Source: Candidatus Poribacteria bacterium (GTDB lineage: Bacteria > Poribacteria > WGA-4E > GCA-2687025). Taken from it: a stretch of 64,000 nt of DNA. The stretch is from contig OY762492.1 of the NCBI GenBank assembly GCA_963665845.2, forward strand, positions 3,008,001 through 3,072,000, given 5' to 3'. Made by a program: the position numbers and the translations under genes. Positions 1-64,000 of this stretch are shown piece by piece. The stretch's first letter is position 1. Each line of letters starts with the position of its first letter. The notes under the pieces are model-generated. The model saw nothing but the letters and a program-made list of their open reading frames with translations, ran no database searches and was not told the origin of the DNA.

Positions 1-614
1 CGGGCCCCGGTCTGAGCGAGCCGGCGTGGCATCATATTAAAGACCAGGGCGGGCATGACGGAGCCTGGCTCGCGTATCTCCGCGGCGAGTTTCCAGAGTA
101 TCCGGAGCGAATCCTTCAACACAACCTGAATCAAGTGTATGCGCGGCTCGCGTTCATGCAACGGGACGATGAAGACCCCGCGCATTACGGCGACAGCTAC
201 TTCCAGCGTAGAAATACCGTTACATGCGAGGGGCTTGTCCAGCTGACGATGGGCGCGCCGCTGCCGATCTACAACGGGGGGCTGCTGTTTGCGAACGCCG
301 TTCACCACGACGCGCAGCGCAAGCGCCCAGGGCTGCCGCCGGACGTCTCGGCGCTAGTTGAAGAGCTAGGACATGACAAAATGACGATACAGCTTGTAAA
401 CCTTAGCCCGTCGCAGTCGCGGGAGTCGTTGATACAGGCGGGCGCGTTTCGGGAACATCGCATCGCCTCGGCGCGCTGCGGAGAGGAAGAGATCAAGGTC
501 GGAGCCGCCTATCTGAAAGTCGAACTGCCGCCGGCGGCGCAGATACGGCTTGAAATGCAGATCGAGCGGTATGCGAACCAACCGTCTTACGGAACGCCAT
601 GGGAAAACGATTGA
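1..614 (+). CDS. Conserved hypothetical protein, C-terminal part (truncated by window start)
   Basis: Frame is open from the window edge (GPGLSEPAWHHIKDQGGHDGAWLAYLRGEFPEYPERIL...) into the listed ORF; stop at 614. Confidence 0.7.
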   Translation, partial: GPGLSEPAWHHIKDQGGHDGAWLAYLRGEFPEYPERILQHNLNQVYARLAFMQRDDEDPAHYGDSYFQRRNTVTCEGLVQLTMGAPLPIYNGGLLFANAVHHDAQRKRPGLPPDVSALVEELGHDKMTIQLVNLSPSQSRESLIQAGAFREHRIASARCGEEEIKVGAAYLKVELPPAAQIRLEMQIERYANQPSYGTPWEND

Positions 615-2776
615 CGCGACAGGCTTTAAAAACGCTGCGCGCCCCTTCGGTTCAGGCGCATGCGAGCTATGCGGTTTTGTGCGCCGTTTCGTTGGCGCTG
701 GGATTGGGTCTACAGCTGGACGCGCGCCTGCATTTTGAGTACCGCAGCGCGCATGGCGTCATCGGATGGGTGAGCGTCCACGAGTATGCGAAGTCGCAGG
801 AGACGCTGTATTATCTGCTCGCTGTCTTCGGCGTTCCGCTTTTCATTGCGCTGTGCCTGTTTGCTTGCGCGTTGTTTAGCCGATGGATGTCTCGGCAGAC
901 GGGGCAGTCAGAGGCGTGGACGTTTCAGCGGTGCGCGTTCGCGTTGACGCCGCTGCTGCTCGCCTGTTTCTTTTTTAAGACGGCGGTTGGGTTAGCCTTG
1001 CTGTCGTTTTTGACGGTTTATACCGCGGGCTATTTTCTTTCGTCTAAGCCGCCGCCTGAAGCGAAACACGCCGATTCCGCTTCCCAGCCAAAAAAGAGCG
1101 CGCCCAAAACGCCCGCATGGAAAACGGCGCGACTCCTTTTAATATATGTCCTGATCCCGGCGCTTCTTTATCTGCTGTACTATTCGGGGGGAATCAACGG
1201 CGGCATCGACATGTTCCATGAGGGCGAACGGCTCGCGCCGCTGAACGAAATGCTGCGCGGCGGCGTTCCGTATCGGGACATCTACATTCAGCATGGGCTG
1301 TTTGAAAACGCTTTTTTGGCGCGCGTCGGGGCGGCGCTGTTCGGAGAGACGCTTGCCGGCGTTCGGCTGATGCAGCGGCTGCTCGGGCCGGTCGGTTATA
1401 TCGCGCTCTACATTCTCGGCGTTCAGTTATACCGCGGCTCATGGGCGTCCGCGCTGATACTTGTCATGATCGCGTCGGGGCATCATACAGGCGTCACGGC
1501 GCGGCATACGTTTGGGCTGTTGTGCGCCGCCATGTCGGTCGCCGCGCTTCAACAGGACGGAGCGCGCCGTCTTTGGATGATCGGCGCGTCGGGTTTGTGC
1601 GCCGGCTTCGCGTTCTGGCACAGCGCCGAGATCGGAATGTATTCGATCTGCGCCGTCGGCCTGTTCTGGACAATTCGCCTATTCGCCAAAGCGGAGACGA
1701 GAGACGAGCGGCTGCGCCCTGTTCTGTTTTTCAGCGCGGGGGTCGCTGCTGGGCTAGCTCCCGCCGCGCTCTGGCTGCTGCGGCATGGCGCGCTGGACGA
1801 CGCCGTCCGCAACACGTACATACAGCTCGCTTACCAGTTGGACACGTGGGGTTTGCCGTTCCCGCCGCTTGAGCGGGCGCTTCAGCCGTTCAAACAGCAT
1901 GGGCTGCTGGGCGGATGGAATGAGTTTATCGGAAGCGAGCCGCTGCGTTGGTATCTGCCGCCTGCCGCGTTGATCGCCGCCGGCGCCGTTCTCGTTCGGC
2001 GCGCTGTTCAAGGCGGTTTTTGGAAACATGAGGCATGCGTTAAGGGTTTGCTGACGGCGCTCTGTTTAGCCGCTTTTTTCCGCACGGCGCTGGGCAGGTC
2101 GGACGGCGGGCATCTGGTCTTCGGGTCCACCTTCTTTTGGCCGCTGCTACTGCTTCCGCTGGACAGGTCCGCCGCGGGCGTCTGGGACGCGCTTCGGGCG
2201 AAACGGAAGCTGACCGCGAGGCAGTGGGCATGGGCGGCGCTGCCGATACTGATCGCCGCGCTGTACGCCGGGCGCGTTCATCGCCCCGTTGCGGCGTTTC
2301 AAAGCCGATGGAACGGCATGCTCCAAAACCAGTTCAACCTGCCGAGAGCGGAGGAGGAGCTGACACGCGCCGGCCCGATCGACCTGCCGGACGATCAGGT
2401 TCAGCAGATTCAAGCGGTGGCGACGTTCATACAGGAGAACACGGCTCCCGGCGAACGCATTTTCGATTTCTCCAGTCAAGGCGCGTACTACTTCTTCGCC
2501 GACCGCCCCGCCGCGACCCGCTACCATCAGATCTGCTACGCCTCGGCGCCGGAGCTGGAGCGGGAAGTCATCAACGCGCTTGAAAAAGACCGGACGCGGC
2601 TTGTTCTGTATAAAACGGGCGGCTGGTTCGACACGGTGGACGGCATCGACAGCGAGCTGCGCTACCCCCAAATCGCGCTTTATTTATGCGATAATTATGA
2701 AGAGTACATTAATATCGATGGCGCGCGGGTATGGATGCGCATTCATGGGGCGGATTCCGCTCAACCGCCCTATTGA
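599..2776 (+). CDS. Polytopic membrane protein, putative GT-C-fold glycosyltransferase-like
   Basis: 725 aa with many hydrophobic helices; motifs GxxPYRDIYIQHG and YYFFADRP; soluble C-terminal domain. Confidence 0.6.
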   Translation: MGKRLTRQALKTLRAPSVQAHASYAVLCAVSLALGLGLQLDARLHFEYRSAHGVIGWVSVHEYAKSQETLYYLLAVFGVPLFIALCLFACALFSRWMSRQTGQSEAWTFQRCAFALTPLLLACFFFKTAVGLALLSFLTVYTAGYFLSSKPPPEAKHADSASQPKKSAPKTPAWKTARLLLIYVLIPALLYLLYYSGGINGGIDMFHEGERLAPLNEMLRGGVPYRDIYIQHGLFENAFLARVGAALFGETLAGVRLMQRLLGPVGYIALYILGVQLYRGSWASALILVMIASGHHTGVTARHTFGLLCAAMSVAALQQDGARRLWMIGASGLCAGFAFWHSAEIGMYSICAVGLFWTIRLFAKAETRDERLRPVLFFSAGVAAGLAPAALWLLRHGALDDAVRNTYIQLAYQLDTWGLPFPPLERALQPFKQHGLLGGWNEFIGSEPLRWYLPPAALIAAGAVLVRRAVQGGFWKHEACVKGLLTALCLAAFFRTALGRSDGGHLVFGSTFFWPLLLLPLDRSAAGVWDALRAKRKLTARQWAWAALPILIAALYAGRVHRPVAAFQSRWNGMLQNQFNLPRAEEELTRAGPIDLPDDQVQQIQAVATFIQENTAPGERIFDFSSQGAYYFFADRPAATRYHQICYASAPELEREVINALEKDRTRLVLYKTGGWFDTVDGIDSELRYPQIALYLCDNYEEYINIDGARVWMRIHGADSAQPPY

Positions 2777-2801
2777 CATGCCCGCGGTATAATGTTACAA
2801 T
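2773..2801 (+). promoter_or_regulatory. sigma70-type promoter of the crystallin-flotillin operon
   Basis: TTGACA (2773-2778), 17 bp spacer, TGn-extended TACAAT (2796-2801). Confidence 0.8.
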
Positions 2802-2880
2802 CGCCTTAGCCTGCGCATAGAAGACGAAAGCGGCGCCAATGAAGCCGCTTCAGATTTGTTTATTGGTACGGAGAATCGAG

Positions 2881-4281
2881 ATGCCTGCAATCAATCCCCG
2901 CCTGATCCTTGAAGCGTATGAGCAGCCGAACTACGGCGGCGTCGCAGGCTATTTTGTCGACCCTGAACCGTCGCTCTGGCGCGTCGGCTTTCGCAACGGC
3001 TTCCGATCCGCCCGCGTCTACCGCGGACCTGGATACAAACGCGGACCGAACTACCGAATCGTTCTGTTCGACCGCTCCAACTACGAAGGGCGCAAACTGG
3101 TTCTCGCGCCCGGCTATTATCCCGACCTGCTGGACGTTGCGGTTCAGCACACGGGGCGGTTCCGCTCCTTCAACATCGCGCCGGATTACAACATCTCCGG
3201 TCCCGAATGGGGTACGGTGCCGGTCATCGTTCAGCTGTTCAACGACCCCGACTACAGGGGGCGGCATGCGACCGTTCTGCGCGATGTGCCGAACACGCAC
3301 AGCGAACTCGGCATGGCGGACACGATCAGCTCCGTCCGCGTCATCAAAGGCTCCGACTTTCCGCCGCAGGGCGCGAAGGTGCGCCTTTTCGAGCATCTGG
3401 ACTACGGCGGTCCGTTTCTTGAAATCGCCATGACAACCTACGACATGAAAAAGGAGATACCCGACCTGTCGATGCTTCCGATGGTCGGCGGGCAGTACGC
3501 CTCCACTTTCGGAAACGCGATCTCTTCGGTGCAGATCGAAGGATGGGCGTCGTCGGGAGAGTTTATGGAGATGGCGTACACCGACGAATTTGACCAAGCG
3601 GGAATGAACGAGGTTTGGCAATGGGTCGACCCGGCGGGCGGCGGAGAATGGCGCGAACGGCAAGGGTATCTTGAAATGCGCGCCGACCCCGGACAAGACC
3701 TGTGGCACGGCAACCCGCCCGGCAGCGGCGGCGATATGGACGCGCCGAGAATACTCATGGAGTACAGCGGCGACTTCGCCATCGAAACGCGGCTGCCGGT
3801 CACCCCGCAGCTGCGCGAACATGGCGGGCTGCTGGTCTGGAAAAGCCCAGGGCGTTTTTTGAGGCTTGAAAAAACATCCGGGGCGCATGCTTTCCGCGGC
3901 GCGGTGCGTTTTGAACGGCATGTGAACCGCGTCTTCCGCCTCGTCGGACGAGGACCGAACAACCTGATCCGAACGCGGCATCTCTACCTGCGGCTTGAAC
4001 GCCGGCGCAATCAGTTCACAGGCTTTGCCAGCCAAGACGGGCAGACCTGGGCAAACTGCGGCGTCACGAATGTCGGCATGGGCGATCCTGTTCAGATCGG
4101 ACTTCACGGACTCTGCCCCGGCAACATACCGCCGACCATCACCCGTTTCGACTACTTCCGCGTCTTCTCCAGAAAAGGCGAGGCGGTTCAGCTTCGGTTC
4201 CGACCGCAGGAGATCGAGCTGGACGAGCAGCAGGCAGACGCGCGGCGCATCGCCGCCCTGAGACGATTCATGGACGCATAA
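2881..4281 (+). CDS. Beta/gamma-crystallin domain protein with C-terminal concanavalin-A-like (DUF1349-like) domain
   Basis: Four Greek-key-like motifs (YEQPNYGG, FDRSNYEGR, FNDPDYRGR..ADTISSVRV, FEHLDYGG..GNAISSVQI); C-terminal lectin-like sandwich (DAPRIL..GDFAIET..LRLERRRNQFTGFASQDGQTW); RBS GGAG before ATG 2881; no signal peptide. Confidence 0.75.
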   Translation: MPAINPRLILEAYEQPNYGGVAGYFVDPEPSLWRVGFRNGFRSARVYRGPGYKRGPNYRIVLFDRSNYEGRKLVLAPGYYPDLLDVAVQHTGRFRSFNIAPDYNISGPEWGTVPVIVQLFNDPDYRGRHATVLRDVPNTHSELGMADTISSVRVIKGSDFPPQGAKVRLFEHLDYGGPFLEIAMTTYDMKKEIPDLSMLPMVGGQYASTFGNAISSVQIEGWASSGEFMEMAYTDEFDQAGMNEVWQWVDPAGGGEWRERQGYLEMRADPGQDLWHGNPPGSGGDMDAPRILMEYSGDFAIETRLPVTPQLREHGGLLVWKSPGRFLRLEKTSGAHAFRGAVRFERHVNRVFRLVGRGPNNLIRTRHLYLRLERRRNQFTGFASQDGQTWANCGVTNVGMGDPVQIGLHGLCPGNIPPTITRFDYFRVFSRKGEAVQLRFRPQEIELDEQQADARRIAALRRFMDA

Positions 4282-4287
4282 GAAAGG

Positions 4288-4455
4288 CAGACCTCATGCG
4301 TAAAGTTGGGACATTTGAGCGAATAATCGCTCTATTCATGGGAAAAAGCCGTCGCCTACCAGACCGTCATTCCCGCGCAAGCGGGAATCCAGAGTCTACC
4401 CCGAAACCGTTCGCGTTCACAACCAGAATTGTCTCAACTCTAAGGATGAGGTAAG
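4288..4455. mobile_element. 168-bp MITE-like element, copy 1
   Basis: Imperfect ~26-bp terminal inverted repeats (CAGACCTCATGCGTAAAGTTGGGACA / TGTCTCAACTCTAAGGATGAGGTAAG); flanking 8-bp direct repeat AAGAAAGG (4280-4287, 4456-4463); central ATTCCCGC-N4-GCGGGAAT palindrome. Confidence 0.85.
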
Positions 4456-4473
4456 AAGAAAGGCGCACGAACC

Positions 4474-6000
4474 ATGGCGGTCAATCCGCGCATCATTGTT
4501 GAGCTGTTTAGGGACAAGCACTTTCAGGGGACGAAGGCGACCGTCGTGGAGCCGATCGACGATCTGAAAGAGATCGGGATGGACGAAACGATTTCCTCCA
4601 TCAAGGTTTATCACGGACCGGGCGCCGCGGCGGCGCCGAATCAGCGCGTCGTTTTCTTTGAACAGACGCGGTATCAGGGGCGCAAGATCACGCTTCCGCC
4701 CGGTTTCTATCCGGATATTCATGCGATACCGTACAACTTCGGCGATGTTGTGTCCTCGCTCAACTTTTCCTCCTCCGCCCGGCTGACCGCGCCGAAATAC
4801 GGCTGGATGCCGCTCATCGTGGAGGTGTTTCAAGACCTGAACTACAAAGGGCGGCGCGCGACCATCATGCGCGACACCAGCTACATCGGCGAGATCGGCA
4901 TGAACGACCGCATCTCCTCCATGCGCGTCACGCGCGGACCGAACTTTCCGTTCACGGGATGCCGCGCCGTTTTCTTTCAGCATCCCGACTATGAGGGGCG
5001 CGAGCTGTCGATCGCCCTCGGACCGCGCGACTTCTCCGTCCAGATCTCCAACCTAGACGACTACAACCTACGGACGCGGGCGGGCGAAACGATACAGCAT
5101 ATCGACGCCGACCGCGGCATTGAGAATCTGACAAAAACAGGCTTCGACAACACGATCAGCTCCGTCAAAATACTGCCGACCGGCAACTTCAACGTCCTCG
5201 TCATCGAAGGCGATTCGCACACGCGCGAACCCGGCATTTTGGAGGATTTCCGCGAACATCAGGGCAACATCTTCCGCTTCGACCATGTCCGCATCAACCA
5301 GGACATAGAGAACAGCGGCTCGGCGGACGCGGTGGAGTTTGAATCGATTCTGCACCTGCTCGACAATTACGACATCATCTGGCTCACCTGGAACGCGCCT
5401 GGGCATAACGGCTCCTATTTTCTGGAGCCGTCTGGGGAACGCGCCATACAGGAGTGGGTCAAGGCGGGCGGAACGCTCTGGGCGTCCGCGATGGACGACA
5501 ACATTGAAACGGACGAAAAAGAGGGCAAGAAATGGAGAGGCGACTGGCTGCCCGTTTACCGGCACCCGGCGCGCGTTGTGAACTCGGAGGATGTGAAGGT
5601 CTGGATGACGCGGGAGGGGCGCAAGACGGGGCTTTTCACCTGGCCCGATAAAGTGGACCCGGAGCGCATTCAAACGGACGACCACTGGGTCACGACCGAC
5701 CCCTCGTACACGATTTTAGCCCGGCGCGACGACAACCAGGAGCCGATTGCCGCGCAGTTGCCTTGGGGGGACGGGCATTATATTCTGTTTGCCGTGGACA
5801 CCCGTTCGGATGAAGTTGCCGAGGCGGCGCGTCCGCTCATCGGCAACGCGCTCTGTTTTCTCGCCAGCTTGGCATGGGCGACCTCGCCGCGGCAGCCCCT
5901 GCGCGGTCGCGCGCGGTCGGCAGGGGGCATGTCCAGCGCCGGCGTCGTTGACCGGACAAGAAATCGACGGCCGCAACCGTATCGAAGGAGCGTCACATGA
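4474..6000 (+). CDS. Beta/gamma-crystallin domain protein with C-terminal class I glutamine amidotransferase-like (flavodoxin-fold) domain
   Basis: Four Greek-key motifs ending DETISS, GDVVSS, NDRISS and DNTISS; C-terminal LDNYDIIWL...AIQEWVKAGGTLW...WGDGHYIL; N-terminus paralogous to the 2881 gene. Confidence 0.75.
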   Translation: MAVNPRIIVELFRDKHFQGTKATVVEPIDDLKEIGMDETISSIKVYHGPGAAAAPNQRVVFFEQTRYQGRKITLPPGFYPDIHAIPYNFGDVVSSLNFSSSARLTAPKYGWMPLIVEVFQDLNYKGRRATIMRDTSYIGEIGMNDRISSMRVTRGPNFPFTGCRAVFFQHPDYEGRELSIALGPRDFSVQISNLDDYNLRTRAGETIQHIDADRGIENLTKTGFDNTISSVKILPTGNFNVLVIEGDSHTREPGILEDFREHQGNIFRFDHVRINQDIENSGSADAVEFESILHLLDNYDIIWLTWNAPGHNGSYFLEPSGERAIQEWVKAGGTLWASAMDDNIETDEKEGKKWRGDWLPVYRHPARVVNSEDVKVWMTREGRKTGLFTWPDKVDPERIQTDDHWVTTDPSYTILARRDDNQEPIAAQLPWGDGHYILFAVDTRSDEVAEAARPLIGNALCFLASLAWATSPRQPLRGRARSAGGMSSAGVVDRTRNRRPQPYRRSVT

Positions 6001-9000
6001 GAATTGGAATTACGATCGGCGTCGCAGTGATCGCAGTCTTCTTCGCCGCTATCGCGCCGGAAAGGCTCGGCATGGATAATATGATCACTGACAAAACGAT
6101 CTCTGGATTGCTCAAGTACGGCATGTTGATCGGCTTGCCGGTCGTCGCGGCTCTGGCGGCGATGTACCGTTATGAAAAGCCGCGCGCCGATCAAGCCCTG
6201 GTGCGGACGGGGGGGCGCAAGGAAAAGATATCCATCACAGGCGGCCTCTGGGTCAATAAAATTATCCATGAAATACGCCAGATTTTTCTGGACACGGTGC
6301 GGCTGGACATTGTCCGCGTCGGGCCGGACGCGCTCATCACCAGCGATTTTTTAAGGGCGGACATTGAGGCGGCGTTTTTTATACGGGTGGAACCTGACCC
6401 GGACCAGATACTGCGGGCGGCGCAGAGCCTCGGCGAACGCACCATGACCGCCGAGGAGCTGACGGAGCTGCTTGAACAAAAACTGGAAGGCGCCCTGCGC
6501 ACCGTCGCCGCCGAGAAGGAGCTGCAAGACCTGCTTCAAAAACGCAAAGACTTTGGGGAAGCGGTTCAAGAATCGGTGAAAACCGACCTTGAAGAGAACG
6601 GCTTGACCCTAGAGACCGTCTCGCTCATCCGAGTCGACCAGGCGCCGCTGGAATCGATGGACGAGAACAACCAGTTTGACGCGCAGGGGATTCTCAAGAT
6701 CACCGAGATAACGCAAGAGAACCGATATGAAGCGGAGAAGATACGCCTGGAGGTTGACGTTCAGATCACGGAGGCGGAGACCAGTACCCAGGAAGAGAAG
6801 CTGGAGCTGAACAAGCGGCTCGCGTGGGCGGAGGCGGAGCAGGCGAAGGAGATCGCGACCTACGCCGCCGAGAAAGAGGCGGACACGCTTGCCTTCCAGT
6901 ATGAGCAGGATCAGCGGATTCAAGAGACGGAGCAGATGACGAAACTCGCCATTGAGCGCGCCACGATTGAGCAGGAACAGGGCGTGCTGGAGCGCGAGAT
7001 CGAGAAGCTGCTGCATGTGGAGACGGCGCGGATACAGCAGGAGCAGTTCGTTCAAGAGGCGGAGATTGAAAAGAACCTCAACGTGGAGCTGGCGCAAGTT
7101 GACCAGTCGCAGAAGGTTCAGATCGCCGAAGTGGAGCGGATGCTGGCGGTTGAAATGGCGCGGGTCGCTCAAGAGCAGACGGTGGAAGAACGCGAAATTG
7201 AGCGGAATCTGGGCGTTGAAACGGCTGAAATCGCGCAGCAAGAGGCGGTTCAGGTGCGCGATGTGGAGCGCGTCATGGCGACCGAGACGGCGCGCATTGA
7301 TCAAGAACGTGTCGTCCAAACGCGCGATATTGAAAAGAACCTCATCATCGAAACGGCGCAAATCGACCAGACGCGGCAGGTTCAGGAGGCGGAAATCGAA
7401 CGAAGCTTGCGCGTGGAAACGGCAAGAATCGCCCAAGAGCAGATCGTTAAAGAACGCGATATTGAGCGCGAACTCGGCATCCAGATTGCCCAGATTGCGC
7501 AGCAGGAGGGTACGCAGGTTCGAGAAATTGAGCGTGTCTTGGCAACCGAGACGGCGCGCATCGATCAGGAGCGGGTCGTCCAAACGCGCGACATCGAAAA
7601 GAACCTGATCATTGAGACTGCGCAGATCGATCAGACGCGCCAAGTCCAAGAGGCGGAAATCGAACGAAGCTTGCGCGTTGAAACGGCAAGAATCGCCCAA
7701 GAGCAGATCGTTAAAGAACGCGATATTGAGCGCGAACTCGGCATTCAAATCGCCCAGATCGCGCAACAGGAAGGAACGCAGGTCAGAGAAATTGAGCGGG
7801 TCTTGGCAACCGAAACGGCGCGCATTGACCAAGAGCGTGTCGTCCAAACGCGCGACATCGAAAAGAACCTGATCATCGAAACGGCGCAAATCGACCAAAC
7901 GCGGCAGGTGCAAGAGGCGGAAATCGAACGAACCTTGCGCGTCGAGACGGCGCGCATCGCCCAAGAGCAGATCGTTAAAGAACGCGATATTGAGCGCGAA
8001 CTCGGCATTCAAATCGCGCAGATCGCGCAGCAGGAAGGAACGCAGGTCAGAGAAATTGAGCGGGTCCTGGCGACTGAAACGGCGCGCATCGATCAGGAGC
8101 GGGTCGTCCAAACGCGCGACATCGAAAAGAACCTCATCATCGAAACGGCGCAAATCGACCAAACGCGGCAGGTGCAAGAGGCGGAAATCGAACGAACCTT
8201 GCGCGTGGAAACGGCAAGAATCGCCCAAGAGCAGATCGTTAAAGAGCGCGATATTGAGCGCGAACTCGGCATCCAGATCGCGCAAATCGCGCAGCAGGAA
8301 GGAACGCAGGTCAGAGAAATTGAGCGGGTCTTGGCAACCGAAACGGCGCGCATCGATCAGGAGCGGGTCGTCCAAACGCGCGATATTGAAAAGAACCTGA
8401 TCATTGAGACGGCGCAAATCGACCAAACGCGCCAAGTCCAAGAGGCGGAAATCGAACGAACCTTGCGCGTCGAGACGGCGCGCATCGCCCAAGAGCAGAT
8501 CGTTAAAGAACGCGATATTGAGCGCGAACTCGGCATCCAGATCGCCCAGATCGCGCAACAGGAAGGAACGCAGGTTAGAGAGGTTGAGCGGGTCCTGGCA
8601 ACCGAGACGGCGCGCATCGATCAGGAGCGGGTCGTCCAAACGCGCGACATCGAAAAGAACCTGATCATAGAGACGGCGCAAATCGACCAGACGCGGCAGG
8701 TTCAAGAGGCGGAAATCGAACGAACCTTGCGCGTTGAAACGGCAAGAATCGCCCAAGAGCAGGTCGTTAAAGAGCGCGATATTGAACGCGAACTCGGCAT
8801 CCAGATCGCGCAAATCGCGCAGCAGGAAGGAACGCAGGTTAGAGAAATTGAGCGTGTCTTGGCAACCGAAACGGCGCGCATCGATCAGGAGCGGGTCGTC
8901 CAAACGCGCGACATCGAAAAGAACCTGATTATCGAAACGGCGCAAATCGATCAGACGCGCCAAGTTCAAGAGGCGGAGATCGAACGAACCTTGCGCGTTG

Positions 9001-10151
9001 AAACGGCAAGAATCGCCCAAGAGCAGATCGTTAAAGAACGCGATATTGAGCGCGAACTCGGCATCCAGATCGCGCAGATCGCGCAACAGGAAGGAACGCA
9101 GGTCAGAGAAATTGAGCGGGTCTTGGCAACCGAAACGGCGCGCATCGATCAAGAGCGGGTCGTCCAAACGCGCGACATCGAAAAGAACCTCATCATCGAG
9201 ACGGCGCAGATTGATCAAACGCGCCAAGTCCAAGAGGCGGAAATCGAACGAACCTTGCGCGTTGAAACGGCAAGAATCGCCCAAGAGCAGATCGTTAAAG
9301 AACGCGATATTGAGCGCGAACTCGGCATTCAGATTGCCCAGATCGCGCAGCAGGAAGGAACGCAGGTTCGAGAAATTGAGCGCGTCTTGGCAACCGAAAC
9401 GGCGCGCATCGATCAAGAGCGGGTCGTCCAAACGCGCGACATCGAAAAGAACCTCATCATCGAGACAGCGCAGATCGACCAGACAAGGCAGGTGCAGGAG
9501 GCGGAGATCCAGCGCACCTTAGTGGTGGATACGGCGCGGATCAATCAGGAGATGATGGTCGCCTTGGTCGGCGAAGACAAAAACATCTCGATCTTCAACC
9601 GTCAGCGCGACACCGAATTGTCTGAACGGGACAAGCTGGAAGCCGAGGCCGAAAAGGCTGAAGCGATGGTGAACGTGTCGGCGGTGGAACGCACGCGCGA
9701 AGCGGAATGGCAGCGCGAAGTGGCGATCATCAACGCCGAGAGTCAGGCGCAGCCGATAGAGCGGCTTGCCGAAGCGATACTCGCCGAGGCGCAGGCAAAG
9801 GCGGAAGGCGAAATGGCGCACCTGCAAGCGCGCAACACCGCCGAACAGCGCGTCCTCGTACAAGAAGCGGTTATGGAGCTGATCGACCGCTCCCCCGACA
9901 TCGTTGAGCAGATGGTGAAGCCCGCCGAGCAGATCGACAGCATCAAAATACTGGACATGGGGCAAGGCGACGGACCCGCCAACCGAAACAACATGGGCAA
10001 ACTTGCCAACACGATACTGGACACGGGCGTTCTGTCGCCGATTTTGAAGGAGCTGTTCAACTTCGCCGATGTGGACGCGGAGCAGATTGCGGACAAGCTG
10101 ACCGAGTATCTGGGCGCGCTCATTCGTCCGCAGGCGCCCGACAACGACTAG
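5997..10151 (+). CDS. Giant flotillin / SPFH (band 7) family protein with tandem-repeat coiled-coil stalk
   Basis: N-terminal TM helices; SPFH core (ALVRTG..LITSDFLRADIEAAFFIRV..LEGALRTVAA..ENGLTLETVSL..NNQFDAQG); flotillin C-terminus (KPAEQIDSIKILDMG); ATGA overlap with the upstream gene. Confidence 0.9.
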   Translation: MRIGITIGVAVIAVFFAAIAPERLGMDNMITDKTISGLLKYGMLIGLPVVAALAAMYRYEKPRADQALVRTGGRKEKISITGGLWVNKIIHEIRQIFLDTVRLDIVRVGPDALITSDFLRADIEAAFFIRVEPDPDQILRAAQSLGERTMTAEELTELLEQKLEGALRTVAAEKELQDLLQKRKDFGEAVQESVKTDLEENGLTLETVSLIRVDQAPLESMDENNQFDAQGILKITEITQENRYEAEKIRLEVDVQITEAETSTQEEKLELNKRLAWAEAEQAKEIATYAAEKEADTLAFQYEQDQRIQETEQMTKLAIERATIEQEQGVLEREIEKLLHVETARIQQEQFVQEAEIEKNLNVELAQVDQSQKVQIAEVERMLAVEMARVAQEQTVEEREIERNLGVETAEIAQQEAVQVRDVERVMATETARIDQERVVQTRDIEKNLIIETAQIDQTRQVQEAEIERSLRVETARIAQEQIVKERDIERELGIQIAQIAQQEGTQVREIERVLATETARIDQERVVQTRDIEKNLIIETAQIDQTRQVQEAEIERSLRVETARIAQEQIVKERDIERELGIQIAQIAQQEGTQVREIERVLATETARIDQERVVQTRDIEKNLIIETAQIDQTRQVQEAEIERTLRVETARIAQEQIVKERDIERELGIQIAQIAQQEGTQVREIERVLATETARIDQERVVQTRDIEKNLIIETAQIDQTRQVQEAEIERTLRVETARIAQEQIVKERDIERELGIQIAQIAQQEGTQVREIERVLATETARIDQERVVQTRDIEKNLIIETAQIDQTRQVQEAEIERTLRVETARIAQEQIVKERDIERELGIQIAQIAQQEGTQVREVERVLATETARIDQERVVQTRDIEKNLIIETAQIDQTRQVQEAEIERTLRVETARIAQEQVVKERDIERELGIQIAQIAQQEGTQVREIERVLATETARIDQERVVQTRDIEKNLIIETAQIDQTRQVQEAEIERTLRVETARIAQEQIVKERDIERELGIQIAQIAQQEGTQVREIERVLATETARIDQERVVQTRDIEKNLIIETAQIDQTRQVQEAEIERTLRVETARIAQEQIVKERDIERELGIQIAQIAQQEGTQVREIERVLATETARIDQERVVQTRDIEKNLIIETAQIDQTRQVQEAEIQRTLVVDTARINQEMMVALVGEDKNISIFNRQRDTELSERDKLEAEAEKAEAMVNVSAVERTREAEWQREVAIINAESQAQPIERLAEAILAEAQAKAEGEMAHLQARNTAEQRVLVQEAVMELIDRSPDIVEQMVKPAEQIDSIKILDMGQGDGPANRNNMGKLANTILDTGVLSPILKELFNFADVDAEQIADKLTEYLGALIRPQAPDND
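7020..9530 (+). repeat. Intragenic tandem repeat, 264-bp (88-aa) unit, about 9.5 copies
   Basis: ETARIDQERVVQTRDIEKNLII starts at 7284, 7548, 7812, 8076, 8340, 8604, 8868, 9132 and 9396; a diverged unit lies at 7020-7283. Confidence 0.95.
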
Positions 10152-10157
10152 CGGCGC

Positions 10158-11120
10158 ATGGGGGCGTTAGCCGAGATCGTCGGGCATGAGACGCAGATAG
10201 AGTTGCTTCGGAGCGCCGTTGAATCGCGCAGTCCGGCGGAGGCGTATCTGTTTGCGGGTTTGCCGGGCGTCGGGAAAAAGACGCTGGCGCTCGCCTTTGC
10301 CGCGGCGCTCAACTGCGAGGAGTCGGCGGACGACGCATGCGGCGAGTGCGTCTCATGCAGAAAAGCCGTCTCGCTGAACCATCCGGACGTTCGCCTCTTT
10401 CAACCGGACGGCGCCGTTTTTAAGGTGGATCAGGTGCGCGAAATACGCCGCCTGCTCACCTTTCAACCGATGGAGGCGCGGCGCAAAGCGTATGTGTTGA
10501 CCGACGTGGAAACGATGCGCGCCGAAGCGGCGAACGCTTTTTTGAAGTCGCTGGAGGAGCCGCCCGGCGCGACGACGATTATCCTGACAACCTCCAACAT
10601 CAACGCGCTGCTGCCGACGATACTATCCCGCTGCCAGATTTTGAAGCTGCTGCCGGCCTCCATGGAGACGCTGACGGCGGCCCTCGCGGAGCGCGGCATG
10701 GAGGAAGCGGAGGCGCTGGCTCTCGCGCGGCAGTCCGGCGGACGGGCGGGGCGCGCTTTTCAAGCGATGTCCGCCAAACAAAGCGCCGGCGCGGACGAGC
10801 AGATCGAAGCGCTGCGGCAGGCGGACGAGCTGGACGCCTTCCGTCTGGCGGAGAGCTGGCAGACGCGGCCTGAACAGCTGGAGGATCTGATGGCGTCGCT
10901 GCGGCGGGCGCTTCAGTGGCGCGTCGGGATTAAGCGGGAGGAATGCTCCGTCGCGCTGGCGGCGTTCGCGCGCGGCGAGACGGAGCGGTCGCTTCAACGC
11001 AAAATGCGCGCCGTCATGGAGGCGCAATACAGGCTCAAACGGAACCTGAACGGCGCGCTTGTGATGGAATGCCTCGCCTTTCAGCTGCTGGCGCCGCCCG
11101 GCGGACAGCGGCGCCGTTAG
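10158..11120 (+). CDS. holB: DNA polymerase III delta' subunit
   Basis: AYLFAGLPGVGK, Zn motif CxxxxxxxACGECVSC, HPD, AANAFLKSLEEPP, LLPTILSRC. Confidence 0.92.
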   Translation: MGALAEIVGHETQIELLRSAVESRSPAEAYLFAGLPGVGKKTLALAFAAALNCEESADDACGECVSCRKAVSLNHPDVRLFQPDGAVFKVDQVREIRRLLTFQPMEARRKAYVLTDVETMRAEAANAFLKSLEEPPGATTIILTTSNINALLPTILSRCQILKLLPASMETLTAALAERGMEEAEALALARQSGGRAGRAFQAMSAKQSAGADEQIEALRQADELDAFRLAESWQTRPEQLEDLMASLRRALQWRVGIKREECSVALAAFARGETERSLQRKMRAVMEAQYRLKRNLNGALVMECLAFQLLAPPGGQRRR

Positions 11121-14100
11121 GGGCTTCTGCCGGCGTCCCAGACGCGAATCGCGCTTCCGCCTCCGCTGACAAGCCTCAACCCGTCCGGCGAAAAGGCGAG
11201 CGAGCGAACCCTGTCCGTGTCTCCTTTGAACGTTTGGAGACGCTTGCCTGTCTCGGCGTCCCAGACGCTTATCGTTTTGTCGTAGCCGCCGGCGGCAAGC
11301 TTGGCGCCGTCCCGCGAATACGCCACAGCGTAGATAGAGGACGGACCCCTTCTGAACGCATGCAGCTGCTCTCCTGTCTCGGCGTCCCAGACATAGACCG
11401 CGCCGTCTCGGCCGGCGGTGGCGATCTTGGAGCCGTCCGGCGAATACGCCGCCGAATAAACTTCGAGCCGATGCCCTCTGAGCGTTAGGAGAACGCCGCC
11501 TGTTTCGACATCGAAGATGTACACTTTATGGTCGGAGCAGCCGGCGGCGATCCTGGAGCCGTCTGGAGAATAGGCGGCGGTACGGACGCCTGAAGACGCC
11601 GCGAAGGTTTTTAAAAGCGCTCCGGTCTCGGCGTCCCAGACGCGTACCGTGCCGTCGTAGCTGCCGCTGGCGATCCTGGAACCGTCCTGTGAATACGCCG
11701 CCTCCGTAACCGAGTGTGTATGCCCCTTGAGCGTATGCAGAAGCGCGCCGGTCTCGGCGTCCCAGATGCGTACCGTCTTGCCGGCGCCGCCGGCGAGCCT
11801 GGAACCGTCCGGAGAATAGACGCTGCCCGAATGCCCTTTGAGCGTTCGCAGCTCCTCGCCTGTATTGGCGTCCCAGATGCGAACCGTCGTGCCGACGCGG
11901 CCGGCGATCTTGGAGCCGTCCGGCGAATAGACTGCCGCCGCATGCGACGCCTCCCCGTTTCCTCTTAAAACGGCTCTCAAAGCGGGATCGTTGAGATAAA
12001 TGTTGGACGCGGCATTGTCCCCGACGGAGCTGAGCGGAACGCTCACCTCAACCGCGGTCTGCCCTGACGGTTCGATGATCGCTCTGTAGATGGAGCCGAC
12101 GCCTTGAAAGCCGCGGACGCTGCCGTATTTGACAGAGATGTCCTCATGCGTGAAGCCGTCCGCGACGCCGCTAAAGGCGATCGTTACCTCAAACGGAATC
12201 TGCATCCCTTTTTCAGGTCCGCTCACCGTCACGGTTAACGGCGGCGCCGGCTCCGCCTTCAGCCGCCAAATGCGCATCGCTTGATCGTCTCCCGCGCTCA
12301 CAAGCGCGCGTCCGTCCGGGGAGATGTCCACCGCGCGGACGGCGCCGTTATGCGCCTTGTATGTTTGCGCCGGCTCGCCTGTTTCGGCGTTTAAGAGGCG
12401 AATCATGCCGTCCTCCCCGCCGTCGGCGAGCGCGTTGTCTTCAAAATGATCGGCTAAATACGCCTCCCCAGAAGCGCCGGTCAATGTGCGAATCGCTTCG
12501 CCGGTCGAAGCGTCCCAGACGCGAACCGCCCCGTCCTCTCCCGCAGAGACGAGCGACTTGCCGTCGGAGGAAAAGGCGGCGAATGGTACGGCGCCGGAAT
12601 GCGCTTTGATCGTTTGAAGAATAACCCCTGCCGCGGGGTTCCAGATATGGATGGAGCCGTCCGCCCCTCCGCTGACAATCATCGTTCCGTCCGGCGAATA
12701 TGCGGCGGTATGGACGGCGCCCGTAGACCCCTTCAGCGTTAGGAACCGCTTGCCGGTTTCGGCGTCCCATAGATGTATCGCGCCGTCCGCCCCGCCGCTG
12801 ACAATCTCGGCGCCGTTGGGCGAATACGCGGCGCACAGTACGGAACCTGTATGCCCCGTCCATTCCGCCTTCAAGAGGAGGCAGGCGGCGTAGATGTTGG
12901 AGGGGAGATGGCTGCCTGCGGCGTTTGCGGGAACTTTGACCCGCGTGTAGTCGGCGCCGATGGGCTGAATGAGCGCCTGATACGCGGCGCCAGAACCGCT
13001 TAGGCTGACAACCTTTCCGTTCACCGCCTCAATGTCGGACGGCTCAAAGCCGCTGACCGGTTCGCTAAAGACGATGTCGGTTGTAAAGGCGCCGTCAACG
13101 ACATCGTCGGGTCCGCTCACCTTCACCGTCAAGGGCGGAGGCGGCGGTTCGCCCGCTTTGACCGTCCAAAGCCGAACCGAGTTGTCCGAGCTGCCGCTGG
13201 CAAGCATGAAACCGTCCGGCGAAAAGGCGATCGAAAGTACCTCATCCGTATGCCCTTCATATGTTTGCAGCGGTTTGCCGGTTGCGGCGTCCCAGATTCG
13301 CGCCGTTTTGTCTTCGCTTCCGCTGGCGATCATGGAGCCGTCCGGCGAAAAGGCGGCGGATCGAACCTTGTCGGTATGCCCTGTGAGCGTGCGGATCGTT
13401 TCGCCCGTTTTGAGTTCCCAGATCCGAACGGCGTCAGTCTCTCCGGCGCTGGCGACCAGTTCGCCGTCCGGCGAAAAGGCGACCGTATGAATGGAACCAA
13501 AAGGATCGTTGAACGCGCGGATCGTCTCGCCCGTCTCGGCGTTCCAGATGCGTACCGCGCTTCGGCTTGCGCTGGCGAGCATAGACCCGACCATCGAAAA
13601 GGCGACGATATTGACCTCGTCGGAATGCCCTGTGAGCGTTCGCAGATGCTCCCCTGTGGCGGCGTCCCAGATGCGTATTGTTTTATCGTCGCTTGCGCTG
13701 GCGAGCATGGAGCCGTCCGGCGAATAGGCAACCGAACGCACATAATCGGAATGCCCTGTGAGCGTTCGGATTATTTTGCCGGTTTCAGGACTCCAAATTT
13801 CAACGTTTTTGTGCGGATCAATGGCAAGCATGGAGCCGTCCGGCGAAAAGACGGGGAATCCCCTCTCTCTAATCTGTTGAAGCGTCTCGCCGGTTGCAGG
13901 GTTCCATATCATCGTCCATGGATAACCGCAGCTGGCAATCAGGGAGCCGTCCGGCGAAAAGGCGACCGAAACGACCCCATCGGTATGCTCGGTGAACGCC
14001 GCTTTCGCGGCTGGATAAAAGGAGTACGCGTTGGATTGGATGTTGTTCGCGGCGGCTTTCTTTGGAACGCGAACGCGCGCGGCGTCCAAGCCGGCGGGCT

Positions 14101-15262
14101 GGATCGTCGCCGTATAGAGATCGCCGTCTCCGCTGAAGTTCGTCACGGCGCCGTTTTCCACATGAATATCGGACTTCCGAAAGCCTTTCACACTCATGCT
14201 GAACTGGATCGTTATATCAAAGGTTCCCTCTCCGCTCGCCTTCCCGCCGTTGATCCGCACAGAGGGGCCGGACATAGTAGGCAGGTCTTTCCAGAGAAGA
14301 ATCGTCTTGCCGTCAACGCCTGCGAGCGTCGTACCGTCCGGCGAAAACGCTTCAGATGAAACAAAACCTGTACTCCCTTTGAACGTTCGGAGAAGCGCGC
14401 CCGAGTAGGCGTCCAAGATCTGATTGTCGTCGCTGACAGCAATCATTTTTCCGTCCGGCGAAAACGCGATGGACCAGCTGTTGCCGATATTCCCTTGGAG
14501 CGTTCGGAGAGGCGCGCCCGATTGGGCATCCCAGATGCGAATCGTGTTGTCGGCGCTTCCGCTGGCGAGCAGTGAGCCGTCCGGCGAAAAGGCGACCGAA
14601 TAGATGTTGTCGGTATGCCCTTCGAGCGTCTGGAGAATCTCGCCCGTCTCTGCGTCGCGGATGTGTACCGTATCGCCTCTGCCGCCGTTGGCGAGTTTGG
14701 TTCCGTCCGGCGAAAAGGCGGCGGAATAGACAACAGGCGTGAATCCTTCCCGCTCATTGCCTCGAAGCGTCAGCAGCCTGTCGCCGGTTTCAGGGTTCCA
14801 AACCCCGAACCTATGCCCTCCGCCGACGAGTTTGGTTCCGTCCGGCGAAAAGGCGATGGAAAGGTAACCTTCCGTATCGATTGTTCGCAGATGTTCGCCC
14901 GTTTCAGGGTCCCAGATGCGTATCGTCTCATCGCTTCCTCCGCTGGCGAGCATGGAGCCGTCCGGCGAATAGACGAGGGAACGGATGTTTTTTGTATGCC
15001 CTTCCAGCGTTTGCAGCGTCTCGCCTGTCTTCAGGTTCCAGATGCGTATCGTCTTGTCATCGCTTCCGCTGGCGAGCATGGAACCGTCCGGCGAATAAGC
15101 GGCAGCCCTGACCAAATCGGCATGCCCTTCCAGCGTTTGCGCCGCGTCAGGTTTGTTGAGATAAAAATAGGCGCTCACCCCCAACGCAACTGCCGCAAAG
15201 AGCAATCCGATACGCGCGGGCGTGGATGAGACGGCTTTTTTCATGCGCGTTTTCATCTTCAT
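11117..15262 (-). CDS. Membrane-anchored multi-propeller WD40 protein with three Ig-like spacer domains
   Basis: N-terminal hydrophobic segment; GH..V..AFSPDG..LASG..D.TIRIW repeats in four blocks separated by Ig-like segments (F.V.I.FS..V.GF..SDI.V.NG). Confidence 0.9.
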   Translation of the reverse strand: MKMKTRMKKAVSSTPARIGLLFAAVALGVSAYFYLNKPDAAQTLEGHADLVRAAAYSPDGSMLASGSDDKTIRIWNLKTGETLQTLEGHTKNIRSLVYSPDGSMLASGGSDETIRIWDPETGEHLRTIDTEGYLSIAFSPDGTKLVGGGHRFGVWNPETGDRLLTLRGNEREGFTPVVYSAAFSPDGTKLANGGRGDTVHIRDAETGEILQTLEGHTDNIYSVAFSPDGSLLASGSADNTIRIWDAQSGAPLRTLQGNIGNSWSIAFSPDGKMIAVSDDNQILDAYSGALLRTFKGSTGFVSSEAFSPDGTTLAGVDGKTILLWKDLPTMSGPSVRINGGKASGEGTFDITIQFSMSVKGFRKSDIHVENGAVTNFSGDGDLYTATIQPAGLDAARVRVPKKAAANNIQSNAYSFYPAAKAAFTEHTDGVVSVAFSPDGSLIASCGYPWTMIWNPATGETLQQIRERGFPVFSPDGSMLAIDPHKNVEIWSPETGKIIRTLTGHSDYVRSVAYSPDGSMLASASDDKTIRIWDAATGEHLRTLTGHSDEVNIVAFSMVGSMLASASRSAVRIWNAETGETIRAFNDPFGSIHTVAFSPDGELVASAGETDAVRIWELKTGETIRTLTGHTDKVRSAAFSPDGSMIASGSEDKTARIWDAATGKPLQTYEGHTDEVLSIAFSPDGFMLASGSSDNSVRLWTVKAGEPPPPPLTVKVSGPDDVVDGAFTTDIVFSEPVSGFEPSDIEAVNGKVVSLSGSGAAYQALIQPIGADYTRVKVPANAAGSHLPSNIYAACLLLKAEWTGHTGSVLCAAYSPNGAEIVSGGADGAIHLWDAETGKRFLTLKGSTGAVHTAAYSPDGTMIVSGGADGSIHIWNPAAGVILQTIKAHSGAVPFAAFSSDGKSLVSAGEDGAVRVWDASTGEAIRTLTGASGEAYLADHFEDNALADGGEDGMIRLLNAETGEPAQTYKAHNGAVRAVDISPDGRALVSAGDDQAMRIWRLKAEPAPPLTVTVSGPEKGMQIPFEVTIAFSGVADGFTHEDISVKYGSVRGFQGVGSIYRAIIEPSGQTAVEVSVPLSSVGDNAASNIYLNDPALRAVLRGNGEASHAAAVYSPDGSKIAGRVGTTVRIWDANTGEELRTLKGHSGSVYSPDGSRLAGGAGKTVRIWDAETGALLHTLKGHTHSVTEAAYSQDGSRIASGSYDGTVRVWDAETGALLKTFAASSGVRTAAYSPDGSRIAAGCSDHKVYIFDVETGGVLLTLRGHRLEVYSAAYSPDGSKIATAGRDGAVYVWDAETGEQLHAFRRGPSSIYAVAYSRDGAKLAAGGYDKTISVWDAETGKRLQTFKGDTDRVRSLAFSPDGLRLVSGGGSAIRVWDAGRSP

Positions 15263-17403
15263 TTCTTCTCTCCGTTGGCGCCGGCGGGGGCGGGAATCTC
15301 CCAGATGCGGACCGTCTTGTCGTCGCTGCCGCTGGCGAGCGAGCGGCCGTCCGGCGAAAAGGCAACCGCAAAAACGCTGCCGTAATGCCCCTCAAGCGTT
15401 CGGATCCGCTTGCCGGTTGCGGCGTCCCATATCCGAATCGTATAGTCTCGGCTGCCGCTGGCAAGCATGGAGCCGTCCGGCGAAAAGGCTAACGAATAAG
15501 CCCAATCGGTATGCCCCGTGAGCGTGTGGAGCGGCTTTCCTGTCGCTGCGTCCCATATCCGAATCACGTCGTCCGATCCGCCGACAGCGAACGCGGAGCC
15601 GACCGGCGAAAAGGCTAACGTAAAATAGTCGCCGAATTGCATTTGGAACATTCGCGCTGTTTCTCCTGTTGCGAGGCTCCAAATCCGAATCGTATTGTCG
15701 TAGCTGCCGCTGGCAAGCATGGAGCCGTCCGATGAAAAGGCGGCCGACGCGAGATCGTCCTTATGCCCTTTGAGCGTTTGCAGATGCTCTCCCGTGTCGG
15801 CGTCCCAGATGCGTACGGTTCGGTCCCCGCTGGCGCTGGCAAGCATGGAGCCGTCCCGCGAATACGACACCGAGTTGACCGAGCCTGTATGCCCTTTGAG
15901 CGTTTGGAGCGTTTTGCCTGTTTCGACGCTCCATATTCGAATCTCGCTGTTTCCATAGCCGCTGACAAGTTTCGTACCGTCCGGCGAATAGGCTAGAAAG
16001 TTGACCCATCCAGCGCCTTGGATGGTTCGAAGCGGCTCTCTTGCCGCAGGATTCCAGAGATGAATCTCTTGGTCATCGCCGATGGCAAGCGTCTTCCCGT
16101 CCGGCGAATAGGCGACAGCGCTGACCGAATACGCATGCTCCTTCAGCGCCGTTTTCAATGCGGAGTTGAAACGAAAGATGTTGGAGGCGGCGTTGCGGTC
16201 GACTGCGTTCGCCGCAACCATAACGCGCGTTGTGTCAAGGCTCATCGGCTGGATGGTCGCTTTGTAGGAATCGCCAGAGCCGCTGAAGCGGATAATGGCG
16301 CCGTTTTTTACCTGAATATCGGACTGCTCAAAGCCTTTCACGCTTTCGCTGAAGGAGACGGCTACATTAAATGCGCCTTTGCCGTATTCGCGCTCGCCTG
16401 TGATCCATACAGAGGGGCCGGTCAGGACAGGCGCTTCCCATATCTGAATCGTGCCGTCATAGTTGGCGCTGGCAACCGCTTTCCCGTCCGGCGAAAAGGC
16501 GGCGGAATAAACAAAAGGAGGATACCCTTCCAGCGTTTGGAGAACGGCGCCCGAGTAGGAATCCAGGATATAAAAGACGCCGTCCCAGCCGTGGACAACC
16601 ATCGTGGAACCGTCCGGCGAATAGTAGGCAAAATAAACATAATCCCCGTCTCCCTCAAAGATGCGGATCGTCTCGCCCTTTTCGACATCCCAAATGCGAA
16701 CGGTGTTGTCGATGCTTCCGCTGGCAAGCCGCGTTCCGTCCGGCGAAAAGCAAACGGAGTAGCAGTCTTCGGTATGCCCTTCCAGCGTTTGGAGCGTCTC
16801 GCCTGTTTCAACATCCCAAATGTGAATCGCGCCGCCGAACCCGCTGCCGTTGACCAGCCTTGTTCCGTCCGGCGAAAAAGCGAGGGCGCTGGCGGCGTCC
16901 CTGTGTTCACTCCTCTCAAATGTTCGGAGCGTCTCGCCTGTTTTAGGGTTCCAGACGATGACGACGCTGTCGCCGCAGCCGCTGGCGAGCATGGAGCCGT
17001 CCGGCGAAAAAACGATCGAATAGATATGAGCGGTATGCCCATGGAACGTTCGGAGCGTCTCGCCCGTGTTAGGGTCCCAAATGCGAACGGCGTTGTCGCC
17101 GCCGCCGCTGGCAAGCATAGACCCGTCCGGCGAATAGGCGGCGACATAGACGTCGCCCGTGTGTCCTTTGAGCGTTCGTATTGTCTCGCCTGTTTTGGCG
17201 TCCCAGATGCGAACCGTATCGTCTCGGCCGCCGCTGGCAAGTTTTGCGCCGTCCGGCGAATAGACCACTCTCAGAACGGATCCCGTATGCCCTTTGAGCG
17301 ATTTTCTCACGGGCTGGCTGCGGAGCGATCGGTTACTTCCTAGCGCCAACGCGGCGAGGATTAAGCAGGTCAAAACGAGGGCGGACGGGGGGCGTCTTCT
17401 CAT
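15259..17403 (-). CDS. Exported WD40 protein (WD7-Ig-WD7)
   Basis: Signal-like N-terminus, RBS AGGAG, two 7-repeat WD40 blocks around an Ig-like domain; ATGA overlap with the next gene. Confidence 0.9.
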   Translation of the reverse strand: MRRRPPSALVLTCLILAALALGSNRSLRSQPVRKSLKGHTGSVLRVVYSPDGAKLASGGRDDTVRIWDAKTGETIRTLKGHTGDVYVAAYSPDGSMLASGGGDNAVRIWDPNTGETLRTFHGHTAHIYSIVFSPDGSMLASGCGDSVVIVWNPKTGETLRTFERSEHRDAASALAFSPDGTRLVNGSGFGGAIHIWDVETGETLQTLEGHTEDCYSVCFSPDGTRLASGSIDNTVRIWDVEKGETIRIFEGDGDYVYFAYYSPDGSTMVVHGWDGVFYILDSYSGAVLQTLEGYPPFVYSAAFSPDGKAVASANYDGTIQIWEAPVLTGPSVWITGEREYGKGAFNVAVSFSESVKGFEQSDIQVKNGAIIRFSGSGDSYKATIQPMSLDTTRVMVAANAVDRNAASNIFRFNSALKTALKEHAYSVSAVAYSPDGKTLAIGDDQEIHLWNPAAREPLRTIQGAGWVNFLAYSPDGTKLVSGYGNSEIRIWSVETGKTLQTLKGHTGSVNSVSYSRDGSMLASASGDRTVRIWDADTGEHLQTLKGHKDDLASAAFSSDGSMLASGSYDNTIRIWSLATGETARMFQMQFGDYFTLAFSPVGSAFAVGGSDDVIRIWDAATGKPLHTLTGHTDWAYSLAFSPDGSMLASGSRDYTIRIWDAATGKRIRTLEGHYGSVFAVAFSPDGRSLASGSDDKTVRIWEIPAPAGANGEKK

Positions 17404-17547
17404 CAGGTACTCCTAGGCGGCTGACTCATTTTACCGCCTGCTGAATAAGATGTGAACCCGCATGAGAAAGGGACAGGGTTCTTCCTTGCCGCGCCCGCCG
17501 ACTGCGGAAATTTGCGCAACGCCAAACGCGCCCCGCGCCGCCTTCCT

Positions 17548-17722
17548 GTCATTCCCGCGTAAGCGGGAATCTTAGGCACAGAAGACGACATCTGCAGATG
17601 TCGAAACCCCCCTAGCCCCCCTTTTCAAGGGGGGAATCCGCCGCGCAAACCCCCCTAGCCCCCCTTTTCAAGGGGGGAATCCGCCGCGCAAACCCCCCTA
17701 GCCCCCTTTTCAAGGGGGAATT
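17548..17722. repeat. Intergenic mosaic: ATTCCCGC/GCGGGAAT palindrome plus about three tandem 43-bp CCCCCCTAGCCCCCCTTTTCAAGGGGGGAATCCGCCGCGCAAA units
   Basis: Direct reading of the sequence. Confidence 0.85.
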
Positions 17723-17731
17723 CTCTGCTCC

Positions 17732-20700
17732 CTATTTCAAAACGACCATGCGCCGCAGCGCCGTGAACGAACCCGCCTCTATGCGGACATAATAAACGCC
17801 GCTGGCTACAGGTTCGCCCAGGCTGTTCCGTCCGTCCCAATGGGCGGACCTTGACCGGCTGCGGTAGGCTCCCGCCGGCAATTGTCCCAGCTCCAAAACG
17901 CGGACGGTTTGACCCGCCGAGTTGTAGATCGTCAACTTCACGCGGGACGCTTCCGACAGATCAAACGGGATCCAGGTTTCGGGGTTGAACGGGTTGGGGT
18001 AGTTCGGCAACAGCGCGTTTGTGGACACAACATGCCGCGGCGACCGAAGCATGCCCTCCAAAACAGCGATGCCGCGTTTCGCCGAGTCGCTGCGGACAAT
18101 CAGCCTTTGAGCGTCGTTCAGCCATGCCGAAACCTGCGGAACGGAAAGAGCCTCCCGCGCCGCCGCCAACGCTGGAGCCGCCGCAACCGCCCCGGCCTGC
18201 CCAGCCAGGGCGTCCACAACCAGCAGAACGTCGGCGATGTCGACGACGCCGTCGCCGTTCACATCCGCGCCGCTGCCGCCGCCGCTTCCGTAGTTCGCCG
18301 CGATATGCGCTAAGTCGGCGATGTCCACAACGCCGTCGCCGTTGGCGTCCAGCTGGGGCGACGGCATTGACCAGAAGCGCAACGTCCTGTCCCGGCTTCC
18401 GCTGATGAGCGCTTGACCGTCCGGCGAATAGGCAACCGCGTAAACGGTACCCGTATGCCCCTCTAACGTTTCTTTATGCCGGCCGTTTCCGGACGCCCAG
18501 AGATGAACGGTTCCGTCCTGATTTCCGGAGGCAAGCGTTGAACCGTCCGGCGAAAAGGCGACCGAAAACAGGAGACCCGCCGTCCCGCCTACCGTACGAG
18601 TATGGAGAAGCGATTGCGATGAGACATCCCAAAAACGAATCGTCTCGTCGGCGCTGCCGCTCGCCAGAACCGTTCCATCCGGCGAAAAGGCGACCGAGTA
18701 GATCGTCCGCCCATGCTTTTTCATGGTCGCAAGAGGCTTGCCGGTCTTGGCGTTCCAGAGGCGGACGGTTCGGTCGGCGCCGCCGCTGGCGATGAGCGTT
18801 CCGTCGGGAGAGAAGGCGGCTGTCCGAACGACGCCCGCATGCTGAGTCATCGTTTTGATCAAGGCTCCCGTATTCGCGTTCCAGAGGCGGACGGTTCGGT
18901 CGCCGCTTGCGCTGACGATAGCGGATCCGTCCGGCGAATAGTCGACGGCGTAAACGTCGCCCTCGTGTCCTTCCAGCGTTCGGACATGCGCGCCCGTTTC
19001 AGCGTTCCAGAGGCGTATCGTGTCGTCGGCGCTGCCGGCGGCGAGCATGGTTCCGTCCGGCGAGAAGGCGGCGGAGCGGACATCGCCCGTATGCTCCGTC
19101 AGTTCAAGGAGCGGCGTTTCTTCATTCACATCCCAGATGAGAACCGTATCGTCCGCGGAGGCGGTGGCGATGCGGTTTCCGTCAGATGAATACGCCGCCG
19201 CTAAAACGGCGCCCCTATGGCCAGTCAATACCCGCGGAGGCGCATAGTGGACGGTATAGACGGCGGAAGCTAAGTTATTCCCCGCGGCGCCGGCGGGAAT
19301 GCTCACCGTGACGGCTCCCGCGCTGGACGGCTCAATGGCCGCTGTGTAGGAGTTGCCGCTGCCGGACAGGTTCGTTACGGCGCCGTTTGCCGCGTCAATA
19401 TCCGACGCTTCAAACCCATCAACCGCCGCGCTGAATGTGATGGACACATAAAACGCGCTATTAACGCTGCCGCGCGGTCCGGAAATCTCCGCCGTAACAG
19501 GGGCGTCTTTCAAACTCCAAATTCGAATCGTTTCATCGTCGCTTCCGCTGGCAAGAAAGGAGCCGTCTGGAGAATACGCCGCTGAATTGACCGAACCTGT
19601 ATGCCTGTCGAACACTTGCATCATCGCGCCCGTTTCGGCATTCCAGATTCGAACCGTATTGTCCCTGCTGCCGCTGGCAAGCCGCGTACCGTCCGGAGAA
19701 TACGCCGCGGATTCAACCAAAGACGTATGCCCCTCAAGCGTCCGTATCAAAGCGCCTGTCTCGGCGCTCCAGATTGCTATGTTATTCCAGCTGCCGCCGG
19801 CAAGCTGGAGGCCGTCTGGAGAATACGTTACAGAACTGACCCGTAAATTTTCTCCGCTGCGTATGAGCGCGCCCGTCTCGGCATTCCAGATCCGTAATGT
19901 GTTGTCATCGCCGCAGCTGGCAAGCTGGAGGCCGTCTGGAGAATACGCTATGGAATTAACCGAATCCGTATGTCCTATGAGCGTTCGGACATGCGCGCCC
20001 GTCTCGGCGCTCCAAATGCGAATCGTATGATCGCCGCTGCCGCTCGCAAGCCAGAGACCGCCCGGCGAATACGCTATGGCATGGACCGAGTCTGTATGCC
20101 CTGTGAGCGTTCGGACATGCGCGCCTGTATCGGCGCTCCAAATGCGAATCGTATGATCGCCGCTGCCGCTCGCAAGCCAGAGACCGCCCGGAGAATACGC
20201 TACGGAATGGACCCAATCCGTATGCTCTGTAAGCGTTCGGATATGCGCGCCTGTTTCAGCGTTCCAGATGCGAATCGTGTCGTCTAGACTGCCGCTGGCA
20301 AGCTGGCGGCTGTCCGGAGAATACGCCACAGATTCGACATAAAACCGATGCCCCGCGAGCGTTCGTAAGCGTTCGCTCGTCTCGGCGCTCCAGATCCGTA
20401 TGGCGCTGTCGTCGCTGGCGCTGGCAAGCCGGGCGCCGTCCGGCGAATACGCTATGGAGTTGACCGACTTCGTATGCCCGGCGATTGTTCGGAGATGCGC
20501 GCCGGTTTCGGCGCTCCAGATCCGTATGGCGTTGTCGTCGCTGGCGCTGACAAGCTGCATACCGTCCGGCGAATACGCTACAGAATTGACATAGCCAGTA
20601 TGCCCTGTGAGCGTTCGGAGACGCGCGCCCGTTTCGGCGTCCCAGATGCGAATCGCGTTGTCCAAACTGCCGCTGGCAAGCCGGGCGCTGTCCGGCGAAT

Positions 20701-21349
20701 ACGCTACGGATTTGACATATAACCGAGTCCCCTCAAGCGTTCGGACATGCGCGCCTGTTTCGGCGTCCCAGATGCGAATCATATTGTCATTGCCGCCGCT
20801 GGCAAGCTGGACGCCGTCCGGCGAATACGCTACAGAATTGACCGAGTCCGTATGACCTGTGAGCGTTCGGAGATGCGCGCCGGTATCGGCGTCCCAGATG
20901 CGAATCGTATGATCGTCGCTGCCGCTGGCAAGCTGGACGCCGTCCGGCGAATACGCTACAGAATTGACCCAGTCAGTATGTCCCCAGAGTGTTTGTACCG
21001 CCGCGCCCGTCTCGGCGTTCCAGATCCGTACGGCGCCGTCCCAGCCGGCGCTGGCAATCCGCGTACTGTCCGGAGAATACGCGACGGAAGTAACCGGACC
21101 CGTATGACCTGTGAGCGTTCGGACATGCGCGCCCGTCTCGGCGTTCCAGATGCGAATAGACCGGTCTTGGCTGCCGCTGGCAAGATAGGCGCCGTCCGGA
21201 GAATACGCTACAGATTCGACAGAAGACGTATGCCCCGCCAGCGTTTTCACCGCTTGCGCCTGGCTGTTTTGGTTAAAAATGCCGGCGAACAGCAGCGGCG
21301 CCGTCCAGCAGAAAAGGCGGAACATCACAGAACGAAGCGGGCGTGTCAT
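17732..21349 (-). CDS. Exported WD40 protein (WD14-Ig-WD7) with dockerin-like EF-hand pair and FlgD-Ig / T9SS-CTD-like C-terminal domain
   Basis: Signal peptide; 14+7 WD40 repeats; DANGDGVVDIADL / DVNGDGVVDIADV; LLPNYPNPFNPETWIPFDL...WDGRNSLGEPVASGVYY; start ATG 21349 after GGAG. Confidence 0.9.
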   Translation of the reverse strand: MTRPLRSVMFRLFCWTAPLLFAGIFNQNSQAQAVKTLAGHTSSVESVAYSPDGAYLASGSQDRSIRIWNAETGAHVRTLTGHTGPVTSVAYSPDSTRIASAGWDGAVRIWNAETGAAVQTLWGHTDWVNSVAYSPDGVQLASGSDDHTIRIWDADTGAHLRTLTGHTDSVNSVAYSPDGVQLASGGNDNMIRIWDAETGAHVRTLEGTRLYVKSVAYSPDSARLASGSLDNAIRIWDAETGARLRTLTGHTGYVNSVAYSPDGMQLVSASDDNAIRIWSAETGAHLRTIAGHTKSVNSIAYSPDGARLASASDDSAIRIWSAETSERLRTLAGHRFYVESVAYSPDSRQLASGSLDDTIRIWNAETGAHIRTLTEHTDWVHSVAYSPGGLWLASGSGDHTIRIWSADTGAHVRTLTGHTDSVHAIAYSPGGLWLASGSGDHTIRIWSAETGAHVRTLIGHTDSVNSIAYSPDGLQLASCGDDNTLRIWNAETGALIRSGENLRVSSVTYSPDGLQLAGGSWNNIAIWSAETGALIRTLEGHTSLVESAAYSPDGTRLASGSRDNTVRIWNAETGAMMQVFDRHTGSVNSAAYSPDGSFLASGSDDETIRIWSLKDAPVTAEISGPRGSVNSAFYVSITFSAAVDGFEASDIDAANGAVTNLSGSGNSYTAAIEPSSAGAVTVSIPAGAAGNNLASAVYTVHYAPPRVLTGHRGAVLAAAYSSDGNRIATASADDTVLIWDVNEETPLLELTEHTGDVRSAAFSPDGTMLAAGSADDTIRLWNAETGAHVRTLEGHEGDVYAVDYSPDGSAIVSASGDRTVRLWNANTGALIKTMTQHAGVVRTAAFSPDGTLIASGGADRTVRLWNAKTGKPLATMKKHGRTIYSVAFSPDGTVLASGSADETIRFWDVSSQSLLHTRTVGGTAGLLFSVAFSPDGSTLASGNQDGTVHLWASGNGRHKETLEGHTGTVYAVAYSPDGQALISGSRDRTLRFWSMPSPQLDANGDGVVDIADLAHIAANYGSGGGSGADVNGDGVVDIADVLLVVDALAGQAGAVAAAPALAAAREALSVPQVSAWLNDAQRLIVRSDSAKRGIAVLEGMLRSPRHVVSTNALLPNYPNPFNPETWIPFDLSEASRVKLTIYNSAGQTVRVLELGQLPAGAYRSRSRSAHWDGRNSLGEPVASGVYYVRIEAGSFTALRRMVVLK

Positions 21350-21469
21350 CAGGCTCTCCAAATCAGATCGACAGGTTGGTTCAGCGGACAAGCGTATGAT
21401 ACCGATTTGGACGCCGGCGGGCTATTTTAAATGCGGCTGCCGATTTTCAGCCTCATTCCGAATCCAGCC

Positions 21470-22110
21470 CCTCTTTTCAATCCTGAAAATCTTAGTTCAA
21501 ACAACGGCTAAGATTCCCGCACGTATTACCGCAAGGGCGGGAATGACCCCCGTTTTCACGGGGGCAGGCTATGGGCGCGGGAACGACTCCCCCCTTGAAA
21601 AGGGGGGCAGGGGGGGTTTTGAGCGCGGGTTGCGCTTGGTTTTGAACTAGGATGGAAGGATGATTAAGATTGCCAAGACAGCGGCTCAAGGGAAATTTCT
21701 TGGCAATCTTTTCCATCTTGGCAATCCTAGTTCAGACAATGGCTAAGATTCCCGCTTGCGCGGCAATGACCCCCGTTTTCACGGGGGCAGGCTATGGGCG
21801 CGGGAACGACTCCCCCCTTGAAAAGGGGGGCAGGGGGGGTTTTGAGCGCGGGTTGCGCTTGGTTTTGAACTAGGATGGAAGGATGATTAAGATTGCCAAG
21901 ACAGCGGCTCAAGGGAAATTTCTTGGCAATCTTTTCCATCTTGGCAATCCTAGTTCAGACAATGGCTAAGATTCCCGCTTGCGCGGCAATGACGATTTGA
22001 GACGCGGGATGCTTGGGGTGAACGCGGACGGTTTCTGTCGGGACTCTGGATTCCCGCTTACGCGGGAATGACGAGGACGAGAAGCGGGAATGACGAGGAC
22101 GAGAAGCGGG
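21470..22110. repeat. Intergenic repeat mosaic including a ~223-bp tandem duplication
   Basis: Unit of palindrome + CCCCGTTTTCACGGGGG + CCCCCTTGAAAAGGGGGG + GAACTAGGAT...ATCCTAGTTC long hairpin, present twice (about 21505-21740 and 21741-21963). Confidence 0.85.
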
Positions 22111-23484
22111 TTACTCGGCAGATGTGAGAACAGCGACCCAGCCCGAGTCGCTCGGCGCCTCTATGCGAGTCGCTTTGCCCGCCTCGATGGACGCTTCGCC
22201 GCCCCATTCGCCTGTTGAGACGTTCAGCCAGCGCAGGCGCGCCTTGCCCGCCATCTCCGACAGGTCGATGGAGACGGCGCCGCCTTTTGTGAAATAAAGC
22301 GCGTAGGTTTCGCCCGCCTTTCGCGCGAGATACGCTTCATTCTCTTCGCGTTCGCTCAACAGCTCCTGCATCGGCTCCATTTCCCAGAACGGCGTGATCG
22401 CCTCCAGCAGGCGCGCCGCCTTGACCGACGCCTTCGCGCGCTCCGCCAACCCAAGCCCTGTCGGCGGTCGGTGAAAGCGGGACGACGCCGCGCCTCCGAT
22501 CACATGGCGCCACCAACGCTCCACCCCCTCCTGCGAGTCGTAAAATTGTCCGCCGTCCGCGCCGTAAGTTTTGACGGCGTTCAACGGACGGGGGCGGTCG
22601 GCAATATAGGCGCGCGCCCACTGGAAATTGTCCCAGTGAGTTTGACCCGTTTTTTGATTGTTTTGCGATATGTCCGCAAAATCGTATCGATCAGGATGGT
22701 CAAAAGTGCGCTTATGGCGGTCCGCCCGCAGGTCCCAGTCGTCCCACATCTCCGTGACGCAGACCTGAACGCCCGCTTCCCGCGCCCGCCCGCGGATGTA
22801 GCTTGACCAGTAGACCGCCCACTCCTCCTCCGCGCCCGTTTCGTTGTCCATGCAGTAAAGAACATGGCGGTGTTTCAGCGTGTAGGAGAGCATTTTGTCG
22901 ACGAACATCTGCTGGTATTTCAACACGACTTCGTTGTTCCGCTGTTTCGGCGTCGTGAAGAAAAACGGCTGGTCGTTTCGCCCTGGATGATGCGGATAAT
23001 CCGCCGCCAGCCCCGACTCCTCATGCGTGTAGTTCACGTTGTTTTTCGGGTTGTAAGGATGCCCGATCCAGTTGTCGCGCGAGTAATCGAACCGATCCCA
23101 CACTTCGATCTGGACGATGATTTCGCGCTCCGCCGTCCATTTGAGCATGTTTTCAAACCGCTCCCAGTACGATTCGTTCCACTGGTCAAGGTCGTAACGC
23201 CCGTCCGGCAGCTGCGCGACGCGCCACAACTCAAAGCCGCGGTCTTTTCGGTCGCTCATGGTGTTGCGGATGTAATTGGCGCCCGCCGCCTTCATTTCGT
23301 CCAGATGCGCTTCCAGATGCGGTATCTGGAAGAGGCTGTCCTTGACGCTCGCGCCGAGAAGCATGACCGTTTTGCCGTTGTATTGCCAGTAGCGCGGGTT
23401 TTCATCGGAGGGGCGGATGCGGTTCTCGTCCGCTTCAGCCGCCGCGCACAAGAGACCCGCGACGCATACTGCAATCGACATCAT
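22111..23484 (-). CDS. Secreted putative glycoside hydrolase-like protein (DUF4038-like TIM barrel with C-terminal beta domain)
   Basis: Signal peptide; [35 protein letters not shown]-terminal [22 protein letters not shown]; RBS AGGAG before ATG 23484. Confidence 0.6.
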
Positions 23485-23503
23485 TCTCGACTCCTTTAAT
23501 GTT

Positions 23504-24994
23504 TCAGCCCGCTTTTTCCAAAAACAGCTCCTGGTTCGTTTTTGCCGCGTAGATGCGCAGCTCCTTCGCCTCCGCGTCGTACGCATGGCGCGCCTGACGG
23601 CTTAAATTCGGGAGCGCAAACTCGGTCAGGAAGCTGCCGGGGAAATCCGCGTCGCGGTTCACCGCGTCCGCAAAGGCGGGGTCGTCCAGTATGCCTTCCA
23701 CATAAAGAACGCCGTTTTCAACATAGACGCGAAGCGAATAGTCCGGCAGGTCGGCGGGCAGCCGCTCCTTGCGCGGACGAAGGCTGACGGGGGTCTTGCG
23801 CGGCAGCTCCAGCGTAATCTCATAACCCTCCTTCGTCTCGGTCAAATGGTGCGCCATGCCGTATCGCCGGCGCCGTTCCAGTTCGTCTGTAAGACGCGCC
23901 TCTCCGCCCGGCAGCGGCTTGTCAGGCGGCTGGGTGTCTTCCATCGGCGGACGGGCGAGCGTGCGCGCGATCCCTTGAACCGCCGGCCAAACGAGCCACC
24001 CAAGCGCCCAGCCGTAAAGCGACGCTTTATACTGCCGATGAACAGGCGCATCCGCGGCGATGACCGACCAGGTGCGTACCAGCGCCTCAACGAAGCCGAA
24101 TGTCACGGCGAGCGTCAGGTAAAGGTTGGTCATCGGGCTGATGTTCCACCGCTCCGGTCCGACAACGGCTTGCGCCCATGCGAACGCGGCGAACGTGTAA
24201 AGAACCGCGTTCAAGCCGACATTCCACCAGGTGGAGGAGGCTGCGTTGAAACGCTTCTCGCCGGCGTAGCCTTCCAGCATATATTTTGCGCGGGCGGGCA
24301 AGGCGCCGAGTATTGGCTGCGCCGCCCAGATCAGAAAGCCGGCGATGCCGCCGATCGACATTTCGGGGCGGGGCGGGGGAGTTTCGACAACAGGCTCTTC
24401 TTCAGGCTCAAATTCGGGGTCTTCCTTATAGCCTTTAGGGACGACGAGGATATGCCCGCGCACCTCTTCAGGCGTTTCAGGATCGATCTTTTCGGCGCCG
24501 GGCGGGGGCGCGGTTTCGGCGGGGGAAGGCGCGGCGGGCGCGCTCGGAGCGGGAGCGGCGGGGCGAACGCCTGTCAACTGAATCAGGGCGACCTCGGCGT
24601 CCAGCGTCCCTTCTTCGACCGTTTCAAGGATGCGCCGGACACGATCGCGCGTTAGACTCACATCGCCGATCTCCACGGCTGCGGACGCGGCGGCGGGCTG
24701 CGCCAACTCACCCTCTTCCTCCTCCACTGAGGAGACGGCGTCTTCAACCGAAAGCCGCTCAAACGCCTCGCGGTTGATGTCGATATACGACTCCCACTGG
24801 CTCGGGACGTCCGACTCCTCAAAGATGGCGTCCACAGGGCATTCGGGTCGGCAAGCGTCGCAATCGATGCACTCGTCGGGATGAATATACAGCTGATCTT
24901 CGCCGTCAAACTCATAGATGCAGTCGACGGGGCAGACGATGACGCATGCCGTGTCTTTAACGTCTACGCACGGTTCGCAGATGATATATGCCAT
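23504..24994 (-). CDS. Fusion protein: 7Fe (FdxA-type) ferredoxin, linker, membrane helices and an alpha-crystallin/Hsp20-like domain
   Basis: [22 protein letters not shown]...[16 protein letters not shown]; three to four hydrophobic segments; [13 protein letters not shown]...[12 protein letters not shown]...[10 protein letters not shown]. Confidence 0.75.
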
Positions 24995-25755
24995 GTGTAT
25001 TTCTCCATATACGCCTCGGCGTCCAGGCCGCCGATCAATACAGGCGCGGACTGCAGCTCGGCGGCGCTTCGCTCCGCGTCAAACCGCGCGGAATCGATCA
25101 GATAAACGCGCCCGCCGTTCGGGTCGCCGCGCCGTTTCATGTGTGTGAAGCGGACATATCCGCCCGCGCGGGAGGCAACGTAACCTGGCAGATAATTCGG
25201 ATCGTCCGACAAGCCGATCTCCGCCTTGACGAACGGCGCGGACGCCGCCTTGGACGCCAGCGCGAGCGCGTCAATAAAACGAACGCTCAACCCGCGCCGC
25301 TGCGCCCATTCCATGGCGCGTTCCCGCGCTCCAGGCTCCCAGTCAAATGCGGACACGCGAACCCCTTTCTCTCGGTTCGGATCCAGGCGCGCGCCTGTTT
25401 GGGCGTCCATCAACGCCGCGCCGCGCATGTTCGGTTCGCGCGTCAACGTTTCAACCGCCCGCCGCGCCGCCGACGTTGAAACGCCCCGATCCCGCAGTTC
25501 CGTTTCCGCCAAAGAAAGCCCTTCCGCCGCGCTTTTCACCCAAACCGTCGTTACGTTGAGGGCAGGCGCTTTGCGTATCGCGTCGGCGCGGATCGGCTCT
25601 AGCGTCAACGCGATGCGCGCGCCGTCCAGTTGACAGCGGCGCATCAACTCGGCGACAGCGCCATGCCGCTCCGACATCGGAACGAGACGCTCCGCGCCGG
25701 AAACATGCCGTCCGCCGAGACGGGCGCGCATCCTTGCCGATACCCAACTCTTCAC
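24964..25755 (-). CDS. bioW: 6-carboxyhexanoate (pimelate)--CoA ligase
   Basis: [52 protein letters not shown]. Confidence 0.85.
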
Positions 25756-25799
25756 AGCCTTATGTTGCCATGCAAGACGCCAAAGGGCAAGGCTGGCTC

Positions 25800-25886
25800 T
25801 CGACCTTACCCTTTAGTTGGGACGCGGCGGCATGACGTCTTACCGGAAGGGCGGCGCCTAAGATTCCCGCTTACGCGGGAATGACA
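25800..25886. repeat. Diverged partial copy of the MITE arm with central palindrome
   Basis: GACCTTACCCTTTAGTTGGGAC followed by ATTCCCGCTTACGCGGGAATGAC. Confidence 0.6.
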
Positions 25887-25911
25887 GCGATGAGTGCGCG
25901 CGGCGGCTTGC

Positions 25912-26694
25912 TTACTGCGTTTTGACGTCCGCCCAGGTCGCCGCCAGTTTGCCGCGCGGGTCGACGGAGAGCAGCGTCGTCAGCCCCTCGTTCATGAGCG
26001 TCTGCATGTCGTCCGTCGTCAGCGCGGCGCTAAACAGCGCCACTTCGGACAGCATGCCGTTCAGCGTCTCGGAGGTGTTGTCCGTCCATCCGCCGATGTT
26101 GACAGGGGTGTCGTTGCGCGGCGCGGGCGGTCCGAGTCCGCCTGTGAAGCCGATCTCGACGCCGTTTTCGTAGATGCGGATCGTTCCCTCGCCATCGTAG
26201 GTCGCGGTCATGTAGAGCCAGACGCCCTTCTTGACGGAACCCTTGCCCCATGCGCCTTTCCAGCCGTTATTCGCAAAATACGCTTCCCAGCCGGTTCCGT
26301 TGTTGCTCGTTCTGAAGGCGTAATTGGCGACCGTGACGCCATGGGGCCGTTTCGCCAAAATATGCCCGTAGCTGGTTTCGGCGTTGTTGACAAATATCCA
26401 TGCGGTGATTGTCCATGCGCCGTCGATGTAGAGGCTGTCGGAATCGGGAATGATGACGCGGTCGTCGTTGCCGTTGAGGCTCAAGGCGGGGCGTCCTTCG
26501 CGCCCGTCGACCCATTCGCCGCCTTGACGTTCGCCGTCGTTGCCGTTGTCGGAGCTGTCTTTAATCTTGTCGCCGCTGCCTTCGTCCAGCAGCCAGATGC
26601 CGCGCGCGTCTTCAAAGTTCAGTTCTGCCTGCGCCGCCGACGCGAAGATCAAGCCGACCGCCGCCGCCGAAACGCAGATCGTTTTCCATGTCAT
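25912..26694 (-). CDS. Secreted LamG-like jellyroll domain protein with VDPxGKLxxTW C-terminal tag
   Basis: Signal peptide; WLLDEGSGD..DSS.NGNDG, WLYMTATYDG..IRIYENG, NGMLSEVALF; ends LSVDPRGKLAATWADVKTQ. Confidence 0.85.
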   Translation of the reverse strand: MTWKTICVSAAAVGLIFASAAQAELNFEDARGIWLLDEGSGDKIKDSSDNGNDGERQGGEWVDGREGRPALSLNGNDDRVIIPDSDSLYIDGAWTITAWIFVNNAETSYGHILAKRPHGVTVANYAFRTSNNGTGWEAYFANNGWKGAWGKGSVKKGVWLYMTATYDGEGTIRIYENGVEIGFTGGLGPPAPRNDTPVNIGGWTDNTSETLNGMLSEVALFSAALTTDDMQTLMNEGLTTLLSVDPRGKLAATWADVKTQ

Positions 26695-26741
26695 GTTGCC
26701 GCCTTCAGTTGAGTTGCCAGTATTAAGGGCGTAACGCCGCC

Positions 26742-26770
26742 AGTATAAACCGCATGTTTGACGAAGGCAA
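26742..26770 (-). promoter_or_regulatory. sigma70-type promoter of the LamG gene
   Basis: Minus strand TTGCCT-17bp-TATACT. Confidence 0.6.
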
Positions 26771-26780
26771 GCTTTTCAGA

Positions 26781-27141
26781 CTGACCTTACATCTTTAGTT
26801 GGGACATGCCGGCGGGCGAACGCGGACGTCTTCTGCGGCGCCTCTAGATTCCCGCTTACGCGGGAATGCATGTCCTCGCGGAAGCGGGGAACGAATAGCC
26901 CAATAACAGCGGTCGGAGCGCGGTTTCTGGACTCCCCCCTTGAAAAGGGGGCAGGGGGGTTTTGAGCGCGGGTTGCGCTTGGTTTTGAACTAGGATGAAA
27001 GGATGATTAAGATTGCCAAGAGCGCCGCTCACGGGAATTTCTTTGGCAATCTTTTCAATCTTGGCAATCCTAGTTCAGACAGCAGACGGTTTCGGCGGCG
27101 CCTCTGGATTCCCGCACGTTTTACCGCAGGAGCGGGAATGA
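26781..27141. repeat. Inverted MITE arm plus intergenic palindrome mosaic
   Basis: 26781-26868 is a close reverse complement of the right half of the 31426 element; followed by the CCCCCCTTGAAAAGGGGG module and the GAACTAGGAT...ATCCTAGTTC hairpin. Confidence 0.8.
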
Positions 27142-27155
27142 CTATCAGATCTGTT

Positions 27156-30100
27156 TCAGGCGCGCCTTTTCACAAACTCGCGCAGATCAACCGTCATCAC
27201 ATGCAGCGCCGGTATCAAAAAAAGCGTCAACAGCGTTGACGCCGCCAAGCCGAAAATGATGACGCTCGCAATCGGTATCCAGATGGGCGACTTGCCGCCG
27301 ATGCCCATCGCCATCGGGGTCAGTCCGGCGATTGTCGTAACGGAGGTCAGCAGCACGGGGCGGAAACGCGCCTTCCCCGCGGCGAGCGCGGCGCGGAACT
27401 TGCCCATCCCCCTCTCCCCGCCTTTCTTGATGAAGTCCATCAGCACAATCGAGTCGTTCACCACAATGCCCGACAGCGCGACGACTCCAAACAGCGCCAC
27501 GATGCTCAGCGTCGCCTGTATCGCCAGCAATCCGAGCATCGCGCCGATGATGCCGAACGGCGCCGCAAACATGACGACAAACGGCTCAATAAACGATTTC
27601 AGCTGCGCCCCAAGGATCACATAGATAGCGAGAATGCCGACAATAAACAGCTGCCCAATCTGCCCGAACGACTCGTTGATCTGGTCAAAGACGCCGCGAA
27701 AATCGAGCGAGACGCCGGGATACAGCCCGCTGAATTCCGCAAACGAACTCTGCAGCGCCTTGTTGACCGCGACCGGGTCGTTCATTCCCTCCTCGATGGA
27801 GGCGGTGACGGCGATGGAGCGCTCGCCTTCAAAACGGCGTATCTCCGCCAGCCCCTGCGTCATGCGTATTTCGGCGACGTCTCTCAACGGCGACGCTCCG
27901 ATCATGATGTTGGCGAGGTCGTCGGGCGACTGGAGCGACTCGGGCGCGTATTTGACGACGATGTCGGGCGATTCGTCCGCGTCCCTGTAGGTTGTGGAGA
28001 CGACGCCGGCAAGCGCGGCGCGCGTCGTTTGCGCGATGATCGCCGCGTCTAAACCGAGCGCGCGCGCCTTTTCCTTGTTCACATCGATCTGCAGCTCATT
28101 TCGCCCGACAAGGTAATCGTCCGTCACCTCATAGACGCCGGGCATTTCGCGCAGGGCGTCTTGGAGACGTTTTGAGACGGCGCGCATCTGCTCAAAATCG
28201 CTTCCGATCACCTTTACATTGACATCTCTGCCGGAGGGCGGACCGCCGAGGGCTTTCTCGACCGACAGCGTTTCGATCTCCGCAATCGGCTCAATCTTCG
28301 CGCGCAGCTCCTCCACAATCTCATCTACCGAACGGCGCCGCTCATTCTTCGGCGTCAGCTCAACCGACACCTCCCCGACATTCGGACGCGCGGGCGGCGA
28401 GTCGAGATTCGACCGCGCCGACTGCAGCCCGACGCGGCTCGTCACCGCCAGCCGCTCCTCCTCGGACAGCTCCATCGCCATCGCCTCAATGACGGCAATC
28501 GTCTTGCCGGTTTGCTGAAGGCTGTACGATGTCGGCGTTTCGATCCGTATATTCACCTGCGGGAAATCTTCGCCCGGAAACAGCTCGCGCGGGAGTATGC
28601 TGAACGCCGTAACGGTCGCCGCCGCGCCGATTAGCAGCGTCAACCCCAAGGCGATGTACCGATGCCGTATGACGCGCGCCAAAAGCCGCGTATAACCGCG
28701 CCGCAGCGCGTCGAACCAGGGCTGACGACTGGGGCGCCCGCTGGCGTCCAGGCGCGGCGGCTTGCCCCATTCCGCCGCATGGGACGGCAATATGACAAAC
28801 ACCTCCAGCAGCGACGCGCCCAGAACGATGATGGCGACCGTCGGAACGATGCGCATGAACTGACCCGTCACCCCCGACAGGAGCATCAACGGCGCAAACG
28901 CGGCGATGGTCGTCAAACTGGCGGCAAGGACAGGCGACCCGATCTCTTCGGCGCCGCGTATCGCCGCTTCTTTCGGCGGCAGTCCCTCTTGGACATATCG
29001 AAAGATGTTTTCGATGACGACAATCGCGTCGTCCACCACAATGCCGACGACCAGTATCAGCCCGAACAGCGCGACCGCGTTGATCGTTCCGCCCGACCAG
29101 TAAAGAAACAGAAACGCCGCCATGAACGCGACCGGTATGCCTAAGCAAGCGAACAGCGCGTTGCGCCAGCCGAGCAGCGCATACAGCAGCAGCGCGACCA
29201 GAACCAGTCCAAAAAGCGCGTTGTTCTGCAGGATGCCGAGACGCTCTCTCAAGATGACGGAGGAGTCGTTGACAACGCTCATCTCCACATTTGGGGGCAG
29301 GTCTGCTTGTCGGCTGGCAGCGTATTCGCGTATCTGTTCAACGAGGCGGATCGTGTTGCCGTCGTTTGTTTTGAGTATGTCGAGGCTGACGGCGCGTTTG
29401 CCGTTGAGGCGGGACAATGTGCGCGGTTTTTCAAACGTGTCGGAAACGGTTGCCACATCGCCGACGCGCAGCGGCTCTCCCGACGGCATCGACCGAATCA
29501 CCGCGTTTTCAATGTCCTGTAACGACTGAAACTGCGCCAGCGAACGGACCGAATACTCAAGAGCGCCGACCTCCAGCGGACCCGCCGGAACGTTCAGGTT
29601 CTGACGGCGCAGCGCGAGCGAGACGTCCTGAAGCGACAGGCGGTACGCCGACAGCCGCTCTGGATCAACCGCGACCCAGATTTCGCGGTCGCGCAGCCCG
29701 GAGGTTCGGACGTCGGAGATCCCCTGTATTTTCATCAGATCCGCTTCGATCTCTTCGGCAAGCGCTATCATTTCCGATTCAGACGCGGCGCCGCCGACCA
29801 CGACCGTCGCGACCGCTTCAAAAGAGCTGTTGATCTCGATGATCTTCGGCGCGTCCAGAACCTCGTCGGGCAGGTCGTCGATATTGGCGACCGCGTCGCG
29901 CATGAGCCGCATTTCGCGGTCGAAGTCCCGGTCGCTCAACTCCTCAAACTGTATCGTGACGACCGACAAGCCTTCGGTCGAAAACGATGTCATCAGGTCG
30001 ATGTTGCTGACCTCTCCCTGTACCGCCTCTTCGATGGGTACCGTAACGAGCGATTCCACCTCTTCTGGAGAGGCGGACGGATAAACGGTTCGCACCTGCG

Positions 30101-30257
30101 CAATCTGGAAAGAGACGTCTGGGGTGAGTTCGCGGGGGAGCGTCAGATAGGCGTAGCTTCCTGCAATCACGATGGCGACCATGAGCAGGTTTGCGAAGAC
30201 AGGGTTTTCGACCGACAGGCGCGGTATCGACCATTTGCGGTTTGAGGTTGAGTTCAT
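27156..30257 (-). CDS. RND family efflux transporter permease (AcrB-like)
   Basis: 1033 aa; GIVVDDAIVVIENI, GIVVNDSIVL, RFRPVLLTSVTT. Confidence 0.92.
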   Translation of the reverse strand: MNSTSNRKWSIPRLSVENPVFANLLMVAIVIAGSYAYLTLPRELTPDVSFQIAQVRTVYPSASPEEVESLVTVPIEEAVQGEVSNIDLMTSFSTEGLSVVTIQFEELSDRDFDREMRLMRDAVANIDDLPDEVLDAPKIIEINSSFEAVATVVVGGAASESEMIALAEEIEADLMKIQGISDVRTSGLRDREIWVAVDPERLSAYRLSLQDVSLALRRQNLNVPAGPLEVGALEYSVRSLAQFQSLQDIENAVIRSMPSGEPLRVGDVATVSDTFEKPRTLSRLNGKRAVSLDILKTNDGNTIRLVEQIREYAASRQADLPPNVEMSVVNDSSVILRERLGILQNNALFGLVLVALLLYALLGWRNALFACLGIPVAFMAAFLFLYWSGGTINAVALFGLILVVGIVVDDAIVVIENIFRYVQEGLPPKEAAIRGAEEIGSPVLAASLTTIAAFAPLMLLSGVTGQFMRIVPTVAIIVLGASLLEVFVILPSHAAEWGKPPRLDASGRPSRQPWFDALRRGYTRLLARVIRHRYIALGLTLLIGAAATVTAFSILPRELFPGEDFPQVNIRIETPTSYSLQQTGKTIAVIEAMAMELSEEERLAVTSRVGLQSARSNLDSPPARPNVGEVSVELTPKNERRRSVDEIVEELRAKIEPIAEIETLSVEKALGGPPSGRDVNVKVIGSDFEQMRAVSKRLQDALREMPGVYEVTDDYLVGRNELQIDVNKEKARALGLDAAIIAQTTRAALAGVVSTTYRDADESPDIVVKYAPESLQSPDDLANIMIGASPLRDVAEIRMTQGLAEIRRFEGERSIAVTASIEEGMNDPVAVNKALQSSFAEFSGLYPGVSLDFRGVFDQINESFGQIGQLFIVGILAIYVILGAQLKSFIEPFVVMFAAPFGIIGAMLGLLAIQATLSIVALFGVVALSGIVVNDSIVLMDFIKKGGERGMGKFRAALAAGKARFRPVLLTSVTTIAGLTPMAMGIGGKSPIWIPIASVIIFGLAASTLLTLFLIPALHVMTVDLREFVKRRA

Positions 30258-30343
30258 AGGCTCCCGCTGCGGTTTGAACTTCGGCTGCGTTTTATTTCTT
30301 TAATGATAGCGGGCGCGCGTTGAATCTTCTCTAGGCTCCGCGT

Positions 30344-31141
30344 TTAGGCGGGCGGTTGATTCATTAGCCCGGCGTGCCAACCCGCCAAAAATCCGCCGTC
30401 GACCGGCAGCATCTGCCCTGTGATGTAACGCGCCGCGTCGGAGGCGAGAAAGACGGCTACATCGGCAAGATCCTCGCCCAAACCGGAGCGCCCCAGCGGC
30501 GTCTTGTCAAGCAGCGTCTCAAGCCATCCAGGGCGCTGAAACACCGCGCGGTTCAGGTCGGTTTCAAACCATCCGGGAGCGATCCCGTTGACCCGTATGC
30601 CGCTCGGTCCCCATTCAATCGCGAGCGACTTGACGAGCGCATGGACCCCCATTTTTGTCGCGCCGTAGGGTCCGATCGTCGGCGTTCCGATATAGGTTGT
30701 GAGCGACCCGATATGGATGATCGCGCCCGACCGGCGCGGAAGCATCAGTTTGCCCGCCTCTTGGCTGCAGAAAAAGGCGCCCTTCAGGTTCACATCCACG
30801 ATATGGTCCCAGTCCGCTTCGGCGTAGTCGACCGTCGGCATGCGCCGGTTGACGCCGGCGGCGTTCACCAGTATATCGAGCCGTCCGTCCGCGGCGTCCG
30901 CCGTTTGGCGAAACAGGCGGCGTATCGAGTCGACATCGGCGGCGTCGTAGGAGAAGCCGGCGGTTGGACGTCCGTATGCCTGCTGTATTTCGTCGGCGGT
31001 TTGGGCGATGCGTTCAGGGTCGCGGGCGGCGATGATCGCCGCGGCGCCGGCGCGCGCGAGTCCGACCGCCATCGCTTTGCCTAAGCCTCGGCTGCCGCCC
31101 GTGATGAGCGCGTTTTTTCCGGTTAGGTCGAAGGCGTCCAT
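30344..31141 (-). CDS. Short-chain dehydrogenase/reductase (gluconate 5-dehydrogenase/KduD-like)
   Basis: TGGSRGLG, NAAG, YGATK, VNGIAPGWF, VDGG. Confidence 0.88.
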   Translation of the reverse strand: MDAFDLTGKNALITGGSRGLGKAMAVGLARAGAAAIIAARDPERIAQTADEIQQAYGRPTAGFSYDAADVDSIRRLFRQTADAADGRLDILVNAAGVNRRMPTVDYAEADWDHIVDVNLKGAFFCSQEAGKLMLPRRSGAIIHIGSLTTYIGTPTIGPYGATKMGVHALVKSLAIEWGPSGIRVNGIAPGWFETDLNRAVFQRPGWLETLLDKTPLGRSGLGEDLADVAVFLASDAARYITGQMLPVDGGFLAGWHAGLMNQPPA

Positions 31142-31194
31142 GAAGAGTCCTATCGAAACGGGTCAGAAAGGGCAAGACGAGACGCGGTAAAAAA

Positions 31195-31269
31195 TGGGGC
31201 CAGCGAGTGGATTTGAACCACCGACCTGCTGATTACGAATCAGCTGCTCTGCCCCTGAGCTACGCTGGC
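31195..31269 (-). tRNA. tRNA-Thr(CGT)
   Basis: Cloverleaf GCCAGCG...GCTGA-TT-CGT-AA-TCAGC...GGTTCAAATCC...CGCTGGC-C-CCA. Confidence 0.95.
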
Positions 31270-31277
31270 GTCCTGAT

Positions 31278-31353
31278 TGGTGGCGGGAGGCAGAGTTGAA
31301 CTGCCGACGCAGGGATTTTCAGTCCCTCGCTCTACCACCTGAGCTACCCCGCC
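31278..31353 (-). tRNA. tRNA-Phe(GAA)
   Basis: Cloverleaf GGCGGGG...AGGGA-CT-GAA-AA-TCCCT...GTTCAAC...TCCCGCC-A-CCA. Confidence 0.95.
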
Positions 31354-31386
31354 GCCCTGGTTGCTTGGGGGCGCAACCGCCTATTT

Positions 31387-31415
31387 AAGATAACCTGTTG
31401 AGACGCAGGCGTCAA
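31387..31415 (-). promoter_or_regulatory. sigma70-type promoter of tRNA-Phe/tRNA-Thr
   Basis: Minus strand TTGACG-17bp-TATCTT. Confidence 0.7.
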
Positions 31416-31425
31416 GTAAAATCGA

Positions 31426-31593
31426 CTGACCTCATGCATAAAGTTGGGACATTTGAACTGACGATCGCTCTATTCATGGGAAAAAGGCTTCGCCAACCAG
31501 ACCGTCATTCCCGCGTAAGCGGGAATCTAGAGGCGCCGCAGACGACGCCCGCGTTCGCCCGCCGGCATGTCCCAACTTAAGACGTGAGGTCTG
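31426..31593. mobile_element. 168-bp MITE-like element, copy 2 (no intact target duplication)
   Basis: Same length and left arm as copies 1 and 3; TIRs CTGACCTCATGCATAAAGTTGGGACA / TGTCCCAACTTAAGACGTGAGGTCTG; right arm is a diverged variant. Confidence 0.8.
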
Positions 31594-31666
31594 GAGGAGG
31601 GCTTACGCCCGCGCGCCGTTTGCGGTATCATGCCCGTGGAACGCATATCATAAATGGAGCAGGCGG

Positions 31667-32656
31667 ATGGCGAACTTGAAAGTGTCGTATGTTGGAACGG
31701 GAGGCAACGCGCAGGGGCATCTGGGCAGGCTGTCGAAGATGGAGGGGGTGGAGATTGCCGCCTGCTGCGATATTATCGAAGAACGGGCGCAGGCGTCCGC
31801 CGAAAAATACGGCGGCAAAGCGTTCGTCGACTGGCGGCGCATGCTGGACAGCGTCGAGACGGACGCATGCTATTTTTCGCTCCCGCCCTTTGCGCATGAG
31901 GGCGCCGAAACGGAAGCCGCCTCGCGCGGCATTCACATCTTCGTTGAAAAACCTGTCTGCACGGACATGGAAACCGGGCTGGCGACGAAGGAGGCGCTGG
32001 ACAAGTCGGGCGCGCTTTCATGCGTCGGCTACCAGACGCGGTACAACCGCTTTCTGAACGCTGTGCGCGAGTTTGTCAAAGACAAGACGATCGGCATGGC
32101 GGTCACGGAGCGCTGGGGCGGCATCGCCGGCGGGCCGGCGCACTGGTGGCGCGTCATGGACAAGTCGGGCGGCATGCTGCATGAGCAGGCGACGCATCAG
32201 CTGGACATGCTCCGTTTCTGCGCCGGCGACATCTCCGAAGTGTACGCGCTGCACGCCCGCCTCATCAACAACGAGCAGGAGAACCATGACATACCGGACG
32301 CGGAGGTTGTGACGCTTCAGTTTGCCGGCGGCGCGGTCGGCTACATCACGACCACCTCCGCGCTCATCAGGGGCGGCGGCGGCTCCCGCGTGGAGCTGAT
32401 TGTGGAGGGGCATCTGCGCGTTCAGTATTCGGGCAACAGCTCGCGCGTTCTCCCTGAAAGCGCCGGCCCGCTGCCTGAATACGAGGAGCCGCTCCCCGCG
32501 TCCATCGACCATGCGTTCATTGAAGCGATACGAACGGGCGACCAATCCATCGTCAAGTCGGACTACACGGACGGGCTGAAGACATGCGCCGTCACCATCG
32601 CGGCGCTGGAGTCGGCGGCGAGCGGAAAGCCTGCCGCCGTCCACCCTGTAGACTAA
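31667..32656 (+). CDS. Gfo/Idh/MocA family oxidoreductase
   Basis: VGTGGNA, HIFVEKP, VGYQTRY, SGGMLHEQATHQLD. Confidence 0.9.
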   Translation: MANLKVSYVGTGGNAQGHLGRLSKMEGVEIAACCDIIEERAQASAEKYGGKAFVDWRRMLDSVETDACYFSLPPFAHEGAETEAASRGIHIFVEKPVCTDMETGLATKEALDKSGALSCVGYQTRYNRFLNAVREFVKDKTIGMAVTERWGGIAGGPAHWWRVMDKSGGMLHEQATHQLDMLRFCAGDISEVYALHARLINNEQENHDIPDAEVVTLQFAGGAVGYITTTSALIRGGGGSRVELIVEGHLRVQYSGNSSRVLPESAGPLPEYEEPLPASIDHAFIEAIRTGDQSIVKSDYTDGLKTCAVTIAALESAASGKPAAVHPVD

Positions 32657-32678
32657 AACGCCGAACGGGAGGGCGCAT

Positions 32679-33866
32679 ATGACATACGCTTCGATGTGGG
32701 CGTATCCGTGGGACCTGCTGGACGATGGGCTTGAGGATGTGTTGTCCCGCCTGCGCGAAGAGGTCGGGCTGGACGCGGTGAGCGTCGCGGCAAGTTACCA
32801 TTCGGTGACGCAGCTGCGCCTACATACGCGCTCCTCGCGGCGCATTTTTTCAACGAACGAAGGCGCCGTCTATTTTCAGCCGGACGCGGATCTTTGGCGC
32901 GACTCGCCGATTCAACCGAACGCGCAGCCGCTGGACGGCGCCGACAACCCGCTGGAAACGATCGGCGCGGCGGCGGAAAAGATCGGGATCAAAACGGTCG
33001 CATGGACGGTCTGCCTGCATAACTCGCATCTTGGGCGAACCTATCCTGAAGCGGCGCAGCGGAACGTTTTTGGCGACATCTACCCGCATCATCTATGCCC
33101 GTCCAACGAAGACGCGCGCCGTTATGTTAAAACGATGGCGGAAGACCTGTCGCGCAACTATCCGCTTTTTGCGGTGGAGGCGGAGTCGCTTTCGTTCGGC
33201 GGGTTTGCGCATTTTCATGCGCATGAGAAGATCGGAATGCGGTTGGGCGCTCTTGGGAATTTTCTGCTGTCGCTCTGTTTTTGTGAAAGCTGCCGACGGC
33301 GGGCGCAGGAAGCGGGCATTGACGCGGACGGGCTGGCAGATCGGACGCGGCGCATGCTGCTCGCCATTTTTGAAAAGGGGGCGCCGTCGCCGTTTGACGG
33401 AGTTGCCACCGCGCGCGACCTTGAACAGGAGGATGCGGACCTCGCCGCGTTTTTGAAGATGCGCCGAGACGCCGTCGCGTCGCTTCATGAAGAGGTGAAA
33501 CAGGCGGCGGGCGACACGTTTTTAATCGCGATGAACATGGGCGACCCGACGGTCGCCGGTTTTGACAGCAAAAGATGCGCCGAGGCGGCGGACGCGCTGG
33601 AGCTGCTCTGTTACACGGCGGAGCCTGAAATGCTGGAGCAGCAGGTGGCGCATGCGAGCGGTTCGTTTTGCGGCGCGGACGATCTGATTGTCGGTTTGAG
33701 CGCCTATGCGCCGCACAGCCCGTCGCGCGGCGTCCTGGAACGAAACCTGGAGCGCGGGCTAGAGCTGGGCGTCCGCGCGTTTGCGTTTTACAACTACGGC
33801 ATCATGCCGGCGCCCCATCTGGACTGGGTACGCGGGTGCGTTGAGATTCTGCGCAAGGCGGAGTAG
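32679..33866 (+). CDS. Conserved hypothetical protein, probable glycoside-hydrolase-like TIM barrel
   Basis: YPWDL, AWTVCLHN, LCPSN, LCFCESC, FYNYG. Confidence 0.6.
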   Translation: MTYASMWAYPWDLLDDGLEDVLSRLREEVGLDAVSVAASYHSVTQLRLHTRSSRRIFSTNEGAVYFQPDADLWRDSPIQPNAQPLDGADNPLETIGAAAEKIGIKTVAWTVCLHNSHLGRTYPEAAQRNVFGDIYPHHLCPSNEDARRYVKTMAEDLSRNYPLFAVEAESLSFGGFAHFHAHEKIGMRLGALGNFLLSLCFCESCRRRAQEAGIDADGLADRTRRMLLAIFEKGAPSPFDGVATARDLEQEDADLAAFLKMRRDAVASLHEEVKQAAGDTFLIAMNMGDPTVAGFDSKRCAEAADALELLCYTAEPEMLEQQVAHASGSFCGADDLIVGLSAYAPHSPSRGVLERNLERGLELGVRAFAFYNYGIMPAPHLDWVRGCVEILRKAE

Positions 33867-33905
33867 CGGAAAGCGCGGAGATGAGCCGTCCCCGCGCTTT
33901 CAACC

Positions 33906-34375
33906 TTGACCTCATGCATAAAGTTGGGACGCCAATAGACAGCGGAAAACTGCCGCCCACTTGTCGTCCCCCGCTTCCCCGTTTTCACGAGGACATGCCC
34001 GCGAGGACATGCATTCCCGCGCCCCCTTTTCGTCATTCCCGCGCCCCCTTTTCGTCATTCCCGCGCCCTCTTTTCGTCATTCCCGCGTAAGCGGGAATCC
34101 AGAGGCGACGCCGAAACCGTCCGCGTCCCCCCAAGCGTCCATCCTACCCGCCGTCCCCGCTTCCCCGTTTTCACGAGGACATGCCCGCGAGGACATGCAT
34201 TCCCGCGTAAGCGGGAATCTTAGACGCCGTAGACTCCGTCCCCCGCGGAAAACCCCCCCAGCCCCCCTTTTCAAGGGGGGAGTCTAGGAACCCGCGCCCT
34301 TACGCGCTGTCGTAGGGCGGCCCGTCATTCCCGCGTAAGCGGGAATCTTACGTCATGCCGACATTGTCCCAACTA
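33906..34375. repeat. Intergenic repeat mosaic bounded by MITE-like terminal sequences
   Basis: Starts TTGACCTCATGCATAAAGTTGGGAC and ends TGTCCCAACT; contains several CATTCCCGC modules, a duplicated CCCCGCTTCCCCGTTTTCACGAGGACATGCCCGCGAGGACATGC block and a CCCCCCTTTTCAAGGGGGG hairpin. Confidence 0.8.
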
Positions 34376-34383
34376 AGCTGCCG

Positions 34384-35247
34384 CTATTCAGCAACCATGA
34401 TGATTTCGACGCGCCGGCTGGCGGCTCTCCCTTCGCTGGAGGATTGCGTCCCGGCGGTTTCAAAATGTCCGCGTCCTCGGACGACGAGTTTGTTGCTGAC
34501 GCCTTTGGATCGGAGATATTTCGCCGCGGCGTTGGCTCTCGCCTCGGAAAGTTGCAGGTTGGTGAGAAACGCGCCGCTCAAGATCGGCGTCGAGTCGGCA
34601 TGCCCGGTGACGACGACGGTCGCGCTCGGCCGTTTTTTGACGGCGGCCGCGGCGGCGTCCAGCATGTTCTTCGCCTTGGCGGAAAGTCGGGTGGAGCCTG
34701 TGCTGAAATAGACGGTGGAGACCTTCGTCGGAATCGCTTTGTGAAGCATCTCCGCGGTTTCCGCTCGGAACGCTTTCATGTCGGAAGCCGATTTTGCCTG
34801 CAATTCGTTCAGCTGCGCCATGACCGACTTGGCCGATTTCGCCAGCGCCGCGTCCACCTCTTTTTTCATGGCTTTGTCGGCGCGGTTTGCGGACGCCATG
34901 GCGGCTTTTTTGCCTGCCGCAATCGCTTCGTCCAGCTCCATTCGGAGCGTCTTGTCGGCTTTCATCGCCGCTTCAAGCGTGTCGGCGTCGCCCTGCTCCG
35001 AGGCGGCGATGGCGTCGTTCTTCGCGTCCTCAATCGCCGTCTGCTGCATCTTGTCGGCGTTTTGAAGCGCGCTGATGTCCGAGGCGGTCTTCGCGTCCGC
35101 CGACGAGAGCGCCGAGAACCTGTCCTCATTTTCCGCCTTATACGCTTCGTATTCCGGCAGAAATTCGTCTTTTTTTAGATTGCCGCATCCGATCATGGCG
35201 CCGACTGCAAAGATTCCTGCAACCGCTGCCCAGAGAGTTCGTTTCAT
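34384..35247 (-). CDS. OmpA/Pal-like peptidoglycan-binding lipoprotein with a long helical linker
   Basis: Lipobox MIGC; VYFSTGS, VTGHADS, NLQLSEARA, SRRVEI. Confidence 0.88.
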   Translation of the reverse strand: MKRTLWAAVAGIFAVGAMIGCGNLKKDEFLPEYEAYKAENEDRFSALSSADAKTASDISALQNADKMQQTAIEDAKNDAIAASEQGDADTLEAAMKADKTLRMELDEAIAAGKKAAMASANRADKAMKKEVDAALAKSAKSVMAQLNELQAKSASDMKAFRAETAEMLHKAIPTKVSTVYFSTGSTRLSAKAKNMLDAAAAAVKKRPSATVVVTGHADSTPILSGAFLTNLQLSEARANAAAKYLRSKGVSNKLVVRGRGHFETAGTQSSSEGRAASRRVEIIMVAE

Positions 35248-35302
35248 GAGCGTCCTTCCTAAACCGATGAAATCTGAAACACGTATACACGTTCACAGCG
35301 CA

Positions 35303-35331
35303 ATTATAGACGAAGGTTTTTCAGACGTCAA
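35303..35331 (-). promoter_or_regulatory. sigma70-type promoter of the OmpA-family gene
   Basis: Minus strand TTGACG-17bp-TATAAT. Confidence 0.75.
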
Positions 35332-35411
35332 CTGGGGCAGATTCGAGGCGGTCTATAAACGGCACGATTCGGTATGGCAGAAAACGGCTTTCATAAGCGG
35401 GTCTGCGCCCC

Positions 35412-35600
35412 CGTCATTCTTCACGGGAATCTTGGTTTTGAACTAGGATGAAAGGATTATTAAGATTGCCAAGAGCGCCGCGCACGGGAATTTTCTTGGC
35501 AATCTTTTCAATCTTGGCAATCCTAGTTCAGACGGCAACAGCGGCTAAGATTCCCGCTTACGCGGGAATGACTCCCCTTGAAAAGGGGGCAGGGGGGTTT
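35412..35600. repeat. Intergenic palindrome mosaic
   Basis: Same modules as at 21470-21990 and 26930-27141. Confidence 0.8.
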
Positions 35601-35607
35601 CCGCCGT

Positions 35608-35636
35608 TTGCCAATGGGGCGGCGCGCGTGTACAAT
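35608..35636 (+). promoter_or_regulatory. sigma70-type promoter of rpiB-glpK
   Basis: TTGCCA-17bp-TACAAT. Confidence 0.7.
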
Positions 35637-35672
35637 GCGCATGTGGACGTTGACGAACCCGAAGAGGAACCC

Positions 35673-36128
35673 ATGAAAATAGCGGTCGGAAACGATCATC
35701 CCGCTTACGAACTGAAATGCGCCGTCAAAAAACGGCTTGAAGAACGCGGACACGAGGCGCTTGACGTCGGCTCCCACAGCGCCGAATCGACCGACTATCC
35801 GATCTACGCCGCCGCCGTCGGCGAGCTGGTCGCGTCTGGAGAGGCGGACCTGGGCGTCGTCATGTGCGGAACCGGCATCGGCATTTCCATCGCCGCCAAC
35901 AAGACGCCGGGGGTCCGCGCCGCGCTTTGCTGGAACATCACGACCGCCAGAGCCTCCCGCGAACACAACGACGCGAATGTGCTGGCGCTCGGCGCCCGCC
36001 TGACCGCCGCGCCGCTCGCCCTAGAGATACTGGATGCATGGCTGGACGCCGACTTTGAGGGCGGACGGCATGCCCGCCGCGTCGGACAGATTAGCGATAT
36101 GGACGCCCGGCGCGGCGACGGCGGCTAA
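35673..36128 (+). CDS. rpiB: Ribose-5-phosphate isomerase B
   Basis: MKIAVGNDH, DYP, CGTGIGISIAANK, HNDANVLALG, FEGGRH; RBS GAGG before ATG 35673. Confidence 0.93.
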   Translation: MKIAVGNDHPAYELKCAVKKRLEERGHEALDVGSHSAESTDYPIYAAAVGELVASGEADLGVVMCGTGIGISIAANKTPGVRAALCWNITTARASREHNDANVLALGARLTAAPLALEILDAWLDADFEGGRHARRVGQISDMDARRGDGG

Positions 36129-36133
36129 ACCGC

Positions 36134-37603
36134 ATGGGCAGTCTGCTCGCCATCGACGCGGGAACGACCGGCGTCACCGCGCTGTTGATCGACGAGAGCG
36201 GCGCGGTTGTTCAGCGCGGTTACCGCGAGTTTCCGCAGTACTTCCCGCAGCCCGGCTGGGTAGAGCATGACGCGGACGAAATATGGGCGGCGGCGTCGCA
36301 GGCATGCGCGGAGGCGCTGTCAAACGGCGCGGAATTGGACGGAATCGGCGTCGCCAATCAGCGCGAAACGACGGTACTGTGGCATCGAGAAACGGGCAAA
36401 CCCGCAGCCCGCGCCATCGTGTGGCAATGCCGCCGGACAGCTGAACGGTGCGGCGAACTGATCGAACAGGGACTGGCGCCGCGCGTCTATGAAAAGACGG
36501 GGCTGACCATCGACCCGTATTTTTCCGCCGCCAAGCTGGAGTGGACGCTCAACCATGTTTCAGAGGCGCGCCGCTTTCCAAGCCGCTTCGCGTTTGGGAC
36601 GGTCGACTCTTGGCTCATCTGGAAGCTGACCGGCGGACGGGCGCATCTCACCGACATGACGAACGCTTCGCGCTCCATGCTTTTCAATATCGACGCGCGC
36701 GAGTGGGACGGAGAGCTGCTGGAGCTGTTCGGCGTCCCGCGGGCTTTGCTGCCGTCGGTTCAGACCTCGTCCGGCTATTTTGGGGAGACGCGCGGCGTCG
36801 GCTTCGCGCCGGACGGCGTCCCGATACGGAGCGCGGTCGGCGATCAACAGGCGGCGCTGTTTGGGCAAGCCCGTTTCAAACGGGGCGAAGCGAAAAACAC
36901 CTACGGAACCGGCTGCTTTCTGCTCATGAACGCCGGCGCCGAACGTCCAAAAGGCGGCGGGCGGCTGTTGACGACGCTTGCATGCGGGGCGGACGGCTCC
37001 CCCGTCTATGCGTCGGAGGGAAGCGTCTTCACAGCGGGGTCGACGATTCAGTGGCTTCGGGACGGGCTGGGGATACTGAAGTCGGCGGCGGAGTCGGAGC
37101 CGCTGGCGCTGTCGGTCGAGAACGCGGGCGGCGTGACGCTGATACCGGCTTTGGCGGGTTTAGGGGCGCCGTATTGGGACCCGCATGCGCGCGGCGCCAT
37201 TTTCGGCATTACGCGCGGGACGACGCGGGCGCACCTTGTCCGCGCCGCGTTAGAGGGGATCGCCCACCGTTCCGCCGACGCGCTCGAAGCGATGGAGCAA
37301 GAGACGGGCGCGCGGCTGCCGCAGCTTCAGGTGGACGGGGGCGCCGCCGCCAACAACTTTCTGATGCAGACGCAGGCGGACCTGCTGGGCGTCCCGGTGA
37401 ATCGACCGGCGCAGGTGGAGACGACCGCTCTAGGCGCGGCGTATCTCGCAGGGCTGCAGACCGGCGCATGGAGCGCGGCGGACCTCCGAGGCTTAAACCC
37501 GCTGGAACGCCGCTTTGAGCCAGAAATCAGCCCTGACGAACGCGCGGAGAAACGGCAAAACTGGCGCGAAGCGGTGGAACGGACGCTGACGCGGCGGAGA
37601 TAA
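36134..37603 (+). CDS. glpK: Glycerol kinase
   Basis: IDAGTT, PQPGWVEH, NQRETT, WQCRRT, GDQQAALFG, KNTYGTGCF, LGAPYWD. Confidence 0.93.
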   Translation: MGSLLAIDAGTTGVTALLIDESGAVVQRGYREFPQYFPQPGWVEHDADEIWAAASQACAEALSNGAELDGIGVANQRETTVLWHRETGKPAARAIVWQCRRTAERCGELIEQGLAPRVYEKTGLTIDPYFSAAKLEWTLNHVSEARRFPSRFAFGTVDSWLIWKLTGGRAHLTDMTNASRSMLFNIDAREWDGELLELFGVPRALLPSVQTSSGYFGETRGVGFAPDGVPIRSAVGDQQAALFGQARFKRGEAKNTYGTGCFLLMNAGAERPKGGGRLLTTLACGADGSPVYASEGSVFTAGSTIQWLRDGLGILKSAAESEPLALSVENAGGVTLIPALAGLGAPYWDPHARGAIFGITRGTTRAHLVRAALEGIAHRSADALEAMEQETGARLPQLQVDGGAAANNFLMQTQADLLGVPVNRPAQVETTALGAAYLAGLQTGAWSAADLRGLNPLERRFEPEISPDERAEKRQNWREAVERTLTRRR

Positions 37604-37638
37604 ATCAATGCGCGCGGCGCGGTTCCGCCGCTTGTCAA

Positions 37639-39039
37639 ATGAAACGGAGAAAACGGATGCGCCGAAAGTCCATGACCATGATCGTTCTAACGGCTGTCTG
37701 CTTTATGACGGGCTGTGAAGAATCTGTCCAGACGGAACCGCCGCAGGACGCCTTCGCCCGCCGTCTAGACGACGCTCTCCACGGTTTAACAAGGACAAGA
37801 GAGGATATCATCGAAAATTTTCCGCGCTCCGATCTTGCCCATAGACTGGCGAACCTTCTTAGCGATACACGGTTGGACCTGCGCTCATACGACAACCATC
37901 TCCGCAAGCAAAATCTGCCCCGACAGGAGCGGGTCGCGCGATTGAGGGAACGCTGCATCGAGTCCTTGAAGAACATGCATCGCATGGGAGAGGACGAGAA
38001 CTCCCGTCTGCGGTACAATGACCGGCATTTTGAGTTCACCTTCTCTCATTCAGACAGTAAAGCAAATAGAACCACGATCAAATCTGCCGCTTTTTTGATC
38101 GAATGGTTTCTGGATCTGGATCAGGGCGTTGACCCTGTCGCGCGCGATCTGAACGCCGCTCTCGCCGATTTTGGCGCGGTCTATTGGCGCATTAAGGATT
38201 TGGACAACAATTTCCATTTTCTACATCATTCCAGAGCTTTAAGCCACATCAAAAACGTCGGCAAGATCCTGACTGACTACGACAATGAACTCGCCGCCGA
38301 AGGTCTATCGAGAGAAGAGCATGTCGCCAAGCTGCGGGAACGTTTTCTGTCTAGCGTCAAAAAGGCGGGCGGATCAATGATACGGTATGATGAAGCGACC
38401 TCCAGTCTGCATTTTTTTGACAAGAGCGGCGCCCCGTTTCTCGTGGACGGCCAGCCCGCTCATTACGCCATGCCGATCCGTCTCACAGAGTTTCTGAAAC
38501 TGCCCGCCCCAAGCGGAACGCCGCTCATCATTCATTCGGACGCGCTCTCGATGGAGCTGGAGAAGGCGGTCAAGGAACTGAAACAGCGGCGCGAGAGCGC
38601 CTTCAGCGACCCGCCGACATCGGAAGCCGCCCAGGAAATCGTTGAAATCTTTGTCGAAATCGAAGATGAGACGTCCAGAGACGACGCCGAGCTGCGCCGC
38701 AAGAACATCCAGCAGGACAGGCGCATCGTCATGCTGAAAGGGCGTCTCCTGTACCGCATTCGTCTGTTCGACGCGCTGGAGCCTGAGGTTGTTTTTAGCC
38801 GGCGAGAGGATGGCAGCTATTTTGTGCGTTACGCTCCGCCCGATGCGCCGGACAAAAGCGTTGTTCTGGAGATGCCTGCAGGGCTTGCCAAGATTTTGAA
38901 TGTGGAGTCGTCGTCGCCGCCGCCGCATCATCAGCATGCGCTGCGCATGCCCCTTCATTTCGTTCTTGGATTGGCGGGGGGAGCCGTTCTGGTTGCGCTG
39001 GCGCTTCTATATTTTATCATTGCGCAAAGATCCAGATGA
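37639..39039 (+). CDS. Hypothetical lipoprotein with C-terminal TM helix and three diverged internal repeats
   Basis: Lipobox MTGC (true start may be 37672); C-terminal hydrophobic anchor. Confidence 0.6.
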   Translation: MKRRKRMRRKSMTMIVLTAVCFMTGCEESVQTEPPQDAFARRLDDALHGLTRTREDIIENFPRSDLAHRLANLLSDTRLDLRSYDNHLRKQNLPRQERVARLRERCIESLKNMHRMGEDENSRLRYNDRHFEFTFSHSDSKANRTTIKSAAFLIEWFLDLDQGVDPVARDLNAALADFGAVYWRIKDLDNNFHFLHHSRALSHIKNVGKILTDYDNELAAEGLSREEHVAKLRERFLSSVKKAGGSMIRYDEATSSLHFFDKSGAPFLVDGQPAHYAMPIRLTEFLKLPAPSGTPLIIHSDALSMELEKAVKELKQRRESAFSDPPTSEAAQEIVEIFVEIEDETSRDDAELRRKNIQQDRRIVMLKGRLLYRIRLFDALEPEVVFSRREDGSYFVRYAPPDAPDKSVVLEMPAGLAKILNVESSSPPPHHQHALRMPLHFVLGLAGGAVLVALALLYFIIAQRSR

Positions 39040-39082
39040 ACGCTCCAACGGCAGCGCCTCTTAAAACGGCGTTTCTATTGTA

Positions 39083-39895
39083 TCAGGGGGCTTCGGACGA
39101 ATCGGCGGATTGAAGCGCATTCCCCGCCCAGTTGTTGAAAATATCCAGCGCGACCTCCGCTCGATTGAGGCGGTCGTTGTAGACCTGCATCCAGATCCCG
39201 ATGCGCCCGCCCGTTACAGCATGTTTCAAGATCACAGGATCGTATCCGAGCTTTCCCGTTCCAAAAGCCGTTTCCAGCGTCCAGTTCTTGTCCTGCGCAA
39301 TTTGACCCGCTGAAAAAGACCTGTTCGAAATGAACAGACCGAGGCTAGAAACGCACAACTCCGCCTCTCTAGTCGGTTGAACCGCGTTGTCGTCTGTCCA
39401 TAGATGAAATTTAGCGTCGGCGATGTTCTGCAGTCCTTCAGCGCCGTTGACCGCGCCGCCCTTCGACACATAGAAGATGTAGTCGCCGGTGTTCATGACG
39501 AAGTTGCCGTCATCTATAAACTTCTCCACAAGCGACCCGTCCGGCTGGCTGTTTCCCGGCGGATAGATCGTTTCGGGCAGATAGCCGAAAAGGACGAGGC
39601 AGTCGATGTCGCCGTCCCCCGTATTCTGTTCGACCCATTCAGCGATTTCACCCGTATTGTACGCTCTTGGGTCTTCAAACGTTTCGACGCCGGCGAGAAT
39701 CGCTTCGCCAATTTCCTCTGCCTTCTTTTGGCTTATCCAAACAGATTGTTCATAAAAGAGAGCCATTTGTCCAGCGGCGGAAACTCCCGGCTTCTCCTTG
39801 CACGGATTTGAAAAGGGCGTAACGGTGTCATCGCTGCCGCATGACGCCGCAATGAACATTAGAGCCGCGCAAACGATGTTGACTGCTTTCCGCAT
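39083..39895 (-). CDS. Hypothetical lipoprotein
   Basis: RBS AGGAG, MRKAVNIVCAALMFIAASC lipobox; the listed upstream ORF extension runs into a MITE and is unlikely to be real. Confidence 0.7.
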   Translation of the reverse strand: MRKAVNIVCAALMFIAASCGSDDTVTPFSNPCKEKPGVSAAGQMALFYEQSVWISQKKAEEIGEAILAGVETFEDPRAYNTGEIAEWVEQNTGDGDIDCLVLFGYLPETIYPPGNSQPDGSLVEKFIDDGNFVMNTGDYIFYVSKGGAVNGAEGLQNIADAKFHLWTDDNAVQPTREAELCVSSLGLFISNRSFSAGQIAQDKNWTLETAFGTGKLGYDPVILKHAVTGGRIGIWMQVYNDRLNRAEVALDIFNNWAGNALQSADSSEAP

Positions 39896-40020
39896 GGCGA
39901 ACTCCTGCGTTGATGGCTCCCCGTCTATATGGAAGCGAATGCGAAAGCGCGGGGCATGACCGCTGCGCCCTTCGCTTCCTTTATGTAGTGTGCCGCCCTT
40001 CGCCATGAACTGCAAGGTAC

Positions 40021-40188
40021 CTGACCTGACGCCTAAAGTTGGGACATTTGAACCGACCATCGCTCTATTCATGGGTTAAAGGCGTCATCAACCGGGTCGT
40101 CATTCCCGCGTAAGCGGGAATCCAGAGTCTACCCCGAAACCGTCCGCGTTCACAACCAGAATTGTCCCAACTCTAAGGGTGTGGTCAG
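40021..40188. mobile_element. 168-bp MITE-like element, copy 3
   Basis: TIRs CTGACC...GGTCAG; 8-bp direct repeat CAAGGTAC (40013-40020, 40189-40196); colinear with copy 1. Confidence 0.88.
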
Positions 40189-40487
40189 CAAGGTACTACC
40201 TCCAAGCGCAGTACCTACAGGCTATGACATTCATTTTGCGCGACGGCCGATTCATGCCTTAAGATTCCCGCGTACGCGGGAATCTTAAGGCATCGCAGCC
40301 GTCGCGCCATCTTAAACCCCCTAGCCCCTTTTCAAGGGGGAATCGGACGCGGCGGCTTTTCCTCTGGCCATCGCAGTCTTTGCGACGATGTCTCAACTTT
40401 ATCCATGAGATCAGCCGCTCCGTTTCCTGAAACGGAAGCATGCCTTCGACTCGTTTAAACGGCAGGAGCAGCCTCTGGAGGGCGTCT

Positions 40488-41576
40488 GTGGAGAACTTTA
40501 TACGGATTGAGGATCTGACCCGCGCGGAGATGCTCCGCTTTTTTGAGCTTGCCCGCGACATGGAGATCATGCGCGAGATGGGTTCCGACCTGTGCAAAGG
40601 GCGCATCTTGGGCGCCATGTTTTATGAACCCAGCACGCGGACCCGCCTTTCGTTTGAAAGCGCCATGTTCAGATTGGGCGGCAATGTGCTGGGCTTCGCC
40701 GACCCGAATTTCACCTCCTTTGCCAAAAAAGAGACGCTCGCCGACACGATTCATATGCTCTGCAACTACGCGGATGTGCTGGTCATTCGGCATTTCTGGG
40801 CGGGCGCGGCGCGGCTCGCAACGCTGCATTCCACGGCGCCGGTCATCAACGCGGGCGACGACGCGAACCAGCACCCGACGCAGACCTTGACCGACCTGTA
40901 CACGCTCTGGAAGGCGCGGGAAAATCTGTCGGGAATGACGGTCGGGGTGTGCGGCGATCTTCGTTTTGGACGGGCGGCGCATTCGCTGGTGTACGGCTTG
41001 GCGGCGTTCGATGTCAACATCGTTCTGATTGCCCCAGAGGGTCTTGAACTTCCTGAAGAGGAGAGGTGGCGTTTAGATCAGCAGTACGGCGCGAAGGTGT
41101 CGCTCGCGCGCCATCCTGGGCATGTGATTGAAGACCTGGACGCGATCTATGTGAACCGCCTTCAAAAAGAACGGCTGCCGGACGATCTGGACGCCGAGGA
41201 GATACAGCGGATTGCCAGTCAATACCGCATCGACGCGGCGCTGATTGCGCGGGCGAAGCCGACCTGCTTGACGCTGCATCCGCTTCCGCGCGTGGATGAG
41301 CTGGCGCGCGAGCTGGACGACGACCCGCGCGCCGTCTATTTTGAGCAGTCGTCCAACGGCGTTCCGGTGCGCATGGCGCTGCTGGCTCTCGCTCTCGGCA
41401 GGGCGACGCGCAACCCGTTTGAACCCAAAAAGATAGAGGCGCAGACGCATGCCGCCCCTGTTTGCCGATCCAAATCATGCGTCTCGGCGCATGAGCCGGA
41501 CGTTCCCGCGCTAACGGAGACAGTCGGGCTGGCGGCGCCTCGGCGCGTCTGCCACTTCTGCGGCAGATTCGTCTAA
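40488..41576 (+). CDS. pyrB: Aspartate carbamoyltransferase catalytic subunit with a fused C-terminal PyrI-type Zn-binding domain
   Basis: FYEPSTRT, HPTQ, HPLP; tail CRSKSCVSAHEP...CHFC; probable GTG start at 40488 after GGAGG. Confidence 0.9.
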   Translation: MENFIRIEDLTRAEMLRFFELARDMEIMREMGSDLCKGRILGAMFYEPSTRTRLSFESAMFRLGGNVLGFADPNFTSFAKKETLADTIHMLCNYADVLVIRHFWAGAARLATLHSTAPVINAGDDANQHPTQTLTDLYTLWKARENLSGMTVGVCGDLRFGRAAHSLVYGLAAFDVNIVLIAPEGLELPEEERWRLDQQYGAKVSLARHPGHVIEDLDAIYVNRLQKERLPDDLDAEEIQRIASQYRIDAALIARAKPTCLTLHPLPRVDELARELDDDPRAVYFEQSSNGVPVRMALLALALGRATRNPFEPKKIEAQTHAAPVCRSKSCVSAHEPDVPALTETVGLAAPRRVCHFCGRFV

Positions 41577-41579
41577 CGC

Positions 41580-42620
41580 ATGAAAAGAGAACTTTTAGAG
41601 CGCATTTTGACGCGCCTTCCGCGCAAGACGATCGCGGTTGTCGGCGATTTTTTTCTGGACAAGTATCTCATCATCGATCCGTCTTTGGATGAACCGTCCA
41701 TCGAAACGGGCTTGACGGCGCATCAGATTGTCTCAAAGCGGCTCTCTCCCGGCGCCGCCGGAACAATAACCGCCAATTTGAGCGCTCTCGGCGTCGGAAC
41801 CGTTCTCGCTGTCGGAATCATCGGACAGGACGGCGAAGGTTATGAGCTAAAACGCGGGCTGAACGGCATCAACGTCTCAACCGAATATCTGGTGGAAACG
41901 CCGAAGCGCATGACGCCGACTTACACAAAGCCGATGCGCCTATCGGAAGACGGATCGGAAACGGAGATGAACCGCCAGGACATCAAAAACCGCGCGCCGA
42001 CGCCGCCCGAACTGGAGGCGAAACTGATTGAGCGGCTGCGGGGAGCCGTTGCGTCCGCCGACGCGGTCATCGTGATGGATCAGGTCTCGGAGCCGAATTG
42101 CGGCGTTGTTACCGACACGGCGCGCGCCGAGATCGCCGCTCTCGCCCGCGCCTATCCTGAAACGATCTTTCTCGGCGACAGCCGAGAACGGGTCGGGCAA
42201 TACCGCGGCGTCTATATCAAGCCGAACCGGCAGGAGGCGGTCCGCGCCGTGTATCCTGACTGGAGCGGCGGAGAGCCTCCGCTTTCAACGGTGAAGGAGT
42301 GCGCGGAGACGCTCGCGCAGCGAACAGGCAAGCCGCTTTTTGTGACGATGGGCGAAGAGGGGGTCTTGACGTACGACGGCATGCGTTTCCGCGTCAGCCC
42401 GGCGATGCGGTTGACGGGTCCGATCGATATTGTCGGCGCGGGCGACAGCGCGTCGTCGGCGATCGCGTCGGCGCTCTGCTGCGGCGCGTTGATGCATGAA
42501 GCGGCGGCGCTCGGCAACATTGCCGCCTCGATCGTCGTTCAGCAGATCGGAACGACCGGAACCGCCTCGCCGACGCAGATACGAAAACGCTGGGCAGAAT
42601 TTGAAGCCGCCGACCGCTAA
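41580..42620 (+). CDS. PfkB-family sugar kinase (HldE/RfaE kinase-domain-like)
   Basis: VVGDFFLDKY, PGAAG, IKPNRQE, DIVGAGD. Confidence 0.85.
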   Translation: MKRELLERILTRLPRKTIAVVGDFFLDKYLIIDPSLDEPSIETGLTAHQIVSKRLSPGAAGTITANLSALGVGTVLAVGIIGQDGEGYELKRGLNGINVSTEYLVETPKRMTPTYTKPMRLSEDGSETEMNRQDIKNRAPTPPELEAKLIERLRGAVASADAVIVMDQVSEPNCGVVTDTARAEIAALARAYPETIFLGDSRERVGQYRGVYIKPNRQEAVRAVYPDWSGGEPPLSTVKECAETLAQRTGKPLFVTMGEEGVLTYDGMRFRVSPAMRLTGPIDIVGAGDSASSAIASALCCGALMHEAAALGNIAASIVVQQIGTTGTASPTQIRKRWAEFEAADR

Positions 42621-42633
42621 CCGCGTCCAATTC

Positions 42634-42903
42634 TCCCCTTGAAAAGGGGCTAAGGGGTTTCTGGATTCCGACCTTGAAAAGGGGTGTTTCTGGATTCCCC
42701 CCTTCAAAGAGGGGATTTCTGGATTCCCCCCTTCAAAGAGGGTGTTTCTGGATTCCCCCCTTCAAAGAGGGTGTTTCTGGATTCCCCCCTTCAAAGAGGG
42801 GATTTCTGGATTCCCCCCTTGAAAAGGGGGGTTAGGGGGGTTTTAGCCGCGCGGACTGCCTTTCCCCGTGAAAACGGGAGTCATTCCCGCGCAAGCGGGA
42901 ATC
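42634..42903. repeat. Tandem 29-bp repeat (CTGGATTCCCCCCTTCAAAGAGGG-TG/GA-TTT, about six units) plus palindrome modules
   Basis: Direct reading; no unique spacers. Confidence 0.85.
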
Positions 42904-43036
42904 TTAACTTATCAAAACCTATTTATCGATTTCCACGCTATGCGCCGAGAAAAAATAACAGCGCATTAGTTTGTTTTTGTGTAATCGAATCGCGCCCGTT
43001 CGTCGTTTAATAAGCAAACGGGCGAAGGAGAACGCG

Positions 43037-43276
43037 ATGGATACGCTGCGGAAAGAAACCTGGGAACGGTACGGAATGATGGCGCAGGCGGTGATGGCGG
43101 CGGCATGCCGAGACGCGTTGCCGGGTTCATCCGCCCCGGCGGAGATGCGGGAGGACGCGCGCGCGTTTTTGCATTCTGACGAGGCGCAGATATGGGCAAA
43201 AGGCGCCCGCCTTGACCTAAGGCGCATCCGCGAGCTGATGGCGGAAAAAGAGAGAGAAGCGAACGAACTGAACTGA
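43037..43276 (+). CDS. Small hypothetical protein (79 aa)
   Basis: RBS AAGGAG before ATG 43037; helical, protein-like composition. Confidence 0.6.
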   Translation: MDTLRKETWERYGMMAQAVMAAACRDALPGSSAPAEMREDARAFLHSDEAQIWAKGARLDLRRIRELMAEKEREANELN

Positions 43277-43327
43277 TCTGGAGCGGGAGGCTGTGCCGCG
43301 TACAGCCGCCGGGCGTTTCTTAAAAAC

Positions 43328-43702
43328 CTAACGCCGGCGATCCCGCTCCACCGGCTCCACATCCATCAGCCCCAGCTCAAACTTCGCCTCGTCCGACATC
43401 CGCTCCATCGTCCACGGCGGATCCCAGACCACGTTCACCTCCGCCTCCGTCACGCCCGGCGCCGAGGCGACCTTGTCCTTCACCGCCAGCGGAAGCGACT
43501 GCGCGACGGGGCATGCGGGGCTTGTCAGCGTCATGTTCACCGTCGCCGCGCCCGCCTCGTCCACTTCAATCTCGTAGATGAGACCCATGTCGTAGATGTT
43601 GACAGGTATCTCTGGGTCGTACACCGTCTTGAGCGCCTCAACGATCTCCTCTGCGATCTGCTCGGCGCCGACAAGGTCGGTCAGCTGCGCTTTTTTTCCC
43701 AT
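43328..43702 (-). CDS. sufT: DUF59 / SufT Fe-S assembly protein
   Basis: DPEIPVNIYDMGL, MTLTSPACP, VWDPPW. Confidence 0.88.
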   Translation of the reverse strand: MGKKAQLTDLVGAEQIAEEIVEALKTVYDPEIPVNIYDMGLIYEIEVDEAGAATVNMTLTSPACPVAQSLPLAVKDKVASAPGVTEAEVNVVWDPPWTMERMSDEAKFELGLMDVEPVERDRRR

Positions 43703-43727
43703 GTCCGTCTCTTTCGTTTATCTCTGG

Positions 43728-44180
43728 TCATTCCGTCGTGACGGTCGCCGTCTCTTGATTGAGCGCCGCTTTGAAGGTGTGCCATGCCAGCGTCGCGCAT
43801 TTGACGCGCATCGGGTAGGCGCGGACGCCCGCAAACACAGCCAGCTTGCCCATCGACTCGACCGCGTCCATCGCGTCCTGCCGCGTCGTTACCAGCTCCT
43901 GAAAACCGGCGAACAGCGCTTCCGCTTCCGCAAGCGTCTTGCCAATCAGCGCCTCGGTCATGAGCGACGCGGAGGCGGTCGAGATGGCGCACCCGGACCC
44001 TTCGAACTGCGCGCCGCGTATGATGTCGCCGTCCAGCGCCACATAAACCCGCACCTTGTCGCCGCAGAGCGGGTTGTGTCCGTCCGCTTCTCCGTCCGCG
44101 TTTTCTAGGGCGCCGTAGTTGCGCGGGTTGCGGTTATGGTCGAGTATCACCTGCTGATACAGCTCGTTTAAATCGGACAT
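43728..44180 (-). CDS. sufU: SUF system sulfur-transfer protein
   Basis: LYQQVILDH, NPLCGD, GCAISTASAS, RVKCATL. Confidence 0.92.
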   Translation of the reverse strand: MSDLNELYQQVILDHNRNPRNYGALENADGEADGHNPLCGDKVRVYVALDGDIIRGAQFEGSGCAISTASASLMTEALIGKTLAEAEALFAGFQELVTTRQDAMDAVESMGKLAVFAGVRAYPMRVKCATLAWHTFKAALNQETATVTTE

Positions 44181-44193
44181 GCGCGTTTATACC

Positions 44194-45438
44194 CTAACCT
44201 AAGATTTCAGTCACCTTGTTGAGGCTGCGCGCCAGCGCGTCAATATCGTCCGTCGTGTTGTAAAGGCCGATGGAGGCGCGCGCTGTCGCCGGGACGCCGA
44301 GGCGGTCCATCGCCGGCTGCGCGCAGTGATGCCCCGTGCGGATGGCGACCCCGTCGCTGTCCAGTATGGTGCCGATGTCATGCGGATGCGCGCTGTCCAT
44401 CACAAACGAGACGACGCCCGCCTTTTCCGCCGCCGTCCCGACGAGCTGAACCCGCCGGTTGAACGACAGCGTCTCATGGGCGTACTCCAACAGCCGCTTC
44501 TCATGCGCGGCGATGCGCTCCACGCCGATCGACATAACATAATCCAGCGCCGCTTCCAGCGCCGCCGCCCCGGCGATGTTCGGCGTCCCCGCTTCAAACT
44601 TATGCGGCGGGTCGTTGTAGGTCGTCTTTTCAAACGAGACGGAGAGGATCATCTCTCCCCCGCCCTCGTACGGCTCCATCGACTCCAGATGCGCCTGCTT
44701 GCCGTAAAGAATTCCGATGCCGGTCGGTCCGTAGATCTTATGTCCAGAAAAGGCGTAAAAGTCGGCGTTCAGTTCTTGGACATCCACCTGTATATGCTGA
44801 ACCGCCTGCGCCCCGTCCACCATAAAAACGGCGCCGTATTCATGCGCCATCCGCCCGATTTCATGAACAGGGTTCACCGTCCCCAGCGCGTTCGAGACAT
44901 GAACGACGGAGACGATGCGCGTTTTTTCGTTTAAAAGCGGTTCATACTCCTCCATGATCAGCTCGCCGCGGTCGTTCATCGGTATGACGCGCAGGCGCGC
45001 CCCAGTCGCTTGGCATACCAGCTGCCACGGGACGATGTTGGAGTGATGCTCCATCGCGGTAACGACGATTTCGTCGCCCGGTTGGAGGCGCGGGCGCGCG
45101 TAGGCGTTCGCCACAAGGTTGACCGCTTCGGTCGTTCCGCGGACGAAGACGCATTCGCTGGCGCGTTCAGCGTTTAAAAACTGGCGCGCTTTTTCCCGCC
45201 CCGATTCGTACGCTTCCGTCGCGCGCTGGGCGAGAAGATGCACCGCCCGATGAATGTTCGCGTTGGAAGTGGCGTAATAGTTTTGAACTGCGTCCAGAAC
45301 CGCCTGCGGCTTTTGAGTGGTGGCGGCGTTGTCCAGGTAGGCGAGCGGCTTTCCGCGTATGCGCTGTTGAAGCGCCGGAAAATCGCCGCGTATCTTGTCG
45401 ATGTTGTAGCCGGGCGGCGTTGCGGGGGCGGCGCGCAT
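44194..45438 (-). CDS. sufS: Cysteine desulfurase
   Basis: YLDNAATTQKP, FSGHK, RTGHHCAQP. Confidence 0.95.
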   Translation of the reverse strand: MRAAPATPPGYNIDKIRGDFPALQQRIRGKPLAYLDNAATTQKPQAVLDAVQNYYATSNANIHRAVHLLAQRATEAYESGREKARQFLNAERASECVFVRGTTEAVNLVANAYARPRLQPGDEIVVTAMEHHSNIVPWQLVCQATGARLRVIPMNDRGELIMEEYEPLLNEKTRIVSVVHVSNALGTVNPVHEIGRMAHEYGAVFMVDGAQAVQHIQVDVQELNADFYAFSGHKIYGPTGIGILYGKQAHLESMEPYEGGGEMILSVSFEKTTYNDPPHKFEAGTPNIAGAAALEAALDYVMSIGVERIAAHEKRLLEYAHETLSFNRRVQLVGTAAEKAGVVSFVMDSAHPHDIGTILDSDGVAIRTGHHCAQPAMDRLGVPATARASIGLYNTTDDIDALARSLNKVTEILG

Positions 45439-46730
45439 CAGAACGCCTCCCGCGCCGCGGCGCCTTCAGGCAGCCAGGCAAACAATTCATCTTGAAGCTT
45501 GGAACGCAGCGGTTCAGGTTTCACCTGATCAATCACCTCGCTGGCGAAAGCGTAAATGAGCAAACTGCGCGCCGCCGGTCCGCCGATGCAGCGCGACTGC
45601 AGATAAAACAGCGCCTCCTCGTCCAGCTCCCCGACGGTCGCCCCGTGGCTGCATTTGACCTGGTCGGCGTAGATTTCCAATTGCGGCTTCGTGTTGACGC
45701 GCGCCTTTTTTGTCAGCAGCAGGTTCTCGTTTTGCTGATACGAGTCGGTGTCTTGGGCGTCCTGCTTGACCAGTATGCGCCCATGGAAAACGGCGCGCGA
45801 GGCGTCGTCCAAAACGCCTTTATACACCTCGCGGCTGTTGCAGTTCTCGCGCGCATGAACAAGCGTCGTGAAATGGTCCACATGCTGATTTCCGGTCGCC
45901 AGATAAAACGCATGGAGCGTCGCCGAGGCGCCGGGTCCATCCAAGGTCGCCGTCAGATTGTTTCGAAGAAGCCCTGCGCCGAGCGTGATCGTGTGCGTCG
46001 CAAAGGAGCTGTCGCGCTCTTGGCGCGAGCGGGTTGAGCCGATATGGAACGCCCCTTCCGCTTCCGCCTGCAGTTTGTAATGGTCGACAACCGCGCCGCG
46101 CTGACAGACGATTTCGGTTACAGGGTTGGTGAAATACGGCGCGCCGTTTGAGCCGTCCAAGCAGAGATGCGACTCGATGACGGTCAGCTGGCTGCTTTCT
46201 CCCGCGGCGATGAGCGTCCGCGGGTGGCAAGCGGCGGGTTCGTCCGCCGGCGTTGTGAGATAAACCAGATGCAGGGGCGTTTCAACCGCCTTTCCAGGGG
46301 CGGCGCGTACGACAACGCCTTCGCTTGCGAGCGCCGCGTTCAGCGCGTCGAAGATGTCGCTTTTCGATTCGTCCGCCGATCCAAGCTCCGCGTCCTCATT
46401 CAGCGGCGCCGTTGAGACGCCGTCCGCCTCCTCCGCGTTCGACAGGTTAGGGGCGTAACGCCCGTTCACAAACACGGCGCGCGGAAAGCCGAGGTCCGCG
46501 AATTCAACTGCGTTCAGCTCATCCAGCGAAAGGCGCGCCTCCGGGGCGGGTTCAAACGGGATTTGAAGAAAATTGCGCAGGTTGGTGAACCGCCACTCCT
46601 CCGTCTTCGTCGTTGGGAACTGCATGCCGCGGAAGGCGTCCAGCGCGCTTTTCCTGCGGACAGAGAGGCTTGAACCGTTTTGAACGCCGTTCAAGAAACG
46701 TTGTTTCTGATCAGCCGCCATGGGCATCAT
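45438..46730 (-). CDS. sufD: Fe-S cluster assembly protein SufD
   Basis: EEWRFT, KPQLEIYADQVKCSHGATVG, FYLQSR (start may be 46721). Confidence 0.92.
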   Translation of the reverse strand: MMPMAADQKQRFLNGVQNGSSLSVRRKSALDAFRGMQFPTTKTEEWRFTNLRNFLQIPFEPAPEARLSLDELNAVEFADLGFPRAVFVNGRYAPNLSNAEEADGVSTAPLNEDAELGSADESKSDIFDALNAALASEGVVVRAAPGKAVETPLHLVYLTTPADEPAACHPRTLIAAGESSQLTVIESHLCLDGSNGAPYFTNPVTEIVCQRGAVVDHYKLQAEAEGAFHIGSTRSRQERDSSFATHTITLGAGLLRNNLTATLDGPGASATLHAFYLATGNQHVDHFTTLVHARENCNSREVYKGVLDDASRAVFHGRILVKQDAQDTDSYQQNENLLLTKKARVNTKPQLEIYADQVKCSHGATVGELDEEALFYLQSRCIGGPAARSLLIYAFASEVIDQVKPEPLRSKLQDELFAWLPEGAAAREAF

Positions 46731-47472
46731 CCCGCTCGGTTAGCCAGCTGTACCCTTTTTCTTCCAGCTCTTCCGCCAGCTCCTTGCCGCCGGAGCGGAC
46801 GATCTTGCCGTCGTTCAGCACATGAACATAATCCGGCACAATGTAGTTCAAAAGCCGCTGGTAGTGGGTGATGACGATAAAACCTCTGCCGTTCCCGCGC
46901 AGGCTGTTGATGCCGTCGGCGACCACCTTGAGCGCGTCAATGTCCAGCCCCGAATCGGTCTCGTCCATGATCGCAAGGCGCGGGTCCAACATCGCCATCT
47001 GAAAAATTTCGTTCCGCTTCTTTTCGCCGCCGGAGAAGCCGTCGTTCACAGGGCGGTTCAAAAGAGCCGTGTCGATGTTCAGCGCCTTCGATTTGTCCTT
47101 CACCAGCTGCATGAACTCAAAAGCGTCGATCTCTTGATCGCCGTTGTATTTCCGCTTCGCGTTGATGGCGGCTTTTAAAAAGTAGGTGTTGCTGACGCCG
47201 GGGATGGAGACAGGGTATTGAAACGCCAGAAAAACGCCTTCGCATGCGCGTTCTTCAGGCGCCATCTCCAGCAGGTCTTGCCCAAGATACTGGACGCTGC
47301 CGGCGGTCGCCTCATACTCCTCCTTGCCGGCAAGCACATGCGCGAGAGTGCTTTTGCCCGAACCGTTCGGACCCATGATGGAATGGACCTCGCCGGCGTT
47401 CACCGCGAGCGACAATCCTTTCAGGATCGGCGCCCCGTCCACGCCCGCCCAGAGCTCTTTGATTTCAAGCAT
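46711..47472 (-). CDS. sufC: Fe-S cluster assembly ATPase
   Basis: GPNGSGKST, FSGGEKKR, DETDSGLD. Confidence 0.95.
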   Translation of the reverse strand: MLEIKELWAGVDGAPILKGLSLAVNAGEVHSIMGPNGSGKSTLAHVLAGKEEYEATAGSVQYLGQDLLEMAPEERACEGVFLAFQYPVSIPGVSNTYFLKAAINAKRKYNGDQEIDAFEFMQLVKDKSKALNIDTALLNRPVNDGFSGGEKKRNEIFQMAMLDPRLAIMDETDSGLDIDALKVVADGINSLRGNGRGFIVITHYQRLLNYIVPDYVHVLNDGKIVRSGGKELAEELEEKGYSWLTERDDAHGG

Positions 47473-47496
47473 CGCGGTCTATATCTCCCGTCTGGT

Positions 47497-48948
<1,452 letters not shown>

Positions 48949-48996
48949 GAACAACCCTTTCTGTTTGCCGCTGCGCGCTCTTGCCTGTTGATTCAT

Positions 48997-49025
48997 AGTT
49001 TAACGCGCGCTGGAGCGTTTGTCAA
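48997..49025 (-). promoter_or_regulatory. sigma70-type promoter of the suf operon
   Basis: Minus strand TTGACA-17bp-TAAACT. Confidence 0.75.
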
Positions 49026-49320
49026 ATCCCTCTGCGCTGAGACAGTACGCTCATGCGATGAACTTCATTTTTTGACCGTAAAGCGTCGGCGCCGCCTGAC
49101 GTCATTCCCGCGTAAGCGGGAATCTTAAGGCATCGCAGCCACTCGCGCCTTAAACCCCCCTAGCCCCCCTTTTCAAGGGGGGAATCGGACGCGGCGGCGC
49201 GAATATCCCCGTATGAGCGCTCTAACTTTCAGCGCGGCATGCCCTAACCTAAACGCGAACGCCGCAATCACAATTGCGCAAACGGCGCGCAGATGCCATC
49301 ATGCAGGGGGAGGTATGCAT

Positions 49321-50763
49321 ATGAGAGCCGCGCATTTAGCCGTTCCGCTGGCGCTGTTGACGATGTTGACCGGCTGTTTCATGTTCCGTTCATGGGAGGT
49401 GGATGAAGCCGCCGTTGAAGATTCTGCGTCCGCCGTTCAGAGCGTCGAGAGGCGTTTGAGAGGCGCCCGCCTGCTGTCCGAGCGTTTTGAGGCGGAGCCT
49501 GACATGTCAAGATGGCCGCCCGAGCGGGTCGAAGCGCATGAAAAGGCGCGGGCGTCCGTAGAGGCGTATGCGGCGGCGGAACAGGAGCTGTTGACCATTG
49601 AAACGGCGCTGCTGTCCGCCCTACAGGACAAGTCGGTGTCGTTTGAAAAGAGAGGCGCGGCGCTTGAAACGGCGCGTCAAGCCGAGATGAACGCCTACAG
49701 CGCCCTCGGAAGCGCCGTCCAAGCGTTGTCGGAATGGACGCCTCCGCCCTTGCCGGCGGGACGGAAAACCGAGTCGGTTGGGCGCGCCGCCTATCTAGAG
49801 GCGTTCGACCGCCTGCGCGCCGCCGAGAGAGAGCTGGAGCAAGGAAGCGGGGCGGAAGAAGCGCTGCGCGCCGCCGTTCAGGAAGCGCGCGAAGCGTTCT
49901 GGACGGTGAAGGATCGGGCGGGCGTTCTCGTTTGGGGATGGGAGCCGCCCGCCGCGTCGGAACCTGCCGATTACATTGGTTCGCCGCTGGAGCGCGCCGA
50001 ACGGGAGATGGAGCGCGCCCTGCGCGAAACGCAGAAATACGCCGTCTACAAATGGGAAAGTCCGCATCGAGACCGGTCGCTGCGCCGGCGCGGTTGGCAT
50101 CATCCCGAACGCAGATGGGACGCCGAGCGGATCGCGCTGCATAAGGCGGTGGCGCAGGCGGCTTTGCGCTGGGGTTTGGCGGCGCGCGGCTGGCGCGATA
50201 CGCTCATCGCGGGAGCGTCCAACAAAGAGGCGGCGGAAGCGGAAGAGCGGACGGACGCCATGCGCAGCCAATGGGACGCGGCGAGGCAGTCGCCCAAGTT
50301 TTTAAGAGCGCGGCTCGGCTGGGAACGGCGCGAGGAGATCCGCTGCGCAAACGAGGTTCTGGAGAACGCCTACAGGTCGGTCGATGCGCATACGATCTCA
50401 ACAAACATGTTGCTCTGGGACGCCGACAAGATGGAGCAGCTGGAGTTGCCGCCTGAAGAAAAGCGGGCGGAGTTTCGCGCCGACATGGAGAAGCTGGCGT
50501 ACTATCTGCACCATCTGTGCGCGGCGAAGGTTTGGCGCTCCACCTTGACCGACATCAACGCCGATGAAGACGCCAAGCGCGTCGCCCAAAGCGAAGCGAC
50601 CCTCTCTAGATTCATGGACGGCCCTTTCGAGGACAAGTTCAGGGGGCATATGGAGTTGTACGGGTTCAAGGACGACCGCGTCAACTGGGATCAACCAATG
50701 GAGCCGCTCATGGCGCCAATTCAACCGAAAAAGGGAGACGCTCCCGCTTCGGCGGGGCGGTAG
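49321..50763 (+). CDS. Hypothetical alpha-helical lipoprotein
   Basis: RBS GGAGGT; lipobox LTGC; Ala/Glu/Arg-rich helices. Confidence 0.65.
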   Translation: MRAAHLAVPLALLTMLTGCFMFRSWEVDEAAVEDSASAVQSVERRLRGARLLSERFEAEPDMSRWPPERVEAHEKARASVEAYAAAEQELLTIETALLSALQDKSVSFEKRGAALETARQAEMNAYSALGSAVQALSEWTPPPLPAGRKTESVGRAAYLEAFDRLRAAERELEQGSGAEEALRAAVQEAREAFWTVKDRAGVLVWGWEPPAASEPADYIGSPLERAEREMERALRETQKYAVYKWESPHRDRSLRRRGWHHPERRWDAERIALHKAVAQAALRWGLAARGWRDTLIAGASNKEAAEAEERTDAMRSQWDAARQSPKFLRARLGWERREEIRCANEVLENAYRSVDAHTISTNMLLWDADKMEQLELPPEEKRAEFRADMEKLAYYLHHLCAAKVWRSTLTDINADEDAKRVAQSEATLSRFMDGPFEDKFRGHMELYGFKDDRVNWDQPMEPLMAPIQPKKGDAPASAGR

Positions 50764-50772
50764 ACAAACTGA

Positions 50773-52935
50773 ATGAAACAACGATTGAAAAGAGCCGCCT
50801 CCTCCGCCTTCGTCCGAGCGTTCTTGATACTTGCGGCGGCGGCTGCGTTGGCGGTGTGGGCGTTCCTTTCCGCCTTTGAACCGTCCATAGGCATGAGGCA
50901 GACGCTTGAGGGGCATACGATGACGGTTTTTGCGGTCGCCTATTCGCCGGACGGAAAGCGTCTCGCCAGCGGCAGTAGGGACAATACGATTCGCATCTGG
51001 GATCTCAAAACGGGCGAGACGCTCGAAACGCTTGAGGGGCATACGGACGCGGTTAGAACGATCGTCTATTCGCCGGACGGAACGCAGCTTGCCAGCGCCG
51101 GCCAGGACGGCGTCATGCGCATCTGGAACCTCGATACAGGGATGTCGATGCAGATGACGGAGGCGAGTAGGAATTTCATCGTTACCGTTGCGTATTCGCC
51201 GGACGGGACGAAAATTGCCGCTCCAGACATCCATACGATTCACACTTGGAATCCTAGGACAGGGGCGCCGCTGCAATCGATCAAAACAGAGACGGACCGA
51301 AGCGCGCCGATGGTCCTTTCCGTTGCCTATTCGCCGGACGGGACGAAACTCGCCAGCGCCGGACATTCGTTGAAGATCTGGGACGCCGAAACAGGCGCGC
51401 TTCTCCGAACGCTTGAAGGGCATCTACTCCACGTTCGCTGCGCCGCCTTTTCGCCGGACGGGACGAAACTCGCCAGCGCCGGCGCGGACAAAACGATTCG
51501 CATTTGGGACGCCGAAACAGGCGCGCTTCTCCGAACGTTCAAAGGCGCTCCAGCCTATGCCATCGCTTTTTCTCCGGACGGAAAGACGCTCGCTCGCGCT
51601 GGCTCTGGTCAGACGATTCGGATCATGGACACTTTTTCTGGTACGATTCTTCAAACCTACACGGGGGATAAAGGGCCCGTTTATTGTATCGCTTACTCGC
51701 CCGACGGGGCGGCGTTTGCCAGCAGCAACTTCCACAATACAATTCAAATTTGGGACGCCCCGCCCGCCCCAAGCGGCGCCTCTGTGAGAATCGACGGAGA
51801 GCAGGAACATGGCGAGGGAGCCTTTGATGTGTCGATCGTCTTCAGCGAGAGCATAAAAGGTTTTGAGCGGTCCGACATTCACGTTGAAAACGGCTCGATA
51901 ACCGCCTTCAGCGGCTCAAAAGATTCCTATACGGCGACCATTCAGCCCTCAGACGTTGACACGGTGCGCGTGCGGGTTCCAGAGAAAACCGCCGGCAACC
52001 ACGGGCGTTCCAACATGTTTGCCTTCTACCCGGCGTTGAGAACGACGCTGACAGATCCGTATTATAACTGGTCAGCCGCCTTTTCGCTGGACGGCTCCAT
52101 GCTTGCCATCGCCAACGCTCGCACCATGATTCAAATTAGAGAGTTAGCGACCGGCGAGACGATCCGAAATTTCGGCGGACAGGGTTTTTCGACAGACGCA
52201 GGCAATCATATCCTTTATTCGCCGGACGGTTCTATGCTCGCCGCCGGCAACCGCGACATACTAATTTGGGACGCCGACACCTTTAAGGATATTCATATTC
52301 TCAAAGAGCCTAAGAGGGAAACCGTCAGATCCGTTGCTATTTCGCCGGACAGTACGATGCTTGCCAACAGCAGCGGCAGCGATGTTCGCATCTGGAATCT
52401 CAAAACGGGCGAGGAGATTCGAACGCTCACAGGTTTTAAGAACGATGTTTTTTCGGTCGCGTTTTCTTCAGACGGAAAAACGGTTGCAAGCGCCAGCAGA
52501 AACGATGTCATTCGGTTCTGGAATGTCGACACAGGCGAAGAGCTGCGGACGATTCAGATGCAGTTCGGCAGGGCTGAAGCGGTCGTCTTTTCGCCGGACG
52601 GTTCCATGCTTGCCGGCGGCGGTCAAGACGATGTCGTCCGCATCTGGAGCGCTGAAACAGGCGAAGAGATCCGAACGCTCACTGGACATACGGATGACGT
52701 TACATGCGCCGCCTTTTCGCCGGACGGCGCCATTCTCGCCAGCGGCAGCGAAGACGGTACCGTCCGCATCTGGAACCCGACGACCGGCGAGACGCTCCAA
52801 ACGCTTGAGGGGCATCTAGGGGAGATTCGGTCAGTCGCGTTTTCATCGGACGGTTCGCAACTGGTTGTCTGCAGCGACGATGTCCTCATTCGCATCTGGG
52901 ATATTGTCTCCGCGCAGTCATGGAGCTCGAAATGA
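50773..52935 (+). CDS. Membrane-anchored or exported WD40 protein (WD7-Ig-WD7), paralog A
   Basis: N-terminal hydrophobic helix; two WD40 blocks around an Ig-like domain. Confidence 0.9.
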   Translation: MKQRLKRAASSAFVRAFLILAAAAALAVWAFLSAFEPSIGMRQTLEGHTMTVFAVAYSPDGKRLASGSRDNTIRIWDLKTGETLETLEGHTDAVRTIVYSPDGTQLASAGQDGVMRIWNLDTGMSMQMTEASRNFIVTVAYSPDGTKIAAPDIHTIHTWNPRTGAPLQSIKTETDRSAPMVLSVAYSPDGTKLASAGHSLKIWDAETGALLRTLEGHLLHVRCAAFSPDGTKLASAGADKTIRIWDAETGALLRTFKGAPAYAIAFSPDGKTLARAGSGQTIRIMDTFSGTILQTYTGDKGPVYCIAYSPDGAAFASSNFHNTIQIWDAPPAPSGASVRIDGEQEHGEGAFDVSIVFSESIKGFERSDIHVENGSITAFSGSKDSYTATIQPSDVDTVRVRVPEKTAGNHGRSNMFAFYPALRTTLTDPYYNWSAAFSLDGSMLAIANARTMIQIRELATGETIRNFGGQGFSTDAGNHILYSPDGSMLAAGNRDILIWDADTFKDIHILKEPKRETVRSVAISPDSTMLANSSGSDVRIWNLKTGEEIRTLTGFKNDVFSVAFSSDGKTVASASRNDVIRFWNVDTGEELRTIQMQFGRAEAVVFSPDGSMLAGGGQDDVVRIWSAETGEEIRTLTGHTDDVTCAAFSPDGAILASGSEDGTVRIWNPTTGETLQTLEGHLGEIRSVAFSSDGSQLVVCSDDVLIRIWDIVSAQSWSSK

Positions 52936-55124
52936 AACAACGATTGAAAAGAGCCGCCTCCTCCGCCTTTGTCCGAGCGTTCTTGATACTTGCGGCAGCG
53001 GTTGCGTTGGCGGTGTGGGCGTTCCTTTCCGCCTTTGAGCCGTCCATGAGGCAGACGCTTGAAGGGCATAGGAAGTCGGTACGCGCCATCGCCTATTCGC
53101 CGGACGGAACGCAGCTCGCCAGCGGCAGTTGGGACAATGACATTTGCATCTGGGATCTCAAGACCGGCGAGACGATCCGAACGCTTAAAGGGCATACAGA
53201 CGCGGTCAGAACCGTCGCCTTTTCGCCGGACGGAAAGCGTCTCGCCAGCGGCAGTTCGGACAATACCATCCGCATCTGGAACGCCGAAACCGGGGAGGCG
53301 ATCCGAACGCTTGAAGGGCATACGAACGCGGTCGTAACGGTCGCCTATTCGCCGAACGGAATGCAACTCGCCAGCTCCGGCAGGAACGAAGGAACCATTC
53401 GCATCTGGAACCCCGATACAGGAGAACCGCAGCAAACGTTCGATTCGGGTAGACGGTCTGCTCTCTATTCGATTTCTTATTCGCCGGACGGGGTGAAACT
53501 TGCCGCCGCCTACGGCGACAAAAAGATTCGCATCTGGGACGCCAAAACCGGCGCGCTTCTCAAAACGCTGACGGGACATGCGAACCATGTCGAATGCGTC
53601 GCCTATTCGCCGGACGGAACGAAACTTGTCAGCGTTAGTCCAACGGGCAATAAAAGGATTCATATCTGGGACGCCGAGACCGGCGCGTTCCTCCGAACGC
53701 TCAAAAGGTTTCTACACTCCGCCGCTATGGTCGCCTTTTCGCCGGACGGAAAAATGCTCGCCGGCGCCGGCAAAGATAGAACGATTCGGGTATGGGAGTT
53801 TTTCTCGGGAGAGATTCTTCAAACATATACGACAGATGGGAGCGTCTTGTCCATCGCCTTTTCGCCGGACGGGGCGGCGCTTGCCAGCAGCTCGCGCCGT
53901 CTTAGAGGTAAAGATGCGGTTCAAATCTGGGACGCCCCGTCCGCCCCAGCCGGCGCCTCGGTGAGAATCGAGGGCGAGCGGGAACATGGCGCGGGAGCCT
54001 TCGACGTGTCGATTGTCTTCAGCGAGAGCATGAAAAGTTTTGAACGGTCCGATATTCAGGTTGAAAACGGATCGGTAACCGCCTTCAGCGGCTCTGGGGA
54101 TTCCTATACAGCGGCCATACAGCCCTCTGGAATTCACACCGCGCGCGTATGGATTCCAAAGAAAGCCGCCGGCAACCATGGGCGTTCCAACACATTCGCC
54201 TTCTATCCGGCATTGAGAACGGCGATGGAGGAGAATGAGTATTTTAGGGCAGCCGCCTTTTCACCGGACGGCTCCATGCTTGCCAGCGCCGGCGCTTTTT
54301 CCAAGGTTCGAATTAGAGAGCTAGCGACCGGCAAGACGCAGCGCAGGCTTGACAGCGACGGACAACTCCGCATTGGCAGAAAGTACAGCGGAGTCAATTC
54401 GATTCTCTATTCGCCGGATGGCTCCATGCTCGCTGTCGGCAACATAGACATTCTGATTTGGGACGCCGCTGACTTTAAGAAGCTCCATACGCTCAAAAGA
54501 AGAGCGGAAGAAACCGTCTTGTCCATCGCTTTTTCGCCGGACAGCGCCATACTCGCCAGCGGCGGCGATGACGGTACCGTTCGCATCTGGAACCCGATCA
54601 CAGGCGAGCTGCTGCGAACGTTCACAGGGCGTCCAAGCGAGGTACAGCCGGTCGCGTTTTCGCCGGACGGAACCAAACTTGCCAGCTGCGCCCGCCGTAC
54701 GATTCACATCATGAATGTCAAAACAGGCGAAGAGCTGCGGACGATTCAGATGCAGTTCGGCAGGGCTGAAGCGGTTGTCTTTTCGCCGGACGGCTCCATG
54801 CTTGCCGGCGGCGGTCAAGACGATGTCGTCCGCATCTGGAGCGTCGAAACAGGCGAGGAGCTGCGAACGCTCACTGGACATACAGGCGCCGTTACATGCG
54901 CCGCCTTCTCGCCGGACGGCGCGATTCTCGCCAGCGGCAGCAGAGACGGTACCGTCCGCATCTGGAACCCGACAACCGGCGAGACTCTCCAAATGCTTGA
55001 AGGGCATCTAGGATGGATTGGGTCGGTCGTCTTTTCGCCGGACGGCTCCCAGCTTGCCGTTCTCAACTATGACCTTGAGCGCGCGATTTGCATTTGGGAT
55101 ATTGTCCCCTCGCCCGATCTTTAA
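52932..55124 (+). CDS. Membrane-anchored or exported WD40 protein (WD7-Ig-WD7), paralog B
   Basis: N-terminus near-identical to paralog A; ATGA overlap at 52932-52935. Confidence 0.9.
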   Translation: MKQRLKRAASSAFVRAFLILAAAVALAVWAFLSAFEPSMRQTLEGHRKSVRAIAYSPDGTQLASGSWDNDICIWDLKTGETIRTLKGHTDAVRTVAFSPDGKRLASGSSDNTIRIWNAETGEAIRTLEGHTNAVVTVAYSPNGMQLASSGRNEGTIRIWNPDTGEPQQTFDSGRRSALYSISYSPDGVKLAAAYGDKKIRIWDAKTGALLKTLTGHANHVECVAYSPDGTKLVSVSPTGNKRIHIWDAETGAFLRTLKRFLHSAAMVAFSPDGKMLAGAGKDRTIRVWEFFSGEILQTYTTDGSVLSIAFSPDGAALASSSRRLRGKDAVQIWDAPSAPAGASVRIEGEREHGAGAFDVSIVFSESMKSFERSDIQVENGSVTAFSGSGDSYTAAIQPSGIHTARVWIPKKAAGNHGRSNTFAFYPALRTAMEENEYFRAAAFSPDGSMLASAGAFSKVRIRELATGKTQRRLDSDGQLRIGRKYSGVNSILYSPDGSMLAVGNIDILIWDAADFKKLHTLKRRAEETVLSIAFSPDSAILASGGDDGTVRIWNPITGELLRTFTGRPSEVQPVAFSPDGTKLASCARRTIHIMNVKTGEELRTIQMQFGRAEAVVFSPDGSMLAGGGQDDVVRIWSVETGEELRTLTGHTGAVTCAAFSPDGAILASGSRDGTVRIWNPTTGETLQMLEGHLGWIGSVVFSPDGSQLAVLNYDLERAICIWDIVPSPDL

Positions 55125-55127
55125 ACC

Positions 55128-55337
55128 CTGACCTCATGCTTAAAGTTGGGACATCTCGGCATGGAAACGCGGACGGTTTCGGGGTGGACTCTGGATTCCC
55201 GCTTACGCGGGAATGACAGTCTGGTTGGCGGCGCATCGTCTTGTCAATCTTTCAAATCTTTTCATCTGAGTTTAAAGCTTAGGGAGCGGTTGCGAAGCCT
55301 TAAGATTCCCGCCCGTTTACCGCAGGGGCGGGAATGA
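55128..55337. repeat. Inverted, truncated MITE copy plus palindrome modules
   Basis: CTGACCTCATGCTTAAAGTTGGGACA, arm complementary to the right arm of copies 1 and 3, then the palindrome; homology ends near 55232. Confidence 0.75.
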
Positions 55338-55359
55338 CGCTCTGGTCAGGCGAAAGAAT

Positions 55360-55388
55360 TTGCCAAAACCAAAACGGCGCGCTATATT
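55360..55388 (+). promoter_or_regulatory. sigma70-type promoter of tRNA-Arg and probably kamA-folB-kinase
   Basis: TTGCCA-17bp-TATATT, 8 bp before the tRNA 5' end. Confidence 0.75.
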
Positions 55389-55396
55389 AAATGCAG

Positions 55397-55472
55397 GCGT
55401 CCATAGCTCAACGGATAGAGCATCAGACTTCGGATCTGAGGGTTGGGGGTTCGAATCCTCCTGGGCGCGCCA
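55397..55472 (+). tRNA. tRNA-Arg(TCG)
   Basis: GCGTCCA...TCAGA-CT-TCG-GA-TCTGA...GGTTCGAATCC...TGGGCGC-G-CCA. Confidence 0.95.
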
Positions 55473-55561
55473 ACGCGATGGAGCGCCCCTCTCCGAACGA
55501 TCTCGACCGCGCGCAAAAACCTATGGGCGCAAGCCATGCCGACCCAAGACGGAGGGCGTAC

Positions 55562-56665
55562 ATGTCAGAGCAGTCAACAGCGTGGAAAGACGACTGGCGC
55601 GATCTCTTCAAAAACGGCGTCAAAAAAGCGGACGACCTGGAGCCGTTTCTCACCCCCGAAGAGATGGAGGAAGCCAGGCGAATCGAAAAAGAATTCCCGG
55701 TGCGAATCAACCAGTACTACATGGGACTCATCGAAGAAAAAGACGACCCGATCTGGAAACAGGTCGTCCCCGACAAACTGGAACTGATCGACACCTACGG
55801 ATGCGAAGACCCGCTCGATGAGGAGGGCGACAGCCCCGTCCTGAACCTCACGCACCGCTACCCGGACCGCGTTCTGTTTTACATCAACCATCAATGCCCG
55901 ATCTACTGCCGATTTTGCACCCGAAAGCGGAAAGTCGGCGACCCGCACTCTCTCCCGAAAGACGAAATCCTGCGCGGCATCGAATATATCCGCGAGCATA
56001 CCGAAATACGCGACATCGTCATCTCCGGCGGCGACGCGCTCATGCTGTCCGACAACCGCATCGAGTGGGTTCTGCAGCAGCTGCGCAGCGTTCCGCATCT
56101 GGAAATCCTGCGCATCGCGTCGCGCATTCCGTGCGCTCTGCCGCAGCGCGTCACCCCAGAGCTGTGCGATATGCTGCGCAAATACCACCCGCTTTACATC
56201 AACACCCATTTCAACCATCCGCGCGAGGTCACGCCGGAAGCGGCGAAGGCGTGCGGAATGCTGGCGGACGCGGGCATCCCGCTCGGCTGTCAAACCGTCC
56301 TGCTGAAAGGCGTCAACGACGACCCTGAAGTGATGAAAGAGCTGATGCAGAAGCTGCTGAGCATCCGCGTCAAGCCGTACTACATCTATCAGGCGGATCT
56401 GGTGTACGGGACGGAGCATTTTCGCACATCGGTTGAAAAGGGGCTGGAGATCATCCGCGCGTTGCGGGGGCATACATCGGGAATGGCGGTGCCGCATTAT
56501 GTGATCGACGCGCCGGGCGGCGGCGGCAAAATCGCCCTGACGCCCGAAGCGGTGGTCGACTGGAACGAGAACGAGATCGTCCTGCGCAACTATGAAGGCA
56601 AGATCTACCGGTATCCGAACCTGAACGACGCCGGCGGCGCTCTCTCCGCGTTCAACGCCGATTGA
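55562..56665 (+). CDS. kamA: KamA-family radical SAM aminomutase (lysine 2,3-aminomutase-like)
   Basis: HRYPDRV, CPIYCRFC, SGGD, HFNHPRE, LLKGVND, APGGGGK; RBS GGAGG before ATG 55562. Confidence 0.88.
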   Translation: MSEQSTAWKDDWRDLFKNGVKKADDLEPFLTPEEMEEARRIEKEFPVRINQYYMGLIEEKDDPIWKQVVPDKLELIDTYGCEDPLDEEGDSPVLNLTHRYPDRVLFYINHQCPIYCRFCTRKRKVGDPHSLPKDEILRGIEYIREHTEIRDIVISGGDALMLSDNRIEWVLQQLRSVPHLEILRIASRIPCALPQRVTPELCDMLRKYHPLYINTHFNHPREVTPEAAKACGMLADAGIPLGCQTVLLKGVNDDPEVMKELMQKLLSIRVKPYYIYQADLVYGTEHFRTSVEKGLEIIRALRGHTSGMAVPHYVIDAPGGGGKIALTPEAVVDWNENEIVLRNYEGKIYRYPNLNDAGGALSAFNAD

Positions 56666-56671
56666 ACCGCC

Positions 56672-57088
56672 ATGGGCGACTGCGTCATGCTGCGGGGCGT
56701 CCGATTTTTCGGCAGGCACGGCGTCAGCCGGAGCGAACGCAAGGTTGGGCAATGGTACTCGGTTGACATAGACCTCCGCTTGGACTTAACCCGCGCCGGC
56801 GAAACGGACGACCTGAAGCAGACGGTCGACTATGCGGAGGTGTGCAAGCTGATTGTCAAAACGGGAACGCGCCGGCGGTTTCGGTTGATGGAGGCGCTGG
56901 CGCATCAGATGGCGCAGGAGATTTTTAAGGCGCATCCGTCCGTTGAAAACGCGCGCGTTCGCGTTGTCAAGACGCCGCCGGCGGGTCTCGTCGCTGACCT
57001 GCATCGCGCGGGGACGCTGGAATACGCCGCCGTCGAAATTGAACGGGTCAACGAACCTGAAGCCGAATCGCTGGACGAAGAAAAATGA
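56672..57088 (+). CDS. folB: Dihydroneopterin aldolase
   Basis: GRHGVSRSER..GQ, TDDLKQTVDY, LMEALA, VRVVK. Confidence 0.88.
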   Translation: MGDCVMLRGVRFFGRHGVSRSERKVGQWYSVDIDLRLDLTRAGETDDLKQTVDYAEVCKLIVKTGTRRRFRLMEALAHQMAQEIFKAHPSVENARVRVVKTPPAGLVADLHRAGTLEYAAVEIERVNEPEAESLDEEK

Positions 57089-57969
57089 ATCGAGAGCGCT
57101 CCATCGCTGTCATTGTGAACCCGGCGGCTGGAAAAGGACGCGCCAAACGGTATGCGAATCAGGTTCAGCAGGCGATCCCGCATGCCGAAATTCTTTTTAC
57201 CGAACGCCCAGGGCATGGGACGGAGATTGCTAAAGAAGCGGCGGAACGCGGCGTTGAAATCGCGGCGGCTCTCGGCGGGGACGGCACGGTGCGCGAGACA
57301 GCCGCCGGCCTCTTCGGCTCCGAGACGGCGCTCGGCGTCCTTCCCCTCGGCTCCGGCAACGACTTCGCCCGCGCGCTCAACATATCGCTTCAGCTGGACA
57401 AGGCGCTGGACGCGCTTCTGAACGCCGAATACCGCCAGGTCGATGTCGGCGAGGATGCGGACGGGCTTTTTGTGTGTATGAGCGGCGTCGGCTTCGCGTC
57501 CGAGGTGACGCGCAACGCCGCCAACGCGCGCCTCTTTCGCGGTCCCGCCGCTTACGCCTACGGCGTCGTCAAAGCGCTTCTCCAAATGCGCCCCGTTCCG
57601 ATACGGCTGCATCTGGACGGCGACACGCGCGAAATGGAAGCGCTGTTCGTCCTGGCGCAGAACATACCTTACTGCGGCGGCGGACAGCTGATGGCGCCGG
57701 ACGCGCTGATGGACGACGGAAAGCTGGATGCGGTCGTAGTGGAACCGGTCGGTCGGCTGGAGCTGCTGCGCATTTTCCCGCGCGTCTATTCAGGGCGGCA
57801 CATAGAGCATCCCGCATGCCATGTGTTTCGATCCAGCGCCGTACGGATCGAGAGCGAGCGTCCGTTATTGAAGCTGCTGGACGGCGACCTGACAGGCGAC
57901 GCGCCGCTCGATTCGCGTATTCATTCACGGGCGTTGAGAGTCGCGGCGCCGTCCTCTTCCTCCTCCTGA
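57085..57969 (+). CDS. Diacylglycerol/lipid kinase family protein (YegS/DgkB-like)
   Basis: VNPAAG, GGDGT, PLGSGNDFAR, DDGKLD, DGD. Confidence 0.88.
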   Translation: MNRERSIAVIVNPAAGKGRAKRYANQVQQAIPHAEILFTERPGHGTEIAKEAAERGVEIAAALGGDGTVRETAAGLFGSETALGVLPLGSGNDFARALNISLQLDKALDALLNAEYRQVDVGEDADGLFVCMSGVGFASEVTRNAANARLFRGPAAYAYGVVKALLQMRPVPIRLHLDGDTREMEALFVLAQNIPYCGGGQLMAPDALMDDGKLDAVVVEPVGRLELLRIFPRVYSGRHIEHPACHVFRSSAVRIESERPLLKLLDGDLTGDAPLDSRIHSRALRVAAPSSSSS

Positions 57970-59318
57970 CCCTCCATCTGCTCTAATCGTCGATACAGCG
58001 TCCGCAAGCCGATGCCGAGTATGCGCGCCGCTTCCGATTTATTGCCGCCCGCCGCCTTCAGCGTTTCCATGATCGCCATCTTTTCGATCTCCTCCATGCG
58101 CATGCCGACCTGAAAAACGGCGCCTTTGGCGGCAAGCTGCGACGGCGCGTCCGGCAGATCGGAGGGGCGTATCTCGGACCCGTCCACATTCAGCGCGAGA
58201 TACTGTACGGTGTTGCGCAGCTGGCGCACATTGCCCGACCAGCCGCGCGCCTGCAGAATGCGCACGGTCGCCGCGTCCATGCGCTTCGGGGCGACGCCAT
58301 GCTCCTCAATCGCTTTTTCTAAAAAATGCTCAATCAGCAGCGGTATGTCGTCCCGCCGGTCGCGCAGCGGGGGCATCGTGATCGGAAACACATTGAGCCG
58401 ATGAAACAGGTCTTCGCGGAACTCCCCCTCCGCCGCCGTTTTTTCAAGATCGCGGTTCGTTGAGGCGAGGATGCGCGCGTCAATCCGTATCGGGCGCGTT
58501 CCGCCGACGCGCATGATCTCTTTTTCTTCTAGGACGCGCAGCAGCTTTGCCTGCGCTTCCAGCGTCATTTCGCCGATCTCGTCCAGCAGGAGCGTTCCGC
58601 CGTCCGCCTCTTCAAAATAACCGGGCTTGTCGCGCGCCGCCCCGGTGAACGCGCCGCGCATATAACCGAACAGCTCGCTCTCGACCAGCTCGCGCGTCAC
58701 CGCCGCGCAGTTGAACGCGAGAAAACGCCGCTCCCGCCGCGGGCTAAGGTTATGAACGGCGCGCGCCGCCAGCTCTTTCCCCGTCCCGCTTTCGCCCATG
58801 ATCAGCGCTGTCACGTTGGTCGGGGCGACCCGCCGTATCTCCTGATACACGTTGCGCATCGCGCTGGAGCGCCCGATCATGTTTTCTAAGCCGAAGGCGG
58901 AGTCCAGCTGCGACTGCAGCTCTTCGTTCTGCCGTTCCAGCTCATATTTTTCTAGCGCTTTTTGGACGCGCGCCCGCGCCGCGTCGATGTTGAGCGGCTT
59001 TTCTAAAAAATCGAGCGCCCCCGCCTGCATCGCCGACACCGCGTCCTCAATGGAGCCGTATCCGCTCATGACGATCATCTGAACGTTCGGGCGCGCTTTT
59101 TTCGCTTTTGAAAGCAGCTCATGCCCGCTCATAGAGGGCATTTTCAGGTCGGTCAACACGGCGGCGACCTGCTCTTTTTTCAGTATCTTGAGCGCTTCTT
59201 CGCCGCTTCCCGCCTGCCGCGTTTGCACCTTTTCACGCCTAAAGATGCGCGCGACCGCCTCCCGCTCCGAGGCTTGGTCGTCCACAATCAACACGATCGG
59301 CTGCGTCTCGCTGCTCAT
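57921..59318 (-). CDS. sigma54-dependent response regulator (NtrC/AtoC-like)
   Basis: Receiver (IVDD, TDLKMP), GESGTGKE, GAFTGA, Fis HTH; start 59318. Confidence 0.92.
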   Translation of the reverse strand: MSSETQPIVLIVDDQASEREAVARIFRREKVQTRQAGSGEEALKILKKEQVAAVLTDLKMPSMSGHELLSKAKKARPNVQMIVMSGYGSIEDAVSAMQAGALDFLEKPLNIDAARARVQKALEKYELERQNEELQSQLDSAFGLENMIGRSSAMRNVYQEIRRVAPTNVTALIMGESGTGKELAARAVHNLSPRRERRFLAFNCAAVTRELVESELFGYMRGAFTGAARDKPGYFEEADGGTLLLDEIGEMTLEAQAKLLRVLEEKEIMRVGGTRPIRIDARILASTNRDLEKTAAEGEFREDLFHRLNVFPITMPPLRDRRDDIPLLIEHFLEKAIEEHGVAPKRMDAATVRILQARGWSGNVRQLRNTVQYLALNVDGSEIRPSDLPDAPSQLAAKGAVFQVGMRMEEIEKMAIMETLKAAGGNKSEAARILGIGLRTLYRRLEQMEGQEEEEDGAATLNARE

Positions 59319-59328
59319 CGTTCCCCGT

Positions 59329-60117
59329 TCATCGTTTTGACAACTCTCGAATCGGCCAGCGGAACTCCACCAGCGCGCCGCCTCCCCCTGGGCGGTTTCC
59401 CGCCTCAACGGTTCCGCCGTGCAGCTCCGCCGCCTGCCGCGCGACCGACATGCCGAGTCCGGTGCCGCCGGGCTTTGTGGAAAAGAACGGCTCAAAAATG
59501 CGCCCCTCCGCCTCCTGAGCGATGCCGATGCCGGCGTCCGTAAACAGAACCTGTACAGACGAGGGAGACTCGCTGTCGTCCTGGCGCGCCTCCACCTTCA
59601 ATTCGCCGCCGTCCTGCATCGCCTGAAAAGCGTTCAGAATCACATTCAAAAACGCTTGCTGAAGCAGCTTCGGGTCCGCCGCCATAACCGGCAACGGTTC
59701 AATCTCTCGAACAATCTCGATGCCGCTCTGCTCCGCCGTCGGCGTCATGAAGTCTAACGTATCCTCGATGAGTTGACCAATATCGGCCGCTTCGGCGCGC
59801 ATCATGATTCGCGCGTAACGCTGAAAATCGGACAGCACCGCCTCAAGCCGCTCCGCTTCGTTGCGGATGAGACCAAGCTGCGCCTTCAGATCCTCCTTGT
59901 CGATCTCGTCCTCTTTCAGGTCTTCTTCCAGAAGCTGAACCGTGACGCTCATCGCGTTCAGCGGGTTGCGTATTTCATGCGCCAGCCCGCGCATGACCTC
60001 ATACTGCGGCGGCGCCCAGGGGAGCGCGTCCCGTTTTGGCAGGCGCGTACGAAGCAGCGCCATCAGAGCGGCGCCGCCGCAAAACCCGACCAAGCCCGCG
60101 ATGATCCACCAACCCAA
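59329..60117 (-). CDS. Histidine kinase with a single TM helix and no sensor domain
   Basis: GLAHEIRNPL, NVILNA, DAGIG, FEPFFSTK, GTGLG. Confidence 0.88.
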   Translation of the reverse strand: MGWWIIAGLVGFCGGAALMALLRTRLPKRDALPWAPPQYEVMRGLAHEIRNPLNAMSVTVQLLEEDLKEDEIDKEDLKAQLGLIRNEAERLEAVLSDFQRYARIMMRAEAADIGQLIEDTLDFMTPTAEQSGIEIVREIEPLPVMAADPKLLQQAFLNVILNAFQAMQDGGELKVEARQDDSESPSSVQVLFTDAGIGIAQEAEGRIFEPFFSTKPGGTGLGMSVARQAAELHGGTVEAGNRPGGGGALVEFRWPIRELSKR

Positions 60118-60122
60118 CGATT

Positions 60123-61373
60123 TCAGCCCGTCTCGGCGATGCGTTCCGACTCGCGCCGGTACGCGTTTTCATTAAACAGCAGAAAAAACGCCGCCGCCGC
60201 AACGACCGTCAACGCAATGGGAACCATATAAATCCATGTCCATTCGTATCCGCCGTCCGGCAGTTTGTAACGCCCATGGATCCATCCGCTCAAAAAATGT
60301 CCAGCCAGCATGCCAAGCCCGTTCGTGGCGAAGACGATCAACCCTTGCGCGCTCGCGCGGATGTCGGACGGGCTAAGGCGCTCCACGGCGACCATTCCGC
60401 CCACAAAGAAAAAGGCGTAGCAGACGCCATGCAGCGCCTGCGATCCGATCACCAGCCAGGTTGGCTCCCCCAGCGCGAAGATGGTATAACGAATGGGCCA
60501 GGCAAGTATCCCTAACAGGATCGTTGTTTTCATGCCGAGGCGCCGTATCGACGGAAACAGCAGCAGCATGACCAGTATCTCGGCTACCTGTCCGATCGTC
60601 ATGGCGAAGGTTGCCGAACTGCTTGGGAGGCCGATTCCCGCCGCCGCGTCCGTAAAGAAAAGAAAGGTGAGGTTGTAGTAAAACGGCAGCTCAATCGCCA
60701 CCAGAAACGAGATGATGAGCAGCGCCGCAAAGTTGCGGTTGCGCATCAACGAGAGCGCTTCTAGGAACGCATACGGGTTTTTCGCCTCTTTGGCGGGGGG
60801 CGTTTTCGGAAGCGTGAGGCAGTAGACGCCCATCAGAACGCCGACGCAGGCGGCAAGAAGCAGCGAATCCCCCACCTTGCCGCCGCTCATCCCTTGCCCT
60901 TCCCAGTGAGCCAGATACCGCGCCAACGCCCAGTTGACCGCGATCCAGCCGATCGTTCCCCAAACGCGGACGGCGCCGAACTTCTCCGATTCGCCCAGAT
61001 GCCGAAACGCGACCGCGTTGGTGAGCGCGACGGTCGGCATATACAGAATGGCGTGGATCAGAATCGCCGTCCAGAACGGCGCGAACTCGGTCTGTCGATG
61101 CGTAAAGAACAGCGCGCCGGCAGAGAGAAAATGCGACGCGGCGGCGAAGTATTGAGCCGAGACGAATCGGTCGGCGATCCAACCGGCAATCAACGGCGAC
61201 AGCAGCGAGCCGAACGCTGTCGTGCCAAACACGAGCGCCATCTGAAACTCGGTGAATTCCAGATACTGCATATGCCCCGCAATCACCGGCGCCCAGAAAC
61301 CCCAAATCGCGAACTGGAGCAGCATCATGAGGGAGAGGCGCGGGTATGCAAGGCGCGTTTGAGGCATCGTCAT
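60123..61373 (-). CDS. MFS transporter, nucleoside:H+ symporter (NupG-like)
   Basis: RLSLMMLLQFAIWG, IADRF, VRVWGTIGWI, GQVAE, IRASAQGL. Confidence 0.85.
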   Translation of the reverse strand: MTMPQTRLAYPRLSLMMLLQFAIWGFWAPVIAGHMQYLEFTEFQMALVFGTTAFGSLLSPLIAGWIADRFVSAQYFAAASHFLSAGALFFTHRQTEFAPFWTAILIHAILYMPTVALTNAVAFRHLGESEKFGAVRVWGTIGWIAVNWALARYLAHWEGQGMSGGKVGDSLLLAACVGVLMGVYCLTLPKTPPAKEAKNPYAFLEALSLMRNRNFAALLIISFLVAIELPFYYNLTFLFFTDAAAGIGLPSSSATFAMTIGQVAEILVMLLLFPSIRRLGMKTTILLGILAWPIRYTIFALGEPTWLVIGSQALHGVCYAFFFVGGMVAVERLSPSDIRASAQGLIVFATNGLGMLAGHFLSGWIHGRYKLPDGGYEWTWIYMVPIALTVVAAAAFFLLFNENAYRRESERIAETG

Positions 61374-61427
61374 TCTCACAGGAACGAAGCGCCCCGGCGA
61401 AACCGAGGCGCTTCAGTCAGGGTCGGT

Positions 61428-62231
61428 TCACTGCGTCTTGACCGCCGCCCATGTGGAGGTCAATTTGCCGGCAGGATCGACCGATGTCGGCACGTCGGTG
61501 ACACTGTCGGCGAGCGTGTGCGCGTCGTCCAGACCGCCGGAGCCGACCGCCAAGTAGAACGCGATCGGGTCGCTTGTCTGCCCTGCGGTCAGGTCTTGGG
61601 ACAGGTTGTCATGGATAAGGTGCATCCGCCCGTCCGCCTGCCATGCGTCATTCACCGCCGCCGTTCCGTTCTCGGTGTACATGGCAAAGTACCCGTCGCT
61701 GTTTGCGAAGGCGACATGGTGGAATGGGTCTTCCCACAGCATATACTGATTTTCAGCGCCTTTTCCGTTGCGCGGTTCGCACATCGGCTCATGCCCGTTG
61801 GTGAGCGATGCCAAGGCGGCGCTCGCTTCAATGGCGAGCTCATGCTTGAAGTAGGGGACGCCGTCCCAGTAGGTGGCGGTGACATGGTACAGCTTGCTGC
61901 CGCCGTCGTTCATGACATATTTCATGACAAGGTAGCCGCCTCCTTCTTCGACGATGTTCACCTCAGCGGCGGCTCCCCAGTCGCGCCATCCGCCGTAGTT
62001 GGAGGAGTGGTAGAAATTGCGCCCCTGGTCGGCTCCGAGAAGGCTGCCCCCGTCCACAATCGCTTGCGAGTAGCCGGCTTGCGCCGCCACTTTGAAGTGA
62101 ACCGTGTACCCGTCCGTTTCAATGATCCAGACGCCGTTGTCTTCCGAAACTGACACCGCCGACGCATGGCTGACTCCGAGCGCCATGACAACGGAAATGA
62201 GAAGGCTCAACAGCGTTTTACGAATGTTCAT
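61428..62231 (-). CDS. Secreted hypothetical protein, tandem paralog 3, with VDPxGKL..W tag
   Basis: Signal peptide; FKVAAQAGYSQA, FYHSSNYGGW, ATYWDG; ends TSVDPAGKLTSTWAAVKTQ. Confidence 0.8.
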   Translation of the reverse strand: MNIRKTLLSLLISVVMALGVSHASAVSVSEDNGVWIIETDGYTVHFKVAAQAGYSQAIVDGGSLLGADQGRNFYHSSNYGGWRDWGAAAEVNIVEEGGGYLVMKYVMNDGGSKLYHVTATYWDGVPYFKHELAIEASAALASLTNGHEPMCEPRNGKGAENQYMLWEDPFHHVAFANSDGYFAMYTENGTAAVNDAWQADGRMHLIHDNLSQDLTAGQTSDPIAFYLAVGSGGLDDAHTLADSVTDVPTSVDPAGKLTSTWAAVKTQ

Positions 62232-62285
62232 GCGATTCCTTTCAGTAGTTGCGCCGCGCCTCAACTGCGCGGCATTTGAGTGAGA

Positions 62286-63101
62286 TTACCGTTTCAATTG
62301 CGCCCAGCGGGTCGCAAGCTTGTCTTTTGGATCGACCGAGAGCGAGGCGGGTTCTTCGGTGACCTGATCAGCCAGTTCATGCGCATCGTCCAAGTCGCCA
62401 GGTCCGAGCGCAAGGTAGTACACAAGCGGATCGCTTGATTCGTCCTCCTTCAGATTGACGCCCTGTTCATTGTGAAGCAGATGCATGCGTCCGTCTCCCC
62501 CGCCCCCCCAAGCGGCATTGAACGCCGTTGCGCCGACTTCGGTGTACATGGCAAAATAAGAGCCGTCGGTCTCCATCGCCACATGGGGGAACGGGTCGTC
62601 CCACTCCATATATTGGTTGCCTGCGCCTTTGCCGTTGTGCGGCTCCACCATCGGTTCGTGACCGTGGCTGAGCGACAACACCGGATTTTTCGCCGTCACG
62701 ACCAGCTCATGTTTGAAATACGGCGCGCCGTCCCAGTAGGTGGCGGTGACTTCATAAACTTTGCTTTTGTTGTCGTCCACGGTGTATTTCATGATGAGCG
62801 TTTTGTTGGTGTTGGAAATCTCTTTCACATCCACCGCCATTCCCCAGTCTGTCCAGCCGGCGTAGTTGGCGGAATGGTAGAAATTGCGCCCTGCCGCTCC
62901 GAAGAGCGACTCCGCCCCCGCTTCAGTGGAGGGGAACGCTTGCGAGTAGCCCGCCTGCGCCGCTACTTTGAAATGCAGCACATAACTATCGGTTTGGATG
63001 GTCCAGACGCCGCCGTTTTCATCCACTTCCACGGCGCCGAGATCCGATGCGAACGCCACCAAAAAGCAAAGGGCGGCGGCAGCCGTCAACAGCCTTTTCA
63101 T
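62286..63101 (-). CDS. Secreted hypothetical protein, tandem paralog 2
   Basis: RBS AAGGAGG, signal peptide, same motifs; ends LSVDPKDKLATRWAQLKR. Confidence 0.8.
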   Translation of the reverse strand: MKRLLTAAAALCFLVAFASDLGAVEVDENGGVWTIQTDSYVLHFKVAAQAGYSQAFPSTEAGAESLFGAAGRNFYHSANYAGWTDWGMAVDVKEISNTNKTLIMKYTVDDNKSKVYEVTATYWDGAPYFKHELVVTAKNPVLSLSHGHEPMVEPHNGKGAGNQYMEWDDPFPHVAMETDGSYFAMYTEVGATAFNAAWGGGGDGRMHLLHNEQGVNLKEDESSDPLVYYLALGPGDLDDAHELADQVTEEPASLSVDPKDKLATRWAQLKR

Positions 63102-63232
63102 TTTTCAGCCTCCTTTCAATCAGCCAGCCGAGCCTCCCGCTGAAAAGGAAACTCGGCGTAAAATAGAATGAACGCCTTTTTTTACCATATCTTATCGGCG
63201 GCGTCAACATACAATGCAAAGCGTCGCGCGGC

Positions 63233-63383
63233 TAAAACCCCCCTAGCCCCCCTTTTCAAGGGGGGAATCGGACGCGGCGCCTTCAAGGGGGAATCGAGCG
63301 CCGCGCTTTCAAGGGGGAATCGAACGCCGCGCGGCTAAAACCCCCCTAACCCCCTTTTCAAGGGGGAATCGGATGCGGCGCCG
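63233..63383. repeat. Intergenic CCCCCCTTTTCAAGGGGGGAATCG repeat cluster
   Basis: Two full and two partial units. Confidence 0.8.
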
Positions 63384-63386
63384 TAC

Positions 63387-64000
63387 TCAAAACGAGCGTT
63401 TCAAATCCGCCCAGCGCATCGCCAGCTTCTCCGCCGGGTCAACCGACAGCGACGCCGGCTCCTGCGTAACCTGTTCAGCCAGATCATGCGCGTCGTCCAG
63501 ATCGCCCGTTCCCGCCGCCATGTAGTACACCAGCGGATCGCTCGAATCGCCCTCTTTTAGTTGGACGCCAAGATCGTTGTGGCTCAGATGCATGCGCCCG
63601 TCCGGCGCCCATCCGCCGGCAGCGATGGCGGTTCCCATCTCCGTATACAACGCGAAAAAGCCGTTCTCATTCGCAAACGCCGCATGCGCAATCGGAGCGT
63701 CCCAAGCCTGATATTCGTTGTCGGCGCCCATGCCGTTTCGAGGCTCGCTCATCGGCTCATGGTTGTCTGAAAACGAAACGACAGGCTTTTTCGCCTTCAC
63801 AACCACCTCATGTTTCCAGTACGGCGCGCCGTCCCAGTAGGTGGCGGTGACCTCATACACTTTGCTGTCGCCGTCGTCCAAGGTGTAGCGCATGATGAGC
63901 GTGTTGTTGGCGTTGGAAATCTCCTCCACATCCACCGCGGTTCCCCAGTCTATCCAACCGTTGTAATTGGCGGCGTGGTAGAATGTTCGCGGCTGCCCCG
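63387..64000 (-). CDS. Secreted hypothetical protein, tandem paralog 1 (5' end beyond the window)
   Basis: Frame open to the edge (FYHAANYNGWIDWG); ends LSVDPAEKLAMRWADLKRSF. Confidence 0.8.
   Translation of the reverse strand, partial: GQPRTFYHAANYNGWIDWGTAVDVEEISNANNTLIMRYTLDDGDSKVYEVTATYWDGAPYWKHEVVVKAKKPVVSFSDNHEPMSEPRNGMGADNEYQAWDAPIAHAAFANENGFFALYTEMGTAIAAGGWAPDGRMHLSHNDLGVQLKEGDSSDPLVYYMAAGTGDLDDAHDLAEQVTQEPASLSVDPAEKLAMRWADLKRSF

Follow-up and report, generated by a model that had tools for sequence, protein, structure and literature searches.

The 64,000-nt stretch of a Candidatus Poribacteria genome analysed here (the window) contains two genes for beta/gamma-crystallin proteins followed by a gene for a giant flotillin, raising the question of whether these proteins belong to one system and, if so, what they might build. 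Poribacteria are sponge symbionts in which unusual compartmentation has long been suspected. The original prediction for this locus was a Ca2+-responsive, membrane-tethered cage or tube with the crystallin proteins as cap, cargo or adaptor.

Gene order at the locus

Features of the crystallin–flotillin locus, with positions in the window
Feature	Position	Strand	Remarks
Sigma70-type promoter TTGACA-17-TG-TACAAT	2773..2801	+	Operons of other Poribacteria have similar upstream sites
Gene 1 (P1), 466 aa	2881..4281	+	Two beta/gamma-crystallin domains, DUF1349 (ConA-like), Arg-rich C-terminal helix; no signal peptide
Intergenic gap with REP-like palindromic repeat, core 4366-4392	4282..4473	.	Outside the system
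Gene 2 (P2), 508 aa	4474..6000	+	Two crystallin domains, class I GATase/ThuA-like domain, SPRQP tail; no signal peptide
Giant flotillin (SPFH2), 1384 aa	5997..10151	+	Two N-terminal hydrophobic segments, SPFH, predicted wall helix, Flot cap
8.5 copies of a 264-bp module	7266..9520	+	88 aa = 4 x 22 aa; 91% DNA identity, nearly all differences synonymous
holB (DNA polymerase III delta')	10158..11120	+	Lineage-specific neighbour, outside the conserved system

The promoter-like site ahead of the crystallin genes carries an extended TG and matches the consensus at 11 of 12 positions, a score attained in just 10 of 600 control upstream regions from the same genome, which bears out the promoter predicted here. 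At the operon start of related genomes, 14 of 18 have a site of at least 10/12 and 10 of 18 a site of at least 11/12; region-wide, promoter-like sites are in no excess over chance (6 observed vs 4.3 expected). The P1 reading frame is open from 2839, and the start at 2881, which has a GGAG ribosome-binding site, is conserved in a same-genus genome (G001). The gap between P1 and P2 is filled by the REP-like repeat, which had been overlooked; in G001 the repeat is missing and the gap is short.

As predicted, P2 overlaps the 1384-aa flotillin gene by ATGA and holB lies 6 bp downstream of the flotillin. The proposed membership of holB in the system did not survive comparison: it adjoins the operon at only 3 of 25 loci, and we dropped it as an incidental neighbour. 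An upstream gene for a 725-aa membrane protein was likewise set aside, being found beside the operon solely in G000 and G001; as a control query it returned an uninformative 0/5, and its low cover by RNA contigs carries no evidential weight. Contigs from RNA libraries of close relatives (four runs, one study) cover all the genes and span the P1–P2, P2–flotillin and flotillin–holB junctions, coverage that could include carried-over DNA and does not imply a single transcript. In the SAG 3G table, expression of the presumed P2 gene is about three times that of the flotillin, so the stoichiometry is not 1:1 at the RNA level. NfeD (PF01957) has no match in the window, in keeping with its predicted absence from the locus, and the genome's own matches lie at C1:2.945 Mb; the neighbours of the flotillin are P2 and either holB or the Zn-protein gene described below.

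Joint retention, loss and decay of five genes

Poribacteria retain or lose five genes jointly: P1, P2, the flotillin, a Zn-binding-type protein with a basic N-terminus and Cys clusters, and a protein predicted to cross the membrane once and bearing two Sm-like motifs. The gene carrying the P2 C-domain lies directly upstream of the flotillin, on the same strand, in all 115 genomes with a flotillin orthologue, and likewise in 3 of 3 genomes of another class, so that the synteny expected of a genuine system was recovered in relatives; in G004, a radical-SAM gene sits between P2 and the flotillin. Among 151 genomes, 100 of them from one family, P2 is present in 119, the flotillin in 115, P1 in 115, the Zn protein in 119 and the Sm-like protein in 120. 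All five are absent from family f2 (0/10) and genus g15 (0/20), which represents roughly two loss events, besides the single case of decay described next; three control genes were found in 5/5 test genomes, f2 and g15 lineages included. In G072, all five genes are broken, the fifth of them ~130 kb away from the rest, and the control genes have no stops; long-ORF cover there is 0.12 in the operon stretch, compared with 0.59-0.81 in five other 20-kb stretches.

The complete order P1–P2–flotillin–Zn–Sm is seen in G003, and flotillin–Zn–Sm in G009, G011 and G013. Many genomes carry P1 and the genes for the Zn and Sm-like proteins away from the flotillin, and in the genome studied here the last two lie outside the window. 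The predicted gene set held for P1, P2 and the flotillin, and was incomplete in that the Zn and Sm-like genes also belong to it.

The flotillin stalk and the domains of its partners

When its ends are scanned separately, the 1384-aa protein matches Band_7 (PF01145) in the N-terminal fragment at 64.7 bits against a cut-off of 23.6 (65.7 in a second scan) and the Flot C-terminal domain (PF15975) at 64.8 bits against a cut-off of 27, confirming that it is a flotillin; a Pfam scan of the entire protein gave no match, and a PDB sequence search with the N-terminus no useful one. The best NCBIfam flotillin model, the FloT equivalog NF058507, scores 33 bits (E 2.6e-8), far under its curated cut-off of 700 and too low for that assignment. 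Judged by hydropathy, segments 3-21 and 35-53 and the basic stretch that follows form a putative N-terminal membrane anchor. The predicted wall helix comprises residues 228-1278 (1,050 aa; window 6678-9830), and no proline occurs between residues 218 and 1252. Periodicities of 11, 22 and 88 residues point to a long non-heptad helical region, on which two hydrophobic stripes are separated by roughly half a turn; the stalk is acidic (net -62 across 836 aa).

The codon differences among the modules are 527 synonymous and 26 non-synonymous, which by sequence places the stalk modules under strong purifying selection. An assembly artefact was excluded as the source of the repeats, since the genome is without N and the modules differ by 11-29 nt. 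Stalk length changes in fixed 88-residue steps: predicted walls measure 346, 423, 434, 522, 610, 786, 874 and 962 aa in orthologues and 1,050 here, falling into one residue class modulo 11 at 54/54 loci and modulo 88 at 50/54. Full-length orthologues span 679-1,386 aa with no visible change of partners, and exceed 1,100 aa independently placed in family f1, in G146 and in G041, three distinct groups, the G041 protein having a repeat period of 106, which is no multiple of 11. Other Poribacteria flotillin paralogues are 615-702 aa long, with one N-terminal hydrophobic segment rather than two and no crystallin neighbours.

The giant protein shares with known SPFH2 flotillins (B. subtilis FloT/YuaG–YuaF, E. 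coli YqiK–YqiJ) the Band_7 and Flot domains, an N-terminal anchor and an expanded helical region, but its operon lacks NfeD and it has four unrelated co-inherited partners. Giant flotillins are already known, the described SPFH2b members having 800-1,000 aa (PMC2636767) as against 1,384 aa, with length steps of 88 aa, here. These partner genes were not found in the literature searched, which lay mostly outside subscription papers and, among the papers listed, held no description of flotillin/SPFH or crystallin proteins in Poribacteria or of crystallin–SPFH neighbourhoods.

Each of P1 and P2 has two PF00030 stretches above the cut-off, with a fold match for P2, and neither N-terminus is hydrophobic, in agreement with the prediction of two crystallin-domain proteins without signal peptides. 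Their C-terminal halves are unrelated (DUF1349 in P1, GATase-like in P2), a difference overlooked by the original prediction, and both P1- and P2-type proteins have Arg-rich C-termini. They share double Greek-key domains with the Ca2+-binding M-crystallin, Protein S and vibrillin, together with motifs that resemble N/D-N/D-X-X-S/T-S to a degree differing by domain; they depart from these microbial crystallins in that motif position 1 is often Gln or Gly and in being fused to a ConA-like or a GATase-like domain, types that also occur in Poribacteria as stand-alone, secreted relatives. P1 and P2 are also flotillin-linked, whereas non-fused crystallin relatives are not at 26/26 metagenome loci. 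The Ca2+ motifs are canonical in P2 domain 2 (NDRISS, DNTISS), near-canonical in P2 domain 1 and P1 domain 2, and degenerate in P1 domain 1, both of whose motifs have Arg at position 5, a substitution that reportedly stabilises a crystallin domain when Ca2+ is absent (PMC8639718). Among 56 P2 sequences, the four motifs have Asp/Asn at position 2 in 48, 56, 51 and 54 and Ser/Thr at position 5 in 56, 51, 56 and 54.

Besides these retained ligands, P2 has a conserved SPRQP tail and a C-domain that structure comparison assigns to the class I GATase/ThuA-like fold (TM-score ~0.6), as in the non-catalytic ThuA-like, STM3548, GH42 domain B and IFT52-N domains, from which it is set apart by 10-12% identity and its own invariant Trp/His/Asp set. 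The presumed nucleophile elbow reads WASAMDD and lacks the catalytic Cys, so that the Cys nucleophile with His-x-Glu of catalytic class I amidotransferases is not present. A Ser-His peptidase was ruled out, since the Ser of this motif and the His of TDDHW are not conserved in secreted paralogues. PDB sequence searches with the C-domain and its profile gave nothing useful, and the ESM Atlas gave leads only (DUF4960 and MJECL34). The Sm motifs of the fifth protein are weak, below the Pfam cut-off (SM-ATX in 5/14 members, LSM in 5/14), as is its PDB match to LSm5 (E 0.64); an ESM Atlas search returned nothing, and JGI names for homologues include 'snRNP-like', with precomputed PF01423/PF14438 matches. 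A second GATase-like domain occurs in P2 of the other class, whose Sm-like protein has none, an arrangement that makes a weak argument for a domain swap because the extra domain copies P2's own and is ~25% identical to that of the Sm protein.

A proposed assembly and its alternatives

What was observed directly comprises the gene content and its synteny, the shared losses and the shared decay, the identity of the domains, and a periodic stalk whose length varies stepwise. The explanation we consider best, to which we give about an even chance, is that the five co-inherited genes encode one membrane-attached assembly with a tall, length-tunable flotillin barrel; the stalk sequence fits a tall SPFH barrel, in keeping with the cage or tube originally envisaged. 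By analogy with SPFH structures, many flotillin subunits would stand side by side, with the SPFH domain of each next to the membrane and its Flot domain capping the top. In between, two-faced helices with an 11-residue period would make up the wall, whose contour would measure up to ~158 nm here and ~52 nm for the shortest orthologues. The barrel is predicted to stand on the inner membrane, on its cytoplasmic side, and, if HflKC–FtsH and stomatin-type cages are a guide, probably encloses as its client a ring formed by the Sm-like protein with its membrane anchor. P1, P2 and the Zn protein are likely bound subunits; more tentatively, P2 may dock on the Sm-like protein via their related GATase-like domains, P1 may join via its crystallin pair, and Ca2+ may act on the crystallin domains as a stabiliser and not as a switch. 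P1 and P2 would occupy the place that NfeD has in ordinary flotillin operons, and the compartment might hold sugar polymer, RNA or protein clients.

The human flotillin-1/2 cage has the same order of SPFH base, non-heptad helical wall, cap helix and C-terminal domain, with a wall of 186 aa in a cage 22 nm high, and tabulated SPFH walls run from 44 to 189 aa (PMC11260169), compared with 346-1,050 aa for the walls predicted here, so that the Poribacteria tube would likely be far taller than this cage; the human cage consists of two proteins, whereas the Poribacteria barrel would be built from a single gene's product, presumably as a homo-oligomer. As in HflKC–FtsH and stomatin-type cages around membrane clients, the Poribacteria SPFH protein is genetically tied to another membrane protein, which it could enclose; the candidate client is a single-pass Sm-like protein in place of a protease or channel, and the scaffold is flotillin-type and predicted to be cytoplasmic. 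The natural fixed-step wall series would offer a direct test of whether wall length sets SPFH cage height, and would also test whether SPFH proteins can form tubes. Were the proposed assembly real, it would provide a partner set replacing NfeD for a flotillin, would place microbial crystallin domains in a cellular setting and would be a concrete candidate for the suspected compartmentation of this phylum. The 168-nm bipolar granules reported earlier (PMC5087111) were rejected as that structure, as there is no link to them and the 766-aa orthologue implies a much shorter wall.

An ordinary FloT/YqiK-type microdomain scaffold, which we judge somewhat unlikely, would form patches or clamps with a flexible, neutrally expanding stalk, its four partners sharing a stress or protein-stabilising pathway with no single tall particle. 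The SPFH2 giants on record do have an enlarged coiled coil (PMC2636767), and both the length variation without evident partner change and the shorter paralogues would suit such a scaffold; moreover, S. aureus FloA–NfeD is reported to be a clamp-shaped oligomer rather than a closed cage (PMC11222466), so bacterial SPFH proteins need not build barrels. Neutral expansion accords poorly with the 11-residue register kept at all 54 loci, with the purifying selection on the modules, and with three groups having surpassed 1,100 aa. A bolder form of the barrel, which we consider improbable as a whole, is a bacterial, membrane-tethered vault-like organelle: a flotillin tube of up to ~150 nm, its length genetically set by an 88-residue ruler, with a membrane-anchored Sm ring as its seat and a load of crystallin-tagged cargo (lectin-like and GATase-like domains) and possibly RNA. 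About as doubtful to us is a vault-like ribonucleoprotein compartment, tethered to the membrane, whose Sm-like ring, Cys-rich Zn protein and Arg-rich tails retain RNA in the tube. The Sm-like motifs and 'snRNP-like' names, the basic N-terminus and Cys clusters of the Zn protein, the Arg-rich C-termini and the acidic stalk would fit it, as would the major vault protein, an SPFH relative that cages RNA and was already invoked in the original prediction; against it, Rfam finds no family beyond three tRNAs in the window and five related loci, MVP repeats are absent from every Pfam scan, and an Sm fold can be a plain structural ring, as in MscS.

A cage that Ca2+ opens, closes or assembles through the crystallin domains is quite improbable in our estimation, despite the conserved P2 ligands at positions 2 and 5. 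Resting cytosolic Ca2+ in bacteria lies below the 4-100 uM range. This is the range of Ca2+ affinities of microbial crystallins, whose conformational change is usually small (PMC3551895, PMC8639718), and the Arg residues of P1 domain 1 suggest Ca2+-free stabilisation. Of the predicted Ca2+ responsiveness, ligand conservation in P2 stands, with stabilisation a likelier role for Ca2+ than switching. Least probable is an anti-phage or mobile conflict system, which the cluster of long coiled-coil, Zn-binding and unknown proteins superficially resembles: PADLOC matched none of six queries, and the genes are single-copy, look vertically inherited, occur in some four fifths of the genomes sampled from the phylum and are preceded by a strong, consensus-like promoter.

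Distribution and co-inheritance of the genes

The original prediction described a promoter followed by two crystallin genes, a giant flotillin gene and holB, with the crystallin proteins and flotillin as a candidate system, and in the sequence of the window every one of these features lies where it had been placed. With thresholds that we chose to keep out paralogues, the C-terminal domain of the second crystallin protein (P2) is detected in 119 of 151 Poribacteria genomes (E<=1e-40) and a flotillin orthologue in 115 (E<=1e-60). The proposed linkage holds in relatives: the two lie on the same contig and strand, 163-443 bp apart, in 115/115 genomes, a tally that excludes three genomes with an other-class flotillin, which also have the order P1-P2-flotillin with a more distant flotillin. 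P2 sits at a contig end in G009, and one exception, G004 (outside the 115-genome set), has a radical-SAM gene between P2 and flotillin. Orthologues of the first crystallin protein (P1) occur in 115/151 genomes, unlinked from the operon in family f8 and genus g10. Outside the phylum, flotillin stood beside non-fused crystallin relatives at none of 26 metagenome loci, many of them short.

Membership of holB did not survive comparison, as it follows flotillin only in G000 (the genome holding the window), G001 and G007, or 3/25 loci with downstream sequence. The usual next gene encodes a Cys-rich (Zn) protein, present in 119/151 genomes. A fifth gene, for an Sm-like protein, is present in 120/151 and adjoins the Zn gene in G000, G001, G003, G009, G011 and G013.

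Positions of the genes and of related features (plain numbers, window; C1, contig of G000)
Feature	Position	Strand	Remarks
P1	2881-4281		Two crystallin domains and DUF1349 (Pfam)
P2	4474-6000		Two crystallin domains and ~240 residues without Pfam match
Flotillin	5997-10151		1384 aa; Band_7 and Flot both above cut-off, ends scanned separately
holB			Directly after flotillin
Zn-protein gene	C1:1975556-1976284	minus	Away from flotillin operon, outside window
Sm-like protein gene	C1:1973118-1975553	minus	Adjoins Zn gene, outside window
Zn and Sm-like genes jointly	C1:1973118-1976284	minus	Co-inherited with flotillin operon (loci L144, L149, L153)
Separate SPFH operon	C1:656234-659500		Small membrane protein and two SPFH genes
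Crystallin-DUF1349 paralogues	C1:2258900-2260324, 2067801-2069129, 1654151-1655488		Three, unlinked; no signal peptide; Arg-rich C-terminal tails
WD40-like repeat proteins	11117-21391	minus	Three, identified by eye; 1381, 714 and 1219 aa; hydrophobic N-termini
REP-like repeat	4282-4473, 22046, 31504, 34076, 40099, 55191		Six copies
tRNA genes	within 31198-31353 and 55397-55469		Three

All five genes are absent from family f2 (0/10 genomes) and genus g15 (0/20); PF00030 was found in 0/4 genomes tested from these lineages, and three control genes were present in 5/5 test genomes. In G072 (loci L046 and L155), stops, frameshifts or an insertion disrupt every one of the five, and the fifth lies at a site apart from the rest; the control genes there are intact. 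Related genomes are not independent, and these observations amount to about two losses and one decay. We regard such joint inheritance as strong evidence that the five genes very probably form one functional unit, and G072 offers a useful filter for finding further components.

Architecture of the five proteins

The flotillin is an SPFH2 member. SPFH2 flotillins usually pair with NfeD, whereas the Poribacteria operon lacks it and has other partners instead; SPFH2b giants of 800-1,000 aa are already known, so that great length by itself is not new (both from PMC2636767). We found no published description of crystallin, Zn or Sm-like partners with flotillin in the literature that we searched on Poribacteria, flotillin/SPFH proteins and crystallins. 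G000 carries seven Band_7 genes in total, and the small membrane protein of its separate SPFH operon looks NfeD-like by eye, with no PF01957 match.

The predicted wall (residues 228-1278, 1,050 aa) would have a contour of ~158 nm at 0.15 nm per residue; according to PMC11260169, the human flotillin cage has a 186-aa wall and a height of 22 nm, and the SPFH walls given there span 44-189 aa. The predicted Poribacteria wall contains a single proline (1253) and is built of 22-aa units grouped into 88-aa modules. When the stalk is set out in an 11-residue frame, its hydrophobic residues fall into two stripes separated by roughly half a turn, with a weak signal at the single-stripe period of 3.67, as expected for side-by-side helix packing. 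Codon differences among the eight modules (28 pairs) are 527 synonymous versus 26 non-synonymous. Across 54 loci whose ends were matched by patterns (of ~58 complete genes, with G001 included twice), eight wall lengths occur, equal modulo 11 in 54/54 loci and modulo 88 in 50/54. The G146 flotillin shows a separate expansion to 1,386 aa and has an assembly gap. An exception is the other-class flotillin of G041 (locus L043), with a repeat period of 106 residues, interrupted by an assembly gap; P2 at this locus has one GATase-like domain nested within another.

The AlphaFold model of P2 (pLDDT 81.9) has crystallins as structural matches, and its C-domain folded alone (pLDDT 92) matches class I GATase-like folds at TM ~0.6, namely STM3548, ThuA-like proteins, GH42 domain B and IFT52-N. 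The catalytic Cys is absent; invariant Trp, His and Asp are common to P2 and its stand-alone Poribacteria relatives. Since these relatives carry signal peptides and a common C-terminal motif, and a DUF1349 relative gives the same picture, P1 and P2 are signal-less forms of domains that are otherwise exported, each placed after a crystallin pair. Among the 150 matches listed from 1.84 billion representatives, only two spanned the whole P2 profile, both Poribacteria-type homologues already in hand. Secreted stand-alone GATase-like proteins occur in tandem pairs or triplets (L049, L050, L051, L052, L053, L054) and share an AVxPxGKLxxTWGxIK-like C-terminal motif that is probably a signal for export or anchoring in Poribacteria.

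Resting bacterial cytosolic Ca2+ lies below the affinity range of microbial crystallins. Published work gives that range as 4-100 uM (PMC3551895), the motif as N/D-N/D-X-X-S/T-S (PMC8639718, PMC3551895), and Ser-to-Arg at position 5 as stabilising the domain without Ca2+ (PMC8639718). Judged from sequence, P2 mostly retains its ligands at positions 2 and 5; in P1 domain 1, the fifth position of both motifs is Arg.

The Sm-like protein (750-840 aa) has a signal peptide, one more hydrophobic segment and two putative Sm-like motifs, and it ends in a GATase-like domain that is a relative of the one in P2. In MscS, the Sm fold serves as a plain structural ring.

Expression and possible assembly

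A near-consensus promoter lies upstream of the operon in most relatives; in a further set, the pattern matched at only 15/40 loci, 12 of these at 12/12. In supplement 1 of PMC5087111, SAG 3G has a crystallin gene (1,416 nt) adjoining a PF01145 gene (2,301 nt) and a hypothetical gene (1,305 nt), expressed at 0.91, 0.29 and 0.23 of housekeeping level, which we equate with P2, flotillin and the Zn gene from length and order only. Weak evidence comes from RNA-library contigs of close relatives that cover and bridge operon genes.

By analogy with solved SPFH cages, and given the sequence pattern, the flotillin might form a tall barrel surrounding a membrane-anchored Sm ring, with the crystallin proteins attached; we give this arrangement about an even chance. 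Against it, the FloA oligomer is reported to be clamp-shaped (PMC11222466), and three of the five genes are only loosely linked. The boldest reading, by comparison with vaults, is a vault-like RNA compartment; known RNA families were not found near the operon, and we consider it improbable. The tall barrel around an Sm ring remains our preferred reading.

The P1-P2 gap holds a REP-like palindrome (714 pattern matches genome-wide), absent from this gap in G001. The repeat reaches very high depth in RNA-library contigs, and its inverted-repeat core is one that we take to resemble the Neisseria dRS3 repeat.
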